Assembly: GCA_032718475.1 (NCBI GenBank)
Contig: JAUCBJ010009081.1
Location: 1 to 64,000, forward strand
Direction of reading: 5' to 3'
DNA: 64,000 nucleotides
Source of the DNA: Nemertoderma westbladi
Taxonomy: Eukaryota > Animalia > Xenacoelomorpha
The translations under genes and the position numbers were made by a program. Numbering within the stretch: the first letter of the stretch is position 1; the number at the start of each line of letters is the position of its first letter. Of this stretch, positions 1-64,000 are shown piece after piece. The notes below the pieces were generated by a model. The model was not told the origin of the DNA, did not search any database, and saw nothing but the letters and a program-made list of their open reading frames with translations.

Positions 1-1
1 A

Positions 2-328
2 GTAGGTGGTGTAATATACGAGCCTAATTTTACAGATGGAACATATATTTTTGAGTATACTCAATTAATGAAGAACATTAATACATATATTAACGGTTAT
101 GGAGGTAATAATATAGACCATGAAACCTACTTAGGTAATTGCCCCCTCCTATCCTGGGACCTAACCGCCGATGGCTATGTTAGAGATCCGCAACCGTCGA
201 TATATACTAACGGCCAATTAAAATTAAGATTTGCCGAACCGTTGGTTGAAACCATAAATGTAATCGTTTTTAATATTTATGATCAATCATTAAGTTTAAA
301 TAGCAGGAAAGAAATACATATCGATTAA
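2..328 (+). CDS. Maverick major capsid protein, C-terminal part (5'-partial)
   Basis: Frame open from base 2. WDLTAD...GQLKLRFAEPLVETINVIVFNIYDQSLSLNSRKEI resembles the Polinton MCP C-terminus (FDLTPD..LRLELKFAEALxETxNVIVY). Lies immediately upstream of the protease. Confidence 0.8.
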   Translation, partial: VGGVIYEPNFTDGTYIFEYTQLMKNINTYINGYGGNNIDHETYLGNCPLLSWDLTADGYVRDPQPSIYTNGQLKLRFAEPLVETINVIVFNIYDQSLSLNSRKEIHID

Positions 329-330
329 GT

Positions 331-786
331 ATGTTATCTACAGAGGACCTTGATATGTTTCCAGTGGGTGGTCACTATTTGGGTGCGTTTCCAGCTAATA
401 AATCACCTAAATTAGATAATAATAATAAGCGAAGAGATTATGGGTTAATAGTAAATACCGATAAAGAGCATCTGCCTGGGATTCATTGGATCGCAATATA
501 TATACGAGATAATGAGGCTGAAATATTTGATTCATTCGGATCAAAATATCCAAACAGATGCATCGAAAAATGGCTTGAGAAAAATTCCGCAAGATGGCGT
601 ACTTCTCGCAAACAATTTCAAGACCCAAGGAGGACCACATGCGGTCTATACTGTCTTTATTACTTGGTAAATCGAATTCACACAAACTATCCAATGAGTG
701 CGTTTACAAATAATGTGGAAATAAATGAAATAATATTATATAAATGGCTTGTTAATTATTATAAAATAAACCAACAAGCGTTGTAA
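331..786 (+). CDS. Adenain-like cysteine protease (Maverick PRO)
   Basis: IVNTD..GIHW (His), FDSFG (Asp), Q.Q....TCGLYC (Gln, Cys): catalytic motifs in the adenoviral protease order. Confidence 0.92.
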   Translation: MLSTEDLDMFPVGGHYLGAFPANKSPKLDNNNKRRDYGLIVNTDKEHLPGIHWIAIYIRDNEAEIFDSFGSKYPNRCIEKWLEKNSARWRTSRKQFQDPRRTTCGLYCLYYLVNRIHTNYPMSAFTNNVEINEIILYKWLVNYYKINQQAL

Positions 787-817
787 TTAATCATTTAACT
801 TTTGTTTATCAGATAAA

Positions 818-1420
818 ATGGATAATATTATTTTTGTTGATTTTCAATATTATAAGATAGACAATAAGGAGTATCCGGTAGTATTTAAAGAATTTGCTAT
901 ATTCGATTCTAATTACACCAAAACTAATGTAAAGACGTTTTTAATTAAAGGCCCCCCTAATATTAAATTATCAGCTTTAGATGTAGCTCACGTAAACAAT
1001 TTACGAGACATGACTTCTCATTTGCCTTGGGACTACGGTGACATTTCGCAAATTGACTTTAAAAAATATATGAAGAGACATTTAAAATATAAAAAAAATA
1101 TATATGTATTTGGGTTGCTGAAACGGGCAATATTAGTTTCCCAACTTTATGTTCTCGCGCCAAATTCGATGGAGAAATTGGGAATATATAAGCAATATCA
1201 CGATTATTTAACCCCTTGTCGCTTCCACGATCAATTTACTACAGTAGAAAATAAATGTGCGTTCCACTTAAACATAAGGGATAACTGTCTGCGATACTGC
1301 TCAGCAAAACGCGTAGGGGGGTATGAGATGCTACGATTTTTCATGAGAAAGCGTTTAACTGCGACTGTTGATGATAAACAGAAAGAAATAACTGCGGTGG
1401 AAGATGTACTCATACAGTAG
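818..1420 (+). CDS. Maverick accessory protein, probable DnaQ/DEDD-like fold
   Basis: IIFVDFQ...KEFAI, LPWDYGD, IYVFG..K and C-terminal C..H..CA motifs recall a Polinton-associated exonuclease-like family. Followed by AATAAA near 1506. Confidence 0.55.
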   Translation: MDNIIFVDFQYYKIDNKEYPVVFKEFAIFDSNYTKTNVKTFLIKGPPNIKLSALDVAHVNNLRDMTSHLPWDYGDISQIDFKKYMKRHLKYKKNIYVFGLLKRAILVSQLYVLAPNSMEKLGIYKQYHDYLTPCRFHDQFTTVENKCAFHLNIRDNCLRYCSAKRVGGYEMLRFFMRKRLTATVDDKQKEITAVEDVLIQ

Positions 1421-1460
1421 GTTTAACTGCGGTGGAAGATGTACTCTTACAGTAGGTTTA
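1390..1460 (+). repeat. 35-bp tandem duplication across the stop codon of ORF 818-1420
   Basis: aactgcggtggaagatgtactc(a/t)tacagtaggttt occurs twice in tandem. Confidence 0.85.
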
Positions 1461-2134
1461 CTCTAAGCTTGTAATGTGATGGGATAATATATTTGTTTTA
1501 ATGTCAATAAAAAATAATAAAAACATTAAAATCTTTTTTTATATCGCTGTTTACACTCACAAACACACCACACCTACCGGTAGCCCTCTGTTGTATCAGA
1601 GTTTAACTACCAGTAGCTAGCTGACTTTACTCATACAGACATATAGAATGGCAGAATGGCGCCCTTCTAGACTGACAGCAACCACAAGGCTTTAGCACAA
1701 GGCTTACTAAATAATAAAATTAAATTAACTCAACATGGAGGGTTCGTGAATGCCGCATTAGAGAGGCCCTCCTAACAATAGGCCTACTGGTACCGACAGC
1801 CCTGTAGCCCTCTTCCAACTGTATACTGGTACTTGAGGATAGAGCAAGGGCATACCGGTTTCTTTGATTTAAGGATTACACTATTACACTTGAATGCTTC
1901 CAATTTTCTGTTTACAACTTTAATTGGTCTAATCTACATTACTGCGGGCTACTACTGTTGCATAGGTAAGCCTATACAGCTATAGTTAACTTTATGCGGG
2001 GCCCTTTTTCGCATGTTGACCCAATATGGTTTACGGTTAACCTGTAGTACTCGCGGATAGGTAAGGTGCACTTTCATTCGGTTAGGCCTATAGGCCTAAT
2101 GACTACTCCTCAACTGAAAGTTGACTAGCTCATT

Positions 2135-2400
2135 GATACAATAGGTGTGGTTAGGTACCGGTAGCGCTATTGGACCTATAAAATCCCCTCGCACTCTCTG
2201 TTACTAACTTTCAACATTCACTTTATGACAGTATGTTGTATGCTATACCGTTAACCTTTAGAACTCTTGGTTAGGGGCGCCATCATTCAACCAGTCATAT
2301 AATGGCTCCACTCGGATACAATAGGTGTGGCTCGCGGTATACCTAACTAAGCCTATATAAAATCCACCCCATTCTCTGTTACTAACATTCACTCTATGTT
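2135..2400 (+). promoter_or_regulatory. Two related TATA-containing promoter-like modules
   Basis: GATACAATAGGTGTGG...CCTATA(TA)AAATCC...CTCTGTTACTAAC...ACATTCACT at about 2135-2225 and 2316-2398. Confidence 0.4.
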
Positions 2401-2556
2401 GACGGGACTATATAAAACATAGTTAGTTTATTTATGTATTCGCTTTTTTTAATTAGATATAAAATATAAAATATACAATACAATATAAAAACCTACTGAT
2501 ACCGGTAACATACGTGACTAATTATATAGGCCTATGAGTCTACCTGCTATACGAGT

Positions 2557-2910
2557 CTACTGACGTATTCTCGGATCAGATGGAAGTAGTAGAGTTGGTG
2601 TTGGAACTGGAGCTGCTGCTAAATCTTCATGTTCACCCCAGTTCTCTCCCCTACTATAATTGTCTAGACTTATCTGATGCGCCGCTCCAGGTTGAACTCT
2701 AACGTTTAAATTGAAGTTTTTATTGGTCGTCAATGTGGTTTGGTGACCTTGGCTGCCGCTGGTTTTATTTTTAATCATTATTGTTATTTCACCGTTGTTG
2801 TTTTTTAAATGTAATTCAGTTACATTTAATGAAGTGAAATAAAGGTCGTCTCCATCAACATCAAATTTTAATAAACAGTCGTCGCTATTTTCAATGAAAG
2901 AAAATGCCAT
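2557..2910 (-). CDS. Hypothetical Maverick protein (117 aa)
   Basis: ATG-started ORF inside the element with natural composition; no recognised motif. Confidence 0.45.
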   Translation of the reverse strand: MAFSFIENSDDCLLKFDVDGDDLYFTSLNVTELHLKNNNGEITIMIKNKTSGSQGHQTTLTTNKNFNLNVRVQPGAAHQISLDNYSRGENWGEHEDLAAAPVPTPTLLLPSDPRIRQ

Positions 2911-3659
2911 CTTGGATGTCGGTGTTGGATGTTGGATGTCGGAACTGAAGTTTGTTGATTGATAGAGAAGGATTTTCGGAACTGAAGTTGGTTGAGGTTA
3001 GTTTTTTTTTTTTTTCAAATATGAAGATAAGTTAGGCCTAGTCTATACCGGGATTTATTTTTTTATGTTACGGTAGGGAAACAAAATTATAGTTCACTGT
3101 CAGAAAAATTGAGTTTATATATATTTTTGTAGAGGGTCGCAGATGTGTACATTACAAAATTCTCATAGTTAACAAAATGCACAACATAAACCTTTCCCAG
3201 GCGGATTAGCGATATATGCTCTGTTCGTTGTTCTATTCTGAATGTAGGGAGATGCATAGCCGATGTTTTAATGATATGTACCGGTATACAGACTAGTAAC
3301 AGATAGGAGGGCATCGTCTTTGACTATGAATACCAGCACATAGCCCTAATCTTTTCTCACCGAGCTTAGCGTTGCCCGCCGCACTCACGCACACTCATAA
3401 GTAACAGATGCGCTATTGTAACTCACTCGTGAGCAACAATGCCAAGTTAGGTAGCTAGCTACAGCCCCTGAGTATACTATGCCTACTTGAGTGTTACAAG
3501 CAGCAATCGCTCTACCAAAGTTAATTTCCCCTCAAACTAGTTGTTGATTTTAAAAAAATATTCATAATTTTTTTCCAGCCAATTTAATATATATATATAT
3601 ATTTTACAGTAAAAATCTCCACCACCAAACAGCAACAACAACAATAAATTTCACTCACA

Positions 3660-4241
3660 CTAATTATATTTTACAACAAAAACCCTCGCACCAAACAATA
3701 ATAAATTATTAACCAGTTTGTTGAATATAGGATAATATATATGAAATTTAAACGGGGAACACATTAATGTACATTTACCGGTGTAGAAGCAGCAAACAAC
3801 AACATTATTATTTATTCTGACTTTACAGTTATTGAATATTTCAGGCTCGTATGAAATTTCTAGTTTAACATTATCAAATATAACATAAAACCCGATATTG
3901 TTTATAAGTAACCTATAAATTACGGTATCTATACTAAAAATATAAGTACACAAATTGATTGATTTAAAAATCAAATTAATGTTTGTTTTTTCGAATATAT
4001 GCTTTTTCACTTTATTAAAATTATATTTTCTACCGAGAATTGTTATTCGACCATTTGTAAACATTAATATGGTTGCACCAAATACCTTATATATAAACTG
4101 ATTAGGTTTGAGTACAATTTTACCAGTCAATTGATTTTTTAATTCTTTTAAATTAAGTCCATAAATGATCTGCTTACAACTTATATTTTTATTTACTATT
4201 TGATAATTCATCATCAATACCATCGTCTTTTGGTTCTTCAT
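3660..4241 (-). CDS. Divergent TATA-binding-protein-like protein encoded by the Maverick
   Basis: Two TBP-type repeats: YQIVNKN..LNLKEL...ATILMFTNGRITILG (cf. TALIFSSGKMVCTG) and SYEPEIFNNCKVRINNNVVVCCFYTGKCTLM (cf. SYEPELFPGLIYRM..IVLLIFVSGKVVLTG). About 185-190 aa, the size of the TBP core. Confidence 0.8.
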   Translation of the reverse strand: MKNQKTMVLMMNYQIVNKNISCKQIIYGLNLKELKNQLTGKIVLKPNQFIYKVFGATILMFTNGRITILGRKYNFNKVKKHIFEKTNINLIFKSINLCTYIFSIDTVIYRLLINNIGFYVIFDNVKLEISYEPEIFNNCKVRINNNVVVCCFYTGKCTLMCSPFKFHIYYPIFNKLVNNLLLFGARVFVVKYN

Positions 4242-7200
4242 AAATTGGTATATTTGATATTTTTATAGGTTTTTTGAGGTTTGTTTTATAGTGCCCCCAA
4301 GGAAGCGAATGATTTTTATTAACCCAATAAAGTTTATCGTCAAAGCTACTGAGTGCAAATTTATTTTGCTTTAAGGTATAAATACGATGTAATTTAGATT
4401 GAAATCTGTGTATGTTTTTTTTTATTTCTTCATTTGAGTTATATGCTTTTAAATATTCTTCATGTGTAATATTCGTTTCCACAACAGCTCTTGTAATACC
4501 TTTTGCTCTACGAATATTTTTGTTATTCCATTCCAAAATTGAATATAATTTTGGTCTTAAAAATACTGCTTGTTTAATTTCACGTGAGGCTAGTTCGTCT
4601 TTACAGTAATTGAGTTGGGATTTATTTTTATCGCTGTAGAGAGGGTGATCCATAGGGTAATTGGAAGTATCTAAAATATTATTTTTAATTAATGCTTTTA
4701 AAAAATTATTCTGCGATGTATTATAGTAACAACCTATTAAAAGAGTCTGTGTCTGATGCAGCAATTTTCAATACGACAGTTTTAATTCTTTCTCAATAGG
4801 TAGCAATTTATTGTAGAAACAGCTCATACATATCCAATTTAGCCAAGTCCAAACACAGCGCTACCAATAAAATATAGGCTTATCGAGAGTTTACAGAGTC
4901 TTTCACTAATAAAATGTCCCGATAATGTATTATTGTATATTATAAATTGTTTCATGATTAATACGATTTACCAATTGATCGCATTTATCATTGCTATTTT
5001 GCGATACGAAAAGTTTACATCGATCTCTTATCTTTTCTATTGATTTGCCAAACAGTGAATTATTGAGCAATTTCGCGACAGCAGTTTTCAATGTAACTTT
5101 TTTGCTAGGCGCCCTTTGATTAATATTAAAAATCTATGTAATTTTTAAATACAAATTCTTGTTGAAAAGAATATAATTTATGTAGTTTAGTAACAATTAA
5201 TCCATGTTTTATATAAAATTTTAACAGTTTCAAATGTAAATGATAAAACTCTTTATCAAATTGCGTCAGCAAGAGTTTTGGTGTAGGCATCCTATATTTA
5301 CGGGAGGTACCTCTTTGTATCGATAAATTATTAAATTGTTCCCTCATATAAGGTGAAAGCATTGATTCATTTATACTTAAATGCTCTGGAGCTAACGGTA
5401 ATTGTAATGTTTGATTGTGAATAGCTTTAGGATAATTTAAATCACATATTAAAAAATATCCAGTAGATCCATCAATGTCTAAATCTACCAAGTACTCGAT
5501 TAGTTTTTCTGGAATTGCATTCTCTAAATGTTTAATACTTACTTCTTTGAATTGCGAGGTGGGTAGTTTTTTACTTAAATTCCCTGAATATAAAGAGTTG
5601 AAATCAATATTAAAAATATGGCATTCTTCCTTAGTAGAATCATATGTACTTGTTCCTGGTATATTTGATTCTATATAATGCTTTCGACAAAATGAAACAC
5701 CACCCCTAATTGATTTTTCAAAATCTCTATATGTCTGATAATCCTTTATTAATTCTATTTTACATTTATTATATTTTAGTGCGCAATCATAGGTAAATGA
5801 CGCGATACTACAGTAAAAAACCACTTCTAAATCGTAATTTTGTTTACAAACATTCCTAAAATTCTCAAATATATCAGCAAGCAAACAAACATCGAGTTTT
5901 AAATAGGCTAAAAGATAATCTTTGAGATTCACACAGTCGAATTCAACCCATGATAATTCCGCAAACCTATAATCTTCAATTGTACATGTTTTTTGACTTA
6001 AGTTACTAAAAAAATTATTTATAGATGGCAAACTAGTATCATTAAATTTATTAATATCTGTCAAGTACTCGTATGGAAATACTCCTTTCCGTTTAATTGT
6101 TGAGTTATTCAAGTTTGGATAAAAATATTTCATTTCTTGTAGAGTAATAGGTAAAATTGAGCTTATATCATGACTCGCTACATCCTTTGTTGAACACTCA
6201 ACTAAATTACTTAAAGAAAAGCTTAAAAATTGATATGTGTCCAAGAAACGTAACTCAATTTTTTTAGAAGTGTTTTTAATTGGGATAAATGCACTCAGTG
6301 AAATATATCGTTCTGTATTTCTCGGTATAACCTTTATATCCCAATCTGTGTATTTCTTATCTCTAAATCCTGGTTTGTAATATACAATGTATATCGTAGT
6401 TGTTGGAATTGTGCCCGCAAAGTACATACAGGTATCGTTTCAATGATAAACTTCGGTTACAACTATTACAGGCTGCCGCAATATATTTACCAGTAATATG
6501 TGAATGGTGTCTGTTTTTCCCAACATTATTATTTAAAGTAACATTACAATAGAAACAGAATTTTGCTTGTTCAAAATTTACAAAATCAATATTAGTAAAT
6601 GACATGGTTTTATGAGTGTATATGTCTGACCAACAACATAATTCAGTTAAATCAGTATATAATGAATCTAAGAAATCTTGAATACAATTATTATTATTAT
6701 TTGTCTTTACAAATGTTTTCAAATGACATTTTGGTGGGTCAATTAATTCAGTATTGGGAACAATTAAATAACTCACAGCACACGGTATATGCTCCTGTAT
6801 AAATTGATTATTAACTGAAGGTTGTAAGATACATTCTATATCAAAGTAGGTGACAAACAATGGGGATAAGGTTCTATCTAAATTTGTAAAACTAATGTGT
6901 GTTCTTTTTTTATTAGGTAGTTTCTCGCGCTGACTTCTTCCTTGGTAGCATACGAGACGGTGTCGATGAAGAACTTCCGCTCGAAAAAAATGAGCCAAGC
7001 ACCTTTCACAAAATTGCCTACCTCGGGTATGAAGAGCTCTCGTATTCAGCAATCGATTCAAGTTAGTTATGCAAACATAATGATTCAGTTTAGGTACATT
7101 GTTATTTTTTACTACAAGTAATATATTTAATAACTGTTTATCAGGTGTAATTTTACTAAACGGAGGTTGTCTTAATATAGATACAGGAGTGTGTTTGTTG

Positions 7201-8267
7201 TCGTTATTCCAACATAGTAAATTAATTATATATTTTGAATTTTGTTTTTCAAAAAGTTTAATCGCTAACTGCCACTCTGTTGGATAATCTTTGTTCCCAT
7301 TGTCAAAAATGAAATGACTCATATAATTTTTGTACAATGAAGTATGGTTTTTGTTGTTTTTCACTTTGCTACCAAATTTTGCGGATATAATAGCCCATTT
7401 GAAACAATCATTATCAGCTGTTTGTATATTTATTGTACATTTTTTAGCTGATAAAGCCTTAGGTAATTCCATATATCCATGCCCCTTATATAGTAACGAC
7501 CTACACTTAGATTCAGCTAATTTAATTTCAACCCTTAATAAAGATTTAATACGCCACCCCGAACCACGTGTGTTAAAGATGGCTATTTTTTGTAATATAT
7601 TTCCCAGCACATACTCAAACCATGTGTCAAAACTTTGCAGTGAATCTACAGTATTAATAGCACCACCGGAAGAATTAAAATGAAAGGTTTCCAATTGCTC
7701 GCCTTCTGAAAAATGTGATCTGTACATTAATACATTTAGACCTAACCACAGTCTAAGAACATTCATTTCTTTCAATCTATCTAATATTAACTGAAGAATA
7801 TTACCTCGAATTTGTGCTAATGCTGTTTCTACATCGGGATAATCTCTAGAAGTTGGGAGGTCGTGGACATAAATTTCAAGACGATTATCGTGAGCTTCTT
7901 GTTCCCGCGTAAAAATTGTTGCGCATGTACCAAGAGCCACCCTTAAGTTTTTTCTGGATATTATATTTTTATGTTGCGGAAATTTACTCTTTCTTGTGTA
8001 GTAACATTTCAAGTGACAGTCGTGTCGTATATAATTCTCATATGTATACTCTTTATTACAGGTAGAACAAGTCAATTGATAGGTGCGGAACTCCATTTCT
8101 TTACAACCAGTAGTTGATTCATGTCGTTTACAAATTTCGCTGCATGAAGTCACGACATGACACTTAAAACAAGAATAACCTTCAAAATGTGACCGTAGGT
8201 GGCGTAAGTAATTATGTCTAGTTACATTCATATGACAGAATGAACAACATATTGTTATTTTATCCAT
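4189..8267 (-). CDS. Protein-primed family B DNA polymerase (pPolB), split by several frameshifts
   Basis: N-terminal Zn-finger motifs, GSGW/CFKWAI, YFDIEC (ExoI), endonuclease VII-like C..C..HSHITGKY..AACNSCN, HNSNNYD (ExoII), KGVFPYEY, YLKLDV, SIRGG, DFNSLY (motif A), KLLNNSLFGK (motif B, about 5045-5075), SDTDS (about 4745-4760), LRPKLYS, AKGI. Frameshifts near 6375, 5128 and within 4740-4940. Confidence 0.92.
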
Positions 8268-8459
8268 GTTGAAGTTTGTTTAGATAAATAATAATAATAA
8301 TAATAATAATAAAATATGTCCAAAGATTAAAATAAAATGAAATGATATGATATTGACTATATCTAAACATTTATATGCTAGCGAGGGAAATAATTTTAAA
8401 CCAATCACCAATCGCTTATGGCTATTGGAAACCACAAAGAGTTTAACTTATGATTAGGT

Positions 8460-9525
8460 TTACATATTAGGATAATAATCAGGTTTCCATGGAGAATTAG
8501 TAACAGGCTCTACTAGAACTGGGTTACTGACAACTTTCTGTTTCTTTGCAGGTGATGCGGTGGTAAATTTACTCGATGATCTTGGCTTCCGAGGTAATAT
8601 TTCAGGAAAGACCTGTTGCGGTTGAGAGCAACTCTCTTCAACATCCGGATTAGGTGATGGGATCTCTACGAATGCTTTAGGTTTATCCAAAAGGACAAAA
8701 CCGTCAACACGGGCTTCAGTAAGAGAAACGCCATCCATCGATTCTTTGAGAAAACTAATATGGGCTTTATCATTCAAGTAATGCAACTCGATAGAATTTC
8801 CGCCGGCACCTACTTCAGTAGAATTATCGGTGTTGGTGATAATAATTTTTTTATTATTGGTTTTAATCATTTTGAGACGGTCTGATAATTGAATGATATT
8901 TTTATCAAAAAGATGCTTGTCTGTTTCATCGACTTGGTTGTCCCACTCTCGCAACAAAACGGATAGTTCCTGTTTTGACAAATTGAAACCCGTATAATAG
9001 TTAAAACCAACACTATCAGCGTATCTGAGGCTGATTTTCCATAAGCCAACATAGTTGGTTCCTTTAAAAGCTGTTACAAATCCAATAAACTCTGGATTTG
9101 ATAATTCAATGTAGAATTGATCGCTAATAATCTCTAGCGGTGGAGAGAGAAATTGCAATAATTTCCCTCTGTATTGAATTAGAACTTCAGTAAAAGCTTT
9201 GTTGAGAACTTTACATTTGCCTTGTTTCTGAACGTAAACATCACCCGATGTGGGGTTGATGGAAATATTCAAATTTCCCCGCGCAAAACGAAGAGTGGGA
9301 TATATCCTACCTGGTATAATTGCTGGTCTGGATTGATGTTGGTTGTTGTTGGTTGTTTCTAGAATGTCTAACAGATAGCGGAAAAACAATATGGGAAAAA
9401 CAAATTGATTCGTTGTCCACCTGAGATTCCACAATAAAATACTTGCTGTGAACGACGGTACAAGTATATTTATTGTAAGTAAATTTCCAGCTATTTGTTG
9501 CTCCGGTTTTTTGCGTTAAGGCCAT
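8460..9525 (-). CDS. Maverick protein with a PC4/Sub1-like ssDNA-binding domain; probable start at ATG 9525 with a frameshift near 9380
   Basis: FVTAFKGTNYVGLWK...TGFNLSKQELSVL resembles PC4 (VSVRDFKGKVLIDIREY...KGISLNPEQWSQL). C-terminal basic NLS-like PAKKQK. Confidence 0.55.
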
Positions 9526-9949
9526 AATAATAATAAATACGAAAAATATTACAAGTGATAAATTTTAAACCGTATCGCTGTAATAAATTGACACCATAGT
9601 TCTCACTCTAAAATTGTGTTTGGTAAAACGATAGAGAAAATAAGAGATCACATTTCTCGTTTCTATTAGTAATTAATTAGCAAAGAAAAATGCAATCTTG
9701 TATCTTCTCTATTGTTTTACCAATTTTTTTTACTGGTTTTACAACTCCAATGTTGGAATCAGTATCATTTATTTGAGTGTATGATTTTCCGACCAACGAA
9801 TATACAACGAGTAAGATAATGAAGAAATTATTAAGGAAATAACATAATTTCAGAGTGAGAACAAAAAAAATTAGATATGGTATCAATATATTACCATGAA
9901 GATTACAAGTGATGAATTTTATTAAAAACATTCAGTTATATATAAATTT

Positions 9950-10632
9950 GCGATGTGGCATAGTCAACGAAGAAGAGATGGGACGTGTCATAATCATCAA
10001 CGAATAAGAAAAGAGATGGGGTGCAACGTGGATGAATGGTTGGTTGGTTGGTTACGTGGATAGGAAATATGTGAAAGAATATGAATCATAGGGTTGTGTG
10101 TAATAATAATCAATAATTATAATAAAAACGCACAGTATAATGTTAGTAGTAGTAGCCTTTCAATATGACACAGATGCTGCGGGATCGGTTAGCTTGAGTA
10201 ACTACTATGGAAATGCTCGTATACGCGTAGTTGACACGAGGCGGAATTTCATGCACATGTATCATACTGAGTGGTTGGTTTGTTGGTTTGGCGACGGCTG
10301 TCGTGGAGTTGGCAATCGATATAATATAATATATGCGCGATGCGAGTAGTTGGTGGCCACGTCGTCGTTGTCGCCAACATATACAGTATACAGCGGTGGT
10401 GGTGGTGATGACGTGGTGAAAAGGTGAATAACATTAGGGTTAGGGTTAGTTAGTTAGGCTACGCTACGCTACGATTGGTTGATGGCAACTGCCGATCGAT
10501 GGATGGTGACAGATGTGGCGCGCACCGCAATTTAGCACCGGAATTTGGCATTTTTTAATAGCCCTCCGAATGGAATGTGCATAGCCCAGGCTTAGGGAGG
10601 ACTATGTTGGGGGCCATGCTTTATCTACTACT
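9950..10632. repeat. Probable right terminal inverted repeat of the Maverick (inner boundary uncertain)
   Basis: Non-coding G/T-skewed region with short tandem motifs (TGGT)n, (TTAGGG)2, (CTACG)3, ending ACTACT. The partner TIR is not in the window. Confidence 0.6.
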
Positions 10633-11195
10633 AGTCTAGTCAGTTTGTCTGAAAATAGGACGGACAGTCTGTGTTACATTTTGACGGACATACCGTCTAA
10701 ATAGAGCCAGCGATAACTCGACAACTAAAAAAGATCACGCTTAGCCGTATTCAGTTTTGCAATCCTCATTAAATTATGTTACGTAAATTAAATAAAATTA
10801 TATTTAAATGTAGGATTCTGTGATGAAAGGCGAGTTTTCCATACAAATATGGGAAATTGAATACCGAAGGAGGCCCCCGCCCCAGTGACTATAGGCACCA
10901 GATCCATAATTATTCACCGTTTCGCAAGAGGCTCACATTGACCATTGCCTTGTTTTCCACAGAACTAATTGTAGCCTACGATCTAACAAAACTTATGATT
11001 TATTTGCCTTGAATATCCAGGAAAAATCCACCAAAACGATTTCCACCGGTATTTGTAATTTATTCTCTAATATTCGATTTAACTCTAATTTTTCCTTTTT
11101 CAATTGATGACATCCAATGTAACAGGTTAATACCCAAATCCCCAAATTAATATTTAACATTGTTAATTATTAGTTATTAATTCGCTGATATTGGA

Positions 11196-11491
11196 AGATG
11201 GCTGGTCAGCGTAACAGGCACGTTATTACTCGTGCGACCGCCCATGGGTTCCACCACCTAATCTGCGTCAACCAAACGCCTTTCCACTCGCTATCCACCG
11301 AATGTATATGTCAGTACTGTAACCTCCCATGTACACGACGATATCATGCACTGAACTGCAGCGACTGCCCTCCACTTTCCCGTCTCGCATCTCAATAACT
11401 AATAATTGTATTCAATTTATTTTCTATTTATTTATGTACATTAATTTTACTGGTTTCCATTTACCCCGCCTGGGGGTGTATCGAATTAATA
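11196..11491 (+). mobile_element. 5'-truncated non-LTR retrotransposon with 18-bp target-site duplication
   Basis: TAATTCGCTGATATTGGA flanks the insert (11178-11195 and 11492-11509). The insert encodes HGFHHLIC...CQYCNLPCTRRYHALNC, a CCHC-type ORF2 C-terminus, then an AT-rich 3' tail. Confidence 0.7.
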
Positions 11492-11647
11492 TAATTCGCT
11501 GATATTGGATTTGCGTCAATTGCCCCCGTTCCTTACAATTCTCTGCGATGTGATTGTATAAATTTATATGTAACAACTCGCTACGAAGTCTCACCGGAAT
11601 GAAGTTGAAATTTTAGATAAATAAATAAATAATTCTTTGAAACTAAC

Positions 11648-11800
11648 TTGCATTCCTTGACCAGCAGTTTGGTAATAAAGTCCTTGGCTTCGTCTGATAT
11701 GCAATCAAATTCCTCAGCGTCGAAGTCCCATGCTGCCATGGTTACATTGCACAAGGTCTCCGTGTCAGTGTCTCCCATAAAAGGTGACAATCCGCTCAAC
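11648..11800 (-). CDS. MYLK: MLCK-type kinase exon 6 (subdomains IX-XI)
   Basis: tttag|G TTG AGC GGA...: LSGLSPFMGDTDTETLCNVTMAAWDFDAEEFDCISDEAKDFITKLLVKEC, donor AA|GTTAGT; phase 2-2. Confidence 0.92.
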
Positions 11801-11826
11801 CTAAATATATTAACCATTACAATCTG

Positions 11827-14800
11827 ACCGAACTTAGAGAACATAAGTTATGTAAACAATCCGTATATCCCCTAAACCAAACTTACAGAACATAAGTTAT
11901 GTAAACAATCCGTCTATCCCACCTAAACCGAACTTACAGAACATAAGTTATGTAAACAATCCGTCTATCCCCTAAACCAAACTTACAGAACATAAGTTAT
12001 GTAAACAATCCGTCTATCCAACCTAAACCAAACTTACAGAACATAAGTTATGTAAACAATCCGTCTATCCCACCTAAACCGAACTTACAGAACATAAGTT
12101 ATGTAAACAATCCGTATATCCCCTAAACCAAACTTACAGAATATAAGTTATGTTAAATAATCCGTCAATCCCACCTAAACCGAACTTACAGAACATAAGT
12201 TATGTAAACAATCCGTCTATCCCCTAAACCAAACTTACAGAACATAAGTTATGTAAACAATCCGTCTATCCAACCTAAACCAAACTTACAGAACATAAGT
12301 TATGTAAACAATCCGTCTATCCCTTAAACCAAACTTACAGAATATAAGTTATGTAAACAATCCGTCTATCCCCTAAACCAAACTTACAGAACATAAGTTA
12401 TGTAAACAATCCGTCTATCCAACCTAAACCAAACTTACAGAACATAAGTTATGTAAACAATCCGTCTATCCCACCTAAACCGAACTTACAGAACATAAGT
12501 TATGTAAACAATCCGTCTATCCCCTAAACCAAACTTACAGAACATAAGTTATGTAAACAATCCGCCTATCCAACCTAAACCAAACTTACAGAACATAAGT
12601 TATGTAAACAATCCGTTCATCCAACCTAAACCGACCTTACAGAACAAAAGTTATGTAAACAATCCGTTTATCCAACCTAAACCAAACTTACAAAACATAA
12701 GTGATGTAAACAATCCGTTTATCCAACCTAAACCGAGCGTACAGAACATGAGTTATGTAAACAATCCGTCTATCCCCTAAACCAAACTTACAAAACATAA
12801 GTTATGTAAACAATCCGTTTATCCAACCTAAACCAACCCTTAGAGAACATGAGTTATGTAAACAATCCATTTATCCCTTAAACCGAACTTACAGAACATA
12901 TGTTATGTAAACAATCCGTCTATCCCCTAAACCAAACTTACAGAACATAAGTTATGTAAACAATCCGTCTATCCCCTAAACCAAACTTACAGAACATAAG
13001 TTATGTAAACAATCCATTTATCCCCTAAACCGAACTTACAGAACATAAGTTATGTAAACAATCCGTTTATCCAACCCAAACCAAACTTACAGAACATAAG
13101 TTATGTAAACAATCCGTCTATCCAACCTAAACCGAGCGTACAGAACATGAGTTATGTAAACAATCCGTCTATCCCCTAAACCAAACTTACAAAACATAAG
13201 TTATGTAAACAATCCGTTTATCCAACCTAAACCAAACTTAGAGAACATAAGTTATGTAAACAAGTCGTTTATCCAACCTAAACCAACCTTAGAGAACATA
13301 AGTTATGTAAACAATCCATTTATCCCTTAAACCGAACTTACAGAACATAAGTTATGTAAACAATCCGTTTATCCAACCCAAACCAAACTTACAGAACATA
13401 AGTTATGTAAACAATCCATTTATCCCCTAAACCGAACTTACAGAACATAAGTTATGTAAACAATCCGTTTATCCAACCCAAACCAAACTTACAGAACATA
13501 AGTTATGTAAACAATCCGTCTATCCAACCTAAACCGAGCGTACAGAACATGAGTTATGTAAACAATCCGTCTATCCCCTAAACCAAACTTACAAAACATA
13601 AGTTATGTAAACAATCCGTCTATCCAACCTAAACCAAACTTACAAAACATAAGTTATGTAAACAATCCGTCTATCCCCTAAACCAAACTTACAGAACATA
13701 AGTTATGTAAACAATCCGTCTATCCAACCTAAACCGAGCGTACAGAACATGAGTTATGTAAACAATCCGTCTATCCCCTAAACCAAACTTACAAAACATA
13801 AGTTATGTAAACAATCCGTTTATCCAACCTAAACCAACCCTTAGAGAACATAAGTTATGTAAACAAGTCGTTTATCCAACCTAAACCAAACTTACAGAAC
13901 ATAAGTTATGTAAACAATCCGTCTATCCAACCTAAACCAAACTTACAGAACATGAGTTATGTAAACAATCCGTCTATCCCCTAAACCAAACTTACAGAAC
14001 ATAAGTTATGTAAACAATCCGTCTATCCCCTAAACCAAACTTACAGAACATAAGTTATGTAAACAATCCGTCTATCCCCTAAACCAAACTTACAGAACAT
14101 AAGTTATGTAAACAATCCGTCTATCCCCTAAACCAAACTTACAGAACATAAGTTATGTAAACAATCCGTCTATCCAACCTAAACCAAACTTACAGAACAT
14201 AAGTTATGTAAACAATCCGTTTATCCAACCTAAACCAACCCTTAGAGAACATAAGTTATGTAAACAAGTCGTTTATCCAACCTAAACCAAACTTACAGAA
14301 CATAAGTTATGTAAACAATCCGTCTATCCAACCTAAACCAAACTTACAGAACATGAGTTATGTAAACAATCCGTCTATCCCCTAAACCAAACTTACAGAA
14401 CATAAGTTATGTAAACAATCCGTCTATCCCCTAAACCAAACTTAGAGAACATAAGTTATGTAAACAAGTCGTTTATCCAACCTAAACCAAACTTACAGAA
14501 CATAAGTTATGTAAACAATCCGTCTATCCAACCTAAACCAAACTTACAGAACATAAGTTATGTAAACAATCCGTCTATCCCCTAAACCGAACTTACAGAA
14601 CATAAGTTATGTAAACAATCCGTTTATCCAACCTAAACCAACCCTTAGAGAACATAAGTTATGTAAACAAGTCGTTTATCCAACCTAAACCAAACTTACA
14701 AAACATAAGTTATGTAAACAATCCGTTTATCCAACCTAAACCAAACTTACAAAACATAAGTTATGTAAACAATCCGTTTATCCAACCTAAACCAACCCTT

Positions 14801-17800
14801 AGAGAACATAAGTTATGTAACAATCCGTCTATCCCCTAAACCGAACTTACAGAACATAAGTTATGTAAACAATCCGTCTATCCCCTAAACCGAACTTACA
14901 GAACATAAGTTATGTAAACAATCCGTTTATCCAACCTAAACCAACCCTTAGAGAACATAAGTTATGTAAACAAGTCGTTTATCCAACCTAAACCAAACTT
15001 ACAAAACATAAGTTATGTAAACAATCCGTTTATCCAACCTAAACCAAACTTACAAAACATAAGTTATGTAAACAATCCGTTTATCCAACCTAAACCAACC
15101 CTTAGAGAACATAAGTTATGTAACAATCCGTCTATCCAACCTAAACCGAACTTACAGAACATAAGTTATGTAAACAATCCGTCTATCCCCTAAACCGAAC
15201 TTACAGAACATAAGTTATGTAAACAATCCGTTTATCCAACCTAAACCAACCCTTAGAGAACATAAGTTATGTAACAATCCGTCTATCCAACCTAAACCGA
15301 ACTTACAGAACATAAGTTATGTAAACAATCCGTCTATCCCCTAAACCGAACTTACAGAACATAAGTTATGTAAACAATCCGTTTATCCAACCTAAACCAA
15401 CCCTTAGAGAACATAAGTTATGTAACAATCCGTATATCCCCTAAACCAAACTTACAGAACATAAGTTATGTAAACAATCCGTCTATCCCACCTAAACCGA
15501 ACTTACAGAACATAAGTTATGTAAACAATCCGTATATCCCCTAAACCAAACTTACAGAACATAAGTTATGTAAACAATCCGTCTATCCCACCTAAACCGA
15601 ACTTACAGAACATAAGTTATGTAAACAATCCGTCTATCCCCTAAACCGAACTTACAGAACATAAGTTATGTAAACAATCCGTTTATCCAACCTAAACCAA
15701 CCCTTAGAGAACATAAGTTATGTAAACAATCCGTCTATCCCCTAAACCAAACTTACAGAACATAAGTTATGTAAACAATCCGTTTATCCAACCTAAACCA
15801 ACCCTTAGAGAACATAAGTTATGTAAACAATCCGCCTATCCAACCTAAACCGAACTTACAGAACATAAGTTATGTAAACAATCCGTCTATCCAACCTAAA
15901 CCAACCCTTAGAGAACATAAGTTATGTAAACAATCCGCCTATCCAACCTAAACCAAACTTACAAAACATAAGTTATGTAAACAATCCGTCTATCCCCTAA
16001 ACCAAACTTACAGAACATAAGTTATGTAAACAATCCGTCTATCCCACCTAAACCGAACTTACAGAACATAAGTTATGTAAACAATCCGTCTATCCCCTAA
16101 ACCGAACTTACAGAACATAAGTTATGTAAACAATCCGTTTATCCAACCTAAACCAACCCTTAGAGAACATAAGTTATGTAAACAATCCGTTTATCCAACC
16201 TAAACCAACCCTTAGAGAACATAAGTTATGTAAACAATCCGCCTATCCAACCTAAACCAACCCTTAGAGAACATAAGTTATGTAAACAATCCGTCTATCC
16301 CCTAAACCGAACTTACAGAACATAAGTTATGTAAACAATCCGTTTATCCAACCTAAACCAAACTTACAGAACATAAGTTATGTAAACAATCCGCCTATCC
16401 AACCTAAACCAACCCTTAGAGAACATAAGTTATGTAAACAATCCGTCTATCCCCTAAACCAAACTTACAGAACATAAGTTATGTAAACAATCCGTTTATC
16501 CAACCTAAACCAAACTTACAGAACATAAGTTATGTAAACAATCCATTTATCCCCCAAACCAAACTTAGAGAACATAAGTTATGTAAACAATCCGTCTATC
16601 CAACCTAAACCAAACTTACAGAACATAAGTTATGTAAACAATCCGTCTATCCCCTAAACCGAACTTACAGAACATAAGTTATGTAAACAATCCGTCTATC
16701 CCCTAAACCGAACTTACAGAACATAAGTTATGTAAACAATCCGTTTATCCAACCTAAACCAAACTTACAGAACATAAGTTATGTAAACAATCCGCCTATC
16801 CAACCTAAACCAACCCTTAGAGAACATAAGTTATGTAAACAATCCGTCTATCCCCTAAACCAAACTTACAGAACATAAGTTATGTAAACAATCCGTTTAT
16901 CCAACCTAAACCAAACTTACAGAACATAAGTTATGTAAACAATCCATTTATCCCCCAAACCAAACTTAGAGAACATAAGTTATGTAAACAATCCGTCTAT
17001 CCAACCTAAACCAAACTTACAGAACATAAGTTATGTAAACAATCCGTCTATCCCCTAAACCGAACTTACAGAACATAAGTTATGTAAACAATCCGTTTAT
17101 CCAACCTAAACCAACCCTTAGAGAACATAAGTTATGTAAACAATCCGTTTATCCAACCTAAACCAACCCTTAGAGAACATAAGTTATGTAAACAATCCGC
17201 CTATCCAACCTAAACCAACCCTTAGAGAACATAAGTTATGTAAACAATCCGTCTATCCCCTAAACCAAACTTACAGAACATAAGTTATGTAAACAATCCG
17301 TTTATCCAACCTAAACCAAACTTACAGAACATAAGTTATGTAAACAATCCGCCTATCCAACCTAAACCAACCCTTAGAGAACATAAGTTATGTAAACAAT
17401 CCGTCTATCCCCTAAACCAAACTTACAGAACATAAGTTATGTAAACAATCCGTTTATCCAACCTAAACCAAACTTACAGAACATAAGTTATGTAAACAAT
17501 CCATTTATCCCCCAAACCAAACTTAGAGAACATAAGTTATGTAAACAATCCGTCTATCCAACCTAAACCAAACTTACAGAACATAAGTTATGTAAACAAT
17601 CCGTTCATCCAACCTAAACCGACCTTACAGAACAAAAGTTATGTAAACAATCCGTTTATCCAACCTAAACCAAACTTACAGAACATGAGTTATGTAAACA
17701 ATCCGTCTATCCCCTAAACCAAACTTACAGAACATAAGTTATGTAAACAATCCGTCTATCCCCTAAACCAAACTTACAGAACATAAGTTATGTAAACAAT

Positions 17801-20800
17801 CCGTCTATCCAACCTAAACCAAACTTACAGAACATAAGTTATGTAAACAATCCGTCTATCCAACCTAAACCGAGCGTACAGAACATGAGTTATGTAAACA
17901 ATCCGTCTATCCCCTAAACCAAACTTACAAAACATAAGTTATGTAAACAATCCGTTTATCCAACCTAAACCAAACTTACAGAACATAAGTTATGTAAACA
18001 ATCCGTCTATCCAACCTAAACCAAACTTACAGAACATAAGTTATGTAAACAATCCGTCTATCCCCTAAACCAAACTTACAAAACATAAGTTATGTAAACA
18101 ATCCGTTTATCCAACCTAAACCAAACTTACAGAACATAAGTTATGTAAACAATCCGTCTATCCAACCTAAACCAAACTTACAGAACATAAGTTATGTAAA
18201 CAATCCGTTTATCCAACCTAAACCAACCCTTAGAGAACATAAGTTATGTAAACAATCCGTCTATCCAACCTAAACCAAACTTACAGAACATAAGTTATGT
18301 AAACAATCCGTTTATCCAACCTAAACCAACCCTTAGAGAACATAAGTTATGTAAACAATCCGTCTATCCAACCTAAACCAAACTTACAGAACATAAGTTA
18401 TGTAAACAATCCGTTTATCCAACCTAAACCAACCCTTAGAGAACATAAGTTATGTAAACAATCCGCCTATCCAACCTAAACCAAACTTACAGAACATAAG
18501 TTATGTAAACAATCCGTTCATCCAACCTAAACCGACCTTACAGAACAAAAGTTATGTAAACAATCCGTTTATCCAACCTAAACCAAACTTACAGAACATG
18601 AGTTATGTAAACAATCCGTCTATCCCCTAAACCAAACTTACAGAACATAAGTTATGTAAACAATCCGTCTATCCCCTAAACCAAACTTACAGAACATAAG
18701 TTATGTAAACAATCCGTCTATCCAACCTAAACCAAACTTACAGAACATAAGTTATGTAAACAATCCGTTCATCCAACCTAAACCGACCTTACAGAACAAA
18801 AGTTATGTAAACAATCCGTTTATCCAACCTAAACCAAACTTACAGAACATGAGTTATGTAAACAATCCGTCTATCCCCTAAACCAAACTTACAGAACATA
18901 AGTTATGTAAACAATCCGTCTATCCCCTAAACCAAACTTACAGAACATAAGTTATGTAAACAATCCGTCTATCCAACCTAAACCAAACTTACAGAACATA
19001 AGTTATGTAAACAATCCGTTTATCCAACCTAAACCAACCCTTAGAGAACATAAGTTATGTAAACAATCCGTTTATCCAACCTAAACCAACCCTTAGAGAA
19101 CATAAGTTATGTAAACAATCCGCCTATCCAACCTAAACCAAACTTACAGAACATAAGTTATGTAAACAATCCGTTCATCCAACCTAAACCGACCTTACAG
19201 AACAAAAGTTATGTAAACAATCCGTTTATCCAACCTAAACCAAACTTACAGAACATGAGTTATGTAAACAATCCGTCTATCCCCTAAACCAAACTTACAG
19301 AACATAAGTTATGTAAACAATCCGTCTATCCCCTAAACCAAACTTACAGAACATAAGTTATGTAAACAATCCGTCTATCCAACCTAAACCAAACTTACAG
19401 AACATAAGTTATGTAAACAATCCGTCTATCCAACCTAAACCGAGCGTACAGAACATGAGTTATGTAAACAATCCGTCTATCCCCTAAACCAAACTTACAA
19501 AACATAAGTTATGTAAACAATCCGTTTATCCAACCTAAACCAAACTTACAGAACATAAGTTATGTAAACAATCCGTCTATCCAACCTAAACCAAACTTAC
19601 AGAACATAAGTTATGTAAACAATCCGTTTATCCAACCTAAACCGAGCGTACAGAACATGAGTTATGTAAACAATCCGTCTATCCCCTAAACCAAACTTAC
19701 AAAACATAAGTTATGTAAACAATCCGTTTATCCAACCTAAACCGAGCGTACAGAACATGAGTTATGTAAACAATCCGTCTATCCCCTAAACCAAACTTAC
19801 AAAACATAAGTTATGTAAACAATCCGTTTATCCAACCTAAACCAACCCTTAGAGAACATAAGTTATGTAAACAAGTCGTTTATCCAACCTAAACCAAACT
19901 TACAGAACATGAGTTATGTAAACAATCCGTCTATCCCCTAAACCAAACTTACAGAACATAAGTTATGTAAACAATCCGTCTATCCCCTAAACCAAACTTA
20001 CAGAACATAAGTTATGTAAACAATCCGTCTATCCAACCTAAACCAAACTTACAGAACATAAGTTATGTAAACAATCCGTCTATCCCCTAAACCAAACTTA
20101 GAGAACATAAGTTATGTAAACAAGTCGTTTATCCAACCTAAACCAAACTTACAGAACATAAGTTATGTAAACAATCCGTCTATCCAACCTAAACCAAACT
20201 TACAGAACATGAGTTATGTAAACAATCCGTCTATCCCCTAAACCAAACTTACAGAACATAAGTTATGTAAACAATCCGTTTATCCAACCTAAACCAACCC
20301 TTAGAGAACATAAGTTATGTAAACAAGTCGTTTATCCAACCTAAACCAAACTTACAGAACATAAGTTATGTAAACAATCCGTCTATCCAACCTAAACCAA
20401 ACTTACAGAACATGAGTTATGTAAACAATCCGTCTATCCCCTAAACCAAACTTACAGAACATAAGTTATGTAAACAATCCGTCTATCCAACCTAAACCAA
20501 ACTTACAGAACATGAGTTATGTAAACAATCCGTCTATCCCCTAAACCAAACTTACAGAACATAAGTTATGTAAACAATCCGTCTATCCAACCTAAACCAA
20601 ACTTACAGAACATAAGTTATGTAAACAATACGTCTATCCCTTAAACCAAACTTACAGAACATAAGTTATGTAAACAATCCGTCTATCCCTTAAACCAAAC
20701 TTACAGAACATAAGTTATGTAAACAATCCGTCTATCCAACCTAAACCAAACTTACAGAACATGAGTTATGTAAACAATCCGTCTATCCCCTAAACCAAAC

Positions 20801-23765
20801 TTACAGAACATGAGTTATGTAAACAATCCGTCTATCCCCTAAACCAAACTTACAAAACATAAGTTATGTAAACAATCCGTCTATCCAACCTAAACCAAAC
20901 TTACAAAACATAAGTTATGTAAACAATCCGTCTATCCCCTAAACCAAACTTACAGAACATAAGTTATGTAAACAATCCGTTTATCCAACCTAAACCAACC
21001 CTTAGAGAACATAAGTTATGTAAACAATCCGTCTATCCAACCTAAACCAAACTTACAGAACATGAGTTATGTAAACAATCCGTCTATCCCCTAAACCAAA
21101 CTTACAGAACATGAGTTATGTAAACAATCCGTCTATCCCCTAAACCAAACTTACAGAACATAAGTTATGTAAACAATCCGTCTATCCCCTAAACCAAACT
21201 TACAGAACATAAGTTATGTAAACAAGTCGTTTATCCAACCTAAACCAACCTTAGAGAACATAAGTTATGTAAACAATCCATTTATCCCTTAAACCGAACT
21301 TACAGAACATAAGTTATGTAAACAATCCGTTTATCCAACCCAAACCAAACTTACAGAACATAAGTTATGTAAACAATCCGTCTATCCAACCTAAACCAAA
21401 CTTACAGAACATGAGTTATGTAAACAATCCGTCTATCCCCTAAACCAAACTTACAGAACATGAGTTATGTAAACAATCCGTCTATCCCCTAAACCAAACT
21501 TACAGAACATGAGTTATGTAAACAATCCGTCTATCCCCTAAACCAAACTTACAGAACATGAGTTATGTAAACAATCCGTCTATCCCCTAAACCAAACTTA
21601 CAGAACATGAGTTATGTAAACAATCCGTCTATCCCCTAAACCAAACTTACAGAACATGAGTTATGTAAACAATCCGTCTATCCCCTAAACCAAACTTACA
21701 AAACATAAGTTATGTAAACAATCCGTCTATCCAACCTAAACCAAACTTACAAAACATAAGTTATGTAAACAATCCGTTTATCCAACCTAAACCAACCCTT
21801 AGAGAACATAAGTTATGTAAACAATCCGTCTATCCAACCTAAACCGAACTTACAGAACATGAGTTATGTAAACAATCCGTCTATCCCCTAAACCAAACTT
21901 ACAGAACATGAGTTATGTAAACAATCCGTCTATCCCCTAAACCAAACTTACAGAACATAAGTTATGTAAACAATCCGTCTATCCCCTAAACCAAACTTAC
22001 AGAACATAAGTTATGTAAACAATCCGTCTATCCCCTAAACCAAACTTACAGAACATAAGTTATGTAAACAAGTCGTTTATCCAACCTAAACCAACCTTAG
22101 AGAACATAAGTTATGTAAACAATCCATTTATCCCTTAAACCGAACTTACAGAACATAAGTTATGTAAACAATCCGTTTATCCAACCCAAACCAAACTTAC
22201 AGAACATAAGTTATGTAAACAATCCGTCTATCCAACCTAAACCAAACTTACAGAACATGAGTTATGTAAACAATCCGTCTATCCCCTAAACCAAACTTAC
22301 AGAACATGAGTTATGTAAACAATCCGTCTATCCCCTAAACCAAACTTACAGAACATAAGTTATGTAAACAATCCGTCTATCCCCTAAACCAAACTTACAG
22401 AACATAAGTTATGTAAACAAGTCGTTTATCCAACCTAAACCAACCTTAGAGAACATAAGTTATGTAAACAATCCATTTATCCCTTAAACCGAACTTACAG
22501 AACATAAGTTATGTAAACAATCCGTTTATCCAACCCAAACCAAACTTACAGAACATAAGTTATGTAAACAATCCATTTATCCCCTAAACCGAACTTACAG
22601 AACATAAGTTATGTAAACAATCCGTTTATCCAACCCAAACCAAACTTACAGAACATAAGTTATGTAAACAATCCGTCTATCCAACCTAAACCGAGCGTAC
22701 AGAACATGAGTTATGTAAACAATCCGTCTATCCCCTAAACCAAACTTACAAAACATAAGTTATGTAAACAATACGTCTATCCAACCTAAACCAAACTTAC
22801 AGAACATAAGTTATGTAAACAATCCGTTTATCCAACCTAAACCGAGCGTACAGAACATGAGTTATGTAAACAATCCGTCTATCCCCTAAACCAAACTTAC
22901 AAAACATAAGTTATGTAAACAATCCGTCTATCCAACCTAAACCAACCCTTAGAGAACATAAGTTATGTAAACAATCCGTCTATCCCCTAAACCAAACTTA
23001 CAGAACATAAGTTATGTAAACAATCCGTCTATCCCCTAAACCAAACTTACAGAACATAAGTTATGTAAACAATCCATTTATCCCCCAAACCAAACTTAGA
23101 GAACATAAGTTATGTAAACAATCCGTCTATCCCCTAAACCAAACTTACAGAACATAAGTTATGTAAACAATCCGTTTATCCAACCTAAACCAACCCTTAG
23201 AGAACATAAGTTATGTAAACAATCCGTCTATCCCCTAAACCAAACTTACAGAACATAAGTTATGTAAACAATCCATTTATCCCCCAAACCAAACTTAGAG
23301 AACATAAGTTATGTAAACAATCCGTCTATCCCCTAAACCAAACTTACAGAACATAAGTTATGTAAACAATCCGTTTATCCAACCTAAACCAACCCTTAGA
23401 GAACATAAGTTATATAAACAATCCGTCTATCCCCTAAACCAAACTTACAGAACATAAGTTATGTAAACAATCCGTTTATCCAACCTAAACCAACCCTTAG
23501 AGAACATAAGTTATATAAACAATCCGTCTATCCCCTAAACCAAACTTACAGAACATAAGTTATGTAAACAATCCGTTTATCCAACCTAAACCAACCCTTA
23601 GAGAACATAAGTTATATAAACAATCCGTCTATCCCCTAAACCAAACTTACAGAACATAAGTTATGTAAACAATCCGTCTATCCAACCTAAACCAAACTTA
23701 GAGAACATAAGTTATGTAAACAATCCGTCTATCCCCTAAACCAAACTTACAGAACATAAGTTATG
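11827..23765. repeat. Intronic satellite, 49/51/52-bp unit, about 240 copies, containing the exon end and splice donor
   Basis: Unit cttacagaacataagttatgtaaacaatccgtctatcc(cc|aacc)taaaccaaa. The last copy overlaps exon 5 by 15 bp. Confidence 0.97.
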
Positions 23766-23950
23766 ACGCCGATACTCCACATATCCGTTCCGGGGCCGAG
23801 ACTCTCAAATCCTATAACTTCCGGCGCACAGAATTCCGGAGTTCCGAACATCGCCTTTACCGTTTCGTTCGGATTCATTTTCCGAGCCAAACCAAAGTCA
23901 ATTATTTTGATTTTGTTGCTGCGTTTATTGACGCAAAGTACATTTTCCGG
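23751..23950 (-). CDS. MYLK: MLCK-type kinase exon 5 (PEN, DFG, APE)
   Basis: ttaag|CCG GAA AAT: PENVLCVNKRSNKIKIIDFGLARK...FGTPEFCAPEVIGFESLGPGTDMWSIGVITYV, donor CT|GTAAGT; phase 0-2. Confidence 0.95.
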
Positions 23951-24519
23951 CTTAAACAAACATAATGTAACTTGTGTTTAGGTTTGTTTCCTCCAAATTA
24001 ATAACGGAGAGAAAAAGTGGTAAAATTATTATACTTTGCAAACTCATGTGGACCGTTTACATTTGTAATTGCCTCACTATTTTTAGTTAAATATCTTCCC
24101 ACAAAATCACCCGGCATAATAACCATTTCAGTTTGAACCACAGCTGGACAACTCTTCATTTCAAATGCGTCATTTTTTTTACAAAATATTTTTTGTTCCA
24201 AAATATCGAAGAGTATGCATTATTCGAACGCTATTTCGGTGCTACGTGTAAAGCATGACGGAGATTACTGGTGTTCACTGCTGTAATGGTCAGGCCCCCT
24301 GATGTAATGCCTTTTGCAGTGGACATTTCGTGGACAAATTAAGGAAATTCCGTCTGTTTATAGAATTAATTGTACTTCTATTTTTGATCTGACACAATTT
24401 CTTCCACTTTATTAGAAACGTAATTTCAATTTAAAATTCGTAGAAAATAGATTTGTGATTGTAATATCAAACACAAAATATTAAATATAACGCTGAAATG
24501 AATATAATAAGACTTTCGA

Positions 24520-24620
24520 CCCATGTGAAGAATACCAGACTTTCTGCCGTTATATTTCACTTTGCAGTTACCCCCACGTGAAGAATACCAGGTTTTCACC
24601 AAAAACGCAGGTTACAGAAG
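24520..24620 (+). mobile_element. Truncated copy of the MITE at 61643-61928
   Basis: cccatgtgaagaataccagactttctgccgttatatttcactttgcagttaccccc is shared with 61645 onward. Confidence 0.75.
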
Positions 24621-25472
24621 GACTATCTACTACAGTAATGAACACCTCTAAAATGTTATAATGTTAATGCTGTAATGTTAATGGTCTGGTTTGTACTGAC
24701 TGTATTACTGCATGGTAGACACATTTATAGCCTTTATACAGTATAAGTAGTTAGGCAAACTCTGCAAGATACATTTCAGTAGAGAATCGAAAGGCGATTC
24801 CAATGGTACCAAAAGTTTTACTTCAAATTTATTTGGTAAGAAGTTCTAAAGAATCTAAAGTCATTACAGCAGTGGACATTACTGCTTTTTACATTTTCGG
24901 CTTATTTTATTTACCTGCAGCCAATCCCGCTAAAATGGTTAGAGAGTCGTTACTTTTAGAAAGAACTAAGTTGAATGAAATAAAATCACCCTCAGCAAAG
25001 AAAAAAAAAAGCATTGGCATCTTAGCATCTTAGCGTACAGCAAAATAAAATAAATATAACAATAAACAAAAATAAAATAACAAGCTATATAACATTGGTG
25101 TGAGAAAGTTGTCAAAAAAAATAACAAATACAGTCCCAATCCCAATAAACATTAACTTGGTCGTTTTGGCGGCCAAAATGACCAAAATCACCAAAAAAAT
25201 GTAGTGTATTCCTATGGGCTACTTGGTCGTTTTGGCGAAGCGATTTAACTCGAATCAGCTCAATCCAGACAGTCTGTCTCCTTGGCCATCCATTTGGTGG
25301 ATCTGACTAAATGTCGGCTCGCTTTCATTTTTATTATTGACAGATTGTTAACTTACCCGGCGCTGAGCCTTGCAGTACTGGAGTCCGCCCACTGAGGCAT
25401 TGATAGAGTACACAGTCTTATAAAAGGAGTTGAATGGGGCTTCGTTAAAGGAGGAGTATGTATAATAATCTA

Positions 25473-25776
25473 AACGTCCCGAAATTAATTTATGGACGTC
25501 CCGAAATTAACTTATGGACGTCCCGAAATTAACTATATGGACGTCCCGAAATTAACTTATGGACGTCCCGAAATTAACTATATGGACGTCCCGAAATTAA
25601 CTTATGGACGTCCCGAAATTAACTTATGGACGTCCATAAATTAATTTATGGACGTCCCGAAATTAATTTATGGACGTCCCGAAATTAATCTATCCACCAA
25701 TCTGAATCGTAATGAAATAACTAATTAATGGACGTCCATAAATTAATTTCGGGATGTTAATTTCGGAAATTAATTT
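25473..25776. repeat. 22/23-bp palindrome-rich minisatellite with an inverted terminal copy
   Basis: ggacgtcccgaaattaa(c/t)ttat about 10 times; GGACGTCC core; inverted copy at about 25728-25757. Confidence 0.85.
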
Positions 25777-25847
25777 GCAATAATATTTTTTTTATAATAA
25801 AAATTTTTTTTAATATTTTTTACAATGTATAATTCGCGGACACTGCG

Positions 25848-26258
25848 GGGTGACTACAAAACAAAGACCCAATTATAAAGACCTGCATAATCTTGTTACA
25901 TGTGTTAACTTTCGTTAATTGTTTTGAATCCCCCGTCACGCCTCTGTAACTTGCTCCTTTACTAACCTGCTCCTTTAAATAGCAATGGTACATAACGCTC
26001 ATTGTGACCTGTACAAAACAAAGAGGTAAAGTCGCGTTACGTCCCAAAGAGCGTTAGGTTCCAAAGAGCTTTAGGTCCCATTGCCAGAGAGCGTGAGGTC
26101 ACATCAGCACATTGCCATTTAAAGGAGCAGGTTAGTAAAGAAGCAGGTTAAAGAGGCGTGTTGGGGAACCAAAACAATAAACGAAAGTTAACACATGTGT
26201 TTTGTATTTGTACAGGTCTTTATTATTTGGGTCGTTGGTCTTTGTTTTGTAGTCACCC
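25848..26258. mobile_element. Mutator-like MITE, long imperfect TIRs, 9-bp TSD
   Basis: GGGTGACTACAAAACAAAGACC...GGTCTTTGTTTTGTAGTCACCC with about 140-bp arms, flanked by GACACTGCG at 25839-25847 and 26259-26267. Confidence 0.85.
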
Positions 26259-27383
26259 GACACTGCGGTGTTGCGTGGGGGCCACCAATCCACCCACCCA
26301 CACTCAACCTCCAACTTCCTGGACACTAGGATACTGAGTGAAAGCGTCTGAAACTACTACAGGAACTCCATGACAGACTATGGGCTAGCGACTAGGGACT
26401 GGCGCCCTTGAACATGTAAACTGTAGGGGCCTAGTACCTACTTTACCATCTACCTTAAAGTGACCTGTGGGACCAGCCCATTATTAGTGAGGTCGGCATT
26501 TCTCTTTATCCTGCCGCTCTCTTTGTATTACAATAGCATACAGCTAACCAATGGCAATGGTCTCCCCCCAGTGCGGGAAAGACAAGCAGGCTACCATTGA
26601 AATGAATAGGGGAAGGATAATATGGTGTGTTCGTGTTCCCATCCTAATGTCTGTCGTCTTGGCTCAGCTAAGCTTAAACAGAGCCACAGCCTTACAATAG
26701 AGTTTTACCTAAATACACTTCCAGTGAGCCAAGCAGTAGTGGCGGGTTAGCTCCAAAATGCCCATGTAGGATTTTTTCGAAAAAGGACCATCAATAATAG
26801 TCAACCCCATCTGCTTAAATTTGAAGAAAATAATTAGATAATAATACTCATAATTAAAACTATTACATAATTATTATAACTCTAGTAAACAAAACAATAT
26901 ATCATTCGGGGGATGGAATATATAGGTCATCTAATTAATTGTTTAAAGATTTAGCAAACAATACAGTGTAATTGAATTGATGAAATCCATAAATAAAACG
27001 TGGATACAAAATGTAAAATCGGGATGAAAAATATAAATTTCTGAGCTAAGAAAGGGAAATTGGATACTGTACAACTTGTCTGGATAAAAGCGGTCCTTTA
27101 CCTTACAAAATGAAAAATAAACGTGCGAAATGGGGGGTTGGGGAGGGAATGTCCGGAAATCGAAGACTTTTTATATCTGCCAACATCCTCGGCTTTACTT
27201 ACACTCAGCCTCTATTCACTGGCTGTGATTGACAAGCCAACTTGCCTCAGAAGTTCCTTTCATGAATGCCGCAATTTATATTTGGCCATTTTGGTCGTTT
27301 TGGCCGCAAAAATGACCAAGTTAATGTTTATTGGGATTGGGACTGTAGAATAGCCGCCTAATTTGAAATATAAATATAAATAC

Positions 27384-27525
27384 CTTCATATCCAGATGAA
27401 GAATGTTCCTTTCGTGCATAAACTTGGTACCTTCTAGAATTTGGATTAGGAAGAATATGCACATCCTTTCGGTTAGTTCAAACTCCTCGTCGATAACTCG
27501 TTCGAACAATTCGCCGCCTTCCAAC
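27384..27525 (-). CDS. MYLK: MLCK-type kinase exon 4 (subdomains V-VIb)
   Basis: ttcag|G TTG GAA: LEGGELFERVIDEEFELTERMCIFFLIQILEGTKFMHERNILHLDMK, donor AAG|GTATTT; phase 2-0. Confidence 0.95.
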
Positions 27526-28979
27526 CTGAAATAATAAGCAATTTAAGAAACACCGAACAAGTTTACTGGTTGAAATAATTTTTTTTAATGTGATTTATTG
27601 TGTGATACATGAAATATAAATATTCGATTTGCTCACAGATTGGTAGTGATGGCCACTTGGTGGCGGATAGCTTCGGTACCGGCACATGAAATAGGTGTGA
27701 AAACATAAGACACGAAGTGGGGCCTTCGCGCAACACGTGACTAACTCATGTTACGTGACAACTCGAAAGAATTATAAAAAAGATACATGTAGATGTTCCC
27801 TAATCACTTTACCACTTCGAGGGAGACTCGGTAACTGCAATGTTAACTTTAGAACTTTGTAATTGTTGATTTTATTATATGCAAATACAATAATAGTAGG
27901 GTTGCTGGCCTTATAACTGATAAATAGCCCCCGTGGTTAAATAATTATTTATTGCAAAATTTCACAATACAAATTGAAGTGAGTGATGAGGATCAATATA
28001 ATCACGCCACAACAATTATCTGTAAAAATTTCAATGTGTGCACTAACGTTCGTTACCACGCAACCGTTCCAAACATTTAAAATTCTTATTGTTATGTTAT
28101 GATACCAATTTATAGCTGCTCTAACTGTAACCTACTGTACCTACTGTACGTGCGTTCACATTCGATAGGTACCGAGACGGCTGGTATAACTTTTTTGAGT
28201 CCACGAAATATTTTAAATCTCATCAGAAATTTCACACTCATTTGTAAAACAAAAAGAGATGCAGTATTTTTTCATATACATGCAAGTACGCGCTTCGTAA
28301 TGTTAGAATACACTCACTCACTACTTTCGGCCGTCTAACAAAACCATAAAACCGAACCCCAATAGGGTCTGTTGACATTTTTAGCCGTGGGGAGCGTCAC
28401 CATAATACTATATTATATTTATAACCAAATCACCCAGGAAACTGTAAAATTGTTCTTTACACAGAATCATGTAAAAAGTATAGGGAAAGGAGAATATGTC
28501 CCCTGGTATGTCAACGCGGCGATATGGAAACCTGGCTTCTTCTGGGGGAGTAAAGAAAAAGGGTTGGATATTTACAGAGTGTTCACCCTTTGGGAGTTAG
28601 TGTGAAGACCTCCCTGCCTTATCCTTATAGGTAACAGCCAAGAGAGAGGAGCCTTCGTGTTGCGTCCGATGTTTCGTGTTTCACACGTTCACCAATAACT
28701 TCGTATGAAAGCGTATCTCATGCAGTGCACTACAGTCGTGCACTATTCTTCGACGTTCTGACTGCTGGCTGACCTTGAACCCAGCAGTGTATGATCTTAT
28801 TCTATCATTCTATGTCACTCAAATAACATGTATTTATGTTTTGTATGGTAAACATTATCTCTCTTACTCCCGAGGGAATATAATATTTATTGTGCACTGA
28901 ATGTAGTTATGGCAAATTTATCACGTACTGTCTGTGCATACACATTATAAAATTAGCAAAATTATAAAGAGTCATGTAC

Positions 28980-30218
28980 TTATTTCGTTACTTCGACACC
29001 ATTCCGTATGTGAGGTATGTAACTTTCTTTGTTTCGATATATGGGAAGTCTTTCTTGCGATACCCATTGCTGAAACCAATTAGGGAATTTATCCTCATGT
29101 AAATTAATATAAGATGATGCCGATGTGGATGCTGATTGGCTGGAGTTGGCAGCTGATTGATCCCTGGACTGTTTGCGGAAATGAACGTGTTTCTTATGGT
29201 TAAGGGGGATTTCAACTTCCCTTAGTATTTTCCCTGTGACGGAGGAATGTTTCTGAGGAAAACGTTTCAGTTTCGGTATGTCGATAACGTTGTGGCAGGC
29301 AAACGTCAACTCACGGTCGTTTCTCTTCGGAAACAGAACCGCTTCTATTAATCCCGGCGGTAGTTCGGGTTCGCGTAACACTAACTCGTCGTCACTCAAC
29401 CCCGATGGTTCCTCGGCGACAGAGGGTATGTTACTTGCGTTCGCCTTACCGTCAGCCTCTGTGTTGTTCGCCACTCCTCGCTTCCGATTTTTAGGAGAAA
29501 CATTAACAGCATCGTTTGGATTCTTAAACCAGTTGTTGAACGCCAAATCGCCTTCCGATTTGCGAATGACCCGTTTCGACACTTCGATATCATCCAATAG
29601 TTCTTCCTGGTAGTTTTTAATAGATTTTAGGTATTGAATATCATTTTGTTTTTTATTGTTTGCCAGCTGCCACTCGGCGTGCGCCAAGGCGCGAGCGCAA
29701 TCCCTGTGGCCCCACAACCGCGCCAAATCGACGGGAAGATGACCCCGTAGGTCTCTCCGATCGATCCGACCCCGAGATTTAATGATCTCTTCGAGGCAGT
29801 GAAGGTGTCCCTCCTGGGCAGCCTGGTGGGCGGGGCTGGTTCCATCTTCATTGCTAAGACTAGTATCCGATCCATTCTCCAATAGGTAATGACATATTTT
29901 GTAGGCGTTCCTACCGGTTTGATTGTTTATACACAGGAGTAGAGCCGTCCACCCGTTGGCGCTAGGTTGGTTCACATCGGCGCGGCATTCATCCACAAGG
30001 TACTCGACACACGCGTAACGCCCTTGTAACGCGGCCAGATGTAACACTGTCATTCCGTTCTTGTCCAACAGTGTGCTTTTCTCCTGGTCTCCGTTCATAC
30101 ACGATCGTAGCCACTTCAGATCGCCGACTCCCGCTGCCATGAATATATCCTCGCTGCCGCGTTTCTTTCGCCGTGTCGTCGACGGCAGTGACGGGGTTAC
30201 TTGTTTTAACTCGGCCAT
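28980..30218 (-). CDS. ANKRD53: Ankyrin-repeat protein, ANKRD53-like, intronless, nested in a kinase intron
   Basis: 412-aa ORF with about 4 ankyrin repeats. GHLPVDLARLWGHRDCARALAHAEWQ resembles ANKRD53 (GYKPIDFCKIWNHRACARFLKDAMWK, recalled from memory). Confidence 0.8.
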   Translation of the reverse strand: MAELKQVTPSLPSTTRRKKRGSEDIFMAAGVGDLKWLRSCMNGDQEKSTLLDKNGMTVLHLAALQGRYACVEYLVDECRADVNQPSANGWTALLLCINNQTGRNAYKICHYLLENGSDTSLSNEDGTSPAHQAAQEGHLHCLEEIIKSRGRIDRRDLRGHLPVDLARLWGHRDCARALAHAEWQLANNKKQNDIQYLKSIKNYQEELLDDIEVSKRVIRKSEGDLAFNNWFKNPNDAVNVSPKNRKRGVANNTEADGKANASNIPSVAEEPSGLSDDELVLREPELPPGLIEAVLFPKRNDRELTFACHNVIDIPKLKRFPQKHSSVTGKILREVEIPLNHKKHVHFRKQSRDQSAANSSQSASTSASSYINLHEDKFPNWFQQWVSQERLPIYRNKESYIPHIRNGVEVTK

Positions 30219-31551
30219 CGTATTAACTGGATGGGGTTGAACGAACTGTTTTGGAAATTATAATATAACATAAAGTATAATGTGTATGGTGGGTAATTAT
30301 TATATTAGTGTATTACTATTAAAGTTTCAGATGATATTTTTTTGAAAATTTATTCAAATATAAAATACACTTTACTTTATTTATTTGTATTTAATTTTAA
30401 ATTAATTATTTATTTGTACTTTATTTTAAATTAATTAATTGTATCTTAGCTTTATAGATTGATAGATAGGTTTAAACAATAGATTTAAAACATAAATAAA
30501 CACTAATTAATATACTTGCTATGAATGAATTCAAGTTTTATTCATTTTGAATATTTCTTATTTCATATCTTATTTGTATTCTGTATATCATTTTAGTTTG
30601 AAGTTTCACTTAAGGCGATTGTTTTTATAGTGCGCTCACCAATAAACGTAACTTATGAGTGTGTTGAGTAATTTAAAATATTATACTTTTTTATGTTTGA
30701 CAATTTATTTACAAATAATAAAAAGTATGTTAAGTTAACTTAACGTTAAGTATATCAAAATAAAAGTTCGGGCCTACACCAACACCAGTAATAATGATAA
30801 TAAAACGTTTAATGTGAGATGGGAGATGGCCCAGTGTAGTTTCAAATTTATTTTAAGTTTTACATGTAAATTTAAATATTATATTATTATTGTAATGAAA
30901 AAAAAAACAGTACGATTTGGAGATAAATAATATGTTGGTATCATTTCATTTAGTATAAATAGGGTTACGTTGAATGTATTTGGCAGTGAAAAAAATTAGC
31001 TTAACTTTGTTTATAATAGTTGCTAGGCAACATCCACAGAACCGTACAATAAAGTAAAGGTTTGCTTTTAATATTTACAGCATATTGATATCTTTATGAT
31101 GTAAGCTGTTCAACTATATCAACCGATATATTATATATCATATGAAATTGAGAAAAATAGAAATAAGAAAAAGAAAATTACCCCATGAATTACAACTTAA
31201 TATTTAATGCTGAATTAATTCAACATTTTCCATTCGTTATTCTTCAGGTGCCAACAATGTTATTGCACTTATTTTTATCGTGGCCTCTCTCAAATTGTCT
31301 TTCTATCTCATGTGTCTATCTCTATGACCTGCTCCGGTATGTGACAGGACAGAAATCTTGTAATTTGCTTCATAAGGAGTGCAGCCATTCAGGACACTGT
31401 CTATATTGTATCGAAGCAAACGACACAGGTGTTATCGCCAGGGCGAGGATCGGTTGGGGGGATGGCCTGCGGGTTGGTGCGAGGGGGGTCGGGGCCTTGA
31501 GGGACGGAGAGCGGGCGAAAAACGGATGGTTTCGAGGGGACTGGGGCCCTA

Positions 31552-31760
31552 GGGGGGCACTGCAGACCCAGAGGGGGCGGTGGGACGCGACACTGCAGAC
31601 CCAGAGGGGGCGGTGAGATGCGACACTGCAGACCCAGCACCCAGAGAGGCGGTGGGACGCGACACTGCAGACCCAGAGGGGGCGGTGAGATGCGACACTG
31701 CAGACCCAGCACCCAGAGAGGGGGCGGTGGGACGCGACACTGCAGACTCAGAGGGGCGTG
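31552..31760. repeat. GC-rich minisatellite, about 33/39-bp units
   Basis: gacactgcagaccca(gcaccca)gagggggcggtg(gg/ag)a(c/t)gc about 6 times. Confidence 0.85.
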
Positions 31761-31804
31761 AAGCGGGGGAAGGCGAGCGTTTGATCCGTTTCTTTGAATA
31801 CACA

Positions 31805-31960
31805 TTTCTCAGGAGGTCGTGGGTTCGATCCCCTCAGGCTGACAAGGGCAGAAACTATCCGATCTACGACAGTCCGGCACGTTAGCTGAGACGGAAGTTG
31901 GTCGCAGCTGTTGGAACTAATTAATGTTTATGTAACTGAACCATTAACCAATGGATTATT
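31805..31960 (+). mobile_element. Possible tRNA-derived SINE fragment
   Basis: Pol III B-box-like GGTCGTGGGTTCGATCCC at about 31814-31832; no clear A box. Confidence 0.4.
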
Positions 31961-33622
31961 CCATCAGGAGTCTCTTAGAGAGGAGTCTCCTCACTGTTGA
32001 GAGGAAGTCCCATTTATTTAAAGCTGCACTCGTTTATATTACTTGATATGTAATTTTAATTAATAACCATTTAATCTTAAAAAGACGTATAATCTAACAC
32101 CTTATACGAGTGCAAGGCGTTTAACCATCCGAGCGTTATCGAGTAATTTTAATAGGGTCGATAAATGTAATCTTAATCTTAGTAACCTTTCCAGAGTGGA
32201 AAGGTTTACCGTGGAAGATCATTCTTTGGCCTAACTAACCTAAACGATTCTTCCATTCAAATGTAAACTTATTAAGTGAGCTAGATTACGACTTGGATTC
32301 GATATAATTTTATTTATATTATATATTTATTAAAACAAAAAGTTTAATGATAAATTAAAAATTAAATTTCAATTATCTCTAATGATTTTAATTGATTGTA
32401 GCAAGAGTACTTCGGGATGTGAGGTAGGCCTCGCCTACTGTTGCACCGGTACAGTATACAGCTCGCCAATAAAATGAAAGTAAGTGGTGGGTGACCGGTT
32501 GACCTGTATCGGGTCTACCGGAAATGGGTCTAACTCGTGTGATGATGAGTCCTATGTACGCCACTGGTATCCCACCCGCCGTAAAAGTTACTCGCGCAAT
32601 CGCCGTATAAAGATATATTGTGCATCCCTTTTTTACCTACATGGCTACATGTTACATAATATTTCCATCTTCGAATAAAATAGTAAATATAATAATTCAA
32701 ACGTACCAGATGTTATCTGAATTCTGGCAGACTAATTATCCTCACGTGACTACTGTAGTAAAGTAATGAATATTTTTTCAACATCGTTAACTGCCCATCT
32801 ATGATGTTTTTGTCGAATTATTGATTATTTTTTGGAGACTAATTTCCAAGCGTCGGCGTGTTACCATTAATGCCACTGCGGGCTGTTGGGGGGTCATTTA
32901 CCACCCGTTAGGGTAACAAACTGCGGGTGAACCACGACAATAACTACCTGAAACATGTTAGTTTAATAATGGGTGAGAATACTCACCCAGGTTCATACAG
33001 GTACATAGGCTTATATCTATGATTTCTAAAGGGAAGACCTATCGCTACATTCACATTAATAACCAACGATGAAACCGGAAATTTCTTTGACACATTGTCC
33101 CGTCGCGTCGGGATCTAAATTCTAAAGTCCCCCGAGATCTAAAGTCTCCAACCCGCTCCCTAAGTATCGGGTAGCGAAGAGAGACGATAGATATCTTAAT
33201 AGAGATGTGCAAATGTTTTAGATCTACAACTAACGACGCCCATCCCTGTCTATTCTAACTGCTCCGTCCATTGTAGAACCATTCTGTTATGTATTATCTG
33301 TCTGTAGGAATGAGCAAACTGTACTGAGATTGGTTTAGCATTTGGTTATGATTTAGTATGTGTTGGGACATTAGTACCCGTCTATAATGGGCAACTTAGT
33401 GTAGCGGCTACTAAATATGTTCTAGGTAAGGGCGTCACAATCCGTGGACGTGGCTTCCTGGACTTTACGAATTAACATCACCCGCTTAATAGGATCTACA
33501 GTAGCACGGGGGGGGGGGGGGGGGGGGGGGTGTAGTTGGGAACAAGCAAAGTATCCTTAATCGTTCCCTCGATTCAGTAATTCCATCACACCGATTTGCT
33601 CGTTTCTGTAATTGGTGTGAGA

Positions 33623-33691
33623 TAAAGTCCCACTTTATTTATTAGGGCCTATTATATAAAGTCCCACTTTATATATTAGGGCCTATTATAT
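33623..33691. repeat. 34-bp tandem duplication
   Basis: taaagtcccacttta(t/a)ttattagggcctattata, two near-identical copies. Confidence 0.8.
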
Positions 33692-34432
33692 ACCGATGCG
33701 CCATATACATTTTGTTATGGAAATACGCGTAAATATATAATATATATCAAGCAAAGCAAACAGTCGGCCGAGGCTGGAGGCGACCGGAAGGCTCCTCTTT
33801 CGATAGCTAATACCCGAAGATCGGGGTGGGCGCTACTCATACTGTATACCCTGTTATATTGTTAATGCTAAATTAATTGTTAATCGCTAATCCATAAAAA
33901 CAGTTTTTATCATTTAGTTTGGATTATTTAGTTTTAATAACTATTTATCACTATAACTATATATACCGGTAATATTGTAATTGCTGATTCTAGTTGTACG
34001 TTTTTTGCTTTAATGAAAAACAATTTAATTTTAAATTAATAATAAGAATGCTATGCAGACACTAAGATCCTACCATTAGCGGTATGAGTCTGACATCGCT
34101 GCATTACCGGGATATTACAGAGATATTTTTGTCCGAGGGCACTTGATACTTGATCTCGCGGGTACTAAAGTCTACCAATCATTCTACTGTAAATTGTGCA
34201 CCTTTCTAGACTTTCGCATTGAATTGAGATGCAAAGTGTCAAACAATATAATTCTTTCTATGTGGCGGGATTAAATGTAATTAATGCCGTAAACACCGTA
34301 AAGAGACACATTTATATGCAAGAACTCTGAGGTTTTATAATAAATATAAAGCATTAAATATATGGAAAACTAAGATTAATTAATATTAGCCGCATTCATC
34401 TCGGCTGACTCACGGAAATATTTGGTGATGTC

Positions 34433-34541
34433 GGCTGAGTGAGTAGGCTGATGTCTGCTGAGTGAGTAGGCTGATGTCTGGTGAGTGAGTAGGCTGATGT
34501 CTGCTGAGTGAGTAGGCTGATGTCTGCTGAGTGAGTAGGCC
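34433..34541. repeat. 23-bp minisatellite, about 4.7 copies
   Basis: gctgagtgagtaggctgatgtct repeated. Confidence 0.88.
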
Positions 34542-34664
34542 TAGTGGTTGTTTAACGCGAACAATCCAATAAAACTTCCAGACTCCTCCAGTTGCCATAC
34601 GGATTAGTTCGAAGTTATAAATCAATGAAGAACTCCTAAACTACTATAAATCAGTCTCACTCAC

Positions 34665-34868
34665 ATTTCCAATATAAGAATAATTTCCTTTTTATATTTG
34701 AAGGCGTCGTAAAGCTGCAGCAGTCTGGGATGTTGTAATTCTTTCATTATCTCGATCTCATTAATACAGGCCTTAATTTCGTTTTGATCCATCGTTTGAA
34801 TGAATTTCGCGGCTAAAATTTTACCCCCTTTTTTTTCTTTTGCTCGGTGTACAGCTCCAAATTTCCCT
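34665..34868 (-). CDS. MYLK: MLCK-type kinase exon 3 (Gly loop, catalytic Lys, helix C); not in the ORF track
   Basis: ttgcag|A GGG AAA TTT GGA: GKFGAVHRAKEKKGGKILAAKFIQTMDQNEIKACINEIEIMKELQHPRLLQLYDAFKYKKEIILILE, donor AT|GTGAGT; phase 2-2. Confidence 0.95.
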
Positions 34869-35210
34869 CTGCAACAAACGCAATACCGGTCAGAATATTA
34901 GGTGTGTCCAGATGTCCTATAATGTTGGATATGCCACTCATGTTACCAACTATATAAGCAATGATGTGTTCTACATTTATACGGTTCCAACTACCGTGTA
35001 ATATCACTATTTAATAAAGGAATCCACTCACTGCTTCCGCCGGCATGTTCTGAGCCTGTTCCTAATATGTAATAATGTATATCATATAATAATATCTAAT
35101 ATAGTGCCTTTGTTTCCGGGTCTGCTGCCATTGTACCATTATTTAGACCGAACATAATAGGTTATGTAAATAAAAAAATTATAATATTATTGTTAATAAA
35201 ATTATTGTAC

Positions 35211-35331
35211 CTTCCCAATTCCTCCATAACTTCATATATGTCTTTATACGGTACATCGTTGTGCAAAACCACCTTACGGACTTCGAAAGGGGCCTCTACC
35301 TCGGCGAGATCATCAAACTCACCAGGAGCAG
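35211..35331 (-). CDS. MYLK: MLCK-type kinase exon 2
   Basis: ttcag|CT GCT CCT: APGEFDDLAEVEAPFEVRKVVLHNDVPYKDIYEVMEELG, donor AG|GTACAA; phase 1-2, joins to give ELGRGKFG. Confidence 0.9.
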
Positions 35332-36394
35332 CTGAAATAGGAAACACAAATGCAAAGTAAACATATAAAATCGAAATAAATAAATGATGTAACAATGTTT
35401 GAGGATACACTCCGTATTAAATAATATGATAAAAACGCTTGGTGTGATTTAATTTTGCGTTGCGTCTTTAAGTACAGTACAGTAGTCGCCAGTCGCTTAT
35501 TCCTGCGATTGAGTTTCTGAAAGTTGCATTTTAGAGTGCGATAAGAAGCTGGGTTTATTACAATAACTAATTAATGGGACAATAATTAATAATAATATGA
35601 ACTAGGACTTAGCCCATAGTTTTAATTAATGTTGTAGAAGAAAGGATAATAGTAATATTTATAATGTGTGACGGGGGGTTGGGTGGGGCTCTGCCGCAAT
35701 CAAACAATCTCCATGCAAATAACAGCTGATCACTCCGAAAAAATAGGATTTGGGTCAACACACCACCCCCCCCCCCCCCCCCCCCCCCCTCTCCTGTCGC
35801 AATATATAAAGTGAAGGTTTTTTTGGTGGGCTTGTTAGAAGTTATATAATATTTTGTTATATATACAAAATATAATACTGCGCGGATTTGATGAGCCCAG
35901 CGGGTTAAACACCTTGACATCCATGACCTTTACCATTACAATTACAATTACCATTATCATTTCATCATTTCATTTCATTACTTCAGGTCGCTTAGCAGAT
36001 TAATGTGGACGTTCTGGACAAAAGTACCATAAATGGCCCAGGTGTAGTAATAATTTAGTTTTCGTTTTTCCACACGAAACCAATTTTACAACATAATTTA
36101 TAGGAGGTCTTTATTGTTTGGTCTTTATTTGTTTATGGAAACCAATATGCATACATTATGTAACAGCTGGTAGCTTCTTAGTAGGAGATGTTGGTCTATC
36201 AGACCGTTTGCTACATTATTTCATAAAACAGACCAATTATATACTAATATAAACGAACCCCTCTAATGCACCAGGCAACAATGCATATATGTTTCGGTAT
36301 TGATAGGATATTATATAACATAGGACGAGTGTATATTGTTAAATTCATTCAACGAAAGATTTTATTCTATATTGTTTGCCGTAACTCTACAATA

Positions 36395-36505
36395 ATGCTA
36401 AAGGCAACTATTATTCTAGTTTTAGCTCTGGCAGCAGTAGTTTTACCTGTGGAGAGACTTGGAGAGAACATTGGCGACTCAAACAAAATGGTTGAAAGAA
36501 ACAAT
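36395..36505 (+). CDS. Exon 1 (signal peptide) of the double fibrinogen-domain gene
   Basis: MLKATIILVLALAAVVLP hydrophobic leader; donor AAT|GTTAGT in phase 0 matches the phase-0 acceptor at 48684. Confidence 0.65.
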
Positions 36506-36661
36506 GTTAGTTTGTTTTTAAGGCAGATTTATCATATGTATAATTATTTGTTGTAAGTGATACATGCATGCATAGAGTCTGCTAGTAAGACATAAGAACA
36601 CACAACGAAATATTTTCTCTGCATTAGTATACTATGTAAGATAAGAGAGATCATATCACAC

Positions 36662-39600
36662 CACACACTCCCTACCCTCACTTCGTCCCAACTCCCCTCC
36701 GATCTCTCTAACATCACTGTGTCCCAAATCCTCTCTGATCTCCCTGCACTCTCTGCATCCCAAATCCTCTCTGATCTCCCTACACTCTCTGCGTCCCAAA
36801 TCCTCTCTGATCTCCCTACACTCTCTGCGTCCCAAATCCTCTCTGATCTCCCTACACTCTCTGCGTCCCAAATCCTCTCTGATCTCCCTACACTCTCTGC
36901 GTCCCAAATCCTCTCTGATCTCCCTACACTCTCTGCATCCCAAATCCTCTCTGATCTCCCTACACTCTGTGCATCCCAAATCCTCTCTGATCTACCTACA
37001 CTCTCTGCGTCCCAAATCCTCTCTGATCTCCCTACACTCTCTGCGTCCCAAATCCTCTCTGATCTCCCTACACTCACTGCGTCCCAAATCCTCTCTGATC
37101 TCCCTACACTCTCTGCGTCCCAAATCCTCTCTGATCTCCCTACACTCTCTGCGTCCCAAATCCTCTCTGATCTCCCTACACTCTGTGCATCACAAACTCC
37201 TCTCTGATCTCCCTACACTCTCTGCATCCCAAATCCTCTCTGATCTCCCTACACTCTCTGCGTCCCAAACTCCCCTCCGATCTCCCTACACTCTCTGCAT
37301 CCCAAATCCTCTCCGATCTCCCTACACTCTCTGCATCCCAAATCCTCTCCGATCTCCCTGCACTCTCTGCGTCCCAAACTCCTCTCTGATCTCCCTATAC
37401 TCTCTGCGTCCCAAATCCTCTCTGATCTCCCTATACTCTCTGCATCCCAAATCCTCTCCGATCTCCCTGCACTCTCTGCGTCCCAAATCCTCTCTGATCT
37501 CCCTACACTCTCTGCGTCCCAAATCCTCTCTGATCTCCCTACACTCTCTGCGTCCCAAATCCTCTCTGATCTCCCTACACTCTCTGCGTCCCAAATCCTC
37601 TCTGATCTCCCTACACTCTCTGCATCCCAAATCCTCTCTGATCTCCCTACACTCTGTGCATCCCAAATCCTCTCTGATCTACCTACACTCTCTGCATCAC
37701 AAACTCCTCTCTGATCTCCCTACACTCTCTGCATCCCAAATCCTCTCTGATCTCCCTACACTCACTGTGTCCCAAATCCTCTCTGATCTCCCTACACTCT
37801 CTGCGTCCCAAATCCTCTCTGATCTCCCTACACTCTCTGCGTCCCAAATCCTCTCTGATCTCCCTACACTCTCTGCGTCCCAAATCCTCTCTGATCTCCC
37901 TACACTCTCTGCGTCCCAAATCCTCTCTGATCTCCCTACACTCTCTGCGTCCCAAATCATCTCTGATCTCCCTATACTCTCTGCGTCCCAAACTCCTCTC
38001 TGATCTCCCTACACTCTCTGCGTCCCAAATCCTCTCTGATCTCCCTACACTCTCTGCATCCCAAATCCTCTCTGATCTCCCTACACTCTCTGCGTCCCAA
38101 ATCCTCTCTGATCTCCCTACACTCTCTGTGTCCCAAATCATCTCTGATCTCCCTATACTCTCTGCGTCCCAAATCATCTCTGATCTCCCTATACTCTCTG
38201 CGTCCCAAACTCCTCTCTGATCTCCCTACACTCTCTGCGTCCCAAATCCTCTCTGATCTCCCTACACTCACTGCGTCCCAAATCCTCTCTGATCTCCCTA
38301 CACTCTCTGCGTCCCAAATCCTCTCTGATCTCCCTACACTCACTGCGTCCCAAACTCCTCTCTGATCTCCCTATACTCTCTGCGTCCCAAACTCCTCTCT
38401 GATCTCCCTACACTCTCTGCGTCCCAAATCCTCTCTGATCTCCCTACACTCTCTGCATCCCAAATCCTCTCTGATCTCCTTACACTCTCTGCATCCCAAA
38501 TCCTCTCTGATCTCCCTACACTCTCTGCGTCCCAAATCCTCTCTGATCTCCCTACACTCACTGCGTCCCAAATCCTCTCTGATCTCCTTACACTCTCTGC
38601 GTCCCAAACTCCTCTCTGATCTCCCTACACTCTCTGCGTCCCAAATCATCTCTGATCTCCCTATACTCTCTGCGTCCCAAATCATCTCTGATCTCCCTAT
38701 ACTCTCTGCGTCACAAACTCCTCTCTGATCTCCCTACACTATCTGCGTCCCAAATCCTCTCTGATCTCCCTACACTCTCTGCGTCCCAAATCCTCTCTGA
38801 TCTCCCTACACTCTCTGCGTGCCAAATCCTCTCTGATTTCCCTACACTCTCTGCGTCCCAAATCCTCTCTGATCTCCCTACACTCTCTGCGTCCCAAATC
38901 CTCTCTGATCTCCTTACACTCTCTGCGTCCCAAATCCTCTCTGATCTCCCTACATTCTCTGCGTCCCAAATCCTCTCTGATCTCCCTACACTCTCTGCGT
39001 CCCAAATCCTCTCTGATCTCCCTACACTCTCTGCGTCCCAAATCCTCTATGATCTCCCTACACTCTCTGCGTCCCAAATCCTCTCTGATCTCCCTATACT
39101 CTCTGCATCCCAAATCCTCTCTGATCTCCCTGCACTCACTGCGTCCGAAATCCTTTCTGATCTCCCTACACTCTCTGCGTACCAAATCCTCTATGATCTC
39201 CCTACACTCTCTGCATCCCAAATCCTCTCTGATCTCCATACACTATCTGCATCCCAAATCCTCTCTGATCTCCCTGCACGCACTGCGTCCGAAATCCTTT
39301 CTGATCTCCCTACACTCTCTGCGTACCAAATCCTCTATGATCTCCCTACACTCTCTGCATCCCAAATCCTCTCTGATCTCCCTACACTCACTGCGTCCGA
39401 AATCCTTTCTGATCTCCCTACACTCTCTGCGTACCAAATCCTCTCTGATCTCCCTACACTCTCTGCGTCCCAAATCCTCTCTGATCTCCCTACACTCTCT
39501 GCGTCCCAAATCCTCTCCGATCTCCCTACACTCTCTGCATCCCAAATCCTCTCTGATCTCCCTACACTCACTGCGTCCGATATCCTCTATGATCTCCCTA

Positions 39601-42600
39601 CACTCACTGCGTCCCAAATCCTTTCTGATCTCCCTACACTCTCTGCATCCCAAATCCTCTCTGATCTCCCTACACTCTCTGCGTCCCAAATCCTCTCCGA
39701 TCTCCTTACACTCACTGCGTCCCAAATCCTCTCTGATCTCCCTACCCACACTTCATCCCAAACTCCTCTCTGATCTCCCTACACTCTCTGCGTCCCAAAT
39801 CCTCTCTGATCTCCCTACACTCTCTGCGTCCCAAATCCTCTCTGATCTCCATACACTCTCTGCATCCCAAATCCTCTCTGATCTCCCTACACTCTCTGCA
39901 TCACAAACTCCTCTCTGATCTCCCTACACTCACTGCGTCCCAAATCCTTTCTGATCTCCCTACACTCTCTGCGTCCCAAATCCTCTCTGATCTCCCTACA
40001 CTCTATGCGTCCCAAATCATCTCTGATCTCCCTATACTCTCTGCGTCCCAAATCATCTCTGATCTCCCTATACTCTCTGCGTCCCAAACTCCTCTCTGAT
40101 CTCCCTACACTCTCTGCGTCCCAAATCCTCTCTGATCTCCCTACACTCTCTGCATCCCAAATCCTCTCTGATCTCCCTACACTCTCTGCGTCCCAAATCC
40201 TCTCTGATCTCCCTACACTCTCTGCGTCCCAAACTCCCCTCTGATCTCCCTACACTCTCTGCGTCCCAAATCCTCTCTGATCTCCCTACACTCTCTGCAT
40301 CCCAAATCCTCTCTGATCTCCCTACACTCACTGCGTCCCAAATCCTCTCTGATCTCCCTACACTCTCTGCATCCCAAATCCTCTCTGATCTCCCTACACT
40401 CTCTGCGTCCCAAATCCTCTCTGATCTCCCTACACTCACTGCGTCCCAAATCCTCTCTGATCTCCCTACACTCTCTGCGTCCCAAATCCTCTCTGATCTC
40501 CCTACACTCACTGCGTCCCAAACTCCTCTCTGATCTCCCTATACTCTCTGCGTCCCAAACTCCTCTCTGATCTCCCTACACTCTCTGCGTCCCAAATCCT
40601 CTCTGATCTCCCTACACTCTCTGCATCCCAAATCCTCTCTGATCTCCTTACACTCTCTGCATCCCAAATCCTCTCTGATCTCCCTACACTCTCTGCGTCC
40701 CAAATCCTCTCTAATCTCCCTACACTCACTGCGTCCCAAATCCTCTCTGATCTCCCTACACTCTCTGCATCACAAACTCCTCTCTGATCTCCCTACACTC
40801 ACTGCGTCCCAAATCCTTTCTGATCTCCCTACACTCTCTGCGTCCCAAATCCTCTCTGATCTCCCTACACTCTATGCGTCCCAAATCATCTCTGATCTCC
40901 CTATACTCTCTGCGTCCCAAATCATCTCTGATCTCCCTATACTCTCTGCGTCCCAAACTCCTCTCTGATCTCCCTACACTCTCTGCGTCCCAAATCCTCT
41001 CTGATCTCCCTACACTCTCTGCATCCCAAATCCTCTCTGATCTCCCTACACTCTCTGCGTCCCAAATCCTCTCTGATCTCCCTACACTCTCTGCGTCCCA
41101 AACTCCCCTCTGATCTCCCTACACTCTCTGCGTCCCAAATCCTCTCTGATCTCCCTACACTCTCTGCATCCCAAATCCTCTCTGATCTCCCTACACTCAC
41201 TGCGTCCCAAATCCTCTCTGATCTCCCTACACTCTCTGCATCCCAAATCCTCTCTGATCTCCCTACACTCTCTGCGTCCCAAATCCTCTCTGATCTCCCT
41301 ACACTCACTGCGTCCCAAATCCTCTCTGATCTCCCTACACTCTCTGCGTCCCAAATCCTCTCTGATCTCCCTACACTCACTGCGTCCCAAACTCCTCTCT
41401 GATCTCCCTATACTCTCTGCGTCCCAAACTCCTCTCTGATCTCCCTACACTCTCTGCGTCCCAAATCCTCTCTGATCTCCCTACACTCTCTGCATCCCAA
41501 ATCCTCTCTGATCTCCTTACACTCTCTGCATCCCAAATCCTCTCTGATCTCCCTACACTCTCTGCGTCCCAAATCCTCTCTGATCTCCCTACACTCTCTG
41601 TGTCCCAAATCATCTCTGATCTCCCTATACTCTCTGCGTCCCAAATCATCTCTGATCTCCCTATACTCTCTGCGTCCCAAACTCCTCTCTGATCTCCCTA
41701 CACTCTCTGCGTCCCAAATCCTCTCTGATCTCCCTACACTCACTGCGTCCCAAATCCTCTCTGATCTCCCTACACTCTCTGCGTCCCAAATCCTCTCTGA
41801 TCTCCCTACACTCACTGCGTCCCAAACTCCTCTCTGATCTCCCTATACTCTCTGCGTCCCAAACTCCTCTCTGATCTCCCTACACTCTCTGCGTCCCAAA
41901 TCCTCTCTGATCTCCCTACACTCTCTGCATCCCAAATCCTCTCTGATCTCCTTACACTCTCTGCATCCCAAATCCTCTCTGATCTCCCTACACTCTCTGC
42001 GTCCCAAATCCTCTCTGATCTCCCTACACTCACTGCGTCCCAAATCCTCTCTGATCTCCTTACACTCTCTGCGTCCCAAACTCCTCTCTGATCTCCCTAC
42101 ACTCTCTGCGTCCCAAATCATCTCTGATCTCCCTATACTCTCTGCGTCCCAAATCATCTCTGATCTCCCTATACTCTCTGCGTCACAAACTCCTCTCTGA
42201 TCTCCCTACACTATCTGCGTCCCAAATCCTCTCTGATCTCCCTACACTCTCTGCGTCCCAAATCCTCTCTGATCTCCCTACACTCTCTGCGTGCCAAATC
42301 CTCTCTGATTTCCCTACACTCTCTGCGTCCCAAATCCTCTCTGATCTCCCTACACTCTCTGCGTCCCAAATCCTCTCTGATCTCCTTACACTCTCTGCGT
42401 CCCAAATCCTCTCTGATCTCCCTACATTCTCTGCGTCCCAAATCCTCTCTGATCTCCCTACACTCTCTGCGTCCCAAATCCTCTCTGATCTCCCTACACT
42501 CTCTGCGTCCCAAATCCTCTATGATCTCCCTACACTCTCTGCGTCCCAAATCCTCTCTGATCTCCCTATACTCTCTGCATCCCAAATCCTCTCTGATCTC

Positions 42601-45600
42601 CCTGCACTCACTGCGTCCGAAATCCTTTCTGATCTCCCTACACTCTCTGCGTACCAAATCCTCTATGATCTCCCTACACTCTCTGCATCCCAAATCCTCT
42701 CTGATCTCCATACACTATCTGCATCCCAAATCCTCTCTGATCTCCCTGCACGCACTGCGTCCGAAATCCTTTCTGATCTCCCTACACTCTCTGCGTACCA
42801 AATCCTCTATGATCTCCCTACACTCTCTGCATCCCAAATCCTCTCTGATCTCCCTACACTCACTGCGTCCGAAATCCTTTCTGATCTCCCTACACTCTCT
42901 GCGTACCAAATCCTCTCTGATCTCCCTACACTCTCTGCGTCCCAAATCCTCTCTGATCTCCCTACACTCTCTGCGTCCCAAATCCTCTCCGATCTCCCTA
43001 CACTCTCTGCATCCCAAATCCTCTCTGATCTCCCTACACTCACTGCGTCCGATATCCTCTATGATCTCCCTACACTCACTGCGTCCCAAATCCTTTCTGA
43101 TCTCCCTACACTCTCTGCATCCCAAATCCTCTCTGATCTCCCTACACTCTCTGCGTCCCAAATCCTCTCCGATCTCCTTACACTCACTGCGTCCCAAATC
43201 CTCTCTGATCTCCCTACCCACACTTCATCCCAAACTCCTCTCTGATCTCCCTACACTCTCTGCGTCCCAAATCCTCTCTGATCTCCCTACACTCTCTGCG
43301 TCCCAAATCCTCTCTGATCTCCATACACTCTCTGCATCCCAAATCCTCTCTGATCTCCCTACACTCTCTGCATCACAAACTCCTCTCTGATCTCCCTACA
43401 CTCACTGCGTCCCAAATCCTTTCTGATCTCCCTACACTCTCTGCGTCCCAAATCCTCTCTGATCTCCCTACACTCTATGCGTCCCAAATCATCTCTGATC
43501 TCCCTATACTCTCTGCGTCCCAAATCATCTCTGATCTCCCTATACTCTCTGCGTCCCAAACTCCTCTCTGATCTCCCTACACTCTCTGCGTCCCAAATCC
43601 TCTCTGATCTCCCTACACTCTCTGCATCCCAAATCCTCTCTGATCTCCCTACACTCTCTGCGTCCCAAATCCTCTCTGATCTCCCTACACTCTCTGCGTC
43701 CCAAACTCCCCTCTGATCTCCCTACACTCTCTGCGTCCCAAATCCTCTCTGATCTCCCTACACTCTCTGCATCCCAAATCCTCTCTGATCTCCCTACACT
43801 CACTGCGTCCCAAATCCTCTCTGATCTCCCTACACTCTCTGCATCCCAAATCCTCTCTGATCTCCCTACACTCTCTGCGTCCCAAATCCTCTCTGATCTC
43901 CCTACACTCACTGCGTCCCAAATCCTCTCTGATCTCCCTACACTCTCTGCGTCCCAAATCCTCTCTGATCTCCCTACACTCACTGCGTCCCAAACTCCTC
44001 TCTGATCTCCCTATACTCTCTGCGTCCCAAACTCCTCTCTGATCTCCCTACACTCTCTGCGTCCCAAATCCTCTCTGATCTCCCTACACTCTCTGCATCC
44101 CAAATCCTCTCTGATCTCCTTACACTCTCTGCATCCCAAATCCTCTCTGATCTCCCTACACTCTCTGCGTCCCAAATCCTCTCTAATCTCCCTACACTCA
44201 CTGCGTCCCAAATCCTCTCTGATCTCCCTACACTCTCTGCATCACAAACTCCTCTCTGATCTCCCTACACTCACTGCGTCCCAAATCCTTTCTGATCTCC
44301 CTACACTCTCTGCGTCCCAAATCCTCTCTGATCTCCCTACACTCTATGCGTCCCAAATCATCTCTGATCTCCCTATACTCTCTGCGTCCCAAATCATCTC
44401 TGATCTCCCTATACTCTCTGCGTCCCAAACTCCTCTCTGATCTCCCTACACTCTCTGCGTCCCAAATCCTCTCTGATCTCCCTACACTCTCTGCATCCCA
44501 AATCCTCTCTGATCTCCCTACACTCTCTGCGTCCCAAATCCTCTCTGATCTCCCTACACTCTCTGCGTCCCAAACTCCCCTCTGATCTCCCTACACTCTC
44601 TGCGTCCCAAATCCTCTCTGATCTCCCTACACTCTCTGCATCCCAAATCCTCTCTGATCTCCCTACACTCACTGCGTCCCAAATCCTCTCTGATCTCCCT
44701 ACACTCTCTGCATCCCAAATCCTCTCTGATCTCCCTACACTCTCTGCGTCCCAAATCCTCTCTGATCTCCCTACACTCACTGCGTCCCAAATCCTCTCTG
44801 ATCTCCCTACACTCTCTGCGTCCCAAATCCTCTCTGATCTCCCTACACTCACTGCGTCCCAAACTCCTCTCTGATCTCCCTATACTCTCTGCGTCCCAAA
44901 CTCCTCTCTGATCTCCCTACACTCTCTGCGTCCCAAATCCTCTCTGATCTCCCTACACTCTCTGCATCCCAAATCCTCTCTGATCTCCTTACACTCTCTG
45001 CATCCCAAATCCTCTCTGATCTCCCTACACTCTCTGCGTCCCAAATCCTCTCTGATCTCCCTACACTCACTGCGTCCCAAATCCTCTCTGATCTCCTTAC
45101 ACTCTCTGCGTCCCAAACTCCTCTCTGATCTCCCTACACTCTCTGCGTCCCAAATCATCTCTGATCTCCCTATACTCTCTGCGTCCCAAATCATCTCTGA
45201 TCTCTCTATACTCTCTGCGTCACAAACTCCTCTCTGATCTCCCTACACTATCTGCGTCCCAAATCCTCTCTGATCTCCCTACACTCTCTGCGTCCCAAAT
45301 CCTCTCTGATCTCCCTACACTCTCTGCGTGCCAAATCCTCTCTGATTTCCCTACACTCTCTGCGTCCCAAATCCTCTCTGATCTCCCTACACTCTCTGCG
45401 TCCCAAATCCTCTCTGATCTCCTTACACTCTCTGCGTCCCAAATCCTCTCTGATCTCCCTACATTCTCTGCGTCCCAAATCCTCTCTGATCTCCCTACAC
45501 TCTCTGCGTCCCAAATCCTCTCTGATCTCCCTACACTCTCTGCGTCCCAAATCCTCTATGATCTCCCTACACTCTCTGCGTCCCAAATCCTCTCTGATCT

Positions 45601-48258
45601 CCCTATACTCTCTGCATCCCAAATCCTCTCTGATCTCCCTGCACTCACTGCGTCCGAAATCCTTTCTGATCTCCCTACACTCTCTGCGTACCAAATCCTC
45701 TATGATCTCCCTACACTCTCTGCATCCCAAATCCTCTCTGATCTCCATACACTATCTGCATCCCAAATCCTCTCTGATCTCCCTGCACTCACTGCGTCCG
45801 AAATCCTCTCTGATCTCCCTACACTCTCTGCGTACCAAATCCTCTATGATCTCCCTACACTCTCTGCATCCCAAATCCTCTCTGATCTCCCTACACTCAC
45901 TGCGTCCGAAATCCTTTCTGATCTCCCTACACTCTCTGCGTACCAAATCCTCTCTGATCTCCCTACACTCTCTGCGTCCCAAATCCTCTCTGATCTCCCT
46001 ACACTCTCTGCGTCCCAAATCCTCTCCGATCTCCCTACACTCTCTGCATCCCAAATCCTCTCTGATCTCCCTACACTCACTGCGTCCGATATCCTCTATG
46101 ATCTCCCTACACTCACTGCGTCCCAAATCCTTTCTGATCTCCCTACACTCTCTGCGTCCCAAATCCTCTCTGATCTCCCTACACTCTCTGCGTCCCAAAT
46201 CCTCTCCGATCTCCTTACACTCACTGCGTCCCAAATCCTCTCTGATCTCCCTACCCACACTTCATCCCAAACTCCTCTCTGATCTCCCTACACTCTCTGC
46301 GTCCCAAATCCTCTCTGATCTCCCTACACTCTCTGCGTCCCAAATCCTCTCTGATCTCCATACACTCTCTGCATCCCAAATCCTCTCTGATCTCCCTACA
46401 CTCTCTGCATCACAAACTCCTCTCTGATCTCCCTACACTCACTGCGTCCCAAATCCTTTCTGATCTCCCTACACTCTCTGCGTCCCAAATCCTCTCTGAT
46501 CTCCCTACACTCTATGCGTCCCAAATCATCTCTGATCTCCCTATACTCTCTGCGTCCCAAATCATCTCTGATCTCCCTATACTCTCTGCGTCCCAAACTC
46601 CTCTCTGATCTCCCTACACTCTCTGCGTCCCAAATCCTCTCTGATCTCCCTACACTCTCTGCGTCCCAAATCCTCTCTGATCTCCCTACACTCTCTGCGT
46701 CCCAAATCCTCTCTGATCTCCCTACACTCTCTGCGTCCCAAACTCCCCTCTGATCTCCCTACACTCTCTGCGTCCCAAATCCTCTCTGATCTCCCTACAC
46801 TCTCTGCATCCCAAATCCTCTCTGATCTCCCTACACTCACTGCGTCCCAAATCCTCTCTGATCTCCCTACACTCTCTGCGTCCCAAATCCTCTCTGATCT
46901 TCCTACACTCTCTGCGTCCCAAATCCTCTCTGATCTCCCTACACTCTCTGCGTCCCAAATCCTCTCTGATCTCCCTACACTCTCTGCGTCCCAAATCCTC
47001 TCTGATCTCCCTACACTCTCTGCGTCCCAAACTCCTCTCTGATCTCCCTACACTCTCTGCGTCCCAAATCCTCTCTGATCTCCCTACACTCTCTGCATCC
47101 CAAATCCTCTCTGATCTCCCTACACTTTCTGCGTCCCAAATCCTCTCTGATCTCCCTACACTCTCTGTGTCCCAAATCATCTCTGATCTCCCTATACTCT
47201 CTGCGTCCCAAATCATCTCTGATCTCCCTATACTCTCTGCGTCCCAAACTCCTCTCTGATCTCCCTACACTCTCTGCGTCCCAAATCCTCTCTGATCTCC
47301 CTACACTCACTGCGTCCCAAATCCTCTCTGATCTCCCTACACTCTCTGCGTCCCAAATCCTCTCTGATCTCCCTACACTCACTGCGTCCCAAACTCCTCT
47401 CTGATCTCCCTATACTCTCTGCGTCCCAAACTCCTCTCTGATCTCCCTACACTCTCTGCGTCCCAAATCCTCTCTGATCTCCCTACACTCTCTGCATCCC
47501 AAATCCTCTCTGATCTCCTTACACTCTCTGCATCCCAAATCCTCTCTGATCTCCCTACACTCTCTGCGTCCCAAATCCTCTCTGATCTCCCTACACTCAC
47601 TGCGTCCCAAATCCTCTCTGATCTCCTTACACTCTCTGCGCCCCAAACTCCTCTCTGATCTCCCTACACTCTCTGCGTCCCAAATCATCTCTGATCTCCC
47701 TATACTCTCTGCGTCCCAAATCATCTCTGATCTCCCTATACTCTCTGCGTCCCAAACTCCTCTCTGATCTCCCTACACTATCTGCGTCCCAAATCCTCTC
47801 TGATCTCCCTACACTCTCTGCGTCCCAAATCCTCTCTGATCTCCCTACACTCTCTGCGTCCCAAATCCTCTCTGATTTCCCTACACTCTCTGCGTCCCAA
47901 ATCCTCTCTGATCTCCCTACACTCTCTGCGTCCCAAATCCTCTCTGATCTCCTTACAATCTCTGCGTCCCAAATCCTCTCTGATCTCCCTACATTCTCTG
48001 CGTCCCAAATCCTCTCTGATCTCCCTACACTCTCTGCGTCCCAAATCCTCTCTGATCTCCTTACACTCTCTGCGTCCCAAATCCTCTCTGATCTCCCTAC
48101 ATTCTCTGCGTCCCAAATCCTCTCTGATCTCCCTACACTCACTGCGTCCGAACTCAGCTCTGATCTCTCTACACTCTCCGAATCCCAAATCCTCTCTGAT
48201 CTCCCTACATTCACTGCGTCCGAACTCCGCTCTGATCTCCCTACACTCTCTGCGTCCC
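36662..48258. repeat. 36-bp (37-bp variant) pyrimidine-rich satellite, about 320 copies, with higher-order repeats
   Basis: Unit tacactctctgcgtcccaaatcctctctgatctccc. Identical ORF-track blocks recur at offsets of 869, 3037 and 3472 bp. Confidence 0.97.
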
Positions 48259-48683
48259 ATATACGAAATTTTCGTAGAGAAAAATCAGAAAATTTCATAG
48301 ATTAGAGCCTCATGACTTAAGGTTTAGGGTTAAATTACTGCTTTAATCATGGTTTGTGCCTGACCAACAAACCCTAACCTTAAAAAAATTCAATATCCCA
48401 GTCAGTACCTACATAACACCCCAATAACCAAGTCATTAAGCAACACTGCATTGTCATTATGCTGCTCCTACAGACCTGCACATTGTATACAAACTCTTTT
48501 TGCTAAATGAGAGCAGGCTTTAATTTAATCAAAATTTACAGCGCCCGTCGCACATTTTCATTTAACACCCCAGCAACATCAGCTTGGCAATAATTGAAGA
48601 TGTGGTACCCATTATGCCAATCTTGATTACATTGAAATACGAAATGGCTCACGAAAGTGATACTTATCAATATTATTTTGTAG

Positions 48684-49622
48684 AACAAATACAAGGTGGA
48701 GAAAGCAGCTCAAGAAATACTTAATACTCATCCAATACTCATGGATGACGAGAACATGGAACATTATCTGCATGAAAATAATTCTATGGAATCAGTAGTG
48801 GAAAGGGATGCTCCGATGCGCAGTGAAATTCCCTGCAAAATATTTAATGACAATGATGAATCCGGTCTTTATAAAAGTGAACAGTATTCGCTAGGTGGGT
48901 ATGTTTATTGCGATCTGGACACAGATGGGGGACCTTGGTTGGTAATCCAACGACGCGTCGACAAATCAGTCGACTTCTTTCGCAACTGGGCAAACTACAA
49001 GGCAGGATTTGGAAATGTGAGTAATAACTTCTTCCTTGGATTGGAGACTATTCATCAACTTTCTAAAGGTGGTGTTCCAATGCGAATTGATTTGTGGTCA
49101 GATATAAGCTCTGCTCCTTCTGATGAATTTAAAAGTCAAGTTTTGAACTACTATTGTGGTGGAGCATTTGAAAATGCATATGGCTTTAAATTACCATTTT
49201 GCACCCAGGAACACATGTATGCTTACTATAACAATTTCAGTGTAGGTTCTGCAGCAACTAATTACACATTAAATGCTTCGGGGTATTCTGGCAATGCAGG
49301 GGATATGATTGTAGGTGAGGTGGGTCTCAATCCTGTTCACAAACCAATCCAGGATTCTGACAGGAGATTTTATCCCAACAGTCAGCCATTCAGTTCATTT
49401 GATCACAACAGTGGCGTGATTAGAGAACTACCTCAACCCAATTATTTTGATGAAAAAGAGACCAACTGTGGCCGCCAATTCCAATCGGGTTGGTGGTTTG
49501 CTCCTGGAAAATGTGCGTGGGGAACGAACTTAAATGATATAATGATAAGACTATATTGGCGATCATATGCAGGATTTTATCCACTGGAAAAGGTAGAAAT
49601 CAAGATCAAAGTAGACAATTAT
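48684..49622 (+). CDS. Exon 2: fibrinogen-related domain 1
   Basis: ttgtag|AAC: VYCDLDTDGGPWLVIQRRVDKSVDFFRNWANYKAGFG..FFLGLETIHQL...YSGNAGD...FSSFDH..NCG..FQSGWWF..C..TNLN; donor TAT|GTGAGT; 939 bp, phase 0-0. Confidence 0.9.
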
Positions 49623-51117
49623 GTGAGTTGCTATTTTTTATATACAATAATTCATTTCTCATTTATTAAAATATGTTTATAATTTCCCATGCTGAGGTTG
49701 AGGTCTGCCGCTTCTACCTTAGTCTATATGATCCTCTCTGCTTCATATGAACTGCTCCCTGTGATTGAGAGAACGGCTGCAGAATCTCCATACAAAAGGG
49801 AACAGATTGTCTAAAATTAAACTGTTAAGGTTAGAAAAATTCGAAAAATTGAATTTAGAGCAAAATTTGTTGGTGAATACAAAACTTCAAATGGTTTCTC
49901 AACATATTTTCTTAGATTTAAAGATATAGCTGTTTAATTTCGTGTATTTTTCTAACTAAAAATGAATTTTTCGCAATAAAAATCTATATCCTCCTATTTT
50001 GTCCTTATTTATGCTTCGCAGTTTTATTTCTTTAACAGGATTTATGTTTGTGTCTACAGAATATTAGGGCGGATTTTCAAAATATTTATTTTCTTATTGT
50101 CTCCAACTTGTGCAGTCTCAAGGCAGTAACTCCCTTGTGCTAAACAAAACCGACACACCAACAACAGCTCAAGGCAGATTTATAAATAATAATAATAATA
50201 ATAATAATAATTTCTTTATTGATCCTTAAAACCAGAGAATTTATGATAAAAAATTGCACTGGGCATTCAATGTATACACACTAAATGATTATTTGGAACA
50301 ATAGCGTCAGTGTACAGGAGCAACTAAGTTACTCCTATGTATGTAATACCGGAAATAAGACATGTGTTAAGTACAGTAGATATAATAAATAAAAAAAAAA
50401 AAAAAAAAAATTTTCAGTTGAGCACAAATATTACTACCCCCCCCCCCACCCCCGCTGAACCATGCAGAAACCTTGGTTTCGTTATGGAGCAGCTACCCCC
50501 CCCCCCCCCCCCCCTTGGCAGACAATAAAGAGCCTCCAGCTAAGTTACTTCTTCTCGACTGTATTTACTTAGAAATATATTTTTCAAATGTCGTTTAATC
50601 GCCGTTAAATCCGCCGCCATAACAATTATAATCTACCTAACATTACGTGGAAGTCAGTAAACTTGCATTTATATACATCAAGTCACAAAACCATAACCCA
50701 TCGAGATGAGTTAGTGAACCTGAACAGTGAATGGTCTGGAAGCGTTGGGAAATCTACAGTGATGATGAGTTTGTGACAGTACACCCTGACGAGACACGAC
50801 CCGGAAAAATATTAGTGGAGCTATGCAAGACCAACACACCTGATAATCAACACCACCGAATGGGAAAGAAGAAATAGTGGGGTTACAGCTGACAACAACT
50901 ACGCTATGAGCATAACAATACTCACATGCACGAGTGAGCCGGAAGTGGGTATGGAGACAGGACCACCGGGGAACCACGTCCCATAGTCCATCACCCAACC
51001 ACATCAATCATGTGATATTATACCTGATATTTAACATTTTTTTTTAATTTTGAACCTTTTTTAGACATAATTACACAATTCTTTGTTGTTGTGCTGATAA
51101 AAGCTGTTCTATTGCAG

Positions 51118-51855
51118 GAAGTGCGACCTCAACCTGCTCCCACTACAACTTATCCAGAGTCATTACTCGTTTGTTTTGAAAAAATTCGTAGCAATTGCCC
51201 TGAACTGTCGGGAATTTGCTCAGTACTTAACTATAACGGACTATATATGGTTAGATGCAAAGGTTGGCGGGTTGATATACAGAGGCAAACGAGAAACGAC
51301 AATATTAATTTTGACCAGGATTGGAATCAATATGTTAATGGATTCGGTAGCATTATAGGTGGAAGTTATTGGATGGGCTTAGAAAACATAAAAAATCTCA
51401 TAAATTTTACTCCCAGAAAAGTTGGCTTAGGTATTAGAATTGATTATAACGGCTATTACTACTGCAGTTCATATACTGGTTTCAGTCTTACTGGATCCGA
51501 CTATAAACTTTCTTTATCTGGCTACTATGAACCCAGTTCCTACAATGGTATAGATAATGCAGACAATCCCCCAGTATACCAAGCTTACGATGGTTTAACG
51601 CCTTTGAATGGAGTTCGTTTCAGCACAAAAGATCGTGATCGCGATGAATGGTCATCTGGAAGTATGGTTGAATACTATGGTGGTGGAGGATGGTGGTATA
51701 AGTCCTATAGGGGTAGTAATCTTAACGGCCAGAAATACAGTACGAAATACAAAAAATACCCATCATACGGAATCTTTTGGGCATTTGGTCCGAGTCTGGT
51801 CTTTCACAAGTCACAAGGATCGGAAATGTGGATTGATTTCAATCCAGGTTCCTAA
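51118..51855 (+). CDS. Exon 3: fibrinogen-related domain 2 and stop
   Basis: ttgcag|GAA: P/T linker, then IQRQ..INFDQDWNQYVNGFG..YWMGLENI...FSTKDRDRD..GGWWY..SNLNG..GIFW, TAA. Confidence 0.88.
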   Translation, partial: EVRPQPAPTTTYPESLLVCFEKIRSNCPELSGICSVLNYNGLYMVRCKGWRVDIQRQTRNDNINFDQDWNQYVNGFGSIIGGSYWMGLENIKNLINFTPRKVGLGIRIDYNGYYYCSSYTGFSLTGSDYKLSLSGYYEPSSYNGIDNADNPPVYQAYDGLTPLNGVRFSTKDRDRDEWSSGSMVEYYGGGGWWYKSYRGSNLNGQKYSTKYKKYPSYGIFWAFGPSLVFHKSQGSEMWIDFNPGS

Positions 51856-53643
51856 TTAGACAATGATTGTTGATTACACAGGTCGCACGATCAGCTATAA
51901 TGTTGATTTTTTTCCGTAGGCCTACTATCTTGGTGATTGTTTTTAAATTATGGTTAAAATACTATACATTTATTCTTTATTGTACATCTTATGTTAGACA
52001 TTCTAGTTTATACAGATATACTATATTCTATGGTTAGGTGGTGAGTATAACGTGATCGACCATAGAGCCAGACGAAAACAAACCCCAATTTTTTAAATTA
52101 AGCAATATGGCATTATGCATCTTCGATATAAAACCATCATATATTGTATTGGACACTTTTATATTTGTCATAATAATAGGAAAACCGGAACAACCCATGC
52201 GACATATTCAATTTGTAAAAATAACAAAGGTAAAACATACCGGCATCATACAAAAGATATGATACTACCCAAATTGATATGCCGCGTTGTTTTTTCTCTG
52301 TGATAAAATCCCAGGGGAAAAACAACCTGAACAGCTTTATAGTAATTAATGTTAATGGTAACAATTAATATAGTTACAAAAAACATATTTTCTATCATTG
52401 GAATTTAAAATGATATTCTGATACCCAGTGCCAATTTTTAATTACCTATTGTATCTGTAAATAAAATTTAATCAGGAGACGGGATCCACATTGGGAAAAA
52501 TGAGATGGTTTTTTATAGAGATTGTCTGGAGTTGATAGATTTGGTAGGTGTTGCTCTGGATCTATGTTTATCACAATGTGCGAATGTCTCTGTGCGAATG
52601 TGATGTTGTTTCTCTTTAGTTTAGTATTTTAGGTTTTGATGTGGAGGTTAAAGTAAAAATTAGGCACTGTTGGTGGTGGTGTTTCACTGAGCAATTAAAA
52701 CGCCAATAAAATCTCCCCATGACATTCAACAGTTTCAGTATTTCAATATATTTATTTATTTATATAGTTATATATTTCGATATTTCGAAATATTTATTTA
52801 TGTATTAATATATTGCGATATTGCAATATTTCGACATTTTTTTTATTTATATATTTTTCCACACAAACAGTATTATATAAACAAAAATTATTAAGAGGGG
52901 GTACTGGCTTGGAAGTCAACATTTTATGATGCATACTACACCAAAGAGCGCTAAGTAGAAAAAAAGTGTAAGATACATTTTGGGTGGACATCAATTCATT
53001 CATTATTGAATCGTTTCTATTCTTATGGAATTAATTTGTAAATATTTGAAATAATGGAATAGTGAATGTATTTTGTAATGTGTTCAATTTCAACATTATT
53101 GATACTTGTTTTATTTTCATAACTTGAGAAATTGAAAGCTACTTGCATACTTTTAAGTATCCTTAAGATTAATTTTCATACACCAAACAAAATTGTTCCA
53201 TTCAGTTTTTTCTGGCATCACAATGGAATAACACATTAAATAAATTCGAACATAATAAACGCCATTTTTTGAACTTGAGTTTGGAATGGAAATTGCATAC
53301 AATGGAAATACCTACCAATACCTACCGCGCTACCGGTATTGTTTTATAGGGATCCTAACTTAGAGGAATAACTGGCCACTGAGATTTAGGGGAGATTTCC
53401 AGTAGCTTGGCGGGTCTTGTTTATTGTAGCAGGGCATGTCGCAGCTTACCCTGCTGCCCTTTTGTTTGGATTTTAATATCAATTTCTTTAGAAATCCAAT
53501 ATTCCTTTATAATATTATAGATCGACATTTTTTGGCAGTTAAGAAGATAAATAAATAAAAAAAATAAATAAATAAGAACATATATAAATAAACCTAAAGG
53601 AACACGTGTGTACAGAATATTTATATCGATAATATTGACTTAC

Positions 53644-53692
53644 CTATTCTCTGGCTCAGCCTTGGCTTTGTATATTGTTTATTGACACTCAT
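53644..53692 (-). CDS. MYLK: Probable first coding exon of the MLCK-type kinase (exon 53644-53705)
   Basis: ttgcag|CTTTGCTCACAGA ATG: MSVNKQYTKPRLSQRI, strong donor G|GTAAGT in phase 1 matching exon 2 (G+CT = Ala). Confidence 0.6.
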
Positions 53693-54189
53693 TCTGTGAG
53701 CAAAGCTGCAATGGTTTCAACAATTGGGACAGTTTAATAGTCGAAGAAAACCCCAACACGACTGTACATCATTAATTATATATATTATATGTCTATAATA
53801 ATTAATATCATCATCATCTATCGAAATGTTTTAACAATAAAATAAAGAAATAAAGTTATAATTTAAATGATTTAGGTATAATTTTCATTCGAAAGTGGAA
53901 TTAATATCTATTTATTAGATGGAAATCAAATATGTTTTTTTTCCCGATGAAACCGAGATGAATGATTAGCTGAGCTTTAGTGAAAGAGGATAACATCACC
54001 ATCATCTGGACATCTACAGTAGATACATAACTATCGACATTATGTATCAATAATTATATATATACTGGTACATCATTCAATATTAATAATTATTGTGCCT
54101 GATCTTCGGTTTGTCTTGCACTAGTACGGCCGTCGATAACATAAATTATCTTGGTACGGATATGAGTAAGAAACACTATCTGTAAGCAC

Positions 54190-54277
54190 TATTACTGTAT
54201 AATATATATTACTGTATAATATATATTACTGTATAATATATATTACTGTATAATATATATTACTGTATAATATATAT
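54190..54277. repeat. 17-bp AT-rich tandem repeat, 5 copies
   Basis: attactgtataatatat repeated. Confidence 0.85.
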
Positions 54278-54329
54278 AATTTCGAATAAAATTACTCACT
54301 TCAAGTCGCAATTTAGCAATTATTGATAA

Positions 54330-54925
54330 GATAATGGGATTTACTTATATATGGGATTTCCAAACCCTGGAAAGTATATTCGATGGTGCCCATGGTTTCA
54401 TCTAACTTCATACTTATCCGAACGATGACTTCACCTGTCTTCCGTCTTCCGGATCCGTCTTCTGGATCTCAAGTAGCAGAAGTCATCCATGTGCTCAAGC
54501 ATGCTATCCTCGGAGCTTATATGCTTGTACGATATTTATTTAATTGTACTTCCCTCCTGTTTCTGTCTAACTTACTTGAGGCCGATTCGTCCGCTGTTAG
54601 AGATAGGATATGCAACTTAAGACTGCCTGTTCAATAGAAGTGGATTAGGTGGGAGAGTGAATGGTCTAAGGACATGCGTAGAAAATTATGCATCACACAA
54701 TTTATTATGAACAAGAAGAATGGTGCAGGTGTCACCGTGAAGGACTTTTTAAGGACTTCGAATGGATGTGTCACCTATAGCAGTAATAGACACAAATGTT
54801 GAAGAACTATCGCACAGTGATGTGATAGTTGCAATTTCCTCATGAATCCCATATGCTGCAAGTATGCTGAAAATACGTGATCGTTAGACTAAATCGAAGG
54901 TCTTAAAAAGTCCAGGATGTAATAT
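54330..54925 (-). pseudogene. Decayed RTE-like LINE reverse-transcriptase fragment
   Basis: Frameshifted motifs in RT order: DFxKTFDLV*RSRIFSILAAYGIHEEI (cf. DFKKAFDSIHR..ILRAYGIP), VLHGDT.APF.LFII (cf. GVLQGDTLAPFLFII), LEHMDDFCYL (cf. LEKVDDFKYLGS). Confidence 0.8.
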
Positions 54926-55121
54926 TATGGTTTTGTTCAGAAATGGAAAAAATTCATTTAAAAAGTCAACAATGATAAAAACCAGGTGTCTGTCATTTTT
55001 TGTAAGCGCCAGAATGGGCTCCATGATCCAATACATTTTCGGAACCCATTTTGGTTCCATGTAACAGTCTCTCAACATATAATTATAATTAGGTGGATGA
55101 GCTCCAAACACTCAGGCATTT

Positions 55122-58100
55122 TAAAGACCTCAGCTCTCAGGTAGGACGCTACTCCACTGGAATAAAGACCTCAGCTCTCAGGTAGGACGCTACTCCACTG
55201 GAATAAAGACCTCAGCTCTCAGGTAGGACGCTACTCCACTGGAATAAAGACCTCAGCTCTCAGGTAGGACGCTACTCCACTGGAATAAAGACCTCAGCTC
55301 TCAGGTAGGACGCTACTCCACTGGAATAAAGACCTCAGCTCTCAGGTAGGACGCTACTCCACTGGAATAAAGACCTCAGCTCTCAGGTAGGACGCTACTC
55401 CACTGGAATAAAGACCTCAGCTCTCAGGTAGGACGCTACTCCACTGGAATAAAGACCTCAGCTCTCAGGTAGGACGCTACTCCACTGGAATAAAGACCTC
55501 AGCTCTCAGGTAGGACGCTACTCCACTGGAATAAAGACCTCAGCTCTCAGGTAGGACGCTACTCCACTGGAATAAAGACCTCAGCTCTCAGGTAGGACGC
55601 TACTCCACTGGAATAAAGACCTCAGCTCTCAGGTAGGACGCTACTCCACTGGAATAAAGACCTCAGCTCTCAGGTAGGACGCTACTCCACTGGAATAAAG
55701 ACCTCAGCTCTCAGGTAGGACGCTACTCCACTGGAATAAAGACCTCAGCTCTCAGGTAGGACGCTACTCCACTGGAATAAAGACCTCAGCTCTCAGGTAG
55801 GACGCTACTCCACTGGAATAAAGACCTCAGCTCTCAGGTAGGACGCTACTCCACTGGAATAAAGACCTCAGCTCTCAGGTAGGACGCTACTCCACTGGAA
55901 TAAAGACCTCAGCTCTCAGGTAGGACGCTACTCCACTGGAATAAAGACCTCAGCTCTCAGGTAGGACGCTACTCCACTGGAATAAAGACCTCAGCTCTCA
56001 GGTAGGACGCTACTCCACTGGAATAAAGACCTCAGCTCTCAGGTAGGACGCTACTCCACTGGAATAAAGACCTCAGCTCTCAGGTAGGACGCTACTCCAC
56101 TGGAATAAAGACCTCAGCTCTCAGGTAGGACGCTACTCCACTGGAATAAAGACCTCAGCTCTCAGGTAGGACGCTACTCCACTGGAATAAAGACCTCAGC
56201 TCTCAGGTAGGACGCTACTCCACTGGAATAAAGACCTCAGCTCTCAGGTAGGACGCTACTCCACTGGAATAAAGACCTCAGCTCTCAGGTAGGACGCTAC
56301 TCCACTGGAATAAAGACCTCAGCTCTCAGGTAGGACGCTACTCCACTGGAATAAAGACCTCAGCTCTCAGGTAGGACGCTACTCCACTGGAATAAAGACC
56401 TCAGCTCTCAGGTAGGACGCTACTCCACTGGAATAAAGACCTCAGCTCTCAGGTAGGACGCTACTCCACTGGAATAAAGACCTCAGCTCTCAGGTAGGAC
56501 GCTACTCCACTGGAATAAAGACCTCAGCTCTCAGGTAGGACGCTACTCCACTGGAATAAAGACCTCAGCTCTCAGGTAGGACGCTACTCCACTGGAATAA
56601 AGACCTCAGCTCTCAGGTAGGACGCTACTCCACTGGAATAAAGACCTCAGCTCTCAGGTAGGACGCTACTCCACTGGAATAAAGACCTCAGCTCTCAGGT
56701 AGGACGCTACTCCACTGGAATAAAGACCTCAGCTCTCAGGTAGGACGCTACTCCACTGGAATAAAGACCTCAGCTCTCAGGTAGGACGCTACTCCACTGG
56801 AATAAAGACCTCAGCTCTCAGGTAGGACGCTACTCCACTGGAATAAAGACCTCAGCTCTCAGGTAGGACGCTACTCCACTGGAATAAAGACCTCAGCTCT
56901 CAGGTAGGACGCTACTCCACTGGAATAAAGACCTCAGCTCTCAGGTAGGACGCTACTCCACTGGAATAAAGACCTCAGCTCTCAGGTAGGACGCTACTCC
57001 ACTGGAATAAAGACCTCAGCTCTCAGGTAGGACGCTACTCCACTGGAATAAAGACCTCAGCTCTCAGGTAGGACGCTACTCCACTGGAATAAAGACCTCA
57101 GCTCTCAGGTAGGACGCTACTCCACTGGAATAAAGACCTCAGCTCTCAGGTAGGACGCTACTCCACTGGAATAAAGACCTCAGCTCTCAGGTAGGACGCT
57201 ACTCCACTGGAATAAAGACCTCAGCTCTCAGGTAGGACGCTACTCCACTGGAATAAAGACCTCAGCTCTCAGGTAGGACGCTACTCCACTGGAATAAAGA
57301 CCTCAGCTCTCAGGTAGGACGCTACTCCACTGGAATAAAGACCTCAGCTCTCAGGTAGGACGCTACTCCACTGGAATAAAGACCTCAGCTCTCAGGTAGG
57401 ACGCTACTCCACTGGAATAAAGACCTCAGCTCTCAGGTAGGACGCTACTCCACTGGAATAAAGACCTCAGCTCTCAGGTAGGACGCTACTCCACTGGAAT
57501 AAAGACCTCAGCTCTCAGGTAGGACGCTACTCCACTGGAATAAAGACCTCAGCTCTCAGGTAGGACGCTACTCCACTGGAATAAAGACCTCAGCTCTCAG
57601 GTAGGACGCTACTCCACTGGAATAAAGACCTCAGCTCTCAGGTAGGACGCTACTCCACTGGAATAAAGACCTCAGCTCTCAGGTAGGACGCTACTCCACT
57701 GGAATAAAGACCTCAGCTCTCAGGTAGGACGCTACTCCACTGGAATAAAGACCTCAGCTCTCAGGTAGGACGCTACTCCACTGGAATAAAGACCTCAGCT
57801 CTCAGGTAGGACGCTACTCCACTGGAATAAAGACCTCAGCTCTCAGGTAGGACGCTACTCCACTGGAATAAAGACCTCAGCTCTCAGGTAGGACGCTACT
57901 CCACTGGAATAAAGACCTCAGCTCTCAGGTAGGACGCTACTCCACTGGAATAAAGACCTCAGCTCTCAGGTAGGACGCTACTCCACTGGAATAAAGACCT
58001 CAGCTCTCAGGTAGGACGCTACTCCACTGGAATAAAGACCTCAGCTCTCAGGTAGGACGCTACTCCACTGGAATAAAGACCTCAGCTCTCAGGTAGGACG

Positions 58101-61090
58101 CTACTCCACTGGAATAAAGACCTCAGCTCTCAGGTAGGACGCTACTCCACTGGAATAAAGACCTCAGCTCTCAGGTAGGACGCTACTCCACTGGAATAAA
58201 GACCTCAGCTCTCAGGTAGGACGCTACTCCACTGGAATAAAGACCTCAGCTCTCAGGTAGGACGCTACTCCACTGGAATAAAGACCTCAGCTCTCAGGTA
58301 GGACGCTACTCCACTGGAATAAAGACCTCAGCTCTCAGGTAGGACGCTACTCCACTGGAATAAAGACCTCAGCTCTCAGGTAGGACGCTACTCCACTGGA
58401 ATAAAGACCTCAGCTCTCAGGTAGGACGCTACTCCACTGGAATAAAGACCTCAGCTCTCAGGTAGGACGCTACTCCACTGGAATAAAGACCTCAGCTCTC
58501 AGGTAGGACGCTACTCCACTGGAATAAAGACCTCAGCTCTCAGGTAGGACGCTACTCCACTGGAATAAAGACCTCAGCTCTCAGGTAGGACGCTACTCCA
58601 CTGGAATAAAGACCTCAGCTCTCAGGTAGGACGCTACTCCACTGGAATAAAGACCTCAGCTCTCAGGTAGGACGCTACTCCACTGGAATAAAGACCTCAG
58701 CTCTCAGGTAGGACGCTACTCCACTGGAATAAAGACCTCAGCTCTCAGGTAGGACGCTACTCCACTGGAATAAAGACCTCAGCTCTCAGGTAGGACGCTA
58801 CTCCACTGGAATAAAGACCTCAGCTCTCAGGTAGGACGCTACTCCACTGGAATAAAGACCTCAGCTCTCAGGTAGGACGCTACTCCACTGGAATAAAGAC
58901 CTCAGCTCTCAGGTAGGACGCTACTCCACTGGAATAAAGACCTCAGCTCTCAGGTAGGACGCTACTCCACTGGAATAAAGACCTCAGCTCTCAGGTAGGA
59001 CGCTACTCCACTGGAATAAAGACCTCAGCTCTCAGGTAGGACGCTACTCCACTGGAATAAAGACCTCAGCTCTCAGGTAGGACGCTACTCCACTGGAATA
59101 AAGACCTCAGCTCTCAGGTAGGACGCTACTCCACTGGAATAAAGACCTCAGCTCTCAGGTAGGACGCTACTCCACTGGAATAAAGACCTCAGCTCTCAGG
59201 TAGGACGCTACTCCACTGGAATAAAGACCTCAGCTCTCAGGTAGGACGCTACTCCACTGGAATAAAGACCTCAGCTCTCAGGTAGGACGCTACTCCACTG
59301 GAATAAAGACCTCAGCTCTCAGGTAGGACGCTACTCCACTGGAATAAAGACCTCAGCTCTCAGGTAGGACGCTACTCCACTGGAATAAAGACCTCAGCTC
59401 TCAGGTAGGACGCTACTCCACTGGAATAAAGACCTCAGCTCTCAGGTAGGACGCTACTCCACTGGAATAAAGACCTCAGCTCTCAGGTAGGACGCTACTC
59501 CACTGGAATAAAGACCTCAGCTCTCAGGTAGGACGCTACTCCACTGGAATAAAGACCTCAGCTCTCAGGTAGGACGCTACTCCACTGGAATAAAGACCTC
59601 AGCTCTCAGGTAGGACGCTACTCCACTGGAATAAAGGCCTCAGCTCTCAGGTAGGACGCTACTCCACTGGAATAAAGACCTCAGCTCTCAGGTAGGACGC
59701 TACTCCACTGGAATAAAGACCTCAGCTCTCAGGTAGGACGCTACACCACTGGAATAAAGGCCTCAGCTCTCAGGTAGGACGCTACTCCACTGGAATAAAG
59801 GCCTCAGCTCTCAGGTAGGACGCTACTCCACTGGAATAAAGACCTCAGCTCTCAGGTAGGACGCTACTCCACTGGAATAAAGGCCTCAGCTCTCAGGTAG
59901 GACGCTACTCCACTGGAATAAAGGCCTCAGCTCTCAGGTAGGACGCTACTCCACTGGAATAAAGGCCTCAGCTCTCAGGTAGGACGCTACTCCACTGGAA
60001 TAAAGACCTCAGCTCTCAGGTAGGACGCTACTCCACTGGAATAAAGACCTCAGCTCTCAGGTAGGACGCTACTCCACTGGAATAAAGACCTCAGCTCTCA
60101 GGTAGGACGCTACTCCACTGGAATAAAGACCTCAGCTCTCAGGTAGGACGCTACTCCACTGGAATAAAGACCTCAGCTCTCAGGTAGGACGCTACTCCAC
60201 TGGAATAAAGACCTCAGCTCTCAGGTAGGACGCTACTCCACTGGAATAAAGACCTCAGCTCTCAGGTAGGACGCTACTCCACTGGAATAAAGACCTCAGC
60301 TCTCAGGTAGGACGCTACTCCACTGGAATAAAGGCCTCAGCTCTCAGGTAGGACGCTACTCCACTGGAATAAAGACCTCAGCTCTCAGGTAGGACGCTAC
60401 TCCACGGGAATAAAGACCTCAGCTTTCAGGTAGGACGCTACTCCACTGGAATAAAGACCTCAGCTCTCAGGTAGGACGCTACTCCACTGGAATAAAGACC
60501 TCAGCTCTCAGGTAGGACGCTACTCCACTGGAATAAAGACCTCAGCTCTCAGGTAGGACGCTACTCCACTGAAAAAAGACCTCAGCTCTCAGGTAGGACG
60601 CTACACCACTGGAATAAAGGCCTCAGCTCTCAGGTAGGACGCTACACCACTGGAATAAAGGCCTCAGCTCTCAGGTAGGACGCTACACCACTGGAATAAA
60701 GGCCTCAGCTCTCAGGTAGGACGCTACTCCACTGGAATAAAGGCCTCAGCTCTCAGGTAGGACGCTACTCCACTGAAAAAAGACCTCAGCTCTCAGGTAG
60801 GACGCTACACCACTGGAATAAAGGCCTCAGCTCTCAGGTAGGACGCTACTCCACTGGAATAAAGGCCTCAGCTCTCAGGTAGGACGCTACTCCACTGGAA
60901 TAAAGACCTCAGCTCTCAGGTAGGACGCTACTCCACTGGAATAAAGGCCTCAGCTCTCAGGTAGGACGCTACTCCACNNNNNNNNNNNNNNNNNNNNNNN
61001 NNNNNNNNNNNNNNNNNNNNNNNNNNNNNNNNNNNNNNNNNNNNNNNNNNNNNNNNNNNNNNNNNNNNNNNNNNNNNTACTCCACTGGAA
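55122..61090. repeat. 41-bp highly homogeneous satellite, at least about 143 copies, interrupted by an assembly gap
   Basis: taaagacctcagctctcaggtaggacgctactccactggaa repeated; the unit resumes briefly after the Ns. Confidence 0.97.
60978..61077. other. Assembly gap (100 N)
   Basis: Run of n characters. Confidence 1.
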
Positions 61091-61642
61091 CGAGTGATTT
61101 TGATGCTCTTTGCAGCAGTCTTGGATTCAGCAAAGGAGATGTTAGCAATGGTTATATCTGTGAGTCCAGACTCATAACTGCTGTATCACAAAGTTATCGC
61201 GCAATAACCTGACCGCTTTCGTTGTCTAGGTTCTCAGATAATTTATCGGTTAATTTATAGACTTTAATTTTGAAATGTAGCCTAAATATATTCAGAAATT
61301 AAAGTAGGGCCTATGGTAACTTAAAAATAATTTAATAAGTCAATATTCAAGACAGCAGATTATATAGGTATAAAACCATTACAAGTCTAATAAATATAAA
61401 TAAATATAAATTCGATACAGCGAACTATCAAACAATGGCTAGTAATTACAACAATTAATTAAGGTTAATTAATTACCACAATTAAGTATACTGTAGATCT
61501 GCATCGTCTGTTGTGGACACTTAGTTGAGACCGAGAGGGAGGGAGTGGGGAAGGGGGATGAGGGTGTTGTGGGGGGATGGGAAATGAGTAGGTTTAGTGA
61601 CATTATGTTCTAACCAAAACAATAAACGGGTGTCAATAACAC

Positions 61643-61928
61643 GGCCCATGTGAAGAATACCAGACTTTCTGCCGTTATATTTCACTTTGCAGTTACCCCC
61701 ATGTGAAGAATACCAGGCAGCCAGGTTTTCACCAAAACCAAAGGTTACAGAAGGGCTGAATCTAACCAAAACAATAAACGAATTAGTATATGTACAGGTT
61801 ATAAGACAGAAATAAGCGCTATAAAACACTTAATAAAGATAAATTAAAAAAAATAAAAAATCTTCATATATAAAATTCCAATATAAAGTCGACCGAAAAG
61901 TGAAATCCTGGTATTCTTCACATGGGCG
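61643..61928. mobile_element. MITE with about 20-bp TIRs and 8-bp TSD (hAT/P-like)
   Basis: GCCCATGTGAAGAATACCAG...CTGGTATTCTTCACATGGGC flanked by AATAACAC at 61635-61642 and 61929-61936. Confidence 0.82.
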
Positions 61929-64000
61929 AATAACACAGGTTACAGTTGCGTTTTATTTAATCGTATACAGCTGTTACTATTTTTGTCAATTTTAACCTGT
62001 AGAAGGCTCCATTTCGTTTGTGTCAAGAGCCCGCCACTCACAACTCCTATAATACCTACGTCATATGTCAATATGCTGTACCGGTATGTTGAGAAACTAA
62101 CAAAAGGAAACAAAAAGAATTAAGTGGGCGCAAATAATTATAAACCAAGAAGATTGCGACTTATTATAACACTTATACTTTTATCTGAGGGTGTATAAGA
62201 GATAAGCCAATGACACATGTTAACGCCTATTGGCAAAGTACAAAACCGATATTATATTGTTATTATTACAGTTATTAGCCTATTATTATTGCTCTTACCT
62301 GATACCATTTGCATTGAATAACCCGGAAGGGGGTATATACCAATCAATCTCAGTCAATCTCAAAGAAAATCAGTAATCTTGGCAACCACTGGGTTTCTGG
62401 GCGGTCATCATTTCCTTGCATTCTGGCTTGAGAGGAAGGGAGGCCGTGATTGGCTGATACCTCAGGCTACAGTTTCACTGACCTTGCTAGACTGTACCTA
62501 AGCCAAATAAATATAACTCAGTTTTAATGAGGGTATGTTTGCCTGGAAAAATCATCCTCCTACACAAGCCCTTCCGTCAGAACACTACTTCTCGGCACAT
62601 TTAGTTTAAATGTGTGTCATTGTATGGGGATTTCTATTCAATTAACTTACAATCAATTAATATAGTAAGTACTAGGTAGTACAGAGCTGAGCTGATTTTA
62701 TGGTTAGGCGAGAGGTCATGTCAACCAGCTTGTGGTGGGATTTATAATAAACTTATTAATAAATAATTAATATTAATAATAGGCCTAAGTGCCGTAGGTT
62801 AAAAAAAATTCAGAGATGAGGCTGCTTTTCCCATATAATTGGATTGATATATGGTTTGATATCGCTGCGAGTCTACGACAACCGGCAGTTATATGCAGGA
62901 AGAAATAAGGATATTTTCACAGGGCATGTAAGACACAAAGTAATACATTAATATTTCGCACTTAACCCCCCCCACACTGCCGTTGAAATTCTTTAGATCT
63001 CCCGAACATATTTATTTATATTGTATATGTATATTTTTGTTAAAAATATACACAATCAAACACGTTATATTTAGTATTAGTTAATACAAATATTGTAATT
63101 ACAAAATCAAATATCCCAGATAATATATCTGGATAATATACCAAAAGAGAGAACATGATGTAGACTAAGTTGGGTTTGAGGCCAGTAAATATTAAAACAC
63201 TGAAACTACAATAAGGAAGTGAAGTAAACTAGAGGGATATGAAATCAAATAGATAATTTAAGGCCGGAGTAGCCCCCCCCCCCCATGTGGAAATTTCAAA
63301 TATTTGTTTTTTATTTAATCTATAGGTAAATTTAATGACGATTTCAAATGTGAAATCCGTTAGCGAGATCTGTTTTATTTCTCGAGTTAGTGCAGTTTTT
63401 CCATAAGACATAAGTTTTGTCATAAGTTTTTCCGTCAAATTGTAAGAAAGACAGACAACTGACGACAGTCAGACAAGATCCCACAAAACAATAAAACTGA
63501 CATCGGAAATGAAATCTGCGACCCCGAAAACCCCCGTAATGAGTTTTAGCTCGGTAATTTGTTTCTTTTGTGCCACAAATGTTTAACCAACCAGAGACCC
63601 AGTTTTGGCCGTAATGGTTAAACTTTGAAGGCAATTATCTCGGAATGACATTTTTCAGTTGGAAATTACTACTTCTCCGCCATTTTTCAACCAATTTTCT
63701 TTATTTTTGACTTACTCGAAAGGTTTTCGATAGTTCTTTGAAAGTTATCGGTTGGAATTTTTATATTTCTCTTTTTACAGACAATTTTTCAGTTTACAGC
63801 CAAAAATTATTGTAAATTTTGTCAAATTTTCATAAATATTAATAATATTAATAATTTTTCATAAAAACGCAAAACTAAAAATTTTAACCGATAACGTTTG
63901 TGGATGGAGCTCACTTCGTAATTCAAAAAAAATTTGTATCAGCCAATTTCACCTCAGATTGAATGACTAATTAGACTTGTGAGTGGTCCCTGTTTCGAAT

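What the first reader, a model, noticed from the sequence alone, without database searches (positions are those of the whole stretch)
3660..4241. Maverick encodes its own divergent TATA-binding-protein-like factor, overlapping the pPolB 3' end
Seen in sequence: an intact intronless ORF with both TBP repeat signatures (ILMFTNGRITILG and SYEPEIF...CFYTGKCTL), co-oriented with pPolB and overlapping its end by up to 53 bp. Established knowledge: the Polinton core set is pPolB, integrase, ATPase, protease and two capsids; TBP homologues are well known from giant nucleocytoviruses but are not a Polinton core gene. Inference: it may redirect host Pol II to element promoters, for example late capsid genes, or act as a TFIID decoy.
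Basis: partly seen in the sequence, partly recalled or inferred. Interest (0 to 1): 0.8.

Follow-up and report, generated by a model that had tools for sequence, protein, structure and literature searches.

The report
Maverick element's own TATA-binding protein
A virus-like Maverick element in an animal genome carries an intact, selectively conserved gene for its own much-altered TATA-binding protein, which likely steers the host's RNA polymerase to the element's particle-building genes through a non-standard promoter word seen in a related element.

Summary
Confirmed. Minus-strand ORF 4241-3660 (193 aa) is a real two-lobed TBP homologue (Pfam PF00352 E 1e-6; all 12 Foldseek hits at E<=1e-3 are TBPs). 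It overlaps the 3' end of a frameshifted pPolB in a Maverick beside an animal kinase exon. Sister-copy contigs show no indel or stop in it, and 24 synonymous versus 17 non-synonymous differences (pN/pS about 0.2). Two related Polintons from the same pPolB clade (support 99) also carry a TBP downstream of pPolB, and 46 further proteins form the family. Three of four DNA-kinking phenylalanines and the TFIIB-binding acidic stirrup are kept; the first phenylalanine is likely Arg/Lys. In the most complete relative, TTAAGC lies 38-93 nt before six consecutive capsid-block genes (4 of 352 ORFs in other loci). Best reading (0.55): a private promoter factor that recruits host TFIIB/Pol II to late genes; binding and transcription are untested, and this element's own late promoters mostly lie outside the window. 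Print holds only a figure label 'TBP' for MELD viruses. This scan already noted Maverick TBPs, some with boxes, on other DNA. New variant of a known kind.

The parts
3660..4241 (-). TBP-like gene, 193 aa from the first ATG (187 aa from Met7 at 4223)
   Evidence: sister-copy variation
4189..4653 (-). last piece of the broken pPolB (stop-to-stop frame 4767-4192); overlaps the TBP start
   Evidence: resembles by eye the C-terminus of the L044 pPolB
4933..5133 (-). short open piece of pPolB (KLLNNSLFGK, polymerase motif named from recall)
5126..6427 (-). middle piece of pPolB (433 aa)
   Evidence: 87 homologues at E<=1e-3, many carrying PF03175; tree
6363..8267 (-). N-terminal piece of pPolB (634 aa)
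   Evidence: matches pPolB ORFs of fetched loci down to E 7e-49
4261..4290 (-). two TATAAAA words 50 and 27 nt upstream of the first TBP ATG, inside pPolB coding sequence; candidate host-type promoter of the TBP gene (weak: AT-rich, partly dictated by coding)
2..328 (+). C-terminal end of the putative major capsid protein (runs off the window)
   Evidence: matches the 429-aa ORF before the protease in L044, E 4e-13; no Pfam hit
224..329 (+). three TTAAG words before the protease ATG (at -107, -41 and -6; the last includes the capsid stop codon); candidate late box
   Evidence: two in the -110..-15 window against 0.09 expected, P 0.004, one gene only
331..786 (+). adenain-like maturation protease
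   Evidence: Pfam Peptidase_C5 E 6.8e-6; L044 protease E 5e-20
818..1420 (+). 200-aa ORF of unknown function
   Evidence: no family hit
2135..2398 (+). two 180-bp-spaced modules (GATACAATAGGTGTGG ... TATAAAATCC ... CTCTGTTACTAAC ... ACATTCACT) with no ORF behind them
   Evidence: no Rfam match
2557..2910 (-). 117-aa ORF of unknown function
8460..9515 (-). 351-codon open frame upstream of pPolB, unknown function
   Evidence: no hit
10627..10632 (-). probable right terminus (AGTAGT, the Polinton end word, recalled); the other end lies outside the window

Best explanation
The gene encodes the Maverick's own divergent TATA-binding protein, kept intact by selection, which likely binds a non-standard TATA-like box before the element's capsid-block genes and would recruit host TFIIB and RNA polymerase II there through its retained acidic stirrup. 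Shown: TBP homology, an intact frame under purifying selection, presence in a pPolB clade, retention of F116/F190/F207 and the YEPE stirrup, and a TTAAGC word before the capsid-block genes of the relative L044. Inferred: that the first phenylalanine (yeast F99) is replaced by Lys/Arg; that this altered N-lobe reads the G-C end of the box; that the gene is made early with pPolB from a host-type promoter and switches on late genes; that this window's element uses a TTAAG-type box too.
For: TBP identity; model from 49 rows pLDDT 72.8, 12 of 12 Foldseek hits at E<=1e-3 are TBPs, N-lobe superposes at 2.4-2.9 A over about 80 residues. Selection: no indel row in the ORF in 4 runs; 24 synonymous, 17 non-synonymous, 0 stop among 41 listed differences, pN/pS 0.17-0.25, P 2e-8 to 9e-6; none of the non-synonymous ones hits N17, K45, P46, F61, P133, E134, F136 or F152. 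Lineage: 2 of 105 pPolB loci carry a TBP (L044, L037), both downstream of pPolB and both in the 7-row clade with the window's pPolB, SH-aLRT 99; 46 more family members. Residues among 48 relatives: F116 46, F190 47, F207 47, E186 46, E188 47 of 48; F99 column Arg in 41 of 41 that cover it. Ravarani 2020 names the two glutamates as the TFIIB contact and says viral TBPs have usually lost them (PMC7221094, passages), so keeping them with no TFIIB gene in sight points to host TFIIB. Box: in L044 all 6 minus-strand TTAAGC copies lie 38-93 nt before six consecutive capsid-block genes; 7 of 14 ORFs against 4 of 352 in 35 other loci, and 0 of 100 random window sets scored as well; L037 has it at -40 of the same gene as L044; the window's protease has TTAAG at -107 and -41.
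Against: No binding or expression data. The box rests on one near-complete element and was found after looking; 7 other loci of 36 also had an upstream-enriched hexamer at empirical P<=0.05 (AT-rich words). The window's element has no TTAAGC before any of 8 ORFs, and its late-block starts, bar the protease, lie outside the window; L044's own protease lacks the word. One L044 copy sits at -22, too close for a TATA position. The window's protein is an outlier: median 21% identity to the family, branch 8.7, odd composition; it has lost P191 and T215/G216, which nearly all relatives keep, and its N159 register is ambiguous. The model did not close the saddle (whole-protein rmsd 8-13 A, pTM 0.52, residues 96-108 under pLDDT 50) and leans on an alignment of TBP-like rows. 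L026, in the same clade, shows no TBP in its 5.8-kb contig. The genomic context of the 46 further proteins is unknown.
Confidence: 0.55

Rival explanations
1. A general TBP substitute: it binds ordinary TATA boxes and boosts all element promoters while escaping host regulators (Mot1/NC2/TAF1), with no late-specific box.
For: The window's element has canonical TATAAA words before 3 of 8 ORFs (P 0.047) and two TATA modules at 2135-2398; viral TBPs lose the N-lobe regulatory signature (PMC7221094, passages).
Against: TBP-less Polintons show canonical TATA words as often, so host TBP seems to suffice for these; the fixed F99-to-Arg change and the L044 box point to altered specificity.
Confidence: 0.17
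2. A decoy: it soaks up host TFIIB or TFIID partners to damp host transcription or antiviral genes and binds DNA weakly or not at all.
For: The stirrup is the best conserved surface; F99 is lost in the family, and P191, T215 and G216 in this protein.
Against: Three intercalating phenylalanines and N69 are nearly invariant, which a pure decoy would not need; the L044 box needs a reader.
Confidence: 0.12
3. A DNA-bending accessory factor of replication or packaging that travels with pPolB and has no role in transcription.
For: It sits in the pPolB block in all three elements and is strongly basic (net +19); bacterial TBP-lobe proteins bind nucleic acid outside transcription (PMC7221094).
Against: The TFIIB-contact glutamates would not need to be kept; the candidate box lies before genes, not at termini.
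Confidence: 0.1
4. Decaying or neutral cargo: a once useful or host-captured TBP now drifting in this lineage.
For: Very long branch, AT-biased composition and loss of residues that relatives keep; this copy's pPolB is broken.
Against: pN/pS about 0.2, no stop or indel among sister contigs; GC and GC3 match the element's genes, not the host ORFs of the window.
Confidence: 0.06

Closest known systems
'TBP'-labelled gene in MELD viruses with adintovirus-like PolB (Starrett et al. 2021, PMC8502044, Fig. 5 legend; seen: passages, text parts 2-3 of 6, search of the one supplement held; figures not visible)
   Same: A TBP-like gene beside an adintovirus-type pPolB in a midsize linear dsDNA element.
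   Different: Only a legend label in the section on non-animal datasets; no residues, distribution, selection or promoter are discussed in the parts read. Which element carries it could not be seen.
Beta/gamma-herpesvirus TBP mimic, KSHV ORF24 with the TATT late box (PMC12529657; seen: abstract and first part of Results)
   Same: Viral TBP domain paired with a non-standard box before late genes, using host Pol II.
   Different: ORF24 is 752 aa with Pol II- and ORF34-binding domains, keeps all four phenylalanines, lacks the TFIIB glutamates and needs five partners. The Maverick protein is a bare 190-aa core, keeps the glutamates and has likely lost F99.
TBP-like proteins of giant and other large dsDNA viruses (Ravarani et al. 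2020, PMC7221094; seen: passages; BFVD hits)
   Same: Two-lobed viral TBP with conserved DNA-contact phenylalanines.
   Different: Those are described as having diverged TFIIB-contact residues and often their own TFIIB; here the contacts are kept and no TFIIB gene was seen among the ORFs scanned. No BFVD match reached E 1e-3 (best 2.5e-3).
Cellular TBP (PF00352; PDB 1ytb, 1mp9, 1ais, 3eik)
   Same: Two repeats, N69, F116, F190, F207, SYEPE stirrup.
   Different: 14-21% identity in structural alignments; F99 likely Lys; P191, T215 and G216 changed; no long N-terminal tail; intronless.
VLTF3-like late transcription factor in some polintoviruses (PMC11131425; seen: passages)
   Same: Polintons carrying their own transcription factor.
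   Different: Unrelated protein family; that paper's main text has no mention of TBP or TATA.

Membership tests
TBP family (PF00352) | Two TBP repeats, score above the curated cut-off | tested here: met
   28.6 bits against 22.9, two stretches
TBP family (PF00352) | Each lobe has the TBP helix-grip fold | tested here: met
   N-lobe rmsd 2.4-2.9 A over about 80 residues; TBPs fill the top ranks; the model used an alignment of TBP-like rows
TBP family (PF00352) | Closed two-lobed saddle | tested here: inconclusive
   whole-model rmsd 8-13 A, pTM 0.52, linker under pLDDT 50
Canonical TATA-binding TBP | Four intercalating phenylalanines (F99, F116, F190, F207) | tested here: not met
   F61, F136, F152 kept; the F99 column is K45 here and Arg in 41 of 41 relatives. 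An alternative register with F49 needs a 3-residue gap and is not favoured
Canonical TATA-binding TBP | Asparagine pair N69/N159 | tested here: inconclusive
   N17 matches N69; N159 falls on N115 or L97 depending on the alignment
Canonical TATA-binding TBP | TFIIB-contact acidic stirrup (E186, E188) | tested here: met
   E132 and E134; many sister contigs have the conservative Asp at 132; 46 and 47 of 48 relatives
Canonical TATA-binding TBP | Binds and bends TATA DNA | not testable with these tools
   needs EMSA or a structure
Polinton/Maverick | pPolB | tested here: met
   broken in this copy
Polinton/Maverick | Adenain-like protease and major capsid protein | tested here: met
   (capsid by homology to L044 and position only)
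Polinton/Maverick | rve integrase and packaging ATPase | not testable with these tools
   outside the window, no genome held; present in the relative L044
Polinton/Maverick | Terminal inverted repeats and 6-bp target-site duplication | tested here: inconclusive
   one end with AGTAGT at 10632; no partner arm in the window
Herpesvirus vTBP (ORF24/BcRF1/UL87) | Large multidomain protein with Pol II-binding N-terminal domain | tested here: not met
   193 aa, core only against 752 aa
Herpesvirus vTBP (ORF24/BcRF1/UL87) | TFIIB-contact glutamates absent | tested here: not met
   kept; absent in ORF24
Herpesvirus vTBP (ORF24/BcRF1/UL87) | Cognate non-standard box before late genes | tested here: inconclusive
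   seen in L044; only one late gene start in the window
Giant-virus TBP-TFIIB pair | Element encodes its own TFIIB | tested here: inconclusive
   no TFIIB hit among 9 window ORFs or 12 L044 ORFs, but both elements are incomplete
Host TBP paralogues (TRF2/TBPL1, TRF1, TBPL2) | Nests among host paralogues in a tree | not testable with these tools
   no cellular TBP sequence could be obtained; the family tree leaves this protein unplaced

The most novel reading that the evidence does not exclude
One Polinton clade runs a minimal private late-gene switch: a bare 190-aa TBP whose N-lobe is retuned (F99 to Arg/Lys) to read a TTAAG(C) box and which docks host TFIIB unaided, a third solution beside the six-protein herpesvirus complex and the giant-virus TBP-TFIIB pair, and a sign that these animal Mavericks have an early-late programme like true viruses.
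Probability: 0.4. Interest if true: 0.8.

Novelty: new variant of a known kind. Interest (0 to 1): 0.62.

Why it matters
How Mavericks/Polintons time their capsid genes is poorly known, and whether animal copies act as viruses is a standing question. A conserved element-encoded TBP with a matching box gives a concrete, small and testable switch: one protein, one hexamer, one host partner. It would also be a natural altered-specificity TBP that still plugs into host TFIIB, which bears on how TBP reads DNA. If only the gene is real and the box is not, it remains a little-described accessory gene family of at least 49 proteins.

Tried and rejected
Single-protein searches found no relative: 0 of 95 candidates, 0 in 1.84 billion representatives, 0 in viral contigs; relatives came only through pPolB neighbourhoods. 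The fold without an alignment was poor (pLDDT 34, no Foldseek match at E<=1e-3). The ESM Atlas gave no answer. No genome is held for the window. PF00352 in 6 held virus records of 25 asked: 0 of 6. Genome contigs returned no locus. L106/L107 hold a giant-virus-type gene with a TBP-like N-terminus, not a Polinton gene. The TBP tree is uninformative for this protein (long branches meet, careful search unfinished; 3 fragmentary rows left out). No RNA holder listed; X5 is only guessed to be RNA. The 200-aa and 351-codon window ORFs could not be tied to L044's neighbours of TBP. No Rfam match in 1400-3700. No complex prediction was sent: the host's TFIIB is not on hand. Rejected: chance match, host retrocopy (low identity, element-like GC, relatives in Polintons), pseudogene. 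Literature searches that found no paper treating a Polinton TBP beyond the Starrett legend; figures and most supplements of that paper, and the preprint's supplements, could not be seen and may show more.

Full report
Observation. The ORF lies on the minus strand, 4241-3660, 193 aa, without stop or intron. The quoted motifs are there, and the first ATG overlaps the last pPolB piece (4653-4189) by 53 bp. Pfam TBP scores 28.6 bits (cut-off 22.9, E 1.2e-6, two stretches); NCBIfam archaeal TBP models give E 6e-4 to 0.08; the three best PDB sequence hits are a microsporidian TBP. Met7 has the better start context, and two TATAAAA words lie 50 and 27 nt upstream inside pPolB; in DNA this AT-rich that is a weak hint only.

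The element. Window 1-10632 holds one arm of a Maverick: end of the putative capsid gene and an adenain-like protease on plus, two unknown ORFs, then TBP, pPolB and a 351-codon frame on minus, and an AGTAGT end word (recalled as the Polinton terminus) at 10632. Next to it is an exon of a myosin-light-chain/DAP-type kinase (E 4e-15), so the host is likely an animal. pPolB is broken into at least four frames. Sister contigs from four runs cover 25-30 of 30 bins of 2400-8400, and 10 of the 12 indel rows shown (74 in all) fall in the pPolB span; whether the breaks are decay of this copy or assembly error cannot be told.

Selection on the TBP frame. On 3650-4250, 501, 103, 3 and 3 contigs of runs X1, X3, X4 (organism A) and X5 (organism B) were laid; no indel reached the 5% listing threshold. 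Of 41 listed differences (40 of the 57 rows, plus one), 30 are at third codon positions, 24 synonymous, 17 non-synonymous and none a stop; pN/pS is 0.17-0.25 for kappa 1-4. Rows are not independent events (several ride on one divergent contig) and 17 were not shown, so the P values (2e-8 to 9e-6) overstate, but the direction is clear.

Relatives. Direct searches with the protein found nothing. Going through pPolB, 105 loci were fetched; 2 of 105 hold a TBP-like ORF (L044, L037; Pfam E 5e-12 and 5e-13). In both it follows pPolB on the same strand after two small ORFs, and in L044 the capsid and protease genes face it from the other strand as in the window. On a quick IQ-TREE of 110 pPolB rows (97 of the 105 loci passed a length filter, plus 12 database proteins and the window) the window, L044, L037, L026, L036, P0002 and P0003 form one clade, SH-aLRT 99. 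L026 and L036 are short contigs and show no TBP; the contexts of P0002 and P0003 are not known. Most other loci are fragments too: 31 are 10 kb or more and 9 hold three or more other core genes, so absence is a lower-grade result. A three-row alignment then found 46 more proteins, 45 with precomputed PF00352 and none named; their contexts could not be fetched. The window's protein is the outlier, median 21% identity against 47% within the rest, but a profile without it finds it at E 6e-9 among 497 window frames, and it shares the derived K/R-P and F-x-N-G-x-I-x-I-L-G motifs. The TBP tree cannot place it.

Structure and residues. Folded with 49 rows, the model has pLDDT 72.8 and pTM 0.52. All 12 Foldseek hits at E<=1e-3 are TBPs; the unbiased wide search ranks TBPs 1-3 (Z 8.4-7.3, a range that unrelated folds can also reach). 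The N-lobe superposes at 2.4-2.9 A over about 80 residues, but the two lobes were not closed into a saddle, and the alignment of residues 93-130 is ambiguous. Using yeast numbering (PMC12529657 Table 1) and my own mapping of columns: N69, F116, F190, F207, E186 and E188 are kept here and in 40, 46, 47, 47, 46 and 47 of 48 relatives; the F99 column is Lys here and Arg in all 41 that cover it; P191, T215 and G216 are kept by 45-47 relatives and changed here. Ravarani et al. name the two glutamates as the TFIIB contact and report that viral TBPs have diverged there and often bring their own TFIIB (PMC7221094, passages); KSHV ORF24 lacks them. No TFIIB hit came up among the 9 window ORFs or 12 L044 ORFs scanned.

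A candidate box. Earlier notes of this scan on other genomes suggested looking for a shared word before late genes; I tested that on my own loci. In L044, TTAAGC precedes 7 of 14 ORFs of 100 aa or more. All 6 minus-strand copies lie 38-93 nt before six consecutive genes of the ATPase-integrase-capsid block, one of them a 59-aa ORF; two plus-strand copies lie at -43 and -22. None of 100 random window sets gave as strong a best hexamer, and the word precedes 4 of 352 ORFs in the 35 other loci with seven or more ORFs, 0 of 79 in the eight that hold three or more other core genes. Against: 7 of those 35 loci also have some enriched, AT-rich hexamer at P<=0.05; L044's protease lacks the word; this is one element. 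L037 has it at -40 of the gene that carries it in L044. In the window, no ORF of 8 has TTAAGC; the only late-type start present, the protease, has TTAAG at -107 and -41 (0.09 expected, P 0.004).

Mechanism. Most likely (0.55) the gene is expressed with the pPolB block from a host-type promoter, and the protein binds the element's own box and hands it to host TFIIB and Pol II, giving a late phase. The C-lobe of TBP reads the first half of the box (P191 favours T at position 1) and the N-lobe the second half (recalled from TBP-DNA crystal structures); the family's change is in the N-lobe and the box departs from TATAAA most at its G-C end, which fits but is inference. Rivals: general TATA booster (0.17), TFIIB/TFIID decoy (0.12), replication or packaging accessory (0.10), decaying cargo (0.06).

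Known and new. Viral TBPs are known from giant viruses, poxviruses and herpesviruses (listing only, 64, 86, 97). For Polinton-like elements I found only a legend label in Starrett et al. (PMC8502044 and its preprint; passages, text parts 2-3 of 6, one supplement searched without a hit); eight searches found no paper that treats the gene, and unseen figures and supplements may hold more. The scan's own notes list eight earlier Maverick-TBP findings on other genomes, unchecked, and none by sequence likeness to this protein or to P0089. It works like the herpesvirus late TBP mimic but is not a member of that family; it is a TBP-family protein but fails the four-phenylalanine test of canonical TBP. 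Verdict: real, a new variant of a known kind, interest 0.62.

Noticed in passing
window 2135-2398 (+): Two 180-bp-spaced modules with a shared 16-mer, a TATAAAATCC word and a shared downstream tail, but no ORF of 20 aa or more behind them on that strand and no Rfam match; possible promoters of short RNAs.
   Followed up: partly
window 8463-9515 (-): 351-codon open frame upstream of pPolB whose first in-frame ATG is only at 8870; no family hit; by eye it recalls single-strand-binding (PC4-like) proteins, untested.
   Followed up: partly
window 9599-9862: A 46-nt near-perfect hairpin (9620-9723) nested in a 22-nt inverted pair, near the element's end.
   Followed up: no
window 11581-11844 (-): Exon of a myosin-light-chain/DAP-type kinase; the Maverick end lies about 1 kb downstream of it, perhaps in an intron.
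   Followed up: partly
window 11827-23765, 36668-48259, 55122-60977: Three large satellite arrays with units of 51, 36 and 41 bp (238, 321 and 143 copies).
   Followed up: no
window 25129-27347: A 2.2-kb stretch bounded by 67-nt inverted repeats, with an inner 22-bp tandem array and nested inverted repeats; looks like a non-autonomous DNA transposon.
   Followed up: no
window 28980-30257 (-), 48684-49682 (+), 51028-51855 (+): An ankyrin-repeat ORF and two fibrinogen C-terminal domain ORFs, host-type genes.
   Followed up: no
L044 1130-2686 and 9017-10525 (+): Two long paralogous ORFs (E 7e-78 to each other) whose ends match a shorter gene of many Polintons, probably penton-like genes with large insertions.
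   Followed up: no
run X5 on window 2400-8400: Contigs filed under a second organism label match the element mostly at 95-99%; a sister species, horizontal transfer or contamination.
   Followed up: no
L107 9686-11386 (+): A giant-virus-type contig with a 566-aa ORF whose N-terminus is TBP-like (SYEPEIFPG).
   Followed up: no

What the first reader, a model, noticed from the sequence alone, without database searches (positions are those of the whole stretch)
11780..23765. Each satellite unit is an acceptor-microexon-donor cassette; the 51-bp variant is an in-frame 36-nt pseudo-exon
Seen in sequence: the unit also mimics the downstream junction. The true acceptor reads TTTAG|GTTGAGCGGATTGT; the unit reads TTTAG|GTTGGATAGACGGATTGT. 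So each unit fuses an exon 6-like start to the exon 5 end. In 51-bp units the AG-to-GT segment is 36 nt, phase 2-2 like the host intron, and has no stop (G TTG GAT AGA CGG ATT GTT TAC ATA ACT TAT GTT CT, adding LD(R/K)RIVYITYVL). In 49-bp units it is 34 nt with an in-frame TAG, i.e. poison-like. Inference: a possible array of alternative in-frame versus NMD-triggering microexons, or a relic of circular/rolling amplification joining both exon boundaries. Caveats: the pyrimidine tract is weak, adjacent units are only 15 nt apart (too short to splice), and an insertion in kinase helix F would probably inactivate the enzyme.
Basis: partly seen in the sequence, partly recalled or inferred. Interest (0 to 1): 0.78.

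Follow-up and report, generated by a model that had tools for sequence, protein, structure and literature searches.

The report
Two-sided splice-junction repeat in kinase intron
A 50-base piece holding the end of one exon, both ends of the intron and the start of the next exon is repeated 237 times (12 kb) inside that intron of an animal's myosin light chain kinase gene; the one spliced transcript assembly seen skips every copy, so it is likely a harmless, two-sided variant of a repeat type known from lancelets and likely not a bank of mini-exons.

Summary
237 units of 48-52 bp fill 11,913 of the 11,950 bases of an intron in an invertebrate MLCK-family kinase gene (minus strand). Each unit joins the exon-5 end, donor, acceptor and an exon-6-like start. 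The exon-6 likeness of the 51-mer beats chance (0 of 6,853 background windows; 17 of 20,000 shuffles). 99 units could give an open 36-nt exon and 71 a 34-nt exon with a stop.

The microexon reading is not supported. One spliced contig from another sample joins exon 5 directly to exon 6. Splice sites decay freely, and helix-F spacing is fixed in 105 of 105 measurable homologues. Rare inclusion is not excluded.

Most likely origin: a tandem duplication across a formerly short intron, bounded by GTCA in both exons. The inner intron copies collapsed to 15 nt and the unit was amplified stepwise. The intron position itself is ancient.

This is a two-sided variant of lancelet 'mirage' minisatellites and the human F7 repeat. 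The scan has already noted many such splice-border arrays elsewhere in this genome; in the notes I saw, the unit copies one border only.

The parts
23751..23950 (-).
   Evidence: Translation; Pfam Pkinase E 1.4e-20; MLCK-family hits up to 75% identity; covered by spliced contig
23764..23767 (-). Left GTCA microhomology arm; the unit's copy of exon 5 begins inside it (shared suffix 15 nt, 23765-23751)
23745..23750 (-). True splice donor GTAAGT, which is also the start of unit 1; reading through it gives an immediate TAA stop
11838..23750 (-). Array of 237 units (48-52 nt): 15-nt collapsed intron (donor + acceptor), exon-6-like start, exon-5 end; 188 decoy GT donors and 217 TAG acceptors
11801..11837 (-). 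37-nt non-repeat tail: dead donor (CT for GT) to true acceptor; likely the least-collapsed relic of the ancestral intron
   Evidence: two substitutions in a second individual; the relic reading is inference
11648..11800 (-).
11785..11788 (-). Right GTCA microhomology arm; the unit's copy of exon 6 ends inside it
27384..27525 (-). Upstream kinase exon, joined to 23950 in the spliced contig
34665..34868 (-). Upstream kinase exon (glycine loop to hinge)
35211..35331 (-). Upstream kinase exon

Best explanation
The array is a minisatellite made of the kinase gene's own exon-5 end, both intron ends and an exon-6-like start, which likely arose by one tandem duplication across a formerly short intron and is likely silent in splicing.

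Steps. (1, shown) The intron position is old, and it is short in several other animals. (2, inferred) A stretch from the GTCA near the end of exon 5 to the GTCA near the start of exon 6 was duplicated in tandem, leaving a hybrid piece of exon-6 start plus exon-5 end between two intron copies. (3, inferred) The first intron copy lost its middle and shrank to 15 nt, the hybrid piece gained 7 nt, and the last copy kept a 37-nt intron with a dead donor. (4, pattern shown, mechanism inferred) The collapsed unit expanded to 237 copies by repeated unequal exchange or slippage of multi-unit blocks. (5, shown in one assembled transcript) The first donor and the last acceptor are used. (6, inferred) The decoys stay silent for three reasons: the most upstream donor wins; each decoy acceptor has a donor site and its AG sitting 10-15 nt upstream, in the zone where real acceptors have no AG; and rare mis-spliced products mostly carry stops.
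For: Similarity to both junctions beyond chance.

The exon-5 copy and the exon-6 copy each end inside the same GTCA. The chance of the two extra dinucleotides is about 0.002 from exon composition, computed post hoc. This is the signature of microhomology-mediated tandem duplication (PMC13167724, abstract and start of introduction).

The same phase-2 intron is present in other MLCK/DAPK-like loci: of 20 such loci, 12 had it with the next exon found, 3 had a GT with the next exon not found, and 5 were contiguous. These 20 are among 73 of 80 loci with the motif, and two pairs look like duplicates. Lengths were 54-1,323 nt, six of them 54-65 nt.

Repeated runs of up to 9 identical unit types, against a maximum of 5 in 200 shuffles.

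Direct exon 5-exon 6 join in contig X4: positions 560-764 lie on exon 5 and 763-916 on exon 6, 0 mismatches, and each loose end reads the other exon.

The array borders are the same in DNA of a second individual, runs X2/X3.

Five of 5 true acceptors have no AG at -20 to -3, whereas the unit acceptor examined has one. In human data an added AG in that zone can silence an acceptor (PMC9284458, abstract). The most upstream donor is used in the human F7 repeat (PMC1557585; abstract, introduction, discussion).
Against: No relative or allele with the short intron was seen, so steps 2-3 are reconstructed from one allele.

A 37-nt intron is shorter than all MLCK/DAPK-like introns found at this position (54 nt and up). 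The tail may therefore be trimmed, or may be a broken unit.

Seven letters of the unit are not explained by exons 5 and 6 or the intron ends. They match the start of the following exon as two 7-nt blocks, a score reached by 5 of 4,546 background 30-mers (1 of 4,546 when anchored at the start; post hoc). This hints at a more complex templated origin.

The transcript evidence is one assembled contig from one run. The tool labels that run 'DNA?'; I infer RNA from its three exon joins. Contigs drop rare isoforms.

The unit acceptor is as pyrimidine-rich as the true ones, and 168 donor-to-next-acceptor gaps are 64-67 nt, so the decoys are not obviously unusable.
Confidence: 0.7

Rival explanations
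1. Also silent, but made in two steps: a donor-side repeat (exon-5 end + intron start) and an acceptor-side repeat (intron end + exon-6 start) arose separately in the same intron, were fused by a deletion or template switch, and the fused pair was amplified. Bits templated from the following exon may have been patched in.
For: Unchecked scan notes report both one-sided kinds in this genome. The unit has three small insertions relative to exon 6 and the junction. The match to the following exon's start suggests patchwork. No unit carries a full-length intron.
Against: No pure donor-type or acceptor-type unit survives among 237 units; all are within 7 edits of the modal 51-mer. Matching GTCA arms at both outer limits follow directly from one duplication and would be a coincidence here.
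Confidence: 0.17
2. The array is a by-product of duplication, but the spliceosome removes the 12-kb intron piecemeal, using internal donor-acceptor pairs 64-67 nt apart or AG|GT recursive sites, and now and then leaves a 36-nt or 34-nt microexon in the message.
For: 168 of 236 adjacent unit pairs offer a 64-67-nt intron, and 127 of 237 units have AG directly followed by GT. Unit 2 is an open 36-nt exon 64 nt from the true donor.
Against: The donor regenerated at AG|GT reads GTTGGA or GTGGGA, a poor match to the consensus given in PMC1557585. The spliced contig is unbranched across the direct junction.
Confidence: 0.09
3. One reading: a selected bank of alternative in-frame and NMD-triggering microexons that regulates the kinase.
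For: 99 units give open 36-nt exons and 71 give stop-containing 34-nt exons with both sites intact.
Against: Direct junction in the one transcript assembly. The donor G is among the most variable columns (48 of 237 units). A 36-nt length is in frame one time in three by chance. The 12 added residues would fall in helix F, where spacing is the same in 105 of 105 measurable homologues (15 of 120 not measurable).
Confidence: 0.03
4. Assembly artefact: the array or its chimeric unit was made by the assembler.
For: No laid contig spans the array, so its length is not independently confirmed.
Against: 44 distinct unit types with block structure, and no N in the array. Contigs of a second individual run from unique DNA into the unit on both sides.
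Confidence: 0.01

Closest known systems
Lancelet 'mirage' minisatellites (Adh3, globins BflGb6/BflGb9, troponin C, PGBD5). PMC3087553 and PMC3902484, matching passages read.
   Same: Tandem copies of the host gene's exon-intron boundary; many but not all keep AG/GT; regular splicing is kept; the edge copy differs from the inner ones.
   Different: In the passages read, each mirage copies one boundary, with 3-6 units in BflGb6. Here the unit carries both boundaries of one intron around a 15-nt collapsed intron, in 237 copies that make up 99.7% of the intron.
Human F7 intron 7 37-bp VNTR, and the 6-16, CBS, LMNB2 and PDGF arrays it cites. PMC1557585; abstract, introduction and discussion read.
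   Same: The first unit spans the exon-intron boundary, so the donor is reiterated; the most upstream donor is used.
   Different: Donor only, 5-25 copies. In 6-16 and CBS the next one or two pseudo-donors are also used, a precedent for low-level leak that I could not test here.
Microhomology-mediated tandem duplication as the origin of tandem repeats (Haber and Louis model). PMC13167724; abstract and start of introduction read.
   Same: A single-copy segment flanked by short direct repeats is duplicated and then expands.
   Different: Here the segment spans a whole intron, the arms lie in two coding exons, and the junction carries 3 extra letters.
Intron gain by tandem duplication (Rogers model). 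PMC4974935, seen as a search listing only; also discussed in the PMC3087553 passages.
   Same: An intragenic duplication is hidden from the mRNA by splicing.
   Different: No new intron was made: the position is shared with other MLCK/DAPK-like genes. The duplication enlarged an existing intron.

Membership tests
Mirage minisatellite | Tandem repeat whose unit spans an exon-intron boundary of the host gene | tested here: met
   15-nt exact copy of the exon-5 end plus donor; acceptor plus exon-6 start beyond chance
Mirage minisatellite | Many but not all units keep AG/GT signals | tested here: met
   217 of 237 units with a TAG acceptor; GT at 189 of 238 donor positions, the true donor included
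Mirage minisatellite | Regular splicing is undisturbed | tested here: met
   Direct junction in one spliced contig; rare isoforms are not visible in contigs
Mirage minisatellite | Concerted turnover inside the array, with the edge copy excluded | tested here: met
   Repeated runs of up to 9 units against 5 in shuffles; the last copy keeps a unique 37-nt tail
Mirage minisatellite | Length instability between alleles or cells | not testable with these tools
   Only collapsed contigs were available; none spans the array
Functional alternative microexon / poison-exon array | Segments are included in mRNA | tested here: inconclusive
   Not in the one assembled transcript, which joins the exons directly; low-level inclusion cannot be seen in contigs
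Functional alternative microexon / poison-exon array | Splice sites are conserved relative to the rest of the unit | tested here: not met
   Donor G lost in 48 of 237 units and AG in 20 of 237, while many other columns are invariant; units are related, so these are not independent losses
Functional alternative microexon / poison-exon array | An in-frame insert falls where the protein tolerates it | tested here: not met
   Spacing from the DxW motif to GxxPF is 8 in 105 of 105 measurable homologues; 15 of 120 could not be measured
Recursive splice sites | AG|GT that regenerates a strong donor | tested here: not met
   127 AG|GT sites, followed by TGGA (120) or GGGA (7)
Recursive splice sites | Splicing intermediates (saw-tooth nascent cover, internal lariats) | not testable with these tools
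   No raw RNA reads were available
Intron gain by tandem duplication | The intron position is new | tested here: not met
   Same phase-2 intron in 12 of 20 MLCK/DAPK-like loci, a GT in 3 more, contiguous in 5

The most novel reading that the evidence does not exclude
The array is a frozen record of a whole-intron duplication in which every unit is a usable exon between overlapping 64-67-nt mini-introns. The cell would clear this 12-kb intron in internal steps and, in some tissues, keep 36-nt or 34-nt copies as new microexons that break or switch off the kinase. That would make a satellite a direct source of new exons and a natural test of how one donor and one acceptor are chosen among about 200 identical decoys of each.
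Probability: 0.1. Interest if true: 0.7.

Novelty: new variant of a known kind. Interest (0 to 1): 0.33.

Why it matters
If the best reading holds, it shows how a short intron can grow to 12 kb purely from copies of its own two borders, with the birth scar (matching GTCA arms in both exons) still readable. It also shows that splicing can pick the outermost pair among 188 decoy donors and 217 decoy acceptors. That makes the locus a ready minigene test of splice-site choice. The phenomenon itself, tolerated splice-border repeats, is known from lancelets and humans. The two-sided unit was not described in the listings or passages of my searches; these cover open-access papers only, and no supplements were read. 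The larger open question is why this genome makes so many such arrays, and this locus is one example of that.

Tried and rejected
No whole genome is held for this window, so I could not test whether the unit occurs elsewhere or measure this species' intron sizes.

No RNA holder was listed by the run search; that blank says nothing about expression. Runs X6 and X7 (two other organisms) gave no usable match to exon 5 at 80% likeness (0 and 1 contigs), so no relative's intron was seen.

Lack of X4 cover on the unit and tail is not used by itself; only the join is. Summed contig depth on the unit was roughly 40-130 times single-copy depth in X1-X3, but the tool states this is no copy number.

RNA folding of the donor plus the first four units is no better than shuffles (z -0.32), so structure-based masking is not supported.

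The weak pyrimidine tract was rejected as the reason for silence.

A single rolling-circle burst was set aside because unit types recur in blocks at many spacings, although a circle could have made the first copies.

The flanks of the 36-mer and 41-mer arrays showed no exon that I could identify, and their best matches in the window were not followed up.

The exon after exon 6 is not in the window by exact match of two motifs.

No splice-strength model was available, so acceptor strength was judged only by pyrimidine count and AG content. No structure was predicted for the inserted form.
Full report
Host gene. The finding lies in a minus-strand kinase gene. Five exons can be read in the window: 35331-35211, 34868-34665, 27525-27384, 23950-23751 and 11800-11648, with introns of 342, 7,139, 3,433 and 11,950 nt. 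In a search limited to proteins longer than the query it found 3,037 hits at E 1e-15 or better; the named ones among the 120 listed are mostly animal myosin light chain kinases, the best at 75% and 72% identity. The host is therefore an invertebrate animal with no close annotated relative among the hits listed.

The array. Cutting at the donor position gives 237 units from 23750 to 11838: 101 of 49 nt, 96 of 51, 36 of 52, and two each of 48 and 50, in 44 distinct types. All are within 7 edits of the modal 51-mer. A 37-nt non-repeat tail follows, which starts with CT in place of GT and ends at the true acceptor. The array has no N. Each unit has four parts: a donor-led 10 nt, TTTAG, an exon-6-like stretch, and an exact copy of the last 15 nt of exon 5.

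Is the exon-6 likeness real? For the 51-mer, yes: score 24, reached by 0 of 6,853 background windows, 0 of 1,722 YAG-anchored windows and 17 of 20,000 shuffles. For the 49-mer it is weak (37 of 6,853; 675 of 20,000), as expected if it derives from the 51-mer by a 2-nt loss (inference). The unit acceptor has 10 pyrimidines in 17 positions against 8-13 for the true acceptors. And a donor lies 64-67 nt from the next unit's acceptor in 168 of 236 pairs. The decoys cannot be dismissed on sequence alone.

What the transcript shows. The run search listed four holders, none on record as RNA. Run X4 nevertheless gave a 1,801-nt contig of depth 107.5 that covers exon 5 with no mismatch; its loose ends read the upstream exon on one side and exon 6 on the other. 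On the exon-6 side a record of the same length and depth covers exon 6 from record position 763, directly after exon 5 (560-764, with a 2-nt ambiguous overlap), and its loose end reads the exon-5 end. I take these to be one spliced mRNA contig (inference from three exon joins). It shows a direct exon 5-exon 6 junction with no unit inserted. It is one sample, and contigs drop rare forms, so low-level inclusion remains open. Runs X2/X3, one other individual, run from unique DNA into the unit at both ends, with two substitutions in the tail and none in exon 6. X1 shows no difference over 11464-11860 and may be the source of the assembly, so it is not counted as support.

No sign of selection for microexons. 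GT is lost at 49 of 238 donor positions and the TAG acceptor in 20 of 237 units. The donor G is among the most variable columns, while many others are invariant. The 12 added residues would sit at the end of helix F, where the distance to the GxxPF motif is 8 in 105 of 105 measurable homologues, 15 of 120 being unmeasurable. That helix F anchors the kinase core is recalled knowledge. Reading through the true donor gives a stop at once, so use of any later donor as an exon extension yields a truncated product.

Origin. The intron position is old. Among 80 metagenome loci, 73 had the motif and 20 of these were MLCK/DAPK-like. Twelve had the same phase-2 intron (54-1,323 nt, six of 54-65 nt; two pairs look like duplicates), three had a GT with the next exon not found, and five were contiguous. 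So the duplication did not create the intron, and a short ancestral intron is plausible. The unit's copy of exon 5 begins inside GTCA at 23767-23764, and its copy of exon 6 ends inside GTCA at 11788-11785. The two extra dinucleotide matches have a chance of about 0.002, computed post hoc. A tandem duplication between these arms gives exactly the order seen (exon-5 end, intron, exon-6 start, exon-5 end, and so on), with the last copy running into the real exon 6. This is the pattern described for microhomology-mediated tandem duplication (PMC13167724). The inner intron copies are 15 nt and the last is 37 nt, so a deletion before amplification must be assumed. Unit types recur in runs of up to 9 at many spacings, against a maximum of 5 in 200 shuffles, which fits stepwise block amplification.

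One loose thread. Seven letters of the unit are not in exon 5, exon 6 or the intron ends. They match the start of the following exon, seen only as a loose end and not found in the window, as two 7-nt blocks. Five of 4,546 background 30-mers reach that score, and 1 of 4,546 when anchored at the start. The test was devised after seeing the match, and the letters could also be copied from within the unit, so this is unresolved. It keeps the fusion or patchwork rival alive.

Why the decoys are likely silent (inferred). In the human F7 repeat the most upstream of several identical donors is used (PMC1557585). All five true acceptors here lack AG at -20 to -3, whereas the unit acceptor examined has a donor and its AG there. 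In human variants an AG in that zone can silence an acceptor (PMC9284458, abstract). Recursive use is unlikely because the 127 AG|GT sites regenerate poor donors. Folding gave nothing beyond shuffles. These mechanisms come from mammals and are untested in this animal.

Comparison with what is known. Tandem copies of exon-intron boundaries that leave splicing intact are known as 'mirages' in lancelets (PMC3087553, PMC3902484; passages) and from human F7, 6-16, CBS, LMNB2 and PDGF. The mirage name came to me from earlier scan notes, which report many such arrays in this same genome (unchecked); I then read the papers' passages. The case meets four of five mirage features, and one could not be tested. 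It differs in carrying both borders of one intron in each unit, and in size. My searches listed no description of a two-sided unit; they cover open-access text only, and supplements such as the mirage alignments were not read.

Verdict. Real feature, observation confirmed, microexon function not supported. Best explained as a tolerated two-sided mirage born from a whole-intron duplication (0.7). New variant of a known kind; interest 0.33.

Noticed in passing
window 1-9515: A Polinton/Maverick-like element lies downstream of exon 6, probably inside the next intron of the kinase gene. It has an adenovirus-type protease frame (304-783, PF00770) and a TBP-like frame (3663-4262, PF00352), plus a B-type DNA polymerase-like region in several separate frames (about 4190-8280) and a capsid-like end (2-325), both recognised by recalled motifs and without Pfam hits.
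   Followed up: partly
window 28983-30257 (-): Intronless ankyrin-repeat open frame of 425 codons nested in the 7-kb kinase intron, on the same strand.
   Followed up: partly
window 48684-49679 (+) and 51028-51852 (+): Two intronless fibrinogen C-domain frames.
   Followed up: partly
window 36668-48259 and 55122-60977: Two more large unrelated arrays: a 36-mer of about 321 copies and a 41-mer of about 143 copies, the latter ending at the N gap. No flanking exon was identified. About 95 nt of the spliced contig lie upstream of 35331, so a further exon may lie beyond the 36-mer array.
   Followed up: partly
unit versus start of the exon after 11648 (loose end): The unit's otherwise unexplained letters match that exon's start as 7+7 nt (5 of 4,546 background, 1 of 4,546 anchored; post hoc).
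   Followed up: partly
window 23701 and 11837: Both the first decoy donor after the true one and the last one before the true acceptor are dead (CT for GT). CT variants are common near the 5' end, so this may be chance.
   Followed up: no
window 11178-11491 and 11551-11636: The second individual lacks a 314-nt high-copy element and an 86-nt piece in the intron after exon 6 (joints): insertion or deletion polymorphisms.
   Followed up: no

What the first reader, a model, noticed from the sequence alone, without database searches (positions are those of the whole stretch)
11801..23765. A 12-kb intron built almost entirely from about 240 tandem copies of its own exon end and 5' splice site
Seen in sequence: on the gene strand, exon 5 ends CATAACTTATGTTCT|GTAAGT, and this junction is part of the repeat unit (GTAAGTTTGGTTTAG-G(TT)GGATAGACGGATTGTTTA-CATAACTTATGTTCT). 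The array starts 15 bp inside the coding exon and stops only 26 bp from the acceptor at 11801. Many units keep a perfect GTAAGT in identical exonic context; others carry GT>CT (CTAAG), including the copy nearest the acceptor. Reading past the first donor hits CTG TAA immediately. Inference: a tiny ancestral intron was inflated by amplifying its own boundary. The spliceosome must pick the first of many equivalent donors, or use the others as decoys or stepwise sites. Concerted evolution of the array could also feed changes into the coding sequence (ITYVL).
Basis: partly seen in the sequence, partly recalled or inferred. Interest (0 to 1): 0.88.

Follow-up and report, generated by a model that had tools for sequence, protein, structure and literature searches.

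The report
Giant splice-donor minisatellite in kinase intron
A 12-kb intron of an animal myosin-light-chain-kinase-like gene consists almost wholly of 238 tandem copies of the preceding exon's end and splice signal, yet the one assembled transcript found uses the first signal, so this is likely a harmless, very large example of a repeat type already known from human and lancelet genes.

Summary
Observation confirmed. The array has 238 units of 48-52 nt (23765-11827, minus strand), starts 15 nt inside a kinase exon and fills 99.8% of an 11,950-nt intron; 189 units keep GT, 49 carry CT. A spliced contig (run X4) joins the first donor exactly to the exon at 11800; no X4 contig carries the repeat. 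DNA runs of two individuals hold the array at high depth. In one run, depth is a constant 0.57 of the assembled counts, which argues against both an invented array and a large unlinked satellite. The kind is known: human F7, CBS, 6-16, LMNB2, ABCA7 (up to 10.7 kb, about 427 units) and lancelet 'mirages'; this scan also found it in at least 12 other genomes (unchecked notes). No support was found for recursive splicing, decoy function or feedback into the protein. Another exon start of the gene matches about as well, so I give this about even odds.

The parts
11827..23765 (-). Minisatellite array, 238 units of 48-52 nt; each unit = last 15 nt of the upstream exon + donor hexamer (GT in 189, CT in 49) + about 30 nt holding an AG and a stretch resembling the next exon's start
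23751..23950 (-). 200-nt kinase exon (PENVLC...ITYVL, Pkinase profile 126-188); its last 15 nt are the first repeat
   Evidence: covered without a difference by spliced contig X4 record 25
23745..23750 (-). Authentic donor GTAAGT, phase 2; the one used in the assembled transcript
11801..11826 (-). Non-repeat intron tail ending in the authentic acceptor AG; two substitutions (11808, 11813) in the second individual
11827..11852 (-). Last, partial unit with GT>CT at 11837-11836; no difference at this place is listed for either individual
11787..11805 (-). Acceptor plus first 14 nt of the downstream exon, which the 3' half of the 51-nt unit matches at 19 of 19 aligned letters with two gaps (3 and 1 nt)
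   Evidence: alignment; controls
11648..11800 (-). 153-nt downstream kinase exon (LSGLSPF...LLVKEC)
27384..27525 (-). Kinase exon upstream of the repeat-bearing exon; its start also resembles the unit's 3' half
34665..34868 (-). Kinase exon (glycine-rich loop, AAK lysine); joined by model, not by a read that I saw
35211..35331 (-). Predicted exon before the kinase domain; joined by model only

Best explanation
The intron is a minisatellite of 238 tandem copies of the gene's own exon end and 5' splice site, the assembled transcript uses the first copy, and the array is likely a neutral product of repeat expansion that survives because splicing removes it whole. Shown: the anatomy, the intact kinase frame, the first-donor join in one spliced contig, and the array in two individuals with different edge units. 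Inferred: a short tandem duplication across the donor seeded the unit, and unequal exchange or slippage amplified it in blocks (runs of 6-9 unit types recur). The spliceosome likely takes the most upstream donor, because the exon is defined from its own acceptor and the first site is transcribed first, as tested for human F7. Any later donor would add a stop right after the exon, so such RNAs would likely be lost by nonsense-mediated decay. Possible, about even odds: the founding duplication spanned the whole, then tiny, intron, so that each unit also holds a worn copy of the acceptor and of the next exon's start.
For: Unit anatomy. X4 record of 1801 nt: covers 23749-23953 with loose ends that are the two neighbouring exons and covers 11647-11800 with a loose end that is the upstream exon's end. 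X4 depth on the unit is 0 in both calls, although 102 of 237 units offer an in-frame, stop-free AG...GT pseudo-exon that decay would not remove. In X1, four variant-specific contigs stand at 26.0, 50.4, 42.9 and 19.8 times flank depth against 45.2, 87.3, 75.2 and 35.0 assembled copies, a ratio of 0.57-0.58 in 4 of 4. The second individual (X2, X3) has the array and other edge units. Block structure. No special RNA fold over the first units (z -0.94). Mechanism and class: PMC1557585, PMC5954066, PMC3087553.
Against: The transcript evidence is one contig from one study. The run is listed as 'DNA?' and is read as RNA only because it joins three exons at GT-AG sites and has no depth on unique intron stretches; contigs drop rare forms. 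Contig depth is, by the tool's own warning, no copy number; 0.57 may mean a shorter second allele, a depth bias or an assembled array that is too long, and X1 may be the source sample. In 6-16, CBS and ABCA7, downstream copies are used at low level, so minor use here is likely missed. The two copies nearest the real sites (unit 2 and the last) are both CT, and units 2-14 hold 7 CT, the highest of 225 windows (11 windows hold 6): a weak hint of selection rather than pure drift.
Confidence: 0.85

Rival explanations
1. The array is functional: internal donors and acceptors act as decoys, recursive steps or a dial that sends part of the RNA to decay or adds a 12-residue insert, tuning kinase level by array length.
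For: 188 of 237 downstream units keep GT; 102 of 237 form in-frame, stop-free pseudo-exons; the 36-nt class puts GT right after AG. ABCA7 VNTR length changes splicing in people. CT at both positions nearest the real sites.
Against: No X4 contig lies on the unit (absence in contigs is weak). The donor left after an internal AG would read GTTGGA, far from GTRAGT (sequence). The 15-16 nt between GT and AG inside a unit is far below the roughly 60-nt minimum cited in PMC3265369. Edge units differ between two individuals. The same 64 kb holds two other multi-kb arrays, so long arrays are common background here.
Confidence: 0.08
2. An unrelated satellite landed or grew here, and its match to the exon end is incidental or was written into the exon by conversion.
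For: The genome is rich in long arrays. No whole genome was held to search for other copies.
Against: The 15 exonic nt encode a motif conserved across animal kinases. Depth in X1 is below what this one locus predicts, leaving no room for a large unlinked family. No 14-mer is shared elsewhere in the window.
Confidence: 0.03
3. The array is real but the assembly overstates its length (true alleles nearer 130-140 units), or the 12-kb form is one long allele beside a much shorter one.
For: Depth ratio 0.57-0.58 in 4 of 4 contigs of X1. The unique contigs of X1, X2 and X3 stop at 23744, 8 nt short of the 23736 expected from the window alone, which suggests two alleles of the first unit.
Against: The window's only N run is the 100-N gap near 60978-61077, outside this array; the array has 47 ordered unit types; its make-up matches the read make-up by a constant factor. 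This rival changes the size, not the kind.
Confidence: 0.3

Closest known systems
Human F7 intron 7 37-bp VNTR, with CBS IVS13, 6-16, LMNB2 and PDGF cases (Borensztajn et al. 2006, PMC1557585; read: abstract, Discussion whole, passages of Introduction and Results; the other four genes only as cited there)
   Same: First unit spans the exon-intron boundary; identical donors follow in the intron; the most upstream one is used. A cited CBS title reports a substitution in the second repeat that prevents alternate splicing, and here unit 2 has GT>CT. A cited LMNB2 title describes a repeat covering most of an intron.
   Different: 5-25 copies there, 238 here; an invertebrate; the array ends 26 nt from the acceptor; the unit may also hold an acceptor and next-exon copy. 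That the pseudo-sites work when the first is lost was tested for F7, not here.
Human ABCA7 intron 18 25-bp VNTR (De Roeck et al. 2018, PMC5954066; read: passages)
   Same: Each unit begins with the donor GT; alleles reach 10,678 bp, about 427 units, so size and copy number are precedented; the canonical donor is the first.
   Different: That unit starts at the GT with no exon part; use of the second donor and exon skipping were seen there, none here (contigs only).
Amphioxus 'mirage' minisatellites in Adh3 and globins BflGb6, BflGb9 (Ebner et al. 2010, PMC3087553; read: passages)
   Same: Invertebrate chordate arrays that span a donor or an acceptor, do not disturb splicing, vary in length and have diverged edge units.
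   Different: BflGb6 has 3-6 units; each array described there copies one boundary. Here 238 units, and possibly both boundaries in one unit.
Intron gain by tandem duplication (Rogers model; Hellsten et al. 2011, PMC3265369, Results read; PMC3443670 passages; potato case PMC4974935, abstract)
   Same: The first donor and last acceptor of a tandem duplication are paired, and the frame is restored.
   Different: There the duplicated piece is exonic and makes a new intron; here the unit holds 15-16 nt that are absent from the mRNA, so an intron existed before. The 41-nt array at 55122-60977 fits the classical model better (untested).

Membership tests
Exon-intron-boundary minisatellite (F7 IVS7 type, amphioxus 'mirage') | Tandem array whose first unit spans an exon-intron boundary | tested here: met
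   First unit = 23765-23717; 15 nt exon + donor
Exon-intron-boundary minisatellite (F7 IVS7 type, amphioxus 'mirage') | Splice signal reiterated in the intron, in many but not all units | tested here: met
   188 of 237 downstream units keep GT, 49 carry CT
Exon-intron-boundary minisatellite (F7 IVS7 type, amphioxus 'mirage') | Mature RNA uses the authentic, most upstream donor | tested here: met
   One spliced contig of one study joins 23751 to 11800; rare forms cannot be seen in contigs
Exon-intron-boundary minisatellite (F7 IVS7 type, amphioxus 'mirage') | Alleles vary in length and in edge units | tested here: inconclusive
   Edge units differ in the second individual; length variation is only hinted by the 0.57 depth ratio
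Exon-intron-boundary minisatellite (F7 IVS7 type, amphioxus 'mirage') | Pseudo-sites become active when the first donor is mutated | not testable with these tools
   Needs a minigene
Recursive splicing (AG|GT ratchet points) | Acceptor followed at once by a strong reconstituted donor | tested here: not met
   The 36-nt class (124 of 237 units) has AG|GT, but what follows is GTTGGA or GTGGGA, not GTRAGT; judged against the recalled consensus, no scoring model was available
Recursive splicing (AG|GT ratchet points) | Intermediates or lariats ending inside the intron | not testable with these tools
   Only contigs were served
Intron gain by tandem duplication of an AGGT-bearing exon piece | Unit is wholly exonic, so one copy restores the intron-less exon | tested here: not met
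   The unit holds 15-16 nt from GT to AG that the spliced contig lacks
Genome-wide satellite DNA | Many unlinked copies | tested here: not met
   Depth of unit words in X1 is 0.57-0.58 of what this locus alone predicts; indirect, since no genome was held

The most novel reading that the evidence does not exclude
Each unit is a shrunken copy of the entire ancestral intron with both flanks: exon end, donor, a 15-nt remnant ending in AG, and the start of the next exon. A duplication between the GTCA shared by the two exons (now split by a 3-nt insert in the unit) copied an intron of perhaps 37 nt, and the copy was amplified about 240-fold, so the pre-mRNA carries about 190 donors, about 225 acceptor-like AGs and 102 in-frame 12-codon pseudo-exons, and the spliceosome pairs only the outermost sites. 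Together with the 41-nt AGGT array nearby, which may be an intron born inside an exon, this genome would show repeat expansion building and inflating introns directly from splice junctions.
Probability: 0.5. Interest if true: 0.5.

Novelty: new member of a known kind. Interest (0 to 1): 0.34.

Why it matters
As it stands it is a large natural test of 5' splice-site choice: one donor is picked over 124 identical copies in a 12-kb intron, extending the F7 'first site wins' rule to an invertebrate and to a scale met in ABCA7. It shows one way in which a small intron can grow to many kilobases without a transposon. If the unit holds both junctions, it adds a form that my searches did not find described, and its in-frame pseudo-exons give a decay-proof read-out of splicing errors. 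It does not point to a new mechanism or element.

Tried and rejected
No whole genome was held, so no genome-wide search for the unit and no intron-size survey. No RNA holder is listed on record; X4 was recognised as spliced only after laying. X4 has no cover on the unit or on unique intron stretches; as absence in contigs this is weak. X3's 1022-nt contig with diverged units, first suspected to be an unlinked copy, is the acceptor side of this locus. A repeat-free 37-nt allele was looked for: the acceptor-side contigs of X1, X2 and X3 all run on into repeat. An unanchored test of the unit's likeness to the acceptor was weak: 4 of 5442 control windows and 55 of 20000 shuffles reached the score. 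RNA structure as the reason for first-site choice: z -0.94. Enrichment of CT units near the donor: 7 of 13, but 11 of 225 other windows hold 6 and units spread in blocks; not accepted. Array at 36668-48259 as a coding repeat: 42 spacings carry a 37-nt frame-shifting unit, so not one open frame. For the 41-nt array's flanks, Pfam gave nothing meaningful, the Atlas did not answer, and the representatives search was still queued when I stopped: no verdict. Paper searches for a unit holding both junctions returned 0 or nothing relevant; two cited papers on introns from tandem arrays and internal duplication were not held and may bear on this. No supplements were opened. No earlier scan note on this genome or sequence.
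Full report
What is there. Tandem Repeats Finder reports one array at 11827-23765, period 51, 237.5 copies. Cutting it at the exon-end motif gives 238 units of 48-52 nt in 47 types. On the minus strand each unit reads: the last 15 nt of a coding exon, a donor hexamer, then about 30 nt. The hexamer is GTAAGT in 174 units, another GT form in 15 and CT in 49; 125 of 238 equal the real junction over 21 nt. Unit 2 and the last unit are CT. The intron 23750-11801 is 11,950 nt and 99.8% repeat. Reading through the first donor meets a stop at once.

The gene. The exon 23950-23751 matches Pkinase (E 1.6e-19). A search returned 57 proteins at E up to 1e-20 among 4242 candidates; most of those with an informative name are animal myosin light chain kinases, 45-74% identical over the exon. 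Five exons (35331-35211, 34868-34665, 27525-27384, 23950-23751, 11800-11648) join at GT-AG sites into a stop-free 272-aa frame. All 53 of the 57 homologues that span the junction align there without a gap, and 11 of 53 are identical over ITYVLLSGLSPF. The exon end is therefore old coding sequence, and the copying ran from exon to array. The organism is an unidentified animal.

Which donor is used. Four runs held the flanking DNA, none on record as RNA. Laid on both ends of the intron, run X4 gave one 1801-nt contig (depth 107.5) with no other letter. It covers 23749-23953 and runs on into the two neighbouring exons; it covers 11647-11800 and runs on into the upstream exon's own end, unique sequence included. 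Record positions 762 and 763 are 23751 and 11800. So the first donor is joined to the real acceptor. X4 has no depth on the unit nor on unique intron stretches, which is why I read it as RNA; a retrocopy would record the same splice. This is one contig of one study, and contigs drop rare forms.

Is the array real and single-locus? X1 (no difference from the window, possibly its source) and X2 and X3 (one other individual: 7 other letters and 8 gap letters in 557 nt of upstream intron) show summed depths in the thousands on the unit against 19-41 on the flank. For four variant-specific X1 contigs, depth over flank depth was 26.0, 50.4, 42.9 and 19.8, against mean assembled 31-mer counts of 45.2, 87.3, 75.2 and 35.0: a ratio of 0.57-0.58 each time. 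The tool warns that contig depth is no copy number, so this is a rough check. It says that the assembled mix of variants matches the reads, that there is no large unlinked family, and that the second allele may be much shorter or the assembled one somewhat long. The second individual has other units at the acceptor end, two substitutions in the 26-nt tail and the same CT in the last unit.

A twist. The 3' half of the 51-nt unit aligns to the real acceptor and first 14 nt of the next exon at 19 of 19 aligned letters with two gaps. Anchored at the AG it scores 22; 0 of 1716 other YAG sites in the window reach this, and 1 of 6000 shuffles of the unit's 30 nt does. The unit's own junction falls inside a GTCA shared by the end of one exon and the start of the other, with 3 nt inserted; the two dinucleotides would fit by chance about 0.3% of the time. 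This suggests that the founding duplication spanned the whole intron, which would then have been about 37 nt, the length of the last unit's intron part. Against it: I saw the likeness first and built the tests after. The unanchored test is weak (4 of 5442 windows, 55 of 20000 shuffles). Only 53 of 237 units score 22 or more, and the commonest type scores 15. The start of the exon at 27525 scores 20 with the same unit and 25 with 10 variant units. The model needs a 22-nt deletion and three small insertions. The tail can also be read as a decayed unit plus 18 nt of old intron. I put it at about even odds.

How it likely works. Shown: first-donor use in the assembled transcript. Inferred from F7, where 50 constructs showed that downstream identical donors work but lose to the most upstream one (PMC1557585): the exon is defined from its own acceptor and closed at the first donor met. 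Any later donor adds a stop, so its RNA would likely decay (established knowledge, not tested here). That filter does not apply to the 102 of 237 units that form an in-frame, stop-free AG...GT box of 33-36 nt; none shows in X4, a weak sign that splicing itself is accurate. The 15-16 nt from GT to AG within a unit is too short to splice (about 60 nt cited in PMC3265369). Internal AG|GT sites would leave GTTGGA or GTGGGA, poor donors by the recalled consensus, so recursive splicing has no support. No special fold covers the first units (z -0.94). Blocks of 6-9 unit types recur, as expected from unequal exchange. For feedback into the protein, 169 of 237 downstream units equal the exon end, 35 would give Y to H, 5 Y to F, 2 V to I and 26 are silent; the exon itself shows no such change in the other individual or in X4. 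The only hint of traffic into the first unit is that the unique contigs of all three DNA runs stop at 23744 rather than 23736, next to intron +8, where the array varies T/C (144 and 45 of 189). That is an inference about an intronic base.

Comparison with what is known. PMC1557585 lists F7, CBS, 6-16, LMNB2 and PDGF minisatellites whose first unit spans an exon-intron boundary (5-25 copies). The ABCA7 VNTR starts with the donor GT and reaches 10,678 bp, about 427 units (PMC5954066, passages). Amphioxus 'mirages' are the invertebrate counterpart and do not disturb splicing (PMC3087553, passages). PMC2812944 (passages) reports tandem repeats at exon-intron boundaries altering gene structure; PMC10078293 (passages) added nothing specific. 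The array meets the three defining features that I could settle (first unit spans the boundary, donors reiterated, first donor used); allele length variation stayed inconclusive. It is a member of this class. It is not intron gain by AGGT duplication and not a genome-wide satellite. Earlier notes of this scan record the same kind in at least 12 genomes, one of 10.5 kb with almost 300 donors; I did not check them. A unit holding both junctions did not turn up in my paper searches, which cover only part of the literature; two relevant cited papers were not held.

Verdict. Interest 0.34; about 0.5 if the whole-intron origin holds, for which I give 0.5.

Noticed in passing
window 55093-61159 (+): Array of 143 or more 41-nt units (N gap at about 60978-61077), 141 of 142 full units keeping CAG|GTAGG. 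With a single unit, the flanks read as one 139-nt exon-like box: AT-rich AG at 55091-55092, a 46-codon open frame, GTGAGT at 61160. Splicing the first AG|GT to the last would restore the frame, the classical AGGT intron-gain model. About 5% of non-array positions per strand lie in such a box by chance. A death-domain look is recalled only; Pfam gave nothing. Needs RNA.
   Followed up: partly
window 36668-48259: Third large array, 36-nt unit, about 320 copies. Its decayed ends read as a 12-residue repeat on the + strand, between a signal-peptide-like exon near 36392-36505 and a fibrinogen C domain at 51028-51852, but 42 spacings hold a 37-nt unit that shifts the frame.
   Followed up: partly
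window 1-9600: Maverick/Polinton-like element: adenain-type protease hit below cut-off at 304-783 and a weak TBP-like hit at 3663-4262; polymerase-like frames at about 4190-6440 lie in several pieces (recalled motifs, no Pfam hit). The kinase exon after 11648 is not in the window, so the element likely sits in the next intron of this gene.
   Followed up: no
window 28983-30257 (-): Single long ankyrin-repeat frame (425 aa stop to stop) nested in a kinase intron on the same strand.
   Followed up: no
window 11250-11493: Dispersed repeat with 10-50 times flank depth in the DNA runs and cover in X4; the second individual lacks 11551-11636.
   Followed up: no
window 23744: Unique contigs of X1, X2 and X3 all end here, 8 nt before the 23736 expected for 31-letter words, while the acceptor-side contig of X1 ends at 11860 as expected. 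Suggests two alleles at intron +8 of the first unit in both individuals; the branch contigs were not seen.
   Followed up: partly
window 27505-27530 (-): The acceptor and start of this kinase exon resemble the unit's 3' half about as well as the downstream exon does (score 20-25 against 22), and an edge unit of the second individual comes closer still by eye. Unexplained; chance or a more complex origin.
   Followed up: partly
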